Shown here: one piece after another, positions 1 to 64,000 of the stretch
How positions within the stretch are numbered: position 1 is the stretch's first letter
Layout of the letters: each line of letters opens with the position of its first letter
Origin: Octopus bimaculoides
Lineage: Eukaryota
NCBI RefSeq assembly: GCF_001194135.2
Contig: NC_068994.1
Location: forward strand, 36,246,985-36,310,984
Length of the DNA stretch: 64,000 nucleotides
Direction of reading: 5' to 3'
Made by a program: the position numbers and the translations under genes
Notes under the pieces: model-generated
Databases searched by the model: none
Told to the model about the DNA's origin: nothing
Seen by the model: only the letters and a program-made list of their open reading frames with translations

Positions 1-1479
1 TAAAAAAAAAAAGAAGTAATTAAAAATCATACAGACCATGTCAGGGCTCATAACAAAATGCATAACCCAAACACTAACTCAGCTATGCACTACCCACATA
101 CCATAGAAGACACTTTCAATTCAAGAACACAACTCGGACAACTCTCACTGTAATCAATATGTACCTTACACAACAGCTAAAAAATAGAATAACACAACCC
201 TCACAACATATACTCTACTCAATCAATACTCAGTTAAATAATACAACACACACACTCCTGCATAAATGATACCCAACATTGTAACACTAACAACTCAAAC
301 TCTTCACTGCTACAACCAATTTATGCAATACAAACCACACACCACATATTCTTCAATAAAGTATCTAACATTAATCTTACAGTAAATATGAAACACAAAC
401 AACACCCAAGAAAATAATACAATTTTCACTGCACATACTCAACACGACAAATAAAATGTTAAAATAACATGAAAACTAACTAATAAAACCCTAGTACATC
501 ATCATTACTGCTGCTTTCATCATTTATTCTCTCATAAAATTGCAAGCACTAAATATGCAATAACCTGGCAGTTAACTTCCATAAACAAAGCCTGCTAACT
601 TTAAGATATGATATAGAACAAGATGGATTTTTATTTGGCAGTCATTAAGGGTGGTATTACTGGAAGTTTGTGGGTGAGGTTTTTTTGGTCCTTAATTTTC
701 TGGTCGTTGGATTCTTGGTCGATTTCTTGTCCATTGGTTCAGAGTATCAAGGATGAAATAATCTCCTCCACCATTTTTGGAGCTACCATTGGTGGTGCTC
801 AACAAACAACAATTTCTGTTATCTGTTGTTGTTACAGTCCCTGCTTCTCTCTTCATCTCTGTCTTTTAACCCTAACCACTTTGGTTAGAAAGCCTTCAAA
901 TGGTTCTTATCGTCACACATGTAACAACTTGACTTTCTACTTCGTTATTCCCCAACATCAACCAGGACTGTGAGCAATTGCTCTTTTGCAACCCATGATT
1001 AAGTTCTTTTTCTCTTTTTCCTCACTTAGTTTGATAAAGGTACTGAAGCAAGAATAAACTTACCTTTGTTATACACCTCTGCTAGTCAAATTTTGCTCTG
1101 CCAGTCAATTCATATCTAGGACCCATGTATTTCAAAGCAACTCCAGCAAGCAAAAGAAGGCTAGAACTCCCTACTTGCAATCCAAACCTTCCTTTATCCA
1201 TTCCTTCACTTGGCAAACACACACATGTATACCGTGCATGTGTAAGTTTGTATGTTATTGTTATGTTGTTTCATCATTACTCATGTTACTTAAATGGTTC
1301 AGAGTTAAGCTATTTTCAAAAAGTCATTTTTTTCCTCGTTATGAATTAAATGTATTCTACTGAGAGATTGAATTTGTTTTCTTTTTCCTGCCATCTTGGC
1401 CTATAAAAACTTTTTCCAAACATATATAAGAAATACAATAACACAGCTTTCTGTCTAATGTATCTAAATACAAGGGTTA

Positions 1480-2160
1480 GACTACCTCATTTTTTTAAAT
1501 ATCAGTTGGAGCATGTTGGTGAATTAACTATTGCCAATCAGTGAATAGCTGTCTCACAAGCAGTCAATGATGCTTATGAGTTTGGCAGCAGTCTAATCCT
1601 AGATTTGGGACTAATATTTCAATGTGGGTCAAACTTCAGGTCTGTTGAAAAACAGCAACTAATCAGTGTTGGGGTATTTTATCAACTGAGAAAGAAATCT
1701 ACTTTTTGTGATGGAAGTTTGACAATGTAATATATGTGAAGTTACCATGAGAAATAGTGTATTATTCAAATTGAAGTAAGTCTGACAGCTTTAAGCACAT
1801 GCTGTTTAACAAGAGTGTTATGCAAGAATATTCTCTGGATATGTGTAGTGGTTGTATCTTTGTGAAGTAGTGAAGATATCATAACCCCATTGGAAGACAT
1901 CTATGATACCTCTATTCTCTGGAGGTGTCTAGATTGTATGTGGATGACATTTATGTACAAAAGGAGAGGTGTATCATCTGTATTTGTGCATATGTATGTG
2001 TTGTAAAAAGTGACAGTAAACAGGTCTTTGATGACAAAAGGAAGAATATTGGAGATATGACTGAAGTTCAGTTGTCTCTGAAATCCTTCCAAAACCAGAG
2101 TTAATGAAATGCTAGAATGTGGATCAGAGATCTCCCTCAATGCATGCTGCAACTAAAGAA
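1480..2160 (-). mobile_element. Decayed CR1-type LINE reverse transcriptase remnant
   Basis: Manual translation gives LVLEG..SNILPFVIKDL..ICTNTDDTPL, resembling VVLDG..LSPTLFLLFINDL..YADD. Further downstream LKFDPHIE resembles LSWKPHI. Many stops; boundaries approximate. Confidence 0.5.
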
Positions 2161-5100
2161 GTGACTCAAGGAATCATAATATATGCATATGCAGACACTT
2201 AGACCATCTTCATTTGAGCCAACTGTCTATTATAAAAGCTGTTGTTTTTCATTGATAACCAGAGTGTGTCAATACTATCAACACATGTCTGCATTACTAA
2301 GAACAAAATGTTTTCATAAATACATACATACTTACACACACATTATAAAAATAATATATTTTATCCTTATTAACAAACAGTCATTATGAAAAGACATGCA
2401 AAACATTTTATGCTCACATCACTTGTTGTTAGGAATATTATCTAGAATTTTTTTCAGTTATTTCATATTAATATTTTTGTAAACATTTTCATAAACATGA
2501 ACTCCACCACAGTTTTGTGAATATGAACTATATCTCAAACAGACCATATTTAATTGGACATTTTGCTGTGAACAGCTGTGATTCTCTGTTAACTTTATCA
2601 TGCATCATAAACAGAATTTTTTATATATTGTCATGAATCAATAATATGGTCACTTCATAAGTGAATTCATTTCTGTACACACTATACACTGTGTAGTTAT
2701 TTTTATACTGAGATATATTTTCTGAGCTTTTCTTAATTCTGTTTGGATCATTATATTCTTTGTTACACAATTTAAATAACTTTTATTTGTATGTCCCACT
2801 GCTATCTCTTCAACTCAAGAACCATCGTTCACTCATTTATTACCATTACAAGGTTTTATCTTACTTCTCTGATAATCAAACCATATGCAAGTTCATAAAG
2901 TAGTATTTCAGATACCAATTGATATTGTTTATCCTGTGATACATCCTCTAATTACAGAAGCAGTCCACCTGGATACTGAGCTTTACTTTTCACTATTCTT
3001 CTTCAATTATGTGCTTCTTATGATCACATTAACATAGGTGTCATCCTAACCCTAGCATAAATTTTCTGTCTGAAATTTTTTCAGGTGAATCTATCAAATT
3101 ATGACAGTGTCATTTCAAATAAAGCAGTCAATTCCTGAAGCTACATTGTTCTTTCACACACACACACACACACAGCACAAAAATTACAGTTATGCCAACA
3201 TAGAATAATAATTATTGAGTTATTTTGGCCAGCAGGCGATGAGTAGATAAATTCCCTCTAGGGATTATGTCCTATATACGCATACATATGTATATGTATA
3301 CAAATAAATTTAAGAATATTATATTTATAATGTATATTGTATGTAAATATAAAACAGTGGATGTTAAATTGGGGATAATGACAACACATGCACACACACA
3401 CACATATATAATGTTTAATGTGAATTGTGCATATGTATATATGTATATAAATCACCACTTTAGCGATCATCATTTTAGCATGAGTTGAATAAGACTTGTT
3501 GACACAAGTTTCTCGATGAAGCTTTTCTGCTGTTGCCAACACTTACCTGTATCCAAGTAAGGTACTATTTCTTCAAGTACTCAAACAATGGACAGCCCAA
3601 TAGACAGACATGCTTCTGTGGAGGATTGTAAACAAAGACACTGAGTACAACAGTGATTTTTTTTTTTTTTACACTTAGTGTATAAATGTCAAGGCAAGGG
3701 AAACACACAACATGCATACTCACATACACACATATATATGGTATAAAGATATTTACAAATGTGTAGATAGTGTTACAAATACATGTATGTATCATAGAGT
3801 GAATTGATACATAAACATCAAATAATATCCACAGTAACTAGAGGTTCAAGAGAGAAAGGCAGAAAGAACTGAAATATAAACATAAAAAAATATATCCACT
3901 GTAATAAAGAGCTCTATCATTAACACACTATTAAATTCCAGTACATTCATGTAATAAATTTAGGTGAAACAAACTTGCATGTATATACAGAACTGGCTAA
4001 ACTCATCATTTAGATCAACATATTTAAAACACAAGCAGAAAAGCATAAATTTCACACGTAGCTCATAATTCAATTATGCTCAACAGATGTTTCAATTCAA
4101 TAAACATCGGTATTTATATAATTATGTAATTAAGATAATTAACTTAATTTAAAAGTGATGTTCACCTAATCTTAATTATATAATGGTACAAATAATATTG
4201 TTTATTGCTTATGAAACAGCTGTAGAGCACTATTGAATAATGAACAATATGTGAAATTACACTTTTCTGCTTTTCTCCTATGTGTGACTACATGCTCTTG
4301 TGTGCACATGTCTGTGTGTGCATGCACATGCATGTGCATCTGTGTATGTATGTGTGTGTGTGTGTGTGCACCCTTATGTTTATATTAATAACTGTACATA
4401 GTCGTACATATATGAAAACAAAAGAGGAGAGATAGACAAAGTGTGAGAGAGAGAGAGAGAGAAAGAGAGAGAGTGTGTGTGTGTGGGTGTGTGTGTGTGT
4501 GTGTGTGTGTGTCTGTCTATGCATGGAAAAGAGAGTGCATGTAAGTATGCGGCAGAAAGAGAAACAGAAACAGAAAGAAAGAGAAAGAGAGAGAGAAAGA
4601 AAACCCCTCCTGTATACTTTTCTCATAAAAATATAATCAGTGTCCTACGTAGTCATAGTAGGAAAGTTGCTTTTAACATTTGTAATATTTAATTGGCCAC
4701 TCAAGGAAATCTCTTCTAATTCAAAACAAAAGTAAATAGGAACAATCATTTTCTATTTTTATATCAGCAGCAACATATTTTATTTAAAAATGAAATGAGG
4801 TGGAAGATATCCAAAATCAGCTCAAGACAGCTTTTGACTGTTGCATGGTTATCACCCATGCAGCCTCTGACTAACTACAACACTAAGAATGAATATTTGA
4901 TGCACATACTCATTAGTGAGAAAAATAATATCTCTGTGAGTTGATAGTGATTTCCTATAAATACTCATTTAGAATAGGATGACCATAGAGCTGTCAGACA
5001 AGAAATATATAGGAAACAGAAATGAAAAAAAAGCTTTCATTTCAGCAAAATATTATGCATGTATATTTATATCAACAAGCTAAATAACATACCCAAAACT

Positions 5101-6464
5101 GACATAATCCATATAAAATTTCTTATTTTGTATAACTAATCACAATGACTTTTCTCCTTTTAATTTAAGACTAATAGTTATAATAAGTATCTGGTTAATA
5201 AAAACATTAACAATTCAGATGTCTCTCAGTTATCTTGCAATATATGTCATCTATATTTATTTGCCATGGAAAATACAATTTTCAGTATCAAAAGACATCC
5301 GATAATAAGATGTTAACTTTCAATAATTTAGAAGCAAAATTATTGAAATATTATGTACTGAGTTTAAGTCTATTGTGAGTATTTGGTTGTTTTTAAGCAG
5401 AATTCCATTATTTAGAATGGCATCATCCCACCTGCTATCAAGACTAGAAACCATAATTTCTGAGTTACTGAGAACAAACTAACACTCTATCCAAAAATGG
5501 GTTTGTTTTGCACCTGATACTCACTGTGAAATCTTAGCTTTTTTCTTTTTTTCTAAAGCCCCACAGAGCTTAAGAATTATTTAATATTCCTATTTTCATA
5601 AGGCAAAACAGGAAAAGGATGAGGGACATTCATTAAGAGGTGTGTGATTGCTTTGATGTATTAGAAACGAACAAGTTTGAACTCACCAATAATTGTTAAT
5701 GAGAAATATTGATTTGTAACATTAGTACAGGGATACAAGTGTGTTCCCTTGTTGTTTAGCCACAAGAGCAAGTCTATACTCAACTACATTCCAGTCACAT
5801 TCATGCCATCTTTGTGTCAGACATGGTATGCACACAAGGCTACATTATCCAGTAGAGTGTGATTTGTGGAAGTTTCAGCAGAAAGACCAATGCAGAAACT
5901 TCTTTAGTATTTTTTAGCAAAAGGTTCAAACTGATTGAATCAACAACTGATTCTTGTTTTACTAAACCCTGAGGCTTAAAAGGTAAAGTCAGTGTCACCA
6001 GAATTTAAACCCAAAACATAAAGGGATATAACTAATTACCCAATATATTTAATTAGGTACTCTGTTGTTTTGGCCATTCCACATTTTAACAAATATTTGA
6101 TCAACAACAGCTGCCAAATCTCCCTAAAGGTACACACTACCATCCTAAAAGAAAGTGAATGCATTGGATAATATAGTCTGCTTCACAGAAAGAATAACAA
6201 TAACATGGTCACAGCTTAAATGCTTATGATCTTTTGATCTGTTCAATTAGGGTTAACTGACAACACATATTGATGGTTATAATTTCCTTAAAATACAAGC
6301 ATAACAAACTGTGGTTTTGGGCAGAATATAAAATTGTGAAGTCAGCAAACTAGATTAAGTTTGCCTAGACTCAATGGTATACTTAATCTCTGGAAGACGA
6401 TGAAAACTTACTGGTTTTGTTGACTTGCAGAGAAGCTGTGTATGCATGTGGAAAGAGAGATAAA

Positions 6465-6517
<53 letters not shown>

Positions 6518-7274
6518 ACACACACATGCACACATGAAATGCCTTGAGAGTGAAGCTGATAGAGGAAAACTGTGTAGAAGCCAGTTTGAATGTAGGTAGA
6601 TTTCTGTTTATCTCTGACTGCTTGACAACCTGTGTTGCTTTGTTTGTGTTCCTGTAAGTTAGAAGTTCAACAAGAACTTTGTCAAACTTCAAATAGCTCT
6701 GGGTTCAATTTGATAGACTAAACCTTCAAGGAGGTGATTTAGTATGATTACAGTTCAATGACTCAGACATGTAAAACAAAACTGAACAAAAAATATATAC
6801 ATACATACAGATGAGTTTATTTAGGTTAATCCAGTGACCTGTTGCTCTAAAGTTATCTTACTGTATAGACAGCTCCTCAGACAGGAATAGATTAGCTAGA
6901 AGATGAAGACACAGCACTGTGATGATAGATAGAATGACATACACTTGGTTGAAATTACAAGTTGGCTTTTGACCAGAGAAAAGTAGAGGTAAAACACTTA
7001 GCAAGGGGAGAAGGAAATGCTAGCAAGTGTGCATACAAGAACAAACATACACACACACAGATGGAGGTTAGGGTAAAAAAAGTAGGGTAGAAAACAAAAG
7101 AAGAAGAGAAAAATAGAATAAGAAGAATATATAAAAGGGAAACAGATTGACTCCAACATTCACACACATAAGCATGCATACATGTAAGTAGCTAAACAGA
7201 TGAATACACAATGGAACTAAGGTCAAAAGGATCAATTTAGATGAGTAGAACAACACTTCCTTCTACACACATGC

Positions 7275-7277
<3 letters not shown>

Positions 7278-7362
<85 letters not shown>
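7278..7362. repeat. Compound (TA)n-(TG)n microsatellite
   Basis: Directly visible. Confidence 0.95.
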
Positions 7363-7367
<5 letters not shown>

Positions 7368-9549
7368 CATACTCAGACCTACAACCAGGCTAGCTAGTAG
7401 GGAGGAGAAAAGCAAGTTTTTCATCTATGCCAAGAATTACAGTTGCAAATAAAAAAAAAAGCAAGGAATTTCATGAAGAATTTTTTAAACTCCAGAGTAA
7501 CAGTATACCTACATGCAAATAATTACGTACAAATACATATAATTGTTTCTGAGCTTCAGTCATCAATTTTTTCAACTAATGTTGAAAAATTAATGCATAC
7601 TGTTCTTGAATTTACAAAATATTCCAAACTTAAACACATAATGATATAAATTCATTTTCACACATAGATTTAAATGAACATACATACAGATAATTATGTA
7701 TAGATAATTATATCAGTTCTTTTGTGAAATTGAGAAATTATCAATACAAGCGACTTTGCTTAGAAGCAATAATGAATATAGGAAGAAAAGCTGCCTGCCT
7801 ATCTTGAATATGTATTGAGAGACAGAATGTATCAGGCAATATAAATACTGTGTTGTTTGCTTAATTAATCATGCAACGCAAGGTGTGTAGGTGCAAATGC
7901 TGCAAGGTAACCATAAGAGGATATCTGTGGTCACTCAATCTACTGGAAATAGTAACCCATTCTTTGTCATATCAGACCCCACTCTCTTAAAAAGAATGGA
8001 AAGACACAACTGGAAAAAATAGAGACGGGATAATTTCGGGAAAGAGTGCATTTGATAAAAGTCCTTTTGATCGGAGCTGGCCTGGTGCTTAAAATAATAA
8101 AAGCATGGAAGGACATAATGGATAGCAGAGTTCTTAGATACCCTATGCTTGAAAAACAAAAAAATATGTAATGATCAAAAACAGTAGAAATACCTTTAAG
8201 ATTTACTTGATCTAATGTCAGACTAAAGAACAATAACAATACCAATAAACAGTAACAACCATTATAAGACCAAAGGAGAGACACTGTAGAGGAGAATTAA
8301 GATGTTTTAGATCAACTAAACTTGAGGTTGGTTTTAAACAGTGTTGTTGGGTTTTTAAAAATTCAGTCTGCTTAGATCAAACAGACATATGATCAACATT
8401 TTTCCATCCCTGATCAACCTGTCTTTTTGCACATCTAAGACTGCATTAGTTAATACACTCAACAACATTCTTAAAGGCAGAGAGGTGTAATATGAAGGAA
8501 TTTAGTTGTTATTTCTAGCAGGCTGAGTAGTCTCATCTATCCAACCCTTTAAGGAGGCTGATACACTTGTATCTCTAAGAATGAGATGATACTATAAATA
8601 TGCATTTATAAAATTAAACATCACATCAAAACAGCTCAACTGAACATATTTTGACATAAATGCTCAAGTAAAACACATGTGGTTAGATTAAGTTAACTTT
8701 CTTGATATCATTTTTATTCAGCAAATGTGAAAATATTTGACAGTCAATATTCTGACCATGAGAAGTTTCATAGCACCTAAGTTAAAGAGCACCGACATAT
8801 TTTCTCCCTTGTCACCTCACTTATGGAAGTGTGATACTAAATAGTTGTGATAAAATGAACAGCAAATTTTTGAGATCTGTACAACTGAAGTGAAATTTGA
8901 TATGTTAGATATGAAGTTTTAACTTAGATAAAGTGAGTTAAGAATACAGTTGGACATTAAAGTCATTAGTCAATATGTGGACAGGAGAAATTAATACAAT
9001 GAAATGGAAATTTGATGTGAATGGATGAGTGCTGAAAGCAAATGTGTTATAAACTTTTTGTGGCAAAAGTAGACATGGGAAGCCATGGAATAAATGGTGT
9101 GCAATCTCAGGCTATTGGTTTCACAGGATGTAGAAAAATGTTGAGGTGAATGGTGACAGCAGACCTTTCCAGCCACATCAGTAAGAAAAACAGTCATTAA
9201 AATGGTGATGCTGTTGATGATGATGATGATATGCATAAAACACACACACACACACTGCTAAATAAACATGCATGAAAATATATAGCTACATTTATTTGCA
9301 CATACTTTTGTTTTAATATCTAGTTTTTTGGAGACCCGAACTAAGAAAATATATAAAAGAATGATAATACATTCTCAGGTTTTCTCTACCTTTTGATGAA
9401 CAGATCAGATTTACATATATCCTTCAAAATTCCAAGGGTGGGATTGTTTTGCAAGCTTCCTTCTATTTTATTGAGGTGACAAAGAAAGTAAGATAGTGTT
9501 CATTGTATATGCATATCCTCCTTGAAAATTATCCAGCATAAGCTACATG

Positions 9550-11400
9550 ATAAAGATGAATTTTCAGAATACCTAAAGTTTAGTGTTTGTGAAGTAAATG
9601 TGAATAGGAATAGAATACAAGAATAATGTAATTTTGTAAACGAAGGATCAGGTAGTGTGTTTTATACAGAGAGTGAGTGGGAGATAGAAAAATGGTGAAT
9701 GTGAAAAGAGAAACAGAAGTATTGATTAAGTAAAGACTGTTATAGAGCCAATAGAAAACAGAAGCCTTACACAGAACATCAATGAGCCTGTGCTTGTAGC
9801 ATTGGTCATTGAATTCTTGCCTATCAAGCAGATGGCCATTATTCATGTATATAGATTCAAGAATGAATTTACATAAGTAGTAAGCACTGGTCTTGTACCT
9901 AGTCATGAAAAAAATTTAATACTCACAAATTTAACATTCCACTTTTTCCTTTTCTTCTGGTTTTCAGTCTTAGTTTTACTTAAAATTTGTAGTAGTAAAT
10001 TTCCTAAACAACCTATTGATATATGAAACACCTAAGTTCATCATGCACATATACTTTCTGTTATATTCTTCAAATATTAGCAAGCTTTCAAGAAGCCTAT
10101 GAGATTATAGTGACCTTTCTAGTTCACCTCATAGTACACTCATCCAATCAGCTATACATATTTGTTCACAAACTTCCATATTTTGTTTTTTATGCTTGCT
10201 TAGTCACAAAAACTTTTGACATTGTCACACAACTTGATAGAAAGTGCCTTGTTTTGGAAATAGAATTTAAATGTCTAATGCTTGTATGTATTACATATTG
10301 CCGAGAATGTATCATATTTACTCCAACAAAGTTTATTAAACTGTTTTTTGTTGCAGTTTAGAAATTTTTAATATATTGAAAAACTTTTACATTTTTAGGC
10401 TTGCTGATGTTGATGCAGCACCCTGAATACCGTTAATAAGGAATATTAAGAGCTGTGATGGTAACTGGTACAACAGATTTGACAAAGTTGTGTCAAACCT
10501 TATTGTATTGCCTCAAGTTAGCACTTTTCCTCGGACTTACTTATTAAAAACATCTTCAAAATTGACTCCTCAGAAATGGATTTTACAGTGGATCTCAGAT
10601 TTTTTATGTAAGTAGACACATGAATTATTCTAATTTCAAACTTTCAAACTGAACCACACTTAAAGTTTATAAAAATCTATATGCAAAAATTGTATCAGGG
10701 CATTTGTTCAATAACAGATATAAGATCTGAAATACTTTGCATTTTGGGGGTTCTTTACATAAAAAGAAGACCTGCTAACTGTCCAATTTAGATTATTATT
10801 TATTTTTTTCAAATTCTTTGTTTTCAACTCTTCATCCTTGAAAATGTTTGTCGATTTCTTTTCTTTGTTCTGTATTCCAAAGTGTATATTTTTTAGGTCA
10901 AGAAAAACTTCTCTGTTGTTATAATTTCAAGTCTACTCTAAAGTTGTTTTATAATTTTTTTTAAAATACAGTGTGCATACATACATACATTTATATGTAT
11001 ATGTATGAGTAAATGTGTAAGTGTTCTCATCATTATCTCCCAACAATTTATTGGCTGGAAGATCCAAATCAGATCTTCATTGGAGTTACTACCTTCTTAG
11101 GTTGGCATAACAGATTGAATTTGTACATTTTATTTTTAGATTGGCTTCTACCAATAGATATTGTTTTCAACACCAACCTTTTAACAAAGTTTACGTGTAT
11201 ATTTTATCATACCAACACTTTTATATCCTCAACAAAACTAAACTGCCCTTTCAGCTCTATACTGCCCACATTTTCTCAAACACTTTACAGAGTCTACTGG
11301 GTGCATTTTATCATAACACCAGTGAGGTTGCATTGTACATCACAAGACTAAACAATCCTCACTACTCTACATTGTCTGCCACTATTCAGGCAATGTGACC
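9550..11400 (+). mobile_element. Possible very old CR1-type LINE ORF2 remnant (endonuclease plus RT)
   Basis: Broken frames contain IIHVYR (about 9840; endonuclease-like), then LMQH, FDKV and WILQWISDFL (10400-10606), in the order expected for QHGF..KAFDKV..LLxWIxDFL. Heavily decayed. Confidence 0.35.
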
Positions 11401-12118
11401 AAGTGAATCAAAAGAAGAGGATGATGACAGGAGGTGAGTTTCGTTGAGAAGGTAAAGTAAGTGAGAATATGATGTTATGATGTTGGAGGAGAAAGTAATG
11501 TAGGAAACACAGTAATAGCAGGGAGCAAAGAAGAAAAATACTTGATAGCATGATGACAGCTATTCTTGTAGGTAAGAAAGAGAGCAAGAAAGTGATGGAT
11601 GTCAATAATGAGTAACTTGGGAGAGAGAGAGAGTGATGGCTAGAAGAGCAAAATGGTAATGATTGCTGGTGAAGAAAGTAAATAATGGACAGTCATAAGA
11701 AGGGGCTGGGCAATGGTAAAAGAGACAGATGGATATCAATAGTGAGTGGCCTTGAGGAGAGAAAGTGATGGCTAGCATTACAGAGAAGTGATGGTAGGGG
11801 TGTATTGGATATTAACAGATCTGATACAATCATTTGTCACACAAACATCTTGATTTAAGAGACAGAAAGGTTAGAGTGATGTGGTTGGTGGCAGGAAGGT
11901 GGGGGTAAATGGAATAAGGACAGATTCCTTATTAATTCCTTCTCAAACAGATAAACATGGCACAGTGAATAGGATAGTAATAGAAAGATGAGAGAGTAAT
12001 GAAAAAGCAGTGGTGGTGCAAATGAAGATTGAAAAGGAAGCCAATGAGTGAGAGACCCAAATGTAGGTATACAAACCAGTTTCCATCACTTCCAACATTC
12101 TAACGTTTACATTTGTGT

Positions 12119-12149
<31 letters not shown>

Positions 12150-12176
12150 TGTATGTTGGATAGAGCATAGTGTTTA

Positions 12177-12795
12177 TGATCAAAACTGCCACATTAGTGA
12201 ATTACTTTTATTTGAAAAAGACATCACATTTAAGTGGAAATCATTCTCAATGACTATTTTCAAGTATGTGGTTTGAGAAACCATTGAAATATTTGAGACT
12301 TTTGAACTGGACTTCGGTGAAGAAAGATTTGGAAACAATATCTCCTAACTCTCAGAATTGATATACATAACTAGAAATAGTTATAAGGTTTGGTAAAGAT
12401 ATTAATTTCCATTTGAAGTCATAGTTTTAGTTATTAGGTACCATGCAGTGATCTCAAACTCAAAACCAATGCAGTTACAAAGTAAGCTTCTTAATCACAC
12501 AGCCATTCTTGCACAATCACACACACACACACACACACACACACAAGCTATGAAATCAAGTGGAGATTAATATGTTTGCTAAACCTTATAACTATTCCAA
12601 CAGGTCAAGTATAATGTGCATTTCTAAAAGTTATGAAATTTCGTTTCCAAATCTCTCTTCACCAAAATTCAGCCCTCAGATATTTCAAATGGTTTCTCAA
12701 AGCAAATACTTGGAAACAGTCAATAAGAATGATTCCTACTGCCATTTAATGTCTTTTCAAATAAAAGTAGTTCTCTAAAGTAACAGTTTTGATCA
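12177..12795. mobile_element. MITE/foldback element with about 240-bp imperfect TIRs and TA target duplication (Tc1/mariner-type)
   Basis: Left arm tgatcaaaactg..ttacttttatttgaaaa..tttgagaaaccatt..aatagttataaggttt..ccatttga (12177-about 12418) is the reverse complement of about 12553-12795. TA flanks at 12175-76 and 12796-97. The centre holds a SINE fragment and (CA)n. Confidence 0.8.
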
Positions 12796-13859
12796 TACAG
12801 AGACCATGCTCCAGCCAACTGATTACTAATTTTTTTCAATGTAAGTCTTCTAATTAAACATATATCTTCCTCAATACTTTAGTTAGATCTGCCCACTACA
12901 ATAACCTATCTGTTATACTGTTGACCTACATTTCCTCTTTCTCTTTTTGTCACATTTACATATTTCTCTCCAACATACACTCCACTGTTGTATATTCTGT
13001 ATATTTAGCTTATAAAAGACTTAGAACATTCTTCCTTCATTCAGTTTGTGCTGGCCATATTCACTCATCAGGCTTTTTTCAGCTTTGGGCTACAGAAAAA
13101 GACACTTGACCAAAGACACTTGAAAAAAGACATTAGACCCTTAGTGAAACTGGAGCCAAATCCATGTGACTGGAAACTAAACTTATTAATTACAGCCATA
13201 CCTGCACTTTTATATACACATGATACTATAAAAAGCCTTATGAGTGGATTTGGCTTAGAGGATCTGAAAGAGCCCCATTGTTTATATATATATATGCATA
13301 TGTGTGTGTGTGTGTGTGTGCTTGCATGAGTGCGTTTTTTCACTTTACATTGAACAATATAATATAGTTGTCAACAACTTCCACTGTCATACAAGTAATA
13401 TCATTCAAAATTCCACAAAATCACATCTGGCCATTGTGCTGTTAATGTTTGAAGGATTAGAAGAATATCACACTGCTTGGAAATATGTGGGGAATGGTGA
13501 CAGGGAGGGCATCTGCCTTGACAAATTATGTCCACTCCATACAAGCATGGAAATGTGGCCATAAAAGCTATGATGAAGATGATGATACACACACACACAC
13601 ACACGCACACGCGCGCGCGCGCGCACACACACATTTGTATGTGTGTGTGTAAGGTTTTTAGAAAACATTTTAGGGAAAATCCTTGATACACTCAAACATT
13701 TGGAAGGTTTTCTTAAATTAAAAATTATTAATCATATAAAAATAAATCTTTAAAATCATTAGAAAAGGAGATTAACAAAGACCTTAGGTAAAGAAGTTTT
13801 TGTACAAGTGAATTTTACAGTTGTCAGCTTTTCAAACACCCATATAATGTAATTTGTAC

Positions 13860-14330
13860 GGAAGTAGCTTTTAATAATGGTTTTCACTATTTGTGGTTCA
13901 GTTCCAGATTTAGAATTCTTATAAAGTATTCTCTTTTGCCTTTCATAAATTCTTCCTTTATTTTGAATTTTCTGTTTGCACAAATGTTTAAACATTCACT
14001 ACATGCAACATTTCTAAGAGGTCAAATTTGATTTGATACTTATGCACCCTAACCCATTCACTTAATTTTGAACTTTTGGCCTATGTACTTTCAATTGCAT
14101 TGTAGACAAATGATGCAGTAAATGAGATTTTTCATTTTGTAATTCATCTTTGCATTACACTTAATTCCTTCCCATTCTTGAAAGTTCAGGTTTTGCTCTT
14201 TTCAATCAATTCCCATATTCCACAATGTGGGTTTTCACATTTTTGGTACCTGTATTATTTCATCTCCTGATGCAAATTTCATCTTTGTCAAAACTCTTTT
14301 AATATTTAGTGGTCTTCAAATATCAATAAT
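13860..14330 (-). mobile_element. Penelope-like element GIY-YIG endonuclease remnant (family B)
   Basis: Translation NIKRVLTKMKF..MKNLIYCIICLQCN*KYIGQ..KREYFI fits the GIY-YIG motif pair with CxxC. Stops present. Confidence 0.7.
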
Positions 14331-14791
14331 TTGAGGCTATAATTTTCCTATAGAATTGGTATAGAATTGGAAGGTATTGCTCATTTAACCATATATAAGT
14401 TGTAGTTTTGCCATTGTGAATGATTACAAATGGAATATTTCTGTTTCTGCCATTCTTTGAATTGTGAAGGTTTCCCTGAAAGTCAAGAAAAGTCCTTGAA
14501 AACATGTCCAGACATGAGACAATATTATACAGGTTGCAGTTGGTAAGAGGAAGGGCACCCAACCACAGAAAATCTGCCTCAACAAATTCCATGTGACTCA
14601 TGAAAACATGGAAAAGTAGATGTGAAAATGATATGGTATATATATATATATATATATATCATATCACACACACACGCACTCATATGCATAACACATACAT
14701 GTAGCACATGTACATTTATACATAAGCATTTATATGTCATCACACACACATATAGACATATCAAAATATATATACATATATACATATATAT

Positions 14792-14834
<43 letters not shown>

Positions 14835-14835
<1 letters not shown>

Positions 14836-15147
14836 CATCATCATCATCATCGTTTAGCGTCTGCTTTCCCTGCTAGCATGGGTTGGACGATTTGACTGAG
14901 GACTGGCAAGCCAGAAGGCTGCACCAGGCTCCAATCTGATCTGGCAGAGTTTCTACAGCTGGATGCCCTTCCTAACGCTAACCACTCCGAGAGTGTAGTG
15001 GGTGCTTTTATGTGCCACCGGCACGAGGACCAGTCACACAGTACTGGCAACGGCCACGCTCAACAAGGTATTTTTTACGTGATACCTGCACAGGAGTCAG
15101 TCCAGTGGCACTGGCAACGATCTCGCTCGAATGATTTTCTAACGTGC
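14835..15147 (-). mobile_element. 5'-truncated RTE-LINE 3' end or RTE-tailed SINE with (GAT)n tail
   Basis: Same sequence family as 32048, 32981, 34266, 42815 and 63801. The copy at 32981-33830 links this tail to RTE coding sequence (ERRLRWYGH). Confidence 0.8.
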
Positions 15148-15557
15148 TAGGAAGGAATCATATTTAAGTAATACAGAATTTTAGAGGAATGACCAACCTT
15201 TCCATCCATTATCTCCTGTCTTGACTACAATATGCTTCTATGCAACTATGATTCTTGATGAACTTAAAATAATTATAAATTTTTTTACTACCTGCTTTGA
15301 ACACTTTCATGTAAACTGTTTAAACAAAAAGCCCTTCTTAACATTTTCTTATCGTTGTTAAAGATTCTATTTGTTAACACTTTCTTATCATTATCAAAGA
15401 CTATAACTGTATTTTAATACAATTATGATAACTATTTTATAATACAGCAAAGCTTATACAAAGCTTTACATTTTACTTTTGATCATCTTTTTTTTAAAAA
15501 GTGAAACCAGCCAAGTCAATAAACATCTTTAAAAGACCTCTGCATTTTCAAACCCTC

Positions 15558-15559
<2 letters not shown>

Positions 15560-15593
<34 letters not shown>

Positions 15594-15870
15594 ACACACA
15601 CATATATATATATACACATATATATATACNNNNNNNNNNACACACACACACATATATATACATATATATACACACACATGCATGTATATATATATATATA
15701 TTATATATACATATATATATATATATATACATATATATACACACTTGCATGTATATATATATTATATATACATACATACATATATATATACATATATATA
15801 CACACACATGCATGTATATATATATTATATATACATACATACATATATCCACATACATACACGCATACAT
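15560..15870. repeat. Compound TA/CA micro/minisatellite containing a 10-N gap (15630-15639)
   Basis: Directly visible. Confidence 0.9.
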
Positions 15871-16810
15871 GCATATCATCATCATTGTAACATTCACTTT
15901 TCCTTGCTTGCATGAGGCAGATGGAATTTGAGGCAGATTTTCTATAACTTCTTTCTAAGCAATCTAATATTTCCTCGTGGCTGAACATGTTTTCTTAGAA
16001 GATCCAAAATAATGCATTTATAACTATCATGCAATGTCAAAACAAGGAGACACAGATACACACACATACACTGACATACGTAGACTCAAGTGAGATATGC
16101 CTCAACCATCATCATCATCTAATTAATTCCTTGATGAAATAAATGGATTTCTTTATCACCAAGCTTGCCAGGCATATATATACTGCAGGCATAAGTAACA
16201 GAAATAAATATGCATCAGTCATTAGAATCAGGCATATGTCAGCTGAATAGGCAACTGCGTTAGTGCACACAATACTACTTTTATGTTACTTTCATAATGT
16301 GCTAAGTCTCACAATAGTAAAGGAACACTGCTATCAATCTCTGACTATCAAAAAGCTATCTCACCATTATTCTTTTCAGTTAATTAGTTTAATGGAAAGC
16401 TAATATTTATTTAGCTACTATGAGAAGCTAGGTTAGTGAGGGGAGTAGAGAAGTCATTTTGAGTGACGGCTGTATTTTCCATTTAAATTCATGAAAGCAA
16501 AATTTTAAAATGTTAAATCGGATTTCAGTTGAATTAAATACATTTATAATGGTTCTTCCTTGTTTTTAATGAAATCTAGGAGAGTACTACCAATATTGGA
16601 TTTTAGAATATTAATTTTCACTATTATAGTGTTATATGACTGCAGCTTCAACTAATTGCTGGAGTGATTGTCACTCCATTAAATCTGTAGAGAAGATTAC
16701 TTGAGAAATAGATGATCTACATACTGAGGTCCCAGTTTAATGTACTTCAAATATCAATAACAAAAATAGTATTATTGAAGCTTATAAGAGAGAGAGAGAG
16801 AGAGAGTGTG

Positions 16811-16851
<41 letters not shown>

Positions 16852-17745
16852 TCATCACTTAGCATTTGTTTGCCAACCTGGCATGGGTTGGATGGTTTGG
16901 CAGAAAATGGCCAGCTGAAGAGCTGCCTGGGCTCCATATCTGTTTTGACATGGTCTGTATGGTTGGACACCCTTTCTAATACCAACCACTTTACAGAGTG
17001 CAAAGGGTACATTTACACAGCACCAGCATGGGTGTTTTTATGTGGCACAGGTATGGGTACTTTTTACTTGGCACCAGCACCCACAAGCCTGCAAAATTAG
17101 AAACACTCCGCAGAAGAGGGAAGCAGGCAACATACCTGCATGCAAGGACAACTGTGATTTTACTGAACTTGTGCCTGCTAAAGCTCAGCAAACTGTCAGG
17201 TGTTTTGGTCCCCTGACATCCCCCTCTCTTGTGAGGCCCAATGTTTTTAGATTCTTTGTCCTGCGTCTGCTTGCGTCTCTCCGTTCCACATATTCCCTCC
17301 ATAATTAGAGATTAGCACCTCTTGATGCAACTGTCTTCATTCATAGGTAGTACATGACCATACCAGCACAGTCTTCTCTTTTGCACACTGCATCTGATGC
17401 CTCATACACCCAGTTTTTCTCTCAAATGACACTTTGTCATATATGCACACTGACATTACTGATCCAGTGGAGCACACTGGTTTCATTTCTTTCAAGATTT
17501 TGTATATTTTCAGTAACCGAAGTTCATGTCTCACTAGCATGAAGCCTAGCTGTTCATACACAGGCATCATACAATTTGCCTTTGGCTCTGAAGGATATTC
17601 CTTTCATTACCAACAGAGATAGCAGCTCTCTGAAATTTGTCCAGTCTATTCTTATTCTTGCAGTTATGCTTTCAGAACAACCTCCACCATTACTAACTTG
17701 GTTACTTATTAATGGAAACTGTGTACTACTTCTAAGGATAAAACC
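16852..17745 (-). mobile_element. 5'-truncated RTE-clade LINE (RT C-terminus plus 3' UTR)
   Basis: Translation [44 protein letters not shown], typical of the RTE ORF2 C-terminal region, runs into a related 3' tail. Confidence 0.85.
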
Positions 17746-17749
17746 TGAC

Positions 17750-18309
<560 letters not shown>

Positions 18310-19305
18310 NNNNNNNNNNNNNNNNNNNNNNNNNNNNNNNNNNNNNNNNNNNNNNNNNNNNNNNNNNNNNNNNNNNNNNNNNNNNNNNNNNNNNNNNNNN
18401 NNNNNNNNNNNNNNNNNNNNNNNNNNNNNNNNNNNNNNNNNNNNNNNNNNNNNNNNNNNNNNNNNNNNNNNNNNNNNNNNNNNNNNNNNNNNNNNNNNNN
18501 NNNNNNNNNNNNNNNNNNNNNNNNNNNNNNNNNNNNNNNNNNNNNNNNNNNNNNNNNNNNNNNNNNNNNNNNNNNNNNNNNNNNNNNNNNNNNNNNNNNN
18601 NNNNNNNNNNNNNNNNNNNNNNNNNNNNNNNNNNNNNNNNNNNNNNNNNNNNNNNNNNNNNNNNNNNNNNNNNNNNNNNNNNNNNNNNNNNNNNNNNNNN
18701 NNNNNNNNNNNNNNNNNNNNNNNNNNNNNNNNNNNNNNNNNNNNNNNNNNNNNNNNNNNNNNNNNNNNNNNNNNNNNNNNNNNNNNNNNNNNNNNNNNNN
18801 NNNNNNNNNNNNNNNNNNNNNNNNNNNNNNNNNNNNNNNNNNNNNNNNNNNNNNNNNNNNNNNNNNNNNNNNNNNNNNNNNNNNNNNNNNNNNNNNNNNN
18901 NNNNNNNNNNNNNNNNNNNNNNNNNNNNNNNNNNNNNNNNNNNNNNNNNNNNNNNNNNNNNNNNNNNNNNNNNNNNNNNNNNNNNNNNNNNNNNNNNNNN
19001 NNNNNNNNNNNNNNNNNNNNNNNNNNNNNNNNNNNNNNNNNNNNNNNNNNNNNNNNNNNNNNNNNNNNNNNNNNNNNNNNNNNNNNNNNNNNNNNNNNNN
19101 NNNNNNNNNNNNNNNNNNNNNNNNNNNNNNNNNNNNNNNNNNNNNNNNNNNNNNNNNNNNNNNNNNNNNNNNNNNNNNNNNNNNNNNNNNNNNNNNNNNN
19201 NNNNNNNNNNNNNNNNNNNNNNNNNNNNNNNNNNNNNNNNNNNNNNNNNNNNNNNNNNNNNNNNNNNNNNNNNNNNNNNNNNNNNNNNNNNNNNNNNNNN
19301 NNNNN
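18310..19305. other. Assembly gap (other gaps: 30829-31478, 34589-34755, 41794-42373, 44307-44394, 45340-45613, 57537-57678)
   Basis: Runs of N, mostly flanked by simple repeats. Exons could be hidden here. Confidence 1.
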
Positions 19306-19610
19306 AAGGCAGACTATATGACGCATGTGTACGAACAACCATGCTACATGGCAGTGAAACATGGGCTGTGACTGCTGAGGACATGCGTAAGCTCGCAAGG
19401 AATGAAGCCAGTATGTTCCGCTGGATGTGTAATGTCAATGTGCATACCCGTCAGAGTGTAAGTATCTTGAGAGAAAAGCTGAACATAAGAAGCATCAGTT
19501 GTGGTGTGCAAGAGAGACGATTGCGCTGGTATGGACATGTGGTGAGAATGAATGAGGATAGCTGCGTGAAAAAGTGCCACACCCTAACAGTTAAGGGAAC
19601 CCGTGGAAAA
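19306..19610 (+). mobile_element. RTE-clade LINE ORF2 C-terminal fragment
   Basis: ORF 19341-19613: LHGSETWAVTAEDMRKLARNEASMFRWMC..VQERRLRWYGHVVRM. Confidence 0.9.
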
Positions 19611-20599
19611 TAGTGTTTAATAATTGATCTGTAAAAAGTTGGTTGAAGTTAGGTTTCTTCACAAAAACAAAGAGCTAAAATAAATATAAAGAAAAGAAAA
19701 ACCTCCAAAATCCCTAGAAAAATATATTACTAACCAAAGCATCCCCAAACATTAGAATTGAAATCTCAGCTATCCACTTGCTCAATTCCTTGGAATACTA
19801 CAAGTGAACCTTCATCATTGCTGTCATCATGCTCTATTACTACTACCCTTACCACAACTAAACAATAGCAACAACAAGATCAACATGAGCAGTTACTCTT
19901 CAAAACTAGAATAATTGATGACCTATTGCACAACAGAGTCTCTAGCTCTTCTCCACAGCCAGGCCACTGATATTCTTCTCAGAATAACACAAGTGATCCA
20001 TCAGCACCATTGTCATCCTATACTACTACTACTACTCTAATTAGTGAAGAATCACTCCTTTATTCCCCCACTGTTTGCCTCAGTCTGAATGTATACCTAA
20101 CAGCTACATGATAAATCTGCCAACTGTAAATAAAATAAAATTATGAACAAATGAAACCCCAAAATATGCCACTATTCTCAACGCGAGAGATTATGTATAC
20201 ACAGTGACTGTAACTTCACCCATTTACCTGGAACAAGACACACAATTCATACAAGCAATAACAGCGAATGCCCAACTACACATCTTACAATAACACCACC
20301 ACTAAATGCTAAATCATACTTAATAACTTCTACACATATAAGCCAGAATCCTAGAATTTGTTGCTACTCCTAACACAAAAGATTATTTCTGATGTGGACT
20401 TGATGCACTAGTAAAAGCATGACACCAAACTACCACCAAATCCACAGTAGAAACATCCCTTACAGTGACAGTGTTGGTCCAGGCTTTCATCAAGCCGCAA
20501 GCAATAAAACTATAACCATATTCAACAATGCAACCATACCAACTCCAGACCACAACCCTTCCCAAAAGAACATTTTTTTTAGCGATAATAAATCTGGCA

Positions 20600-22620
20600 A
20601 AAGAAGAAAAAAAACACCTCTAGCTCTCATACAGCTCAAGCCACTGTTATTACCCCAATGCACAACAACACCGTTGCTGTCATTAACCCACAATCTTAAC
20701 TCAGTAATAATGCTGAATGTACAAGGTCTTTCACACTTCACAAATTGAACGAAAGTATCATATCTTAGAGACTTTGTATAGAGAAAGAGACTTGGTACAA
20801 CAAGAAAAACAATATGTATAGCACTAAGTGAAACACCCCTGACTTCAAACAGAATGGATGTGGAAGTAAATATGTCAGGTTACATATTACTCAGAACTGA
20901 CTACAGAATATGGAAACCAGTACAGACTTCATTCATAATGGTCAGGTCATTCTCACAGCTATTTATGTAGTATAAAATGAATGCGAGCAGCTAGGTGCAA
21001 TATAAACTGTATAGGCAAAACTTAGCCACGGTTAATTGTGGCTGTATGTCTACAAGTACATATATTGCTAGAAATAAGAGTTAAACCTCTCATAGCAGCA
21101 TAAAAGCACATTTATATATTCTGACAAGGTAGATAACTGCCAAATGAGTGAAGCAAAGTGAAAACTACACAGTTTCATCTTAATGGGAATTGTCAACAGT
21201 GTACCTCCACTGCATCAATAAATGTGTATATATAAATGTATTTTTACACAGCTATTAGTGGTTTAACTGTTACAGCACATACAGTCTAAATATCTATATG
21301 TATGCTAAATACTACATAAACAATTCCAAATTGGTCACATTTCAGCAGTGCATAACTGATGAGTTCTTCAACACCACACAACCACACAAGGAAGAGGCAA
21401 CCCTTAATTACATCAATATAAATGATGATGCAACATTGGTCATTGATGAGATAAATGAACTTAACAATGGGCCCTGGTAATTTTCTAGCTATTCTTTTAA
21501 AGAAATGCAAGAAAGCTTTCACAAAACCACTGCTAATGCTTTTCTCGAGTTTATCTTCATGTGGCAAACTTTCCAAAATGTTAAAAGACAGTATATGCCC
21601 TGTCCATAAAGTCAGTAGTAGAGCAGATGCTAAAAATTACAGGCCTGCCTATCTGACCTCATTTTTTAGAAAAATCATGGAGCGCATTGTCAGAAGGAAG
21701 GTGCTAATGCTCCTACATGAAAATATAGCTTGCTAACTAACACGCAGCATGGCTTATGTCCAAGAACGACATAACACAGCTGCTACAGCATTATAACTGG
21801 GTACTTAATTAACAGCTCAATTATTCAAAAGTTGAAGTAATACATCTTGACTTTACCATAGGTGTCAACAAAATTGATCCTAGGATATCACAAATTATAT
21901 GACCTTGGTGTTGTTGGAAAACTAGGGAACAGGCTGCATGACAATTTAAAAGATAAGAGTCAGTAAGTCACAGCCAATGGTGCCCTCTCTGAGCAAGCAT
22001 CAATTCTAAACAGTCATCAGATAATTGTACTGGGACTTTTACTGTTTATGCCATCACCCAACAAACATTGTAATCAGACCTATTTAGGACTGGGGCTATT
22101 GCTTTCCTGGTGTCAAAGTCAGTGCATGACCAGGGAATCCATTAGTAATGATGCATCATTCTGTATACATATTACTAAGACTGCAACACTGTGCAACCAA
22201 TTATCTGGTTGGATTCTGAAATCAAAATAATGAAAAAGGAAACCATGTTCCTTCTATAAAGAACAGTCATTCTCAGTTTCCTGAATTACTGCTCTCAATT
22301 ATGGTTGCTGCAATGCATCGAACTAATACTAGTGGAAGATCATGGAATATCTAGTACCCAACTCTGAAATCTCTACCAACCACCAAAATGGATACCACTG
22401 CAAAAAAGATCCTTCCCTTTCCATCTTAAGTAAGGATCCAATATGCCTTTTTGTTCAATTTTCAATACCTAACCAAAAACCCTTAGAGATCCACACTATG
22501 TAGATGTGGATGTGTTCAAAGAATGTTTAGGCAATTTTTTATCTAAGAAACCAGATGGGCCACCCACCCACATCATGGCAAGAAGTACAAAGAAGAGTAT
22601 CTTCATCTTTGGAGCCAATT
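20600..22620 (+). mobile_element. Decayed CR1-type LINE ORF2 (APE endonuclease, RT, 3' end)
   Basis: Endonuclease-like MLNVQGL..CIALSET..GYILLRTD (20710-20905). RT-like ILLKKCKKAFTKPL..CPVHK..SRADAKNYRP..IMERIVRR (ORF 21455-21736), then QHG. C-terminal VDVFKECLGNFLSKKPD (about 22505-22560). Frameshifts and stops. Confidence 0.85.
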
Positions 22621-23239
22621 CCAGAAAAAGGATTAGGAAATAAGTTTGAAATAAACAAGTAATCACACAAATGCCAGTGCCCCCAATGTGTGTGTAGCCT
22701 ATGGCTGTAACCAGTAATTTTTTTTTATTTATTTACACACACACACACACGCATATATGTATGTGTGAGTGTAATTACTAAATGACAGCTAAGGGAAGTA
22801 ATTCAAATAGTCTGATGAATTTAGCTAGTTCAGGTAGGTGGTGATGCACAAAATATTCTTAATGAATTGATGTTGCCGCATAGTTAGAGAATATTAACTA
22901 AAAATCTAGTGGCATTGTTAATGACTATCGAAGAAGAAGGGAGGTAATTTGAAAAAACAATTTTCTATGTAGGTACCACATAAGCAGGAAGTTACCTTCA
23001 ACCACTGTAACCACACAAAAGTATTTTAATACTCACAAAAAGATTTGTTCTTCATTCTCAGATTCAGTCTAGCTTTCATATTCCTCTGTCATATCTATAA
23101 CAATGCATTTTGGTCACTCTTGGAGCAGACTAATCACTTCTCTGAGTTATATAAGTAAATGGATCTTCATCAGTTTTGACCAGGAGTATTCAGTTGTTCA
23201 ATCAACTGAATAGCCTACTCATTCCCTTGTTATAATAGG

Positions 23240-24360
23240 GACCATGTCACCAAAACAATTTGTGCACATTAGAGCAATAAGCAAAAATATTACTTTCAAA
23301 TTCAGGAATCATGTGAATATTTTAGAATGATTTTGCTTCCGGCAAAGTAGGAACTGCATCTCCCACTTTCATTCATATATGACCTAGATCATTTTAGCGA
23401 CCTCCATTTTATGCTATACAGCAAAGTGTCTTCTTTTATTCACCATATATAGTTGGTTGAAGTTGTGATATTTCACTTTTTCTGGATCCTAAAAGACAAT
23501 CTGAGATTACTCAGCCTGATCTTAAAGGGGCTCTTTATTTCACCTGCCCCTGAACAAAGCAGACATAATGTCAACCAACACCAACAGAACAATGCAATAT
23601 ACTGTTGGTGTTGTGGACCACCACTTCTGTGCTACATTGATCATTCATCGTGCACTGACTATAAACTTTACATGAGCATCCTGCCTCTGTCCAGGTTTTA
23701 GGGGTGTTATCTAATATCTTTTTGATGTTAGGTGCACAGCTTAATATGAAAATTTTGGTATATCTACTGTCCTGTGTAAAATGTTTATGCACTAATTTAA
23801 GGAAGGCCCCTACCTATGCAGGTCTTCATGTTAAGTGAGAAATGGATGCCAAACCAGATTATTTTGTGGCAACACTTTCTCTTGTGGGTGCTAGGGTTAG
23901 GCATGTAAGTAATGTGATTTTTAAATCCAATAACTGTGAAGGCATTGTTATAGTAGTGGGCACTGAAGACATCTTTATTGGAGGGTAGGTTTCAGAACCT
24001 CCTACTAATACCTTTTACAAGGTTTTTAAACCTGAAAGGAAGGTGGCAGAAAGCTATGTTGACAGTTTATTGTATTGTTTGTTGTAGGGCCTAAATCAAG
24101 CATTATGTCCAAGAAATTAACTTTGGTTAGGTTGGTCTCTATAGTAACCTTGAGCCCAAGGAAGCTAAAGGCATCAATCAGGTCTTTGATGAGCCTTTCC
24201 ACACTTCTAGAGATTGCTGAAGTGTCGTTTGGGTAGAGGACAAAGCATATTGAAGATAATTTCTAATCTTGGGTGTTCAGCACAGAAGCCTTTTCATTAT
24301 GGTTTCAGCAGTTCAGTTCACATTTTAGTTGTTAAATTGTATGGCATTTATTGTAGCTCA
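23240..24360 (-). mobile_element. Penelope-like element remnant, RT thumb plus GIY-YIG (family C)
   Basis: LKVTIETNLTKVNFLDI, then KHFTQDSRYTKIF..LSCAPNIKKI..CSCKVYSQC..VVH (ORF 23571-23792), matching the PLE C-terminal layout. Confidence 0.75.
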
Positions 24361-24509
24361 GGATAAAATGTGTTTGCAGTTTAAATAGGTTAAAGTTATC
24401 TATTTTTTTCCCTTGATTTCTAGAATATAAATGTCATTTAGTTCTTTATTAGACTGGCTAATAAAAAAATGTTTTTCATTAATCTTGCACTAATCTATGT
24501 TAACTATTG

Positions 24510-24548
<39 letters not shown>

Positions 24549-24959
24549 TAAATAAGCAAGAGTGTTGGGCTTTCTAAGAATGGCACATAGATATGAAGGA
24601 TTTGGGGTATTTAGCCCAATTTTCCATTTTAGAATATAGTCTCCAGCGTAAGCAAAATATAGACAACTCATACACTACAAGAATAATCTTGTATCATTTT
24701 TAGATAAGGAATATGTCAAACATTTGTTTCCAGAGCAGATAATGGCTACCATACAACAACATGGGAAGTATTATCTGAAAGTTATCTCTGGAGGTTTTCG
24801 AGTTTGATCAAATCGATAAACACTATATATGGGTCCTTCTTGTGTTCCTCAATTCTTTACTGACTCTGACATAAACTAAAGGCCATATCCAAAGATGCAC
24901 TATTTTTTGGTCTAAGACAATGCTAATATTTTGGCAAACAATGTCTAAAATGTAAGCAT

Positions 24960-26420
24960 TTATTAGGTGAAGTATGACACAAACCAAAGTCTTACTACTA
25001 TTTCTACTATTCAACCTCATGCTTTTAATTTTGTAAAAGTACACAATGCAAACATTCTTAAATTGATGAGGCACTATTTCATTTAACTACATGACAGAAT
25101 AATCCTGTAAGCTATTTGGCCAGTCAATCATTTCGCTATCTGTACACATTTGATAGTACTCCCAAAGCCATTCAATGTGTATTTAGCCTTTTTGATATCA
25201 ACCCACCTAAGACTGCTCCTTGTTATACGATACATATTTACTGTTTAAATTGATCTAAATTAAAATGTTTCATCAAAATTCCATATCATTGTGTGTTCCA
25301 AATGCAAGCTTATGACAAACAAAATCATTTTACTAAATTCTCCATTGTTTCAAAATTTAATGAAATAAAGGCAGCATGTTTCAACAAAAATATAGTAAGG
25401 AAAAGGTTAGTGGCACATACAAATGCCTCATAAACTCAACAACAGTTTACCATTCTAGGACTTTATATTACCTCAAATAATAGTAAATATAGTTCACAAG
25501 CATGGTATTCAAAGTGAGACACCATTTTACTTTTAGAGCACAAGAGTACATTAAAGTTTCCTCTTTGGCGAGGACCTCAGAGCCAGGGGCCAAAAGTTTG
25601 CTGAGTATTAACCTGTGGCTAGACTAACATTTGGCTTGGTGTATATGAGTAGGATTCACATTTTTACTGTTTCTGCTAATCTAGCATAAGCAATTTCTTG
25701 GATTATAAATGTTTTTGTATAGTTCTTTCTTTGAGAGTGATACAGTTTGTTAAAAAATATATATATTAGTGACAGTGGTAGTATTAATACTAAGAGGGGA
25801 TATTTATCACCATTTAAACACAGATGTTCTGCAAGTTTCTTTTAACAGAACATCCACGTTTAAGTGGGGATAAATATTACGTCACTGCAGAGTGGTAATA
25901 AGAAGAGACTCAGTCATACATTTTTTTTTTTCACAACCCTGTGTGCACCAACAGTTTCAAGCATGGTGTGTAAAATTAGCTGAGTCAAATATTAAAGCTG
26001 CTTGCCAATAAACTTTGACACATCATGGAGCAAAAGATGAAATAGAAGCATCATTTGTTAGGTATGCTGTTAACTATCATTGACACGTAAGTGCAGATTA
26101 ATGTGGTACAAGAGTTCATTTCAGTTTGAATGCATATAATCATCAGGTGATTCTTCAAATCAGGCATTTCAGATTTGTAGCAATGATCTCATATTCAGGC
26201 AAAGTCAGTACAATGACCTTACTTGTCAGCTGATTTGTATACTCACTTGCTCAATTACACTTGCATCTGAGAAGCTCACTTCTCGATGAAAAACCAGGTC
26301 AATGGAGACCCCCAAAAGCAAATATGACAGTCTTACACTCCAAGCTTTACTGGTCATCCAAATATAGTATAACTTGTATTCGGATGACCAGACATCTGAA
26401 GTCACTGACAGATATAGGTA
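24960..26420 (-). mobile_element. Probable decayed hAT transposase
   Basis: LSVTSDVWSSEYKLYYIWMT (about 26350-26415) resembles the first catalytic-Asp motif. About 1.3 kb downstream, frameshifted IAYRIILS..NSASS..RMF..MRLN resembles the hAT dimerisation domain, and the spacing fits. One possible TIR (tagggttgcc, minus strand 27131-27140) has no partner that I can find. Confidence 0.55.
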
Positions 26421-27676
26421 TAAATTAACAGAGTTTGGGTTTTTTTTTTTTATTGACCCTTACCATAGATAAGTATAGAGAATACTGTTGGTATACTTAC
26501 AGATAAACACACACTTACACACACTATATATATTTATAACTAGATAGACTGCCAATATTATGCATTACATTGTTTTGTTAATTGATTATTATAGAATGAA
26601 ATGAAAGCTCACATGTCCTAACCTTGATAAACATAGTATCATGGAAAATTATTTAACAAATCAAATATTAATTTTAATTAAATATTTCAAAATAATTAAT
26701 TACTTCAACATTAGTTTTAGATTACATTTTTAAATAATTATTCAATACAATTACTAGACTATTGTTGGATGTGCTGATAATTACTATCAAGGATAATAAT
26801 TAATCTAAAAGTAAATAAAAATTAACAGCACCATTTTACAGAAGAGCTGTTTCGTTTGAAAACAATATGAAACCAAAATTATATATCTCTAGATTTTTAT
26901 CAGTAACTAATATTAAAGTAGGAATAAATTCTTATCAGTGAAATCCATAAAGGCAATCCAGAGTTTTAAAAAGAAATAATCATAACAAAAATATCAGAAA
27001 CCTAAATAGCATTCTCAAAGTATTTCACAGTTGAAAGACTGCCTTTATTTGAAAATGACAGCATAATTTATTAAAATATTTATTGAAATATAAGTAACTA
27101 TGTACAAGTATTTTAAAAAATAATTTTTCAGGCAACCCTAAATCTCTTTTAGATACCTATTAATGATCATGTCCCCTTATAATATAAATTACAAAAAATA
27201 AATAAATAAATAAATAATGGTTAAAAGAATAATGCTGATATAATCAATAAAACAAGCAGAGAGAATCAATAATCCTGCAAAACAATGTCATTGATTCTTT
27301 ATTCAGAGTTGTAGATCCGTATTTCTTGGATTCTAATATAACAGCATCTGAAATGTATATTAACAGTACTACATGTTCATTTTATATGTTGAGTTCAATA
27401 GAAAGAAAAACTTGGATTTTATTCTTTTATTGAAATGTAAACATGCCATTTTCATCTTAGAGAGAGGCTTGACATCGAAAAAGAATAGAGTTATCACTGT
27501 CTATTTTAATGGTGTATCTTAATTATACTACCAATCGAAATTATTTTATGTAAACAGAAAATAATCTTCATATACATATATATAATATAAATACTGATAT
27601 ATATATATATGTATATATATATATGTACACACAAACACACACACAATTGTATAGGACTGTCTAAAGCAATTATTTG

Positions 27677-27954
27677 TGACTCATTCCCATGTTAAATCTA
27701 CTTCTTTGCGGCAGGAATCTGAAGCAGGTTTCCGTTTCCCTTCCATGGGAACCATAAACAGCCTGTCATTGGCTGCAGCAGACATTACATACACACTTGA
27801 TAGGACTGCAGACCTCTCTCTCTCATATTCACACAACAACACAGACCAAGCTACACAGTACTGCTAAGCACACAACAGCAGCAGTAACCATACAACTCTA
27901 CAGCAGGATACACATCTCAGCTAACGACACTCTGGAGACTATTTACCTGCTTTG
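27677..27954 (+). promoter_or_regulatory. Candidate promoter and non-coding first exon of an unidentified gene
   Basis: Unique, GC-richer island. TGACTCA at 27677, reverse CCAAT box at 27768-72, no ATG in 27752-27954, and a strong donor TG|GTGAGT at 27954/27955. No downstream coding exon confirmed. Confidence 0.45.
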
Positions 27955-28936
27955 GTGAGTGTTTAATACATTCTGTTACTATCCAGCAGCAGTTGATAAT
28001 AAAGACAGTTTACCATTTGAACAGTAGATTTAGCTTTTTATATTTCTGAAGAAAAATCAGTGCATTATCTATTATTAGAAAAGTACTTGAATTAATTCTA
28101 CAAAGTAATATGTTACGGTCAGTGACTGATGCAATGCTATATGTTGTTGTTCAAAGGAGAAACATTCATTTCATGTTATGCCCAACAAGTCCCTTAAAAT
28201 GTTCACAGGAAAATATCCTTTATGGTGTTCATATATAGTTTGGTTTGTTATATATTTTCCTGGCATTTTCAGATAGTAACTATGACATTTAACAGCTAAT
28301 ACTGGGAATTCTTCTTTGAAGTCAGATGTATTAAGAATGTATGAGTTCATGATAGAATCAGCTAACTAGTATAAATGAATGTGTGTGTGTGTGTGTGTGT
28401 GTCTCTGTGTGTGCGTGTGTATCTGTGTGTGTGTGTGTGTGTTCAACTACAAAAGGAAATGATTTCATTTCAGACAAAAAATTTATTCCATTGAGATTTT
28501 TGTTTAATTGAATTACAATATATGATTAATTTGTTATTTCAAACTAAAAATACATATCTAGACGCTTTCATGTACTATCCTGCTTTCATTTCAAAATGTC
28601 CTTTATTTTTATGTTTGATATTCTTGATTAAATTTGGTCAATTTTATTACAACCCTAATAGTTAAAGTTTTCAATTCATGAGTAGACTAGTGAAGATGAA
28701 ATAACCTGCAAAATAACTATTCAACCATGTTAAGGATACAGAATCATGTAATTAACCAATATTACTTAATGTTTTTAAATAACCATTTGACTATACATGA
28801 CATACACACAGGTGTCAAGATGAATATAAACTTAAGCAATTCAAATACTTACTATAATGAGTATATATGCAGAAAACACAAATATTCAATGTATATGTGA
28901 TGTGCATGTGTGTGTGTAAACACAAATATAACCATG

Positions 28937-28939
<3 letters not shown>

Positions 28940-29033
<94 letters not shown>

Positions 29034-29040
29034 CACACAC
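28940..29040. repeat. (TA)n-(TAGA)n microsatellite
   Basis: Directly visible. Confidence 0.95.
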
Positions 29041-29298
29041 ATATATACATGCGTGTGGGTATATACGTGTTTCTATTTTTATATATGTAGATATATTTTT
29101 TTTAAATATTCATACATTCAACAAGCAATAACTGAACAAATACACATTCACATACATATGCATCCATGTACTTCTACACACACTTGTAATAGATTATACA
29201 TACACATCTATTTGTAAGAAGTGTAAATTATTTTGCAATCAGACCCCGTACTAATATATGTTTGTGAGTATGAGTGTGTACAGAGAAGGGAGAGAATG

Positions 29299-29353
<55 letters not shown>

Positions 29354-30503
29354 GTGTAAGAAATTCAGGATATTCATGTGCCAGTGTATGTGAAATTGCA
29401 TGTGTGTGTATGTACTGTGTATGAGTACTAAGACTGCAAAATTAAATACAAATACTAGAATATCCATGTGTATACCATAGAAATGTTTAATATGAAGTCT
29501 GCACAGCATAAGGGTACAAAGTTAATATCAAAGCACAAATTATATCAAGAACATCATTCGTATCCAAAATTCCATGATACATCTAAATGATTTGCTGAAG
29601 CCAACTAAATCGACTTCAGTAAAAGTTGCATATTCAAATGTATTGATATAGTAAAATACACAAATACACATATACATTTAGAGAAAGTCTCTAACCCAAA
29701 GCTTGCTCTTGAGGCTATATCTTTCCATTTGTGTTATTTTATTGTTGTATTCACTACTTGTCAGAGATAGTTAGCTTCAAATCAAAATCCAATTAAATTG
29801 TCAGAATGTGTGCAACTACTGGCGTCCTGTCACACCTATTGTGTTTAATTTCTAATGCTCAGTTCTTAAAAGCATGCCCAATCAACAGAAATCATTTTTT
29901 CAATACCTTCCTTCACTTAATCTACAGCTCTCTAAATATAATACAAGTAATTGAGTAACTAACAGAATTTTCCTTAAAAGCAGCATCTACCATTTCAATA
30001 AAAGTATCATGAATTAGCTCCCATTTTTCAGATCACGTGGGAAATACACACACATAAATGAAGCACACTGGCCGTCACATCCATCTTTATATTTTCGACA
30101 TCATCTCCCATGTTGACCATTATATACACATTATATATAAATACATATACACAGACACATATACATACACACATATTTGTAAACATATAAGCAGGTGCAT
30201 ATATTCATTTCTCCCCACCCACCCGTATGTGTATGTGTGGAAGTGGGTGTGTGTGTAGATAGATATTCTCATATATACACATATATATACATATAAATAT
30301 ATACACATAAACATATACATAATATATACATATATATGTATATATACATAAATATATATCATGTATACATATTATATATATAAATGTAAACACACACATA
30401 CAAATATTCATACATACACATGGACATACACATATATGTGTGTATGTATGTGTGTATGTATGTATGTATGTATGTATCTACCCAGGTCGAGATACACACA
30501 TAC

Positions 30504-30534
<31 letters not shown>

Positions 30535-30788
30535 GATAGATAGATATCATCAGTTTGTGCATCCACTTTTCCATGCTTTCATGGGCTGGACAGAATTTTG
30601 TTGAGGTGGATTTTCTACAGCCAGATGCTTTTCCTGTCACAATCCCTCACCTCAAATAAGGTAATACATCCCCATCATCAAACATTTTCACACATTTGTA
30701 ACGATAGCAGTGACATCCATTTACAACTATCATGTGATGTCAAGGTGATACACACACACATAAATATCTACACACACATATATGCACG

Positions 30789-30828
<40 letters not shown>

Positions 30829-31478
30829 NNNNNNNNNNNNNNNNNNNNNNNNNNNNNNNNNNNNNNNNNNNNNNNNNNNNNNNNNNNNNNNNNNNNNNNN
30901 NNNNNNNNNNNNNNNNNNNNNNNNNNNNNNNNNNNNNNNNNNNNNNNNNNNNNNNNNNNNNNNNNNNNNNNNNNNNNNNNNNNNNNNNNNNNNNNNNNNN
31001 NNNNNNNNNNNNNNNNNNNNNNNNNNNNNNNNNNNNNNNNNNNNNNNNNNNNNNNNNNNNNNNNNNNNNNNNNNNNNNNNNNNNNNNNNNNNNNNNNNNN
31101 NNNNNNNNNNNNNNNNNNNNNNNNNNNNNNNNNNNNNNNNNNNNNNNNNNNNNNNNNNNNNNNNNNNNNNNNNNNNNNNNNNNNNNNNNNNNNNNNNNNN
31201 NNNNNNNNNNNNNNNNNNNNNNNNNNNNNNNNNNNNNNNNNNNNNNNNNNNNNNNNNNNNNNNNNNNNNNNNNNNNNNNNNNNNNNNNNNNNNNNNNNNN
31301 NNNNNNNNNNNNNNNNNNNNNNNNNNNNNNNNNNNNNNNNNNNNNNNNNNNNNNNNNNNNNNNNNNNNNNNNNNNNNNNNNNNNNNNNNNNNNNNNNNNN
31401 NNNNNNNNNNNNNNNNNNNNNNNNNNNNNNNNNNNNNNNNNNNNNNNNNNNNNNNNNNNNNNNNNNNNNNNNNNNNNN

Positions 31479-31529
<51 letters not shown>

Positions 31530-32047
31530 TATAGATGTATGTATTTGTTTTCATTGATAATTGGCAGAAGTTACAGAGGGACTCAAAGGCCTAGAGTTTT
31601 GTGCATTGGTACTTACCATTACACATACATATGTATAGAAATACATAAACATACAGGGCTGGCATCAATTGCCATTTGGTAATTGTGACACATCTTCTGT
31701 ATTTGTCTATGATGTTCTTATACATACCATTTGTTAGTCCAAGTTATTTCTAACTCAATTTTGTTTATATTATAGAAATCACCTGGGCCATAACTGAGTC
31801 CTACTCTTTTTGTATATGTACGAGTCCCTTAGCTACTGAAGATAAGGTATGATAATTATCATACTGATGATGACCATTGGGCCAGAAATATGAATCCATG
31901 GCTGTCCTCCATAAAATAAGCCTGTCCTTTTCTTTAAAAGCACATCGACTTTATAAAATTCTTAATTCTTGAGATTATCTCCCCTATTTATTTGGAGCTG
32001 GTTTCAAATGTAATTTAGTAACTGTGACACAACCCTGAGAGGTAGAG

Positions 32048-32247
32048 ATCATCATCATCATCATCATCATCGTTTAACGTCCGCTTTCCATGCTAGCATG
32101 GGTTGGACGATTTGACTGAGGACTGGTGAAACCGGATGGCAACACCAGGCTCCAGTCTGATTTGGCAGAGTTTCTACAGCTGGATGCCCTTCCTAACGCC
32201 AACCACTCAGAGAGTGTAGTGGGTTCTTTTACGTGTCACCCCACGAA
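32048..32247 (-). mobile_element. Young short RTE-tail copy
   Basis: Nearly identical to 63801-64000; (GAT)n tail. Confidence 0.85.
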
Positions 32248-32980
32248 TCATTATAATAACTCAAGAATTTATGTTATATGTTATTTTATATACTTGTATT
32301 TGTCCATGTTGTTCATATGCATGCTCCTGACCCATCTGAGTTATTCCTTTAATATATATATATATACTTGGATTGAAAATGACTGAACGTATTCCATCAG
32401 GTGTCAGATGATGCTATTAAGTTAGACATGGCCTGGGCCAGTTTTAGCTGAAACATTTCTGAGTTTATCTAAGTTTATACCTTTGCTCACACACACACAT
32501 ACATATATACACATGCACAAATTTTACAAATATGTTCTGGTGCTACATAAAAAGCACTCAGTAGACTCTGTGAAGCGGTTGGCTTAGAAAGGGCATCTAG
32601 CCATAGCAACCATGCCAACGCTCACAGTAGAGGTTGGTACAGTCCTCTGGCTTGCTAGATCCTATCAAACTGTCCAACTCATGCCAGCATGGAAAACGGA
32701 TGTTAGATAATGATGATGATTATGATATCTACTATGTAGGTTTACATATGCTATATCATACCTTGATACTGTGTTTCCCCTTGATAGGTCTCTAGTATTA
32801 AATAAAGTGTTATGACAAGATTTTATATGTATATAAACAGACTGGCTACTAGTTCCACTGGGGTTAGTTAAGCTAGCACAAACCTCTTGTGAGACAACGA
32901 TAAGGAATGAAAACGTTTTAAGAGTAACCGTCATTTCCCTCACCCAATGAATTAGGTAATTTGAAAAGGTTTATATAATT

Positions 32981-33830
32981 ATCGTCATCATCATCGTTTA
33001 ACGTCCGCTTTCCATGCTAGCATGGGTTGGATGATTTAACTGAGGACTGGCAAACCAGATGGCTGCACCAAGCTACAATCTGATCTGGCAGAGTTTCTAC
33101 AGCTGGATGCCCTTCCTAACACCAACCAATCCAAGAGTGTAGTGGGTGCTTTTACGTGCCACCGGCATGAGTGCCAGTCAGGCGGTACTGGCAACAGCCA
33201 CGCTGAAGTGGTGTTTTTAATGTGCCACCTGCACAGGAGCCAGTCCAGCGGCACTGGCAACGACCTCGCTCGAATGCTTTTTCACGTGCCACCGGCACAA
33301 GTGCCAGTAATGTGATGCTGGTAACGATCACGCTCGAATGGTGCTTTTTACGTGCCACCAGCACGGAAGCCAGTCAGCTGGTCTGGCAGCGATCACACTC
33401 AGATGGTGTTCCTAGCATTCCACTGGCATGGGTGCCAGTTATCGAATTTGCAAATTTGATTTGATTTCGATTTCACTTGCCTCAACAGGTCTTCGCAAGC
33501 AGAGTTTAGTGTCCAATGAAGGAAAGGTTCACATAAGTAGGCTGGTTACACCCCTGTCATAGGCCACGGGTTATGGTCTCATTTGGCTTGCTGGGTCTTC
33601 CCAAGCACAGCATATTTCCAAAAGTCTCAGTCACTAGTCATTGCCTCAGTGAGGCCTAATATTCAAAGGTTGTGCTTCACCACCTCATCCCAGGTCTTCC
33701 TGGGCCTACCTCTTCCACAGGTTCCCTCAACCGCTAAGGTATGGGACTTTTCACACAGTTATCCTCATCCATTCTAGCCACATGACCATACCAGCGCAGT
33801 CGTCTCTCTGGCACTGGTATGGTCATGTGG
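32981..33830 (-). mobile_element. 5'-truncated RTE LINE with about 65-bp tandem array in its 3' UTR
   Basis: ERRLRWYGH codons at about 33781-33808; about 5 units of tttacgtgccacc..ggcaacg at 33145-33440; (GAT)n tail. Confidence 0.85.
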
Positions 33831-34092
33831 AAATTATACATATACATATTCACCATTCCTCATCATTTAATGTCCACCTTTTCATCATTACATGCCTTGC
33901 ATAAGCTGAATGAAATTTATTTGTGGCAGATTTGCTTGTTACCAACACTCACCTATTTCTAAGCAAGGTAATATTTCCACATGGACAGATATATTCTCAA
34001 GGAATATCTCATTGCTTGTATGACAGTGACATTCATTTACAACTGTTACACAATGTCAAAACAAAAAGACACAAACACATACACATATATAC

Positions 34093-34258
34093 ATATGGTA
34101 GATTTCTATAAGTTTCAATCTTCCAAATCCATTCACAAGACTTTGTTCACCCTGGGGCTACTGTAGAAGACTCTTTTCCAAGGTACCATGCAGTAGGATT
34201 GAACCCAGTACAATGTGGTTGGGAAGCAAACTTCTATCTACACTCTCATGCCTGTACC
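34093..34258 (-). mobile_element. tRNA-headed SINE, partial (same family as 62427 and about 48860-48997)
   Basis: Reverse complement aligns with the head at 62427 (..gcttcccaacc..ttgtga.tg.attt..gaaact). Confidence 0.65.
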
Positions 34259-34265
34259 TATATAT

Positions 34266-35170
34266 ATCATCACCATCATCATCGTTTAACATCTGCCTTC
34301 CATGCTGGCATGGGTTGGACGATTTGACTGAGGACTGGCGAACCAGATGTCTGCACCAGGTTCCAATTTGATCTGGCAGAGTTTCTACAGCTGGATGCCC
34401 TTCCTAACGCCAACCACTCAGAGTGTAGTGGGTGCTTTTACGTGCCACTGGCACAAGGGCAAGTCAGCGGTACTGGCAATGGCCACGTTCAAAATGGTGT
34501 TTTTTACGTGCCACCTGCACAGGAGCCAGTCCAGCAGCACTGGCAACGACCTCGCTCAAATGTTTTTTCATGTGCCACCGGCACAAGTNNNNNNNNNNNN
34601 NNNNNNNNNNNNNNNNNNNNNNNNNNNNNNNNNNNNNNNNNNNNNNNNNNNNNNNNNNNNNNNNNNNNNNNNNNNNNNNNNNNNNNNNNNNNNNNNNNNN
34701 NNNNNNNNNNNNNNNNNNNNNNNNNNNNNNNNNNNNNNNNNNNNNNNNNNNNNNNAACGATCACGCTCAAATGGTGCTATTTACGTGCCACTGGCATGGA
34801 AGCCAGACAGCTGCTCTGGCAATGATCATGCTCGGACGGTGCTCTTAGTGCTCCACTGGCACAGGTGCCAGTCATCGAATTTGATTTAATTTCAATTTCA
34901 CTTGCCAACAGGTCTTCGCAAGCCGAGTTTAGTGTCCAATGAAGGAGAGGTTGGCATGGGTGCCAGTTGTTGAATTTGGACCGATTTCATTTGCCTCAAC
35001 AGGCCTTCGCAAACAGAGTTTAGTGTCCAATGAAGGAAAGGTACGCATAAGTGGGCTGGCTACACCCCTGGCAGAGGCCTTGGATTATGGTCTCATTTGG
35101 CTTGCCTGGTCTTCTCACGCACTGCATATTTCCAAAGGTCTCAGTCACGAGTCATTGCCTTGGTGAGGCC
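34266..35170 (-). mobile_element. 5'-truncated RTE LINE 3' UTR copy (gap inside the tandem array)
   Basis: Colinear with 32981-33660. Confidence 0.85.
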
Positions 35171-35171
35171 C

Positions 35172-35857
35172 AAAAATAAAAACTTAGCACCAAGCTTAAG
35201 GATGTACAAGGTATCAAATCTGTTCAGAAATAGGAGTCAAAATCCCAAATCTACCACCGAAAGCACCGAAATATGACAGAGACAACCGTAAGCAAGTGAA
35301 CGGTTAAAGAATTAAACAATGAGAACAATTAAAAACATACTTATATTCACCACAGATAATATTAACAATAATAATATCATTCTTTGAATGTTTACATTCA
35401 AATTTTACTCATAAATATAGTTGCACCCAGGCTGGCTGATTTTGGTGCAAAACGAGTCAGAACACTAATAAATGCTCAACGTGGCAGAGTCAGAATTTTT
35501 CCTTGCCAATTTATGCTGACGAGGGTTGAGGTTCACGGGCCAGAACCCGAAACCATTGTACATGAATATCCAAATGACATAATCCTTAATAGTAAGTTTT
35601 TATTAGTTAACTCTTTAACCATTTACTCACTTACTGCTGTCTTCGTCGTATTTCGATGCTTTCAGGAGTGGATTTGGGATTTTGATTCCTATTTCTAAAC
35701 AGGTTTAACACCTTGTGTATCCTTAAGCTTAGTGCTAACTTTTAATTTTAATTTATAGCTATAATGTTATTTAAAAACTTGGAACCATCGATATTATTAT
35801 TGTTGTTATTAACAATTACTTATATTCACCACAGATAGTATTAACAATAATAATATC
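35172..35857 (+). mobile_element. Non-coding hammerhead-containing element: about 480-bp unit with partial direct repeat and an inverted 5' arm
   Basis: 35172-about 35335 is an imperfect inverted copy of about 35591-35750. Segment 35341-35425 recurs at 35820-35857 plus 36396-36444 (period 479). An older homologue of about 35620-35857 lies at about 38460-38705. Confidence 0.7.
35509..35567 (+). ncRNA. Minimal type I hammerhead ribozyme, core intact (family 2)
   Basis: ATTTATG-CTGACGA-GGGTT..AACCC-GAAA-C-CATT-G-TA^CATGAAT. Stem I has 7 bp (one G-U), stem II 5 bp with G10.1-C11.1, stem III 2 bp plus a 4-nt loop. GUA cleavage predicted after 35560. Confidence 0.8.
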
Positions 35858-35940
35858 TTTCTATATTTAAGAGATGAGGAATTATGTACATTACTTACAT
35901 TATTTACATTTGACAGATATTTGTCCTCATCTTGTCAGTT

Positions 35941-35986
35941 AACACAACATTTCGACTGATATACCCTCCAGCCTTCATCAGGTGTC
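35941..35986 (-). ncRNA. Minimal hammerhead motif (family 1)
   Basis: GACAC-CTGATGA-A-GGCTG..CAGTC-GAAA-TG-TT^GTGTT. Core intact; CG>TG change in the palindromic stem III. Confidence 0.6.
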
Positions 35987-36145
35987 TTGGAGAAATTTCC
36001 AACCTGGATTCTCATTCCTAAGGTATTTTTCGATGTTGTTATTATTATTATTATTATTATTATTCAGGTCACTGCCTGGAATCGAACCCAGAACCTTGGG
36101 GTTAGTAGCCCGTGCTCTTAACCACTACGCCATATTAACCAGCAC

Positions 36146-36220
36146 GGGCATATGGCATAGTGGTTAAGAGTGCGGGCTACTAACCCCAACATTCCAAGTT
36201 CGATTCCAGGCAGTGACCTG
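36146..36220 (+). other. tRNA-derived module (A-box- and B-box-like) within PLE family A 3' end
   Basis: TGGCATAGTGG (A-box-like), anticodon-like arm GGG-CTACTAA-CCC, and AGTTCGATTCC (B-box-like). No good acceptor stem, so it is not called a tRNA gene. Confidence 0.7.
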
Positions 36221-36629
36221 GATAATAATAATAATAAAAACAACATTGAAAAATACCTTAGGAATGAGAATCCAGGTTCAAAATTTCCCCAAGACACCTG
36301 ATGAAGGCTGGAGAGTATATCAGCTGAAACGTGTTAACAACAAACAAGATGAGGACAAATATCCGTCAAATGAAAATAATGTAAATAATAATATCATTCT
36401 TCAAATGTTTACATTCAAATATTACTCATATATATATACTTGCAAATTTTAATTTTGGACATAAAGTTACCAAAGGTTTCGTACCCAAAAGGCTGGCTTT
36501 GTGGACACAAAACCTTTGGTAACTCTATATCCAAAATTAAAATTTTTGTTATAAAAATTACTGCTCTATTCTTTAGAGTTTGCTTCTTTTCTGATATATG
36601 TTTTATTAATTAACTATATATACAAGAGT

Positions 36630-36681
<52 letters not shown>

Positions 36682-37203
36682 TATGTGTATAAATATTTAT
36701 ACATACATATATACAGGCATATTCACATATACATACAAACATAAATGTATCATCATCATCATCGTTTAACATCTATCTTCCATGCATGCATGCATGTATA
36801 GGATGGTTCACATGAGCTGGCCTGGTAGAAAAACTATTCTATGCTACTGTGTCTGTTTTGGCAGGTTTTTATGGCTGGATGACCTCCCTAATACCAAATA
36901 CTCTGCATGTATATATATATATATGTGTGTATTTTTTTTTTTTTAGAAAGGCATCTCAATATAGAAACCATGCCATCACAATAGCAAGACAAAATCCTCC
37001 AACAAATTGTATCCTGTCAAAACATTTAACCCTTACTAGCACGAAAAGTGGATGTAAAATAAACTATGATGATAAGAATGACGATATGCATATATAAATG
37101 TACAAGCATTATCTACATATGTGCATGTTTGCATTAATGTGTGTGTTTGTGTGTATTGTAAATGCAATAAACAATATAAAAAACAAAATAGCGAAAATAA
37201 ATA

Positions 37204-37620
37204 CATTATTTACATTTGACAGATATTTGTCCTCACCTTATTCGTTATTAATACAACATTTCAACTGATGTACCCTCCAGCCTTTATCAGGTGTCCTGGG
37301 GGAATTTCGAACCTGGGTTCTCATTCCTAAGGTATTTTCCCAATGTTGCTATTATTATTATTATTATTATGGAATCAAACTCAGAATTTTGGGGTTTGTA
37401 GCCCACGCTCCTAACCACTATGCCATATGCCCATGGGCAATTATGGAGTGAATTTTAGGGCTTATAAATCTAATATTTTCCTATCCTTCCTTAATACCAG
37501 TTCCCATACGCTACTCATATCTGCACTGGGTCTGCTTAGGAGGTTATTATGTCCTAACATACGTGCTGCCTCTTTTAGTGGCCCAAACTTGTACTTCATT
37601 AAAAGGTAGGTGTCCAGATA
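37204..37620 (-). mobile_element. 5'-truncated PLE family A copy (ORF end, tRNA-like module, mutated hammerhead CTGATAA)
   Basis: Colinear with about 47545-47960. Confidence 0.85.
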
Positions 37621-37651
37621 CATTTGACCACATAGGGTATGTATGTGTATG

Positions 37652-37733
<82 letters not shown>

Positions 37734-38376
37734 ACATATGTTTGTGTGTGGATATGTGTATGTGTACCTATTTACCTCTGTATTTATGCATCTATCTATC
37801 TCCTCTTTCTCACTTTCTAACCACATTACAGAGTGTACTAGGTATTCTTTACATGGCACCAGCAGTAGTGATGTCACCAAGTAACTTGCAAGACAAGACC
37901 CCATCAACTGAGTGGGGTAGTAGTACTGAGGGGTAGAGAAAAGAAGTGTTGCATTTGAGGGAGAAACAGAAACATGGCTACTTCAGATGGGGAGGGGAGA
38001 GTGAAAAGATGTGATGGAAGTGGGAGTAGGGGTGAGTGAACAATCCACATATGCATACACACACACACAGTCACATATATTGTACCCAAACAATTATGTT
38101 GTGTGACCAACTGTAGAATTAAAAGAAAAAAATTTGATCCTATACCTATCTCCATATTCTTTATAATTGTTTGACATCTACACTTCTGATAATCTTCATA
38201 AGCTAGAGAAGTGAATCCGGAGTTACCCATCAGAAGAATTACAGTGACATTGCTAATATTCAGCAATCACTGACGCTCAGTACTACTTGATGTGGTTAGC
38301 TGTAATCTGGTATATACCTGAGAGCTACCACAGTACCCGCCTCGATAATTTTATTCCTATACACTCACATCATATA

Positions 38377-38445
<69 letters not shown>

Positions 38446-38829
38446 ATTATGATGATATGTCTTAATTCTTTATCCATTTGCCCAATTACTGTTGTTTTCT
38501 GTCATATTCTCAGTGTTATTGGTGGTTTTATTGGGGTTTTAATTCCTATTTCTAACAGGTTAGGCGCCTAGTATGCCCTTATGCATAATGCTAATTTTAA
38601 TCTATAGCTATTTAATGCTATTCAATATCTGTAACCACCTATATTATTGCAGTTATTATTATCAATTATTTATATTCATTGCAGATTATATTAACAATAA
38701 TAATATTTGAATATTCACTCCTTATTTTATATATATACATGCAAGTATCTTCTATGAGTGTCACATGGCCAAACAAGCTCAATTACACTTTTCTCTTTTA
38801 TAGTTAGATTATTTCTGGTGTCAGGCACC

Positions 38830-39110
38830 AAGGCCATTCACTGCTCCATATTAGGGACACTCTGAAGACTAGCTAGAAACCCTGCACAATAAATTTGAAA
38901 ACATGGTAATCAGAAACACTAAAGAGAGCCCGGTAGAGCTCTTGCTACCAAGACATCTCCAACCAGGTTCAATACTCTGAAGGAGATAAGAGCCAGGTCC
39001 AATCTACCACTAATTAACAGAGACCACCACTACAATGTCTGCAACCAAATCAGAAAATCTCAGATAGGCCTGAATTCCTACATGATATAGCACAACAAAA
39101 AAAATCAAAG
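38830..39110 (+). mobile_element. RTE/BovB-like LINE 3' coding remnant
   Basis: RDTLKTS*KPCTINLKTW..CNQIRKSQIGLNS matches KDTLK..CNID..W and the terminal C2H2-like CxRxxxSxIGLxSH pattern. Confidence 0.65.
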
Positions 39111-39175
39111 AACACTGCACAGCTGTTCTGCTGATCTTTCATTTGTCAAAGCAATGAGAGAGTCCAGTACACATA

Positions 39176-40081
39176 TAGGGTGTTTGGGCTAAATTTGACA
39201 GTTGGCTTAAAAGGAAAACAAATTACAATATTCCATCTAAAAATGAAAGTATTCTTAAAAAATCAAAAACATTTCCACTAGATTATAGCTGAAAGATAAC
39301 ATTTTACTCAAAGTAGCTACCCTCAACTTCCACCTTGGTTTCAAGATGGTTCCAAAACCTGCCACATGCATTTCTCATTGTGTCCCTGGGAAGACCTTTG
39401 AAAATTTCATTGATCTTGGCCACCAGCTCAGCCTTGGTGTTGCAGGTAGTATGGTTGGTGTCTTTTTCAGCTGTACCCCACACATAGTAATCCATGTGAT
39501 TACAATTGAGGGAATTGGGAGACCAGAAATTGGCTGGTGAAGTTATAGAAATTCTCTGATAATCACTTCTGACTCTTTCTGGAGGTATGGCAAGCAACTG
39601 AATCATGCTACCATGCATATGGCCTTCCAATAACAACTCTCTCCAGCCAGGGTTTGACCACGATCTCTAGCAGCTTCACAACCATCTGAATTGAGTCTGA
39701 GACCCACTTCAAAGGTGTAGGGTGGCATGTGTGAGTCACCTTCACTGAAGATACACCTAAGGACCATCACAGTTTAAGGGAATTTGGTTTTCATGATACA
39801 TGAGGCATCACAGAGATTGGAATATTTTAATGTTACAGTGTTCACAGAACATTGAACAGCAGTTGGTATTTTGACAACCACCACGAATCATCATGATACA
39901 GGTAACTCCTTCCCGATATTCAAATGGCTTCGAGTCCTCCATGTCAGCTAACTTTTTCTCAGCTACAACTTTAATCTTCATGCTTTTCAATGCCATTAAC
40001 TTTTTACCAATACATCGAGCTATTCCGAAAAAAAAACACAAGGTAACATCAAAATTGCTAAATTCAGCCCAAACATCCTTT
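39176..40081 (-). mobile_element. Internally deleted Tc1/mariner-superfamily transposon
   Basis: TIRs agggtgtttgggctaaattt / aaattcagcccaaacatcct. Translation MKTKFP*TVMV..EGLRLNSDG-like..WSPNSLNCNHMDYYVWG..NTKAEL..VEVEGSYFE* (ORF 39304-39636). Confidence 0.9.
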
Positions 40082-41159
40082 GTGTGTATGTGTATATATA
40101 AATGGACATACATACATTCATATACATAAATACACACACATATTACTATATACATAGGGTCCCCATGAATCACAACTTCTCTCTTCTATACTACTACTTC
40201 TATGTACTTAAGTTTATGGAAATGACTGCATTTCATTTTTGCAAATCTGTGATAACCCCACTGCTTCAATGACGTCTTTCATTTGTCTTTAAGACATATG
40301 AGCTATATGAAGACAATAACAAACTACCATGCAGCACTTCAACAAGGGATGTAATCACTTGGAATAGGGGCAGAGAACTGTAACTAGTCTAGCTTATACC
40401 TGAAAGTACACAAGTGGTGGTTATTCATTTTTACAATAGTGTGGAAATATCCAACCACCACAATAAGATTGTTTGTTTCTTAGTACAATGTCTTTCTTGC
40501 CAGGCACAGATACTTACTAGATTCACACATGTGGGTGTGACAAATAATTAGAGATTGGAACTGAAGCGGACACAGTGAGAAAGAGCTATGAGCACATTGG
40601 ACCTATTCTCCATTCTAAGATAAAGTCAAGACAGCTGAGAATGTATGAGAATGCAAAAGAGTGCCAAAGTAAGCAGTACCATCTAACTTGATATGTGTCC
40701 AGGCTATAAAACCACATTCTAGATGTGCCCAGCAGGATAGTATGTTGCCATCAGTACCACTTTGCCCCCACTGGCCTGCTGCCACAGACTTTGAAGATGT
40801 GGAGATGGAACTTATGTGCTTCTTTCTTCCTTGCCTCATTTGAATGAAATGAAAACATGCCACAAATCATACACACATAAAAACATATTTAGTATGCATA
40901 TATATGCATTATTGGATGGCAACTGACTTTCCTGTGTCCCTCTGTCCATATACAGGTCTTGTTTTTCAATCTGCAAGGTATCCAAAATTACCCTCCTTAC
41001 TGACCAAACTTGGTGGGGTTACTAATTTCATCACCGATAACCCAGCTATGTAGTAGGTTGTACTAGATTATAAGTTACCAATAATGCTCTCAAGCAACTG
41101 GTATCATTTTTTAACACTCATTTCTCCATTAACTGTCTAGCTGCAATACTATTAGCTTT

Positions 41160-41196
<37 letters not shown>

Positions 41197-42459
41197 TGTA
41201 AATGATACTATTTATTTCCCTACTGCTGTTGTTTCACACCTCTTCCTCCTTCCTGACCTACTCTTATTGCCTTCACTTCCCCTCCTCTAGATTGATTATT
41301 TACTGTACCCACCTCAATCCCCATCTCTAATCATCAGTCACACACTTTTCACACCAGTGCATTTATCTACCCACCCACTTTTATTTTTCCTTTGTCCCTA
41401 ATCTCTCTCTCATATTTATTATGTACCTTGAGAGTATGCACCCCCTCTCTCTTTCTCTCTCCAGCTGGGGAAGCTATGCATTCAGCAAGACTGTCCCTCT
41501 AACATACTCTGACATGCTTCAATACAATACTTCACTCACTGAAGAGATCCTGTCTTGCATGTACTTGGCAAACTCACTAGTGTTGGTGACTCTGTAAAGT
41601 GGTAGCATTGTGAAGGGCATAGGAAAAGCTGTAGAAACTATGCCAAGTGGACATTGGTGCTCAGCACTGTCCTCTCACTCGTCACTTCTGATTGAACCAT
41701 GAGACCTTTCAGCCCATGCAAGCATGGAAAAATGGACTTTCGATGATGATAATAATAATAATAATAATAATATATATATATATGTATGTATATNNNNNNN
41801 NNNNNNNNNNNNNNNNNNNNNNNNNNNNNNNNNNNNNNNNNNNNNNNNNNNNNNNNNNNNNNNNNNNNNNNNNNNNNNNNNNNNNNNNNNNNNNNNNNNN
41901 NNNNNNNNNNNNNNNNNNNNNNNNNNNNNNNNNNNNNNNNNNNNNNNNNNNNNNNNNNNNNNNNNNNNNNNNNNNNNNNNNNNNNNNNNNNNNNNNNNNN
42001 NNNNNNNNNNNNNNNNNNNNNNNNNNNNNNNNNNNNNNNNNNNNNNNNNNNNNNNNNNNNNNNNNNNNNNNNNNNNNNNNNNNNNNNNNNNNNNNNNNNN
42101 NNNNNNNNNNNNNNNNNNNNNNNNNNNNNNNNNNNNNNNNNNNNNNNNNNNNNNNNNNNNNNNNNNNNNNNNNNNNNNNNNNNNNNNNNNNNNNNNNNNN
42201 NNNNNNNNNNNNNNNNNNNNNNNNNNNNNNNNNNNNNNNNNNNNNNNNNNNNNNNNNNNNNNNNNNNNNNNNNNNNNNNNNNNNNNNNNNNNNNNNNNNN
42301 NNNNNNNNNNNNNNNNNNNNNNNNNNNNNNNNNNNNNNNNNNNNNNNNNNNNNNNNNNNNNNNNNNNNNNNNNAGATGGAGGTGGATCAATACAAATTTG
42401 ATTTGTACAGATCTCTAATCTTGTTTCAACTATATATATATACATATATATGTATAAAC

Positions 42460-42500
<41 letters not shown>

Positions 42501-42814
42501 TACATACATACATACACATTTATCACAGCATCAACCAAACTATCAGCTATTATACACTGTTGATCACAATGCACTTCATTTTGTCTTGAATGCACCATTC
42601 TTTTTCATCTCAACCCAAATTGCTTAACTAAATCATCTTCCCATCATTGTGGAGGCATTCCTGATGGCTATTTTCAATATCTTGAATACCACTTGGCAAG
42701 TGCATGAGCCCACCTGCTGTCTGTAAGTTTTGCAGCATGTCAACCCCAGTGGAGCTTGTGCCTTTGGTACTCTGCAATCACACTGTTCGCTCTGCTCCAT
42801 TTTTGAATTATTTC

Positions 42815-42960
42815 AGGAAGGGCATCCAGCTGTAGAAACTCTGCCAGAACAGACTGGAGTCTAGTGTAGCCTTCCAGTTCGCCAGTCCCCAGTCAAATCG
42901 TCCAACCCATGCTAGTATGGAAAGCGGACGTTAAATGATGATGATGATGATGATGATGAT
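42815..42960 (+). mobile_element. Short RTE-tail copy ending in (GAT)n
   Basis: Reverse complement of the 32048-type sequence. Confidence 0.8.
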
Positions 42961-43065
42961 ATATATGTGCCTGGGGTAGTCTTCTACCTGACTGGCTCCT
43001 CTCAACCATCCTACCCATGCATACATGGAAGACAAGCGTTAAATAATGATGATAGTATGCATATA

Positions 43066-43097
<32 letters not shown>

Positions 43098-43541
43098 ACA
43101 CTGTGCGCATGTGTGTCTAAGTATATACACATACATGCACACATACAAACATACGTACATGTGTATTTTATACACACTGCACACACACTTAAGCATTGAA
43201 ATATGTGTACACACAGATATATATAACATAGCTTTATTCAACGTACAATTATAAATTTTCCATTCCAGATATTTAATACCTATTACTCCAAAGTCATTAA
43301 CATGCCCTGCTTACTGTTTATCTACACTCTGAGAATAATCTGGCCTCTTAATACTTAAAAAAGTAATATTCATTAAAAAAATGACAAATTTTTTTATAGG
43401 TAGTTATATGGACATTTTTTTACTTTGTATTTTCCAAGGAAAATAAAACCAATCTCAAATGTTTTTCCTTTCTTTCCTCTTCTCTCTCCTTTCAGTTTCT
43501 TTCTCTCTTCTCTTTATCACATATTACCATCTCTGTGTTTT

Positions 43542-43584
<43 letters not shown>

Positions 43585-43612
43585 GTTTGTCTGTCTTATA
43601 CTCTCATCTCTT

Positions 43613-43655
<43 letters not shown>

Positions 43656-44256
43656 ATATTACACATTTTAATTAAAAATAATTTTAAATGTTTATATTTG
43701 ATGAGTTTTTTTTTCATTCTCAAAACTTATTTTATATCATAAAACAAACAAAATAACAAAAAAGAAAAAGAAAGAAAAGGCCTCAATTATGGAATGTTCT
43801 TCACACTGCAGAAATTGCTTCCCTAATGTGTTCATTACAAAAGCTGATAGTGAATAACTTTCAGTTGTGGTTAGAAAACTGCGGAAGAGAGATTTTTTTC
43901 TACAACGAAAATCAATAGTCCATTTCATTTATTGTTTCTAATTCATTTACTGTTTCTAATAGTTAAACCTATGATTGAGTGGAAGTAATATTCTGACCAT
44001 TTTGTAATAATTCTCTCTTTTTCTGAGAGAACCATGCATATAGTTTATTATTTTATTCGCTGAAAATTAAGAAATCTCATAAATTTCTGAGAGTAAGAGT
44101 GTAAGGGAGAGAACATGTGCAGGTAAATGTTTGAAAGTGCTACAAGTACATGTGTGTGTGTGTGTGTGTGCATTGGTATATACCATTTCATACATAAATA
44201 TTAATATGTATATTCTTATATATAATATGTATAGATAGATCTTAGAGTGTGTGTGC

Positions 44257-44306
<50 letters not shown>

Positions 44307-45837
44307 NNNNNNNNNNNNNNNNNNNNNNNNNNNNNNNNNNNNNNNNNNNNNNNNNNNNNNNNNNNNNNNNNNNNNNNNNNNNNNNNNNNNNNNNATGTGT
44401 GTGTGTGTGTGTGTGTATGTGTGTGTGTGTGTGTGTGTGCATTTGTGAGTGCATGTGCATACATCTTAGTTTTCATAGGTGGCGTCTCCTAGCAGATAGT
44501 TAATAGAGGGGAGATAATTATTTCTTCATAATTGTCAGGATGAGAAGTTTGAATTTGAGGGAGAAAAAAATGAACAGAATACAGATATTTAATTCAGTGT
44601 TTCTTTTTTTCATCATTACTATTTACAAAGTTATGGGGATCACATTCCTTGAACTTCAAGTAATGGAAAGCTAAATTGATGCTTCATCACACATGAACCT
44701 ACACAGATATATATATCTTTTACCTTCAGTCACAAGCTACATCTTTTCCCTTTGTCTTTTATTTCTCCTCTCATTTTTAGCATTATTCTTGCTTCTGTTT
44801 TCTCCCCAAACCAATTTTACCTCCTCCTTTTTTAATGTAATTTATTTTTAATTTATTCATTTATTTATTTATTATTTTTGTCTGTGATACTGAGTTACCA
44901 TTATGGTAATTTTTATTTCTTAATTCTTATTTCCATTTTAATTCTATTTTAATCAATTGTAACAGTTTATTTCTGATAAGGTCTTTCTAATTATGTATAT
45001 CTTTCACACCAGTTTCTATGAATTTTTCACTATCCAGTTTCTTGATTTTTAATTTCTATGTGACTCACCTTCATGTCTATATATTTTTCTGTGATGGTCA
45101 ATCACCTCTTTCCAATAGATTCATGTTGTTTCCAAAAGTAGCTGCCCAATCAGCTTTAAATATTTATTCAATGAGTTGATGGTCATGAATATTTATAAAC
45201 ACTTGTTAACTATTGTATTGTTTTGAATAATCATGACTGTCTAGTGAATGGTTACACAAAACTCTGAGTAACAGTTTATGAAATCGTTTTAGCTTCAGTA
45301 AAATAATGTATGTGCATGTGTGTGTGTGTGTGTGTGTGTNNNNNNNNNNNNNNNNNNNNNNNNNNNNNNNNNNNNNNNNNNNNNNNNNNNNNNNNNNNNN
45401 NNNNNNNNNNNNNNNNNNNNNNNNNNNNNNNNNNNNNNNNNNNNNNNNNNNNNNNNNNNNNNNNNNNNNNNNNNNNNNNNNNNNNNNNNNNNNNNNNNNN
45501 NNNNNNNNNNNNNNNNNNNNNNNNNNNNNNNNNNNNNNNNNNNNNNNNNNNNNNNNNNNNNNNNNNNNNNNNNNNNNNNNNNNNNNNNNNNNNNNNNNNN
45601 NNNNNNNNNNNNNGAGTATATAACGAATGATAGAAAAGTGGATAATACAAAAAACTTTATTGCTCACATTTCGACACACCCTGCATCGATCACTCGTGGA
45701 TGGGATATTGTACAAGTGGTTGTGGTGCACCCCTTGGTACAGACATATCTCCTCAGGTGATAGTATCTTGTTAAATTAACTCTGTTTCAATCGATTTTAG
45801 TGGCAGTATGTTTAAACTGTTAGGCAGGAATGGTGAG

Positions 45838-47993
45838 CATTATTTACATTTGATGGATATTTGTCCTCATCTTGTTTGTTGTTAACACAATGTTTCGGCT
45901 GATATATCCTCCAGCCTTCATCAGGTATTTGGGGAAATTTCGAACCTCAGTTCTCATTCCTAAGGTATTTTTTAATGTTATTATTATTATTATTATTATT
46001 GTTCAGGTCATTGCATGGAATCAAACTCAGAATCTTGGGGTTAGTAGCCCGCACTCTTAACCATTACGCCATATGCCCGTGCAATTATGGAGTGAATTTT
46101 AGGGTTATAAATCTAATATTTTTCTATCCTTCCTTAATACCGGTTCCCATAAACTGCTACTATCTGCACTTGGTCTGCTTAGGAGGTTGTTGTGTCCTAG
46201 CATATGTGCTGCTTCTTTTAGTTTTCATATTTTCCAATGGTGTTCTCTGTCTATTATTTTAACTTCATCCCACAGGGGGAGGTGGTCTCCATTTTGCCAT
46301 ACATGATCAGCTAAACCCGATTTATCAATATCTCCTCGTGTCACAGCTTTGCAATGTTTGTCTTATTTTGATTGGGTGGCATGTTTCACCTTTCTATAAC
46401 TTACCACAGCTGCATGGGATGGAGTACATGCAGTCTTTGGTCATATTCTCTTCTATTAGTGAAGGAGATATTTGCGAAGTGCTGTATTACTCTTGAATAC
46501 TGTCCTGATGTCATATGGGCTGCATTTCTTTTGTATCTTTTCGGAGAGGCCTTTCACATAGGGTAGACAAACTGTGGACAGTTTATTGGCCTCATCCTCT
46601 CTCTTCTTCATAATTGGAGTGGATAGTATACTTTTGGGGTAGTTATTGCTTAACAGATTATTAGCGAGATTGATCATTTCTTCATTGTGTGTATCACGAT
46701 CGCTACATATATTCTTTCCATGATGTTTTAGGCACTGAGCAATCCCTCTCTTTACACTGTATGGATGGTGGGAATTGAAGTTGAGGTATCATCCAGTAAA
46801 GGTTGGCTTGTGGTATACGGATGTTCTGAATCCACACTTGGTGTGTGTTATTAATAAGTCCCGGAAAAAATAGAAAAAAGAAAGACAATCAGCTGGCATT
46901 CCTGAACGCATTAATAACATGCACCAAGTATGGATTCAGGACATCTGTATACCACAAGCCGACCTTTACTGGACAATACCTCAACTTCAATTCCCACCAT
47001 CCATACAGTGTAAAGAGAGGATTGCTCAGTGCTAAAACATCATGCAAATAATACAAGTAGCGATGGTAATAGACACTACGAAGAAATGATCAAGCTCAAT
47101 AACGATCTGTTAAGCAACAACTACCCTGAAAGTATACTATCTGCTCTAATTATGAAGAAGAGAGAGGATGAGGTCGATAGACTCTCTACTGTCTGTCTAC
47201 CCTATGTGAAAGGCCTCTCCGAAAAGATACAAAAGATATGCAGCCCATATGACATCAGGACAGTATTCAAGAGTAATACAACACTTCACAAATATCTCCT
47301 TCGAGTAAACCCACCAATAGAAGAGATTACGACCAAAGACTGCGTGTACTCCATCCCATGCAGCTGTGGTAGGTTATACAAAGGCGAAACATGTCGCCCC
47401 CTCAAAATAAGGGTAGACAAACATCACAAAGCTGTGACACGATAAATCGAGTATAGTTGATCATGTATGGAAAAATGGAGACCACCTCCCCCTGTGGGAT
47501 GAAGTTAAAATAATAGACAGAGAACACCACTGGAAAATATGAAAACAAAAAGCAGCAGCACATATGCTAGGACACAACTTCCTAAGCAGACCGAGTGCAG
47601 ATATGAGCAGTTTATGGGAACCGGTATTAAGGAAGGATAGAAAAACATTAGATTTATAAGCCCTAAAATTCACTCCATAATTGCCCATGGGCATATGGCA
47701 TAGTGGTTAAGAGCACAGGAAAAATGGAGACCATCTCCCCCTGTGGGATGAAGTTAAAATAATAGACAGAGCACAGGCTACTAACCCTAAGATTCCGAGT
47801 TCGATTCCAAGCATAATAATAATAATTCTGTGTAGTCAACAATATCAAAAACAAATGAATACCTTAAGAATGAGAACCCAGGTTCGAAATTTCCCCAAAC
47901 ACCTGATGAAGGCTGGAAGGTATATCAACAAACAAGATGAGGACAAATATCCGTCAAATGCACATAATTCCTCATCTCTTAAATATAGAACTG
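45838..47993. mobile_element. Palindromic Penelope-like element, family A (two 5'-truncated copies head-to-head)
   Basis: Right arm encodes LAFLNALI..TSVYHKPTFTGQYLNFNSHHP (RT thumb) and CVYSIPCSCGRLYKGETCRPLKIRV (GIY-YIG; ORF 47029-47445). Left arm 45838-about 46856 is its reverse complement. 12-bp TSD aggaatggtgag at 45826-37 and 47994-48005. Confidence 0.92.
45884..45929 (-). ncRNA. Minimal hammerhead motif (family 1)
   Basis: AATAC-CTGATGA-A-GGCTG..CAGCC-GAAA-CA-TT^GTGTT. Core and stem II perfect; CG>CA change in stem III. Confidence 0.6.
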
Positions 47994-48630
47994 AGGAATG
48001 GTGAGGTATGGAGTAATTAAGAAAAATAGGATTTAAAAGAAAACATACAATAAAGTATAAAACATTATTTATGTTAATACCCACATATAATTACTTCCGT
48101 ACCTACTCTAGCTGTCTTGTGTATACACGCACCCTCCCATTCACAGAGTTAAATAACTCCTTGATAAATGATCTGCCATTCTCATATCACATTGTGACAT
48201 TTATATTTAATATTCTTATGTTAATAGTATACTTATAATATATAGTATATATTAAACTCACTTTGCAATCACAAGCTGACTAACGCTTTGTGAGTGAATT
48301 TGAAATATGGAAACTTGGCTACTGCTCAGCAACTGCATGGGTCCATTCGAATTTGGTAGACAGAAACTGTGTGGAAACCTGTAAGATACTTACATCCAGA
48401 CAGATTGATATGTATATTATGTATACATAAGTCTTTGTGTTTGAACCCCCATGTCTACTGTTCGATAATCAATTTTGGTTTGTTTATGTCCCTGCAATTG
48501 TACTGTTTAGGAAAAGAGCCTTTCAAAGAATAAGAAAATAGGAACTGGGATCTGCATAAATTCACTTGGTAGTAGAGTCATAAATTTGTCAACAAGCATC
48601 CATGGTCTAGTCACCCAACTATAAGAACAG

Positions 48631-48661
<31 letters not shown>

Positions 48662-49099
48662 TACACACACACACATACACACACACACATACACACACAC
48701 ACATACACACACACACACACACACATTCACTGAGACACAAACACTCGCAGAAATGTGTGTGTGTGTACATATACTGCTATTTAGAGACATATATACACAC
48801 AAACATACATTCATATATGCTTACATATATAAATATATGTATATATATATATACATATAACAAGCTTCTTTCCAAATACACTCACAAAGCTTTGATCAGG
48901 TCAGGGCTATAGGAGGACGACATTTACCTGCAGTGCCATGCAGTACAACTGAACTTGAGACCACATGGTTGGGAAGGAAGTTTCTTAACCTCACACCAAA
49001 GTTGGCCCAGGTCATTTGTAACTTAGTAACACCACCTGACTGAATTTGTAGAGCAATTTTTAAGTCAAGTTTTGAGGTTCCAAAGCTATTCAAGTAGGG

Positions 49100-49560
49100 A
49101 GTGGTTATTGACAGAGATGCACCCAGGTGTACTTTGTCTGGTATCTTATTGAAGAAATTTGTCCATTTATCATTTGAACGTTATAAGATCTTATACTTCT
49201 TTGATTTGTTTTGGAACAACCTTAAACAAAGTAAAGACAGTGAGGAAAAGTAATTATCTTGCAATGTGGTTATGCATTGTGAGCCTGAATATAGTTTGAA
49301 GTCGCCTTTGGTGAATTGCAAACTCGATATTAAGTTGTTTTGGCAATGCTGGTGGTATATCTTCCACATTATGCAAATGATGTAGTGTTCACAGTAGTAT
49401 TGGAGAGAATAAATTTTCAGTGTTTTAAGATGGACCTAATAATCAAAATCAGTCATGCCATTTATAGTTTTTGTAATTGCTCTTTGAGTGCCTCAATTCT
49501 CATGTTTTCTTTAGTAGAAGGAGACTACATTGGGCTAAAGTATTCTAGGTGTAACTATAC
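49100..49560 (-). mobile_element. Possible decayed CR1-type LINE 3' end
   Basis: LRLFQN..FFNKIPDK resembles RLFN..DKFLxxIPD. Weak. Confidence 0.3.
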
Positions 49561-50158
49561 ATAGGAGAAAAAAGGGAAACCATACAAAGGTAGAGAAAAG
49601 GCAGTGACCACACAAAGGAAGAGAAAAGAAGTCATGTGACTCTCTAGATCAGAAAGTTCTGAGAATCTAGAAGCTTATCTTGTGAGCCGTAGCAACTTTA
49701 CTGCGAGCACCCCAGCTAAGGTTATTGTCAAAGATTACTCTGAAATTTTTGATATTTTGAATACCATGTGTGGTTCCCCTGAGAACCACACAAGTCATCT
49801 ACATGTTTGTTTTGCAATTTTTCCTTTCAGAAGTGCATAAGTTGTCACCTTGAATATATAAGAAACAGTATGGTTTCACTGGTATGGCAAATAGACCCCC
49901 CCTCCACCACCAGCTCAATAAACAACTGTTACATGCAATAGAAGCAATATTAATTTAAAATGGCCATCTATGTACCATACTTAATGTAAATACATTATTG
50001 AAAGCCAATTTAATGCCCTATTCATCCAGAGTAAACATCTCTGAAGACGTACTCTAGTTAAAAACATAATAGATGGTGGAGGGAGTTGAAAATCATCCCA
50101 ACAGTGTCCAGCAAGAACACAAGATGCATTTCAACCTCATTGACTCTTATTACCAAGA

Positions 50159-50194
<36 letters not shown>

Positions 50195-51479
50195 CGCGTG
50201 CGTGTGTGTGTGGGCATGCATGCGTGAGTGCATGTGCGTGTGTTAGCCAAAAGATGTAAATATCAGTGAGAAAACATTTGACTACTGCTTTTGAACAAAA
50301 AACCTTACACATATGCTTCCTCATCTCTCTCAACATCAGAAAAAGCCAAGAACAAGTTACTGGCTCATTGGAAATCTATAATTAATGCCACTAGTCTTCA
50401 AAAACACAATATAAAATAAATTATTAAATGGAGTCATAGACTCATTTTTGAACACTTGAATAGGCTTCCTGTACTACTCATGAATATATATGTAAATATA
50501 TTAGTGTGTACATACATTCCTTGCCTTGGGCTTTCAAACCCTAATGGTGTCTGAGGGGTACCACTGACATACATGTTTAAGGCACTTTTAGAGCTGACCA
50601 AGCCCATCCCTCTTTATATCAAACCACAGCTCATTAATTTTAGATTTGATAAAGAGAAAGACTGAAAGAGAAGAATTGTCCCCCACTACCATCACCATTT
50701 AAAACTTTTATCAGCTGCCTATGCTAAAGATGAAAAATAAGGGTGACCATGCTAGTATTTAAGCCCCGAGCACAGAGAGCCAGAATGAATACTGCAAGGC
50801 AATCTATCTAATGCTGTAACAATAGCCAATTCATTGCCTTACTGATATATAAATACAAGTCTTAGTATGAGTGTCTGTATAAATGTTTGTTTTGATAATT
50901 TCAATCTTAGTTTCTGAAAATATCTCGTGTAGTTTCATTTCCTGGGCTTCTTATTGTGCTTATACTATTTTTATGAAACCTACCTTCTGAAGAAGATTGG
51001 TTCTTATGAAGTAAGTTACATATACAAATCCATGTGTCAGCTTTCTAACAAGAAATAAAGATTGTCAAAATATAATAATGGTGCAAAATGAGCAGCTGTC
51101 AAAATTTACCATATACCTCACTACAAATTTCATACTTGACGACCTAATATGTTAAACTGAGTTAAACTTCTGAAGTTTAATTGAAAAACAAGACTTATAC
51201 TTTAGTCATACACCTTCTTAATCAGGACTGTCTGACCTGCATCTAACCATCAACTTGTGTTTATATATATATAGTGCAATTAGATACATATTGTTTGTCA
51301 GACTATTCCATAATACTGTACGTTAACAGCACTCTCTCTCTCTCTTACTTTCCACTCTATCAACTTCACATTTCTATCAGCTGGTGACCCAGCAAGCTTG
51401 GTCACATACATATATGATATTCCCTTAGTTATTTTTAACTAAAAAGTGTCTAATGTTGATTACAATATCTTTGCTCTTC

Positions 51480-52330
51480 GGGTGTTATTTATATGCAGCC
51501 AAGACACCACTTTCCAGACAAGCATGACTAACATAAACAAAGATCTTCAAAACATCATCTAACAGGAACATGGGAAACTATTCTTATTCAGCACCAAGAT
51601 CCATATTTAAGAAACACAGTAATAAAGCTTCTTTTGAACAAAACACAACGAAACTATTCACGGGCATATGACGTGGTGGTTAAAAGTGCGAGCTACTAAC
51701 CCCAAGATTCCATATTCGATTCCAGGCAGTGACCTGAACAACAACAGCAGCACCAGCAGCAACAGCAACAACAACATCAAAAAATACCAGCGAAATTTCC
51801 AAGACACCTGATGAGTATATCAGCAAAAACATTGTGTTAACAACAAACAAGATAAGGACAAATATCTGTCAAATGTAAAAAATGTACCATTCACTATTAT
51901 TATGAATGACAGGCCTTTTCATCATGACCACAGATTAATAATATAGCCAAAACTGCAACTGATTTACTAGGCTTTCTCTTCAGAGTCAGAAAATTATACA
52001 GATCTGAGCAGTTTCTAATCCTTCTGTATAGCACAAATGTGGCCTACATTAAACTACTGCTCATACATATGTGATGAGTCAGTTCCTATACTCACAATTT
52101 AAATCACATCTACATACAGGCTGTTCAGCTGAGGTAAATTTTCACTCACTTATACACAGCTACTACAAGCATTAGGCCACTAATATGATGCGTTCTCACT
52201 GTTTCTACTACCATTACTGCAACGGTCACTACTCTTCTGGTTTAGAAGGCTGTTTGCTATTATCACCCAAGCTAAACTGATAATCTTATTCTTCTTTGTC
52301 ATTCTTCTTATATTTTATTTCTCAAGCTTC
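51480..52330 (+). mobile_element. Decayed CR1-type LINE C-terminal remnant, interrupted by the short PLE family A copy
   Basis: PQINNIAKTATDLLGFLFRVRKLYRSEQFLILL resembles PHISNIAKSASKKLGFLFRARRYFTPEQLLIL. Confidence 0.6.
51659..51887 (+). mobile_element. Solo short PLE family A 3'-end copy starting at the tRNA-like head
   Basis: cacgggcatatg..gctactaacccc..ttcgattccaggcagtgacctg, then an (AAC/AGC)n linker, a deleted hammerhead and the tail. Confidence 0.85.
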
Positions 52331-53900
52331 AGATTAAACAACAAACCCAACCTTTCACAGAAGAACTACACTCTCTCTTCCTCTTTGTTTGTCTGTTCTC
52401 TCTCTCTCTCTTTCTCTCTCTCTCTTCACAATTTCTATGTATGCATCACCTTATAGAGATCCAGCTTAAATACAAATACATTAATGTCAGCAACTAGGAA
52501 AGTACTGTCCTTCTTTCTTAAAGAAATAAAAAAAGAAATAAAACTATCTGGTGAATTTTCTGTATCTCTATCGCTTTTGTGCATGAATTGTTTCATTGCT
52601 ACTTCTCCATGGATCATAAAGCATATCATTCAAAATAATAATTAATCAGCAGTCAGTTATCCAGGATAGACTACTCTGGTTATGTTGGTATCAAGCTGAA
52701 GTCTTTAGTAAATTAAATCAAGCATGACCTGATACTGGAAATTTTCTTTCAAGGTTATATTTCACTGGTGTTGATGAGGGAGTGCATTTATTGTAATTAT
52801 CTCTTGTGAAATATTTCCCGAGTAGGTCTTTTGCAATCATCAGAACATTAATTCTTTGTTGCATGCAGACATTGATCATGAACACACTATAATGAGTAAT
52901 AGATACATGACCGTAACATTAAAATACAGTCTGAATATGGATACTGATATTATGGCTCTTTGTTTTTATGTGGTGTGGAGATGTTAGTCTATTTCATTGT
53001 TGGTGAGAAAGTTTCTAGTAACAAATAGTGATTTCTAGGTTGATCTAATATCTAATGATATAGCTCAAATGTTAAACATAATGGCACAGCAAGTACATCT
53101 AGATCTAGTAATTTATTGTGTATATGAATGTGTGTGTGTGTATGTATTTATGTGTGTTTATGTGTGTATGTGTATGTGGGTGTGAGTGTGTGTGTGTATG
53201 CATGTGTATATAATGGAAATGGATGTGCTCAGTGTGCCACAAATTTACCATTTTAGTTGTGGCACTTATAAGTAATCATGTTAAACTCTCTCTGCTGTGC
53301 GATCCCATAAGGTCTATGCAGTTTGAATAAGACTACAACATAGTATAAATAGCACATCAAGGATGAAAGAAAAGCATGAACTTGGTATTCCTTTCTATCA
53401 TCTGTTACATATGTTTTCTGTATTTAATGATTAATGATGCCACACTAATGATGCAAATTATAAATGCAGTTTACAGAGCATTTCAACATACTGAACACAT
53501 CTTCAGATGAAGTCAAAATACAGATCACAAACAAGCAACCATCTTGTCTAAATAACCAAGAGATATAAGGCAAGCAGTGTGAAAAGAATGGAGTGTAGGC
53601 TCATCTATAACAAGTGTATATAGTGGAATAGATGATAGGGGATTCTGTTGTGTGTTGGGAGAGTTTTGACGCCATTAATGCAAACCAAATACAAAAGGGA
53701 TATATGATATGGAGTAAATCACCAAAAAGAGCATGGAGAAAAAGGTCAAGTTGTCTGACCTATGCCAGGCACAGACAGGAAGCCTGTTGAGCAGTTAGTC
53801 ATGATATTTAGATAAGTGGGCAAAGAGTGGTATAGGAAAGGTTATAAATGACCATGCCACAAAGGACAGGTACATGTGATATATGCACATACATACATAA

Positions 53901-53946
<46 letters not shown>

Positions 53947-54134
53947 ACACACACACACACACACTCACTCACATGCACACACACTCACACACATACATAT
54001 ATGTCAATACAGAGACAGTCATACACTCATGTACAAAACGAAACACACACTCAAGCAAATATTTTAGTGTACAATGGTACTGATCAGCATGCAGCAAGGG
54101 TGGGTATTTCAGATTGGGCCTTGGGGACCTGTGG

Positions 54135-54830
54135 TTACCATATGTAAGTGTTAAATAAGCATTTCAAAGGATGTCTACAATTAATAACTAAATTGTTGCA
54201 CTTATTGAGTGAGAATGGGCCATTGGCTGTAATGAAGGTGATGGCCTCATGTAGGCAAAGTGTACACCACTAACCAGATAGTCAATAGGGAAGGGCCAAA
54301 TCATTGATTGCATATCTGATTATAAATTTCACTCTCTTTGATTTCAGTTTGGATATGTATTTGGTTAAAGAAGTGGATAACCAAATTTGTTGTTGTTAAA
54401 TGAATGTAGATGCACAGAAATCCTATCTTAATGAACCCATCCATGGATACTATATATTAGCTCAGGGTGATATTTGTACCAACAGTATGCTTATACACCA
54501 CATTTTTCTTCATGCAGTTCTCATTCAATGGGTAGGTTCCAGAGGCTCTACAGTTACACTTGTGAAGGCCATCATTCAGATGGCTTACTGACTCACATTT
54601 TGCCTGGTAATAGTCAGTAGGATTGACTCCCTCCTCACTTTATTGGGGCCTAGAGTCCTAATCAGTGGTAATATCTTTGGTTCAAGCTAGTGGCATAAAT
54701 CAAGGATGGAGGCCTCGGTAGCAAGCTTGTTATGGCTGACAGTAGAGGTGGTGTCATCAATATTCTTAAGGTTAGGACACTTGCTGCAATGTTATGAGTG
54801 AGGGTATGATATTCTGGCCTTTTACCTTTA
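54135..54830 (-). mobile_element. Penelope-like GIY-YIG remnant (family C-like)
   Basis: KCNCRASGTYPLNENCMKKNVVYK and terminal LNKCNNLVINCRHPLKCLF, matching CNCR..CPL.G.C..VVY and LNKRxELxxxCRH. Confidence 0.75.
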
Positions 54831-55479
54831 ATCTTTACACACACACACATATACATAAATATACATCACCATTATCATTTAATGGCTGTATTCCATGCTG
54901 ATATAATTTGGATGGTTTGACAGGAGCTGGTGAGCCAGAGGACTGCACCAAACTCCAGCACCTGCCTTGGCATGACTTCTATAGCTGGATGCACTTCCTA
55001 ACACCAACCATTTTTCAGAGTGTACCAGGTACTTTTAACATGGTACAAGCATGGGTGAGATTACTAAGTAATTTACAAGACAAATCCCCTCAATTGGGAG
55101 GAGGGGAGTAGTACAGAAGGAAGTGACTTTATACCATGTGATGAGAGGTTAAGAATGATAGAGGGACGGGAACAGTATCTTGCTGCAGAGGAGATATATA
55201 GTCCCCCATTTGGAAGAGAAGGATCATAGTGAAGATGTGTCAGGGTGTAATTTCTAGTTGCAGAAAAGTGAATAAAGAGAAATGGTATGAGTCAATAAGG
55301 CAATATCAGGTAATAACCATATACACAAACATACACACACACACATATATCATTTAGTTTTACACAGTATAAAGCTACGAGCTACAAATAGTTTCTTGTT
55401 TAGGAGACAAGGGTCTAAGCAGGTTTTTTTTACAACATGCCTTGTGTCTCTAAGCAATCTTCAGGCTCTGAACATATGG

Positions 55480-56260
55480 TCTATATTATTTGCAAATTAG
55501 GATGTGGGTGCATAAGAAAAAAAATACGGGTAGAAGGTAGATGCAAAAAGTGGAATACCTTTGTGCTTTTTTTTCTTATGATTTCTATTGTATCAATGTC
55601 CTGATTGGCAATAGATCATGTTCTTAGAGCCCGAAGACTGTTTGGAGATTCAAGATGTGTTATTAAAACCTGCCTTGATCCATGTCTTGAAGGTAAGAAA
55701 CTATGAGTTACTCATATCTTTATACTGTGACCATTAAATGGTATTTATCTCTCAATGGATAGAGTACTTTTTTGTTGACCTTACCTTAACAGAACAGTAA
55801 ACTACATATATATACTAGCAATTGCACCCAACCTTTGGATGGTTTAAGTTGCTTTGATGGTATTTGTTTCACCAAATAACTGAACTACCGAGGTTTATAA
55901 GTAGCATGGCAATCTATGTTTCCGATTAACCAAGGAACAGAAAACCAAAGTGAAGGCTGGTTATTGTGGAAGTCATTGCACTTTAATGATCATAGAACAT
56001 ATAATTTTGCAAGCGATGCAAAGTAGAGCTACTGAAGTGTTTTGGGTGTAGATTACGGATGACTACAAAATACAGTTGTTTAACATGAAAGCATAATTTC
56101 TTGTTAGAAACAGCCATATAAATGGTGTAAGAAAACTGAAGGAAGACGTTGAAACTTCCCCTCTGCAAGTTTACTTTACTCAACAGCAAAAGGAGTATTT
56201 TTTCAGAGAGAAGTATGATTAGTACCTTCAAAAATGGTATTATAATACCTGCTTGAAAAA
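55480..56260 (+). mobile_element. Possible very decayed PLE RT
   Basis: VHKKKNTGR, SLY and a frameshifted WCRxxDD-like motif appear in the PLE RT order. Weak. Confidence 0.3.
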
Positions 56261-56869
56261 GTAGAGTTAAAGGAATATATTTGCTACATGCTTACAGTTG
56301 ACTTCAGGTAATGAAAAATGAAAACATGAAGAGTTTGACTTCAGTTCATAAATACTGCTTTGAATCTGTAGTAGTTTGCAGTGAAAAGAACGTTGTGTTC
56401 AAAATATCATAATGGATTGGTAAATAAGCGTCCTTAAAATAAAACAACACATTAGTAGGTAAACAAAGGTATCAACAAATAGAAGAGAGGGAAAGGAACA
56501 ATACCTTTCAAGTAACTCAGAATAGGTAAAGGTAAGCTTGTCAAAGTTTAATGCAGTTTAAATATGGAGATTAAGATTGTTCAGATTCAGATATTCATCA
56601 AGTAAAGTGTTCCTAGTCAATTTAATCACCGTTGCAGGTAGACAATCGAAATAAATAGACAAAATCCTTTCACTTTCATAATATTCTCTAACCAAGTAAT
56701 AATACACAATTACTACGTATAAATAAATAACAAATAAAAAAAAAATTCAAAAATGGCTAAAAAAATATTCTCTAATGCCAATATACAACCATATAGATTA
56801 AAAAAGTATGCAAGACCCTACATACAAAAAAACTATGTACATACAACGAATTAAAAAAAAAAAACGTGT

Positions 56870-57032
56870 AAACCACCATTTTTCCTGGTTTGTTCATTTA
56901 CACAGGAGCTGTGGGAACGACCGTCCTTGGACATAAATAATGTGTGTGTAAAGTTTGGTCAAAATCGGTAGAGAATTGTGGAATTGTATGCGTTAGTCAA
57001 TATACACATACATAATGAGATTTCTTTTCTAT
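56870..57032 (+). mobile_element. Helitron/DINE-like non-autonomous element 3' part
   Basis: aagtttggtcaaaatcgg..acatacata..ttttctata resembles Helentron-associated element ends (recognition only). Confidence 0.4.
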
Positions 57033-57036
57033 AATG

Positions 57037-57270
57037 TTATTCAACAAAGCCACCTTCAGCTTCAACAACTGCTTCTATAGGCAATCTAAATCATCTACAT
57101 GCTTGAATCAAGTGGTCCTGGTTCATTTTGGACACTATTCTGACTATGGTAGCATTCAAAGATTCTTTGTTGTTATGAGCATGTTCATTGACCTCCCTCT
57201 CAACAATGCTCCACATGTCATAGTACAATGAATTGAGATCTGAGGAATTACGAGGCCAAACATTAGAGGT

Positions 57271-57275
<5 letters not shown>
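57037..57275 (-). mobile_element. Tc1/mariner transposase C-terminal fragment
   Basis: VWPRNSSDLNSLYYDMWSIVERE..NNKESL..IQACRRF..VEAEGGFVE*. Confidence 0.88.
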
Positions 57276-57301
<26 letters not shown>

Positions 57302-57841
57302 TTAGGGAAAAGAACCAAGGTTCATGAACTCATCGATGAAAATCCACTGTCACATATAGAAAAATTAATAAGTAAAAGCACAATAAATAAGTATAATATA
57401 ATTCCTGTGAAAAAATCCTGTGAAGAGATGTTGGCGTGGGCTCCCACCCCGGCATCCGAAACTTGGAGCTTTATCATGGCTACCGAATACGTGTCACATA
57501 TTTTTACAGATAAATTCTTCTATTTACATAATATGGNNNNNNNNNNNNNNNNNNNNNNNNNNNNNNNNNNNNNNNNNNNNNNNNNNNNNNNNNNNNNNNN
57601 NNNNNNNNNNNNNNNNNNNNNNNNNNNNNNNNNNNNNNNNNNNNNNNNNNNNNNNNNNNNNNNNNNNNNNNNNNNNNNATATATGCAGTTACATATAAAT
57701 ATACAGTTACATATAAATATATAGTTATATATAAATATATATAACTATATATTTATATAACTATATACAAATATATAGTTATATATGTTTATATATAGTC
57801 ATATATATATATAGAGAGAGAGTTATATATATATATAGCTT

Positions 57842-57874
<33 letters not shown>

Positions 57875-59799
57875 GAGCGTCCAATAATACTATCCATATC
57901 ACGTCCTCACTTTGTTGTGTTTTTGTGTTTTTTTGTTATTGTTTTTTTGAACTATATATATATTAGTTATATATACATATATATAAGTAATAGATGATTA
58001 GAAATAAGGTTAGATGAAAGCATTGAATGATAAACATGGGTGGAGTTGAGGTCAGTCGCGAATCATTGTTTGAAACAAGGTAAAGGAAAATAGGAGTGGG
58101 TCGAGAGGAGAGGTGGTAACATATGGTGATATATATATATATAAGAAAACTCAGATATATGAGAAACAGGGAGATGATTGGATGTGTAGTTGAGAGAGAA
58201 GAATCACAGTATCAGTGGCAAGTGGGATAGATATAGTGAGAAAAAGGAGAGCATTGGTAACTGATATGAGAGTGTGCTCAGTGGATATGGGAATATACTT
58301 TTCAATTTCTAAAGACAGACACCTATTCCATAAATGTGCATTATTTTCAGATTACTCTCATTTATTATCATATTAATGATACTAATTAGGCTATGAAATA
58401 ATATAGCAACAGAACAAGGAGTGTTAAATTTAGGTGAATATGACTGATGTATATTTCATTTTACTAGGTAAATTTCAATCATTATAACATTTGTAATGAA
58501 TCTGTTTCATACGATGTCAGATATAAGGTTAAGCTACTTGTCCAAAATCTAATATAGTACAAACTCTGGAAAGAAACCATCAGTCAGTTTTGACAGCATA
58601 TCAGCAGTAATTGTATGGCTGCAACCAACTATAATAATTAGCTCACCTAGATTTTCAGCTGCTTAATGCAATTCTCTCTAAGTCCATCTGTACACTTGCT
58701 CTTGGAATCTAAAATCATCAATATCATATCATGAATATGCTGGAATTATATTTACTTCTATCAATACATTTATTACAACAGTTTCTTGTTATTTTGTACA
58801 TAAATATTACACAAATAAGGAATATATATATATAGTACTAAAGCTTAATAGTTTAATTTTTTCAACTTAAGATGCTAATTTTTGAAATGATATCAATATG
58901 AGAGGCTAGTAGAATAACTGAGTGTGAAAAATAAAGGGTAAAAATGCATAATTTACTCTGCATGCGATACATTCATTATTAGATATCAGAATTTAAGTTC
59001 AACATCCGTTGACAAATATTTAATCACAATATCTAATCCCTTAGTATATTTTCTCTCTTCATTCCAAATATGTATGTAGCACTATGTAGCAAAATGGTAA
59101 AACTGAAAAGCATAAGCTTCTTGGTACATACCACATTGATGCTAAGTGAATCACTATATTGATGCACAATAGTGCATATGAGCAGATGTCAAAAAGTATC
59201 ATAACTGATTCTATATTTACTAATGACTTTCATAATTAAGGTGAAAGTAAGGAATTATGATGCAATGTGGTAGCTGAATAGAAAATATAGAATCAAGCCA
59301 AATGGTTATTGGAATGAGCAATATGAGTTGTGTAAAGAATAAGATTTCCAGGATTCTCCCCCCCCCCCGCCAGAAATTCAAATTATAAAATTACTATTTA
59401 GAGAGTTAATATTATCTAAATTCCATACGTGTCAGGTTTATATGAGGCTTAACTGCAGTTAAATAAAATCCTACAGTGAATTATTCAAAATTGTTATGAA
59501 ATGTGTTGAAGCTAAAGGAAAGGAGCTAATATCCAAAAATAGACATAATTACACAATTTCAGAATTTCTCAACTAATGAAGTTGTTTTATCTGCTTTTTG
59601 TAATTAAGTAGCAAGTTGTTCTACTATAATCCAGAACACACAAGCACTGTATGCAATAATCTCGCGTTTCTACTGATAACATAACAATATAAGAATTACA
59701 TAACATAACAATATAATTAACATAACAATATAAGAATTACAGAATACACAGCACTCAAATCCCTATACAATTAAAGAGCATTTAGAAGAAATGTTAGAG

Positions 59800-62160
59800 A
59801 CATCTAGCAATTCACAAGTAAACAAAAACATAGTAATTAACATCACAAAATACAACAGAAATGCAACATATCATAATTGTCCAAATAAGCAGGTATTCTT
59901 CTTGTTCATTTTGGTCCTTTAGAACTACCTGTTGCAATTGTAATAGTGATAACTTGATGCATCCTTGCCCTCTATTGTTTTTAAATTGATGATTTCATCA
60001 TTGTTATATGAAAAGTTGTATTTTTTTTTTAAGCAATTTTCAAAAGCATCTTTAGTTTTGATTCAGGAGCTCAAGATTACCGAAACTGTATTACCCCTCC
60101 CTGCTGTAAATCGAATTAAGGCATGGTGATAAAATAGTAGTTACTTAGTAACATTTGATTATTTTTTTGATAGTCATAATTGCTTTTTAGGACAAACTGA
60201 TTTTTCATGGTCAACCCAATCAGGAAGTGATTTTGCTAGCAAAGAAAAATTATTAAACTTTTCAGCAAACAATAACATGCAAAGTTAAATATTTTGTTAT
60301 TGGATGGTTGCTTGTTTAAAACTCTAGAAGGCAATGGTCTAATATTTATTAAAACAAAAGAGAGTTTATTGTCTTTTGTTTGTTTCGTTAGATGTAGCAG
60401 AGTAGTTTTCCATATCACTACATCAAAATGGTCATTATGTTTATATAATGAAGAATGGCAAAGAGTTGTTCTAGTATTATGAATATTTTATCTACTTAAA
60501 AATTCTAAAATTTCAGTGCCTTCAAACTGAGTACTACAGTTGCTAAGAACAATACAATGCTAAGTGCTGAACAGGATGAATAACTGGGGAAGGATTGAAT
60601 AATAGCTTAAGAGGTTGATTTTCTTATGCAAAAGAACATGTAAACTCATCAAATAGTCAAAGATGTAAGAATCACCTATTATAGTGATTGGTTTTGGAAC
60701 TGTTGGTTACTTGTAATTTTGATGAAATGAGTTGTCAACCTTGCACATACCTAACATAATCTATTTTTTACCCCTCATGAGTTTTCTAAATAGGTTATTA
60801 CAAATTAATTTTTTCATATATACACAAAGAGTATCCCATCTCTTCACAAATTTTCACTTAGCTTTATTTGTTCATCAGTTGACATCAATTCGTCATCCAT
60901 CTCAATTGCGGAAATTCCACTTGAAACATCTGCAGCCAAATTCCTTTCCAGAAAGTATTTTATTCCATAGGAGCTCTCAAGAATTGTAGTCTCCAGTAAT
61001 ACTACACTGAAACTTAGCATTTCAAATAGCAGATTTAATTCAACCTTCAAATAGGAAAGTCATTGCTTGTTGATCTGTTACAAGCTTGAGATTTTGTGTT
61101 AATACATAATGTCACATGTTTTCAACTAATATCGCTATTACAAGGGCATTTAACTCTACAGAAGGCCATTCATTTTCAATATCATTCAATCTTGTATACA
61201 GAAGCAAATTGGCTGCCCATTTTGTATCTGGATAATTAGTGAACCAGGTGTCAAAACAAATAACAAAGCCACTGCATAACTATCTTTCAGTTACTTAATT
61301 GCATCAAGACATTCAACCAATAATGGAAAATGTTATTGTTTAACTTCAACAGCTGCTACAATTTCACCTTTTAGCCATTTTGCATAATATACTATTAACC
61401 CAATGAAACACTCAAATTTCTTGGAAATTATACATACAGGAAGGTCAAGTAGTAGTCATATTCTATTAGATTCATAGAATTTTGCCAGTTCTAAAATGTG
61501 ACCTGGGAATAATAACTCAGTCACAATGAATTTACATTTTTTGCAATTTACTACTTCCGAATATTTGTAAAAAGCTTCAAAATTTTCATCATACATCCAT
61601 TTTATTTTCTCCACATATCATCAAAGTAATTAACTATTCCTTTCAAGTATTTAATTTTTCTCATTACTCTGCTAAAAATCATCAGTTCATTTGTAACTCC
61701 CTGAGACAATCACATTAATTGGTATAGTTCATAACTTGCTTCAAAAGTTATAAAATCTTGTCCCTGGAGAGGTAAAGACACTTGATGATATGTTGAATGA
61801 AGGTCAGAGTAATGAAATGATGACTTCCATGAATTTGACTTAAAACATCACTAATGAGTAGGGTGGGAGAAGCAGCAAACTGTGTGAATCTATTAATACT
61901 AGATGTGAAGTCAACCACTAAATGCCTTTTACCACTATATTTGTTGATTACAACATCAAAATGCCATGATAAACTAGAAGGAATAGCTAAATCTCTCAAA
62001 CAGCTGTTTATTAATTTCAGCTTTAATGAATTCATGGTCTTCAAAAGAGCAATTCTAAGTGGAACAACATATGTGTATTGCTTCAGCAGAAATCCCTACA
62101 CTTGAGTCAGTGAATATTGAAAGTTTTAAAGATTTGTCATATATGCTATACATTTCAAAT
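59800..62160 (-). mobile_element. Decayed Ty3/Gypsy LTR-retrotransposon pol (RT, RNase H, integrase)
   Basis: KRHLVVDFTSSINRFT, YHQV, GVTN, NYFDD (about 61615-29), RNase H KLVTDQQ (about 61070), NLAADVSS, then integrase-like HLTKQ..IRPLPS (about 60330-60400). Possible polypurine tract at 59354-59371. No LTR pair found. Confidence 0.85.
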
Positions 62161-62426
62161 CAACACACACAGCAGATACAGTCAAGGACCAGAATTTACC
62201 TTTACATTCAAGCTAATATGACTAAAATTATAATACTGTAGAGATAAAAATTCTTGAAATGGAAAAGTCAGATATATCATGGTCAATGAAAAACCTCAGT
62301 TATTAGGCACTAATGGTTTATTTAGATCTTTAGAATCATGTTTCAAATTATTATAAGCTTGTTTCCCAAACATATTGACTCCTTTTAAGATGACTGGGGT
62401 TATGATTTAATACCAAGCATTTTATA

Positions 62427-62780
62427 GGTACAGCTATGGTTGTGTGGTAAGAAGTTTGCTTCCCAACAACATAGTTTCAGATTCATTTCCACTATGCGGT
62501 ACTTTGGGCAAGTATTTTCTAATGTAGTCCCAGGCCAACCGAAGCCTTGTGAGTATATTTAGTAAATGGAAACTGAAAGGAAGCTATCATTGTGTGTGTG
62601 TGTATGTGTGTGTGTTACTGCCTCCTTGCCTTAACACCTCATGATAGTTGTAAAAATGGGTCACTTCCATGCAAGCAGGGTCCTTCAATTTCAATCTACC
62701 AGGTCATGGGGAAATATTACCATGCCTGGAAACAGGTGAGGGTTGGTAACAGGAAAGGCATCCAGCCATAGAAAATCTGG
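62427..62780 (+). mobile_element. tRNA-headed SINE
   Basis: Degenerate A/B boxes (tggttgtgtgg, gattcatttcc), body, internal (TG)n, and tail aggaaaggcatccagccatagaaaatctg shared with several other copies in the window. Confidence 0.7.
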
Positions 62781-63800
62781 TTCAAGGTACTCTGCTAGGA
62801 AACTTGAGGCTCAGAGACAGAATGCCTATGCATGGAGATGCACTGCTTCATGGGGCTCATTGTAGCTCCTCTTTAGTACTTAATAAAATTCTGTATCAGA
62901 TTTGTACATTTTGTTGGTTTGTACACAGTATCTTTACAAGGAGTATTCCATGGAAGTCCTACAGTTATATCTAGTAGGGAAGAGACCTCATCTAGTGTAA
63001 TGATATTCCTCTTCACTGTAGAGATAGAGTACTGGCATGTTTGGTTACAAATTTCACACATTGGTGGTGTGATTGATATACCCCTGATTTTTGTGGCTAT
63101 TCCTATTGCCCAAACCAGAGGTGTATTTTCTGCAAATCTCATTGGAGTGAACATCATGTCACATGCAATTTCAAGGAGAGTCCACTTTGAGGTGCTACCT
63201 GAACTGACTAATTCTATCCCCAGCACTATGTATATTAAGTGTGTACCTATTAAAAGCAGCTATCATGCTGGCCACATTAGGAGAGCTGGAATATGACAAC
63301 TTCATTATGTTTTCATATATTCGGTGGTATCTATGCTATAGAGACTGGAAAATGATTTTATGGGCTTTATTTTTCGCTCTACAAGAGAAGGGTGAGCTGT
63401 ATCATATTACTCGTCCTCTTGGTATCATCATCTATCATTCACTCTTAGAACTGATCCAACTCTAGCTATCAGTGTATCCTGCTCTCATTCCTACCCTTAC
63501 AAGTGCTGGTGCCACAACAGAATGCATCCAGTACACTGTGTTAAGTGCAATATTGAGAGTTCTCTTTAGTCATATCAGAGACATAACAACTTTCCTAATG
63601 CCAGTACCGAATGCATTCTTTGGCACCTACATATGTCAACTACCTTATAAAGCGGGTAATGTTAGAAATGGTATTCAGCTATAAAAGCTAAGCCAGAAAG
63701 GAAATTTACAAGTAAGATGTGGTCTCCCAACCACTTCTGCTATTCAGTAATGATCTATCCAACTTAGGCCAGCATGGAAATCAGATATAAAATGGCAATA

Positions 63801-64000
63801 TCATCATCATCATCGTTTAACGTCCGCTTTCCATGCTAGCATGGGTTGGACGATTTGACTGAGGACTGGTGAAACCGGATGGCAACACCAGGCTCCAGTC
63901 TAATTTGGCAGAGTTTCTACAGCTGGATGCCCTTCCTAATGCCAACCACTCAGAGAGTGTAGTGGGTGCTTTTACGTGTCACCCGCACGAAAACGGCCAC
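63801..64000 (-). mobile_element. Young RTE-tail copy (runs off the window)
   Basis: Nearly identical to 32048-32247. Confidence 0.85.

What the first reader, a model, noticed from the sequence alone, without database searches (positions are those of the whole stretch)
35172..35857. Candidate cephalopod non-LTR retrozyme: intact hammerhead in a roughly 480-nt non-coding, tandemly permuted unit
Seen: a minimal type I hammerhead at 35509-35567 with all core nucleotides, a 7-bp stem I, 5-bp stem II and GUA site. It lies in a unit whose start (35341-35425) repeats 479 bp later (35820 onward). An inverted copy of the unit's 3' part precedes it, and an older homologue of the 3' part plus repeat junction lies at about 38460-38705. 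There is no credible ORF. Established: PLEs carry minimal hammerheads and integrate as partial tandem or inverted repeats, and metazoan non-LTR retrozymes are short tandem hammerhead repeats that yield circular RNAs. Inference: this is a PLE-dependent retrozyme-like family whose multimers would self-cleave to about 480-nt monomers or circles. Only one hammerhead is present at this locus, and I cannot verify whether the family is already described.
Basis: partly seen in the sequence, partly recalled or inferred. Interest (0 to 1): 0.85.

Follow-up and report, generated by a model that had tools for sequence, protein, structure and literature searches.

The report
Lone hammerhead in octopus retroelement remnant
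A complete hammerhead-ribozyme motif sits in a decayed, non-coding repeat of about 480 bp in an octopus genome, inserted in the partial-tandem-plus-inverted style of Penelope-like retroelements; it is probably a cephalopod member of a known class, not a shown circle-making retrozyme.

Summary
The sequence features are real. A type I hammerhead (HHR) with every core nucleotide lies at 35509-35567. A motif this good is expected about 5e-4 times per window by chance. It sits in a non-coding unit whose start recurs 479 bp later. An inverted fragment precedes the unit, and an older 5'-truncated copy lies 2.9 kb downstream.

Three corrections are needed:
- The second unit is cut after about 43 nt by a later insertion of about 520 bp, an inverted pair of Penelope-like element (PLE) tails. 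It resumes at 36384.
- The locus has only one HHR. The 170-nt segment that carries it is single-copy in the window.
- The other copies lack that segment. Both downstream copies end at the same point, 135 nt upstream of the cleavage site.

Rfam does not recognise the motif, and the HHR fold is not the minimum-energy fold. Helix III has only 2 bp and no partner HHR is nearby.

The window is Octopus. It holds a PLE with its own, different, conserved minimal HHR, and that PLE shows no similarity to the unit.

Best reading: a decayed PLE-style compound insertion of a short HHR-bearing non-autonomous element. It is retrozyme-like in kind but fails the retrozyme definition at this locus. No other copy could be retrieved, so conservation is untested. 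Verdict: new member of a known kind, modest interest.

The parts
35173..35326 (-). Inverted copy of segment C (unit 35596-35749). The weaker alignment may continue to about 35340, which equals unit position ~35584. It lacks the family's 3' end (segments D and A).
   Evidence: 154 nt, 81%; alignment
35328..35425 (+). Segment A, upstream partial tandem copy (pLTR-like). It ends in ...CATAAATATAGTTGCA.
   Evidence: 35328-35383 = 35808-35862 (91%); 35367-35419 = 36384-36436 (92%)
35426..35595 (+). Segment B, single-copy in the window. It carries the hairpin 35421-35427/35444-35450 (TTGCACC/GGTGCAA) and the hammerhead.
   Evidence: blastn-short and nhmmer find no second copy. Only the hairpin weakly resembles 36478-36512 (1/1000 shuffles).
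35509..35567 (+). Type I hammerhead motif. The predicted cleavage is between 35560 (A17) and 35561.
   Evidence: HHR-constrained fold -11.0 against minimum free energy -16.7 kcal/mol. No Rfam match.
35596..35807 (+). Segments C (35596-35749) and D (35750-35807), the body shared with the older copy.
35808..35861 (+). Segment A', first part: the start of the second unit, cut off by a later insertion.
35862..36379 (.). Later insertion, not part of the unit. It is an inverted pair of 5'-truncated tails of the resident PLE family (arms 35890-36057 and 36222-36389, 89%). It is flanked by a 10-16 bp target duplication AATAATAATATCWTTC (35846-35861 and 36374-36389). A 30-34 nt extra tail at the left end matches 47957-47990.
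36380..36444 (+). Segment A', second part. It ends in ...TATATATACTTGCA, and unrelated sequence follows (a 102-nt palindrome at 36444-36545).
38462..38743 (+). Older, independent 5'-truncated copy (C-D-A only, no HHR). It lies directly after a (TA)n microsatellite and ends at the same ...TATATACATGCA point, with different flanks.

Best explanation
This is the decayed remnant of one PLE-style compound insertion of a short non-coding retroelement that carries a type I hammerhead. The element is about 480 nt, ordered B (hairpin + HHR) - C - D - A.

Layout of the locus:
- an inverted fragment of C (35173-35326);
- a 5'-truncated direct copy, A only (35328-35425);
- one near-complete copy, B-C-D-A (35426-36444).

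A later PLE-tail pair then split that copy.

Inferred mechanism: a PLE reverse transcriptase/endonuclease copied the element by target-primed reverse transcription with template switches. This gave the partial tandem and the inverted piece. In a multimeric or read-through transcript the HHR would cut after 35560.

At this locus there is one HHR, with a 2-bp helix III and no partner. At most it could cut a transcript once, and it cannot release a monomer or a circle.

Shown: the motif, the repeat architecture, the nested PLE insertion, and the Octopus and PLE context. Inferred: that B belongs to the family, PLE dependence, and any cleavage.
For: - All HHR core positions and all three helices are present on the element's sense strand.
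- About 0.004 such motifs per Mb per strand arise by chance. That is about 7e-7 for a given 170-nt segment.
- A abuts B with no gap, and the A-to-A' offset is 479-480.
- The inverted fragment plus partial tandem plus dispersed 5'-truncated copy is the architecture described for PLEs and their non-autonomous derivatives (PMC8557442).
- The inverted copy and the older copy both begin 25-45 nt downstream of the cleavage site, and none reaches beyond it. This fits RNA whose 5' end was set at or near 35561.
- PLEs were active here. There is a head-to-head PLE pair at 45.8-48.0 kb, and a PLE-type insertion with a target duplication lies inside the unit.
- The helix III style (2 bp plus a 4-nt loop) matches the metazoan type I HHRs of retrozymes. 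It does not match the helix-III-less min-HHR of the resident PLE.
- The unit is non-coding.
Against: - Segment B and its HHR are seen only once, so there is no conservation or covariation evidence.
- Both downstream copies (unit 2 and the older copy) end at the A terminus, 135 nt upstream of the cleavage site. HHR cleavage therefore did not define those 3' ends.
- Two other copies start at nearly the same place. This could equally mean that the family is only C-D-A.
- The inverted fragment lacks the element's 3' end, unlike the textbook PLE inverted copy.
- C against inverted C is 81% identical, but A against A' is 91-92%.
- Rfam gives no Hammerhead match.
- The HHR fold is 5.7 kcal/mol above the minimum-energy fold.
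- Loop 3 is not palindromic.
- There is no similarity to the tail of the resident PLE.
Confidence: 0.5

Rival explanations
1. The repeat is only the terminal non-coding part (3' UTR or pLTR) of an ORF-bearing PLE family whose coding copies lie elsewhere. Under this reading B-C-D-A is the last ~480 nt of 5'-truncated copies joined head to tail, and the HHR is that PLE's pLTR ribozyme.
For: - Most genomic PLE copies are 5'-truncated, arranged as partial tandems with inverted pieces, and carry their HHR in the terminal repeats (PMC4209133, PMC8557442).
- Some PLE families have HHRs with a small helix III.
- Octopus vulgaris is annotated with 31 recently active PLE families (PMC13282606).
Against: - There is no coding remnant in or next to the unit.
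- There is no similarity to the only PLE family in the window.
- That family's own HHR is a different min-HHR, 55-90 nt from its 3' end.
- Here the HHR is about 350 nt from the shared 3' end.
Confidence: 0.2
2. The mobile family is an HHR-less, SINE-like element of about 300 bp (C-D-A). Two copies landed about 160 bp apart, the upstream one with a twin-priming-like 5' inversion. Segment B is spacer DNA, and its hammerhead is an orphan relic of something else or a chance motif.
For: - All three copies share the same 3' end.
- The inverted copy, the older copy and the C start agree on a 5' end near 35584-35607.
- B is single-copy.
- The layout inverted-C followed by A, with D missing, is the pattern of a 5'-inverted insertion.
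- A possible 7-nt duplication GACATAA lies at 35576-35582 and 36458-36464.
- Rfam is silent.
Against: - A full HHR on the element's sense strand in a given 170-nt spacer has a chance of about 7e-7.
- Even allowing thousands of real HHRs per genome, the chance is about 1e-4.
- Two same-orientation copies with A abutting B exactly would be a further coincidence.
- The candidate target duplications are weak.
Confidence: 0.15
3. One reading: the family is a true non-LTR retrozyme. Multi-unit arrays elsewhere in the genome would be transcribed, self-cleaved into monomers of about 479 nt and ligated into circles. This locus would then be a truncated 'monomer derivative'.
For: - It fits the class on type I HHR style, lack of coding, co-occurrence with PLEs, and unit length. 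Retrozyme consensus lengths of 51-972 bp are reported.
- Monomer derivatives are common in retrozyme families.
- The 479-nt permuted monomer folds better than shuffles as a circle (z = -2.6).
Against: - There is no second HHR here.
- The shared DNA 3' ends are not at the cleavage site.
- No related ORF-like sequence exists in 15 billion predicted proteins, which include transcriptome-derived assemblies. This is only weak evidence against high abundance.
- Helix III is weak and there is no dimer partner.
Confidence: 0.15

Closest known systems
Metazoan non-LTR retrozymes (Cervera & de la Pena 2020, PMC7229834; Li, Clavereau & Pollet 2026 preprint 10.64898/2026.07.22.740005)
   Same: - Short non-coding repeat with a type I HHR that has a 1-2 bp helix III.
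- Head-to-tail repetition.
- Co-occurrence with PLEs.
- Unit length inside the reported 51-972 bp range.
- Described in molluscs (mussel).
   Different: - Only about 1.2 units and a single HHR.
- The family copies seen here mostly lack the HHR segment.
- The ends are fixed 135 nt upstream of the cleavage site.
- There is no expression or circle evidence.
- Cephalopods are not covered in the papers found.
Minimal HHRs in PLE pseudo-LTRs (Cervera & de la Pena 2014, PMC4209133)
   Same: - HHR inside an element inserted as a partial tandem plus an inverted copy.
- G10.1-C11.1 pair.
- Long helix II.
- Expected low activity as a monomer.
   Different: - No RT/GIY-YIG ORF between the repeats.
- A helix III with a loop is present.
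[quoted passage not shown]
- Helix I is 7 bp rather than 4-5 bp.
- The window's own PLE carries the textbook min-HHR (GACAC-CUGAUGA-A-GGCUGG...UCAGCC-GAAACGUU|GUGUU), which is unrelated in sequence.
Non-autonomous PLE derivatives forming pLTRs (e.g. the MRC1/Chlamys non-autonomous elements in Craig et al. 2021, PMC8557442)
   Same: Short ORF-less elements that produce pLTRs and head-to-tail insertions by PLE machinery.
   Different: - Those elements share their 3' ends with an autonomous family. No such similarity was found here.
- Chlamys and Naiad elements mostly lack canonical HHRs.
Schistosoma Sm-alpha SINE-like HHR elements and newt satellite 2 (from my own knowledge and PMC4209133)
   Same: Dispersed and tandem repeats of about 330 nt that carry a type I HHR with a short helix III and work best as dimers.
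   Different: - Those families have thousands of HHR-bearing copies and shown cleavage.
- Here there is one copy and no test.

Membership tests
Hammerhead ribozyme, type I | Conserved core C3-U4-G5-A6-N7-G8-A9, G12-A13-A14, the A15.1-U16.1 pair, and H17 (not G) | tested here: met
   CUGACGA 35516-35522; GAA 35549-35551; A 35552 pairs with U 35559; A17 is 35560
Hammerhead ribozyme, type I | Three helices around the core, with helix I open and helices II and III closed; G10.1-C11.1 pair | tested here: met
   Helix I 7 bp, helix II 5 bp (extendable), helix III 2 bp. However, the HHR fold is -11.0 against a minimum free energy of -16.7 kcal/mol, and the minimum-energy fold pairs core bases.
Hammerhead ribozyme, type I | Match to the Rfam Hammerhead covariance models at the gathering score | tested here: not met
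   No Hammerhead match at the gathering score over the whole window, nor at E<=10 over 35000-36000
Hammerhead ribozyme, type I | Core and helices conserved, or covarying, among related copies | tested here: inconclusive
   No second copy of 35426-35595 in the window, in metagenome contigs, in Octopus sinensis or other mollusc loci, or through ORF-based searches
Hammerhead ribozyme, type I | Mg2+-dependent self-cleavage at H17 | not testable with these tools
   Needs in vitro transcription of 35490-35590 and of a dimeric construct
Metazoan non-LTR retrozyme | Tandem repeat units that each carry a type I HHR (at least two HHRs in direct orientation) | tested here: not met
   One HHR in the window apart from the PLE-tail min-HHRs. 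The second unit ends at 36444 without segment B.
Metazoan non-LTR retrozyme | Non-coding unit of retrozyme size | tested here: met
   The unit is 479 nt. The 104-aa ORF has no homologue or Pfam family. The published range is 170-400 nt (PMC7229834) or 51-972 bp.
Metazoan non-LTR retrozyme | Co-occurrence with autonomous PLEs in the same genome | tested here: met
   PLE GIY-YIG ORF at 47029-47445 and an inverted partner copy. Best hit is an Octopus sinensis protein. The same PLE family is in O. sinensis locus L011 at 80-87%.
Metazoan non-LTR retrozyme | Expressed as monomeric linear and circular RNA | not testable with these tools
   No transcriptome access. The only data are in silico: the circular monomer folds with z = -2.6.
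PLE pseudo-LTR min-HHR | HHR lies in direct repeats that flank an RT plus GIY-YIG ORF | tested here: not met
   There is no coding remnant between or beside the repeats. The HHR is in the unrepeated segment B, not in the repeated segment A.
PLE pseudo-LTR min-HHR | [quoted passage not shown] | tested here: not met
   No unpaired nucleotide. Helix I is 7 bp. Loop 3 is CAUU, and ACCAUUGU is one substitution from a palindrome. By contrast, the resident PLE tails meet all these features.
PLE-type insertion architecture | Partial head-to-tail tandem, an adjoining inverted 5'-truncated copy, and dispersed 5'-truncated copies | tested here: met
   Caveat: the inverted piece lacks the family's 3' end.
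PLE-type insertion architecture | The non-autonomous element shares its 3' end with an autonomous PLE family | tested here: not met
   No similarity to the resident PLE tail beyond (AAT)n. Other octopus PLE families could not be examined.

The most novel reading that the evidence does not exclude
An octopus family of short PLE-dependent elements exists in which a canonical-style type I hammerhead sits near the 5' end of the unit. One version: the family forms multi-unit arrays elsewhere that yield circular RNAs of about 480 nt, which would be the first cephalopod retrozyme. Another version: the ribozyme sheds itself from the transposition template. Most progeny (C-D-A copies that start 25-45 nt after the cleavage site) would then be ribozyme-less and dead on arrival.
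Probability: 0.15. Interest if true: 0.5.

Novelty: new member of a known kind. Interest (0 to 1): 0.3.

Why it matters
If the family is confirmed genome-wide, HHR-bearing non-autonomous PLE relatives (retrozymes) would extend to cephalopods. The retrozyme papers found here do not cover that clade. It would also give a case where the same genome carries two distinct HHR styles: a min-HHR in an autonomous PLE, and a helix-III-bearing HHR in a short non-coding unit. That bears on the current proposal that animal retrozymes derive from PLE pLTRs.

As it stands the locus is a single decayed copy. HHRs in PLE-related repeats are already known across metazoans, including molluscs, so a specialist would not be surprised.

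Tried and rejected
1. Rfam at the gathering score and at E<=10 gave no Hammerhead match. The sub-threshold miRNA and snoRNA matches are noise.
2. I first read 35863-36383 as an inverted pair of tRNA-SINEs. I rejected this in favour of 5'-truncated tails of the resident PLE. The same tRNA-like stretch, (AAT)n and min-HHR follow the PLE ORF at 46225->45838 and at 47445->47990, and also in O. sinensis.
3. The CUGAUGA...GAAA core in those tails failed my first descriptor. With the published min-HHR rules it fits. It is a separate element, not a second HHR of the unit.
4. Searches for more copies all failed:
   - ORF 35384-35698 against 5.8 billion clusters: nothing.
   - phmmer against 1.84 billion representatives: only two bacterial repeat proteins, matched through GPEP..TIVHE low complexity.
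   - A three-frame peptide profile of segment C: nothing.
   - An HHR pattern scan of metagenome contigs: 9 unrelated loci.
   - O. sinensis locus L011 and three loci of assembly ERZ21867824: no unit.
5. Homology of B to the sequence after unit 2 or after the older copy is not significant. The exception is about 35 nt around the hairpin.
6. Pfam on the short TE ORFs and on PLE hits gave nothing, and PDB gave nothing. The PLE identity rests on three things: the GIY-YIG-type motif CVYSIPCSCGRLYKGETCRPLKIRVDKH, a JGI name for hit P0109, and the head-to-head architecture.
7. Pol III A-box-like (35481-35491) and B-box-like (35530-35541) strings in B have 2-3 mismatches, and no tRNA model matches there. 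I dropped this idea.

Full report
**The motif**

Reading 35509-35567 on the + strand gives a complete type I hammerhead:
- Helix I is ATTTATG (35509-35515) paired with CATGAAT (35561-35567), 7 bp with one G-U.
- The core is CUGACGA (35516-35522).
- Helix II is GGGUU/AACCC with the G10.1-C11.1 pair.
- GAAA is 35549-35552.
- Helix III has two pairs (A15.1-U16.1 and C15.2-G16.2) closed by CAUU.
- The cleavage site GUA ends at 35560.

The 16-nt helix II loop can stack a tandem GA/AG and a 4-bp stem (GGUU/GGCC) with a CACG loop, so helix II is long.

My descriptor found one other, much weaker match in the window (helices 4/3/2, at 52847-52785 on the minus strand). Chance estimates:
- 1 of 400 Markov-simulated windows reached helices >=5/4/2, and none reached 7/5/2.
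- In 240 Mb of random sequence there was one such hit. That is about 0.004 per Mb per strand, or about 5e-4 per window and roughly 20 per octopus-sized genome.

Three points count against activity:
- Rfam reports no Hammerhead match at the gathering score, or at E<=10 in a 1-kb search.
- The minimum-energy fold of the region (-16.7 kcal/mol) keeps helix I but pairs core bases. The HHR-constrained fold is -11.0 kcal/mol.
- A 2-bp helix III is known to make monomers poor cleavers (PMC4209133). Loop 3 is not palindromic (ACCAUUGU is one substitution from a palindrome), and there is no second HHR to dimerise with.

**The repeat architecture**

I name the segments as follows:

| Segment | Coordinates |
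|---|---|
| A | 35328-35425 |
| B (hairpin 35421-35450 and the HHR) | 35426-35595 |
| C | 35596-35749 |
| D | 35750-35807 |
| A' | 35808-35861 plus 36380-36444 |

- The inverted arm 35173-35326 is 81% complementary to C.
- A matches A' at 91-92%, with an offset of 479-480.
- The older copy 38462-38743 is C-D-A at 74%.

At about 35862 the second unit is interrupted by roughly 520 bp, and it resumes at 36380/36384.

After A', and after the older copy's A, the sequences are unrelated to B and to each other. So two independent copies end at the same ...TATATAC(T/A)TGCA point, which is 135 nt upstream of the HHR cleavage site. B has no other copy in the window. Only its first ~35 nt, the hairpin, weakly resemble the loop of a palindrome that follows unit 2.

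The inverted arm and the older copy both begin about 25-45 nt downstream of the cleavage site.

**Context**

The window is Octopus.
- The ORF 47029-47445 carries a PLE-type GIY-YIG motif. Its best hit is an Octopus sinensis protein.
- A 20-kb O. sinensis locus shares the same PLE family at 80-87% nucleotide identity, plus other repeats.
- The PLE is present as two 5'-truncated copies, head to head: the minus copy runs 46920->45838 and the plus copy 46845->47990.
- Its 3' UTR holds a tRNA-like stretch, (AAT)n and a minimal HHR of the Cervera & de la Pena 2014 type: GACAC-CUGAUGA-A-GGCUGG...UCAGCC-GAAACGUU|GUGUU. This has the unpaired nucleotide after position 9, a 6-bp helix II, a 5-bp helix I, and a palindromic ACGU in place of helix III.
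- That motif is the conserved block of the UTR in 14 tails from three sources.

The roughly 520 bp that interrupt unit 2 are an inverted pair of 5'-truncated copies of this tail. They have a 10-16 bp target duplication and a 30-34 nt extra tail at one end, as described for PLE insertions. So PLE machinery acted at this very spot, after the unit arrived.

The unit itself shows no similarity to this PLE's tail beyond (AAT)n.

**Interpretation**

The layout is a partial tandem, an inverted 5'-truncated piece, and a dispersed 5'-truncated copy next to a (TA)n tract. This is the published signature of PLEs and their non-autonomous derivatives (PMC8557442).

A full HHR on the sense strand of a given 170-nt segment has a chance near 7e-7. 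I therefore take B to be part of the element. I read the locus as one compound insertion of a roughly 480-nt non-coding, HHR-bearing, PLE-type element, now decayed and later split.

The HHR style, with a short helix III and loop, is that of metazoan retrozyme HHRs and not the PLE min-HHR (PMC7229834, PMC4209133).

The retrozyme definition is not met here, however:
- there is one HHR in about 1.2 units;
- the HHR lies in the unrepeated segment;
- the shared DNA ends are not HHR-defined.

Three rivals stay open:
- The repeat is the terminal part of an ORF-bearing PLE family.
- The mobile family is only C-D-A, and B is spacer with an orphan HHR. The concordant 5' and 3' ends of three copies favour this. 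The odds against an HHR in such a spacer, and the exact A-B abutment, oppose it.
- The family is a true retrozyme with arrays elsewhere.

**Limits**

No cephalopod genome could be searched directly. Every indirect route to more copies failed.

**Literature**

HHRs in PLEs and in short tandem non-coding repeats are known across metazoans, including mussels (PMC4209133, PMC7229834). A 2026 preprint derives animal retrozymes from PLE pLTRs but sampled no mollusc. The 2026 Octopus vulgaris repeat annotation lists PLEs but mentions no ribozyme.

**Verdict**

This is a new member of a known kind, of modest interest.

Noticed in passing
window 45838-47990: Two 5'-truncated copies of a Penelope-like element lie head to head: the minus copy runs 46920->45838 and the plus copy 46845->47990. 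Both carry RT C-terminal and GIY-YIG endonuclease remnants with frameshifts. The same family occurs in Octopus sinensis locus L011 at 80-87% identity.
   Followed up: partly
window 45929-45884 (-), 35986-35941 (-), 36293-36335 (+, 3-nt deletion), 47893-47925 (+, GAAA deleted); L011 ~10960-11000; L001 ~11000-11040: The 3' UTR of that PLE family carries a textbook minimal hammerhead: GACAC-CUGAUGA-A-GGCUGG...UCAGCC-GAAACGUU|GUGUU. It is the best-conserved block of the UTR across Octopus and a second mollusc assembly (ERZ21867824), where the core is CUGAAGA or is mutated.
   Followed up: partly
window 36067-36139 (-), 36150-36220 (+), 46000-46075 (-), 47685-47810 (+); L001 10815-10895: A tRNA-like stretch lies between the PLE stop codon and the min-HHR in every copy, so 5'-truncated PLE tails look like tRNA-derived SINEs. 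Only one copy gives a sub-threshold Rfam tRNA match (20.9 bits), and ARAGORN finds none. It is open whether this is a built-in pol III unit or an old SINE capture.
   Followed up: partly
window 35862-36379; also 37202-37579 (-) and 51659-51887: Further 5'-truncated copies of the PLE tail. The pair at 35862-36379 is inverted (arms 89%). It has a 10-16 bp target duplication, and a 30-34 nt extra tail at one end only that matches 47957-47990.
   Followed up: yes
window 36444-36545: A 102-nt near-perfect palindrome (84%) lies directly after the second unit. Its loop (ACCCAAAAGGCUGGCUUUGUGG) resembles the loop of hairpin 35421-35450 in segment B (1 of 1000 shuffles). The meaning is unknown.
   Followed up: partly
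window 32972-33667 and 34259-35181 (also ~14812-15147, 32051-32240, 42815-42968, 54852-55057, 63799-63990): An abundant repeat family with internal sub-repeats of about 65-90 bp abuts the left end of the finding at about 35172-35181. It may have truncated the inverted arm.
   Followed up: no
window 35576-35582 / 36458-36464; 38448-38461 / 38753-38762: Possible short target duplications: GACATAA around copy C-D-A', and tatgatgatatgtc / tatgagtgtc around the older copy. Both are weak. They conflict with alignments that extend the copies a little further 5'.
   Followed up: partly
window 19341-19613 (+), 21455-21736 (+), 39304-39636 (-), 61748-62044 (-): Short ORFs that by eye look like LINE reverse-transcriptase fragments, a Tc1/mariner transposase C-terminus, and an LTR-retroelement RT fragment. 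Pfam gave no match for these short pieces.
   Followed up: no
window, e.g. ~18300-19300, 30830-31480, 34590-34750, 41800-42380, 44310-44400, 45340-45620, 57530-57680: Runs of N (2907 in all) next to (TA)n, (CA)n and (GA)n microsatellites. These are assembly gaps of a short-read scaffold, so tandem structures in the window may be collapsed or incomplete.
   Followed up: no
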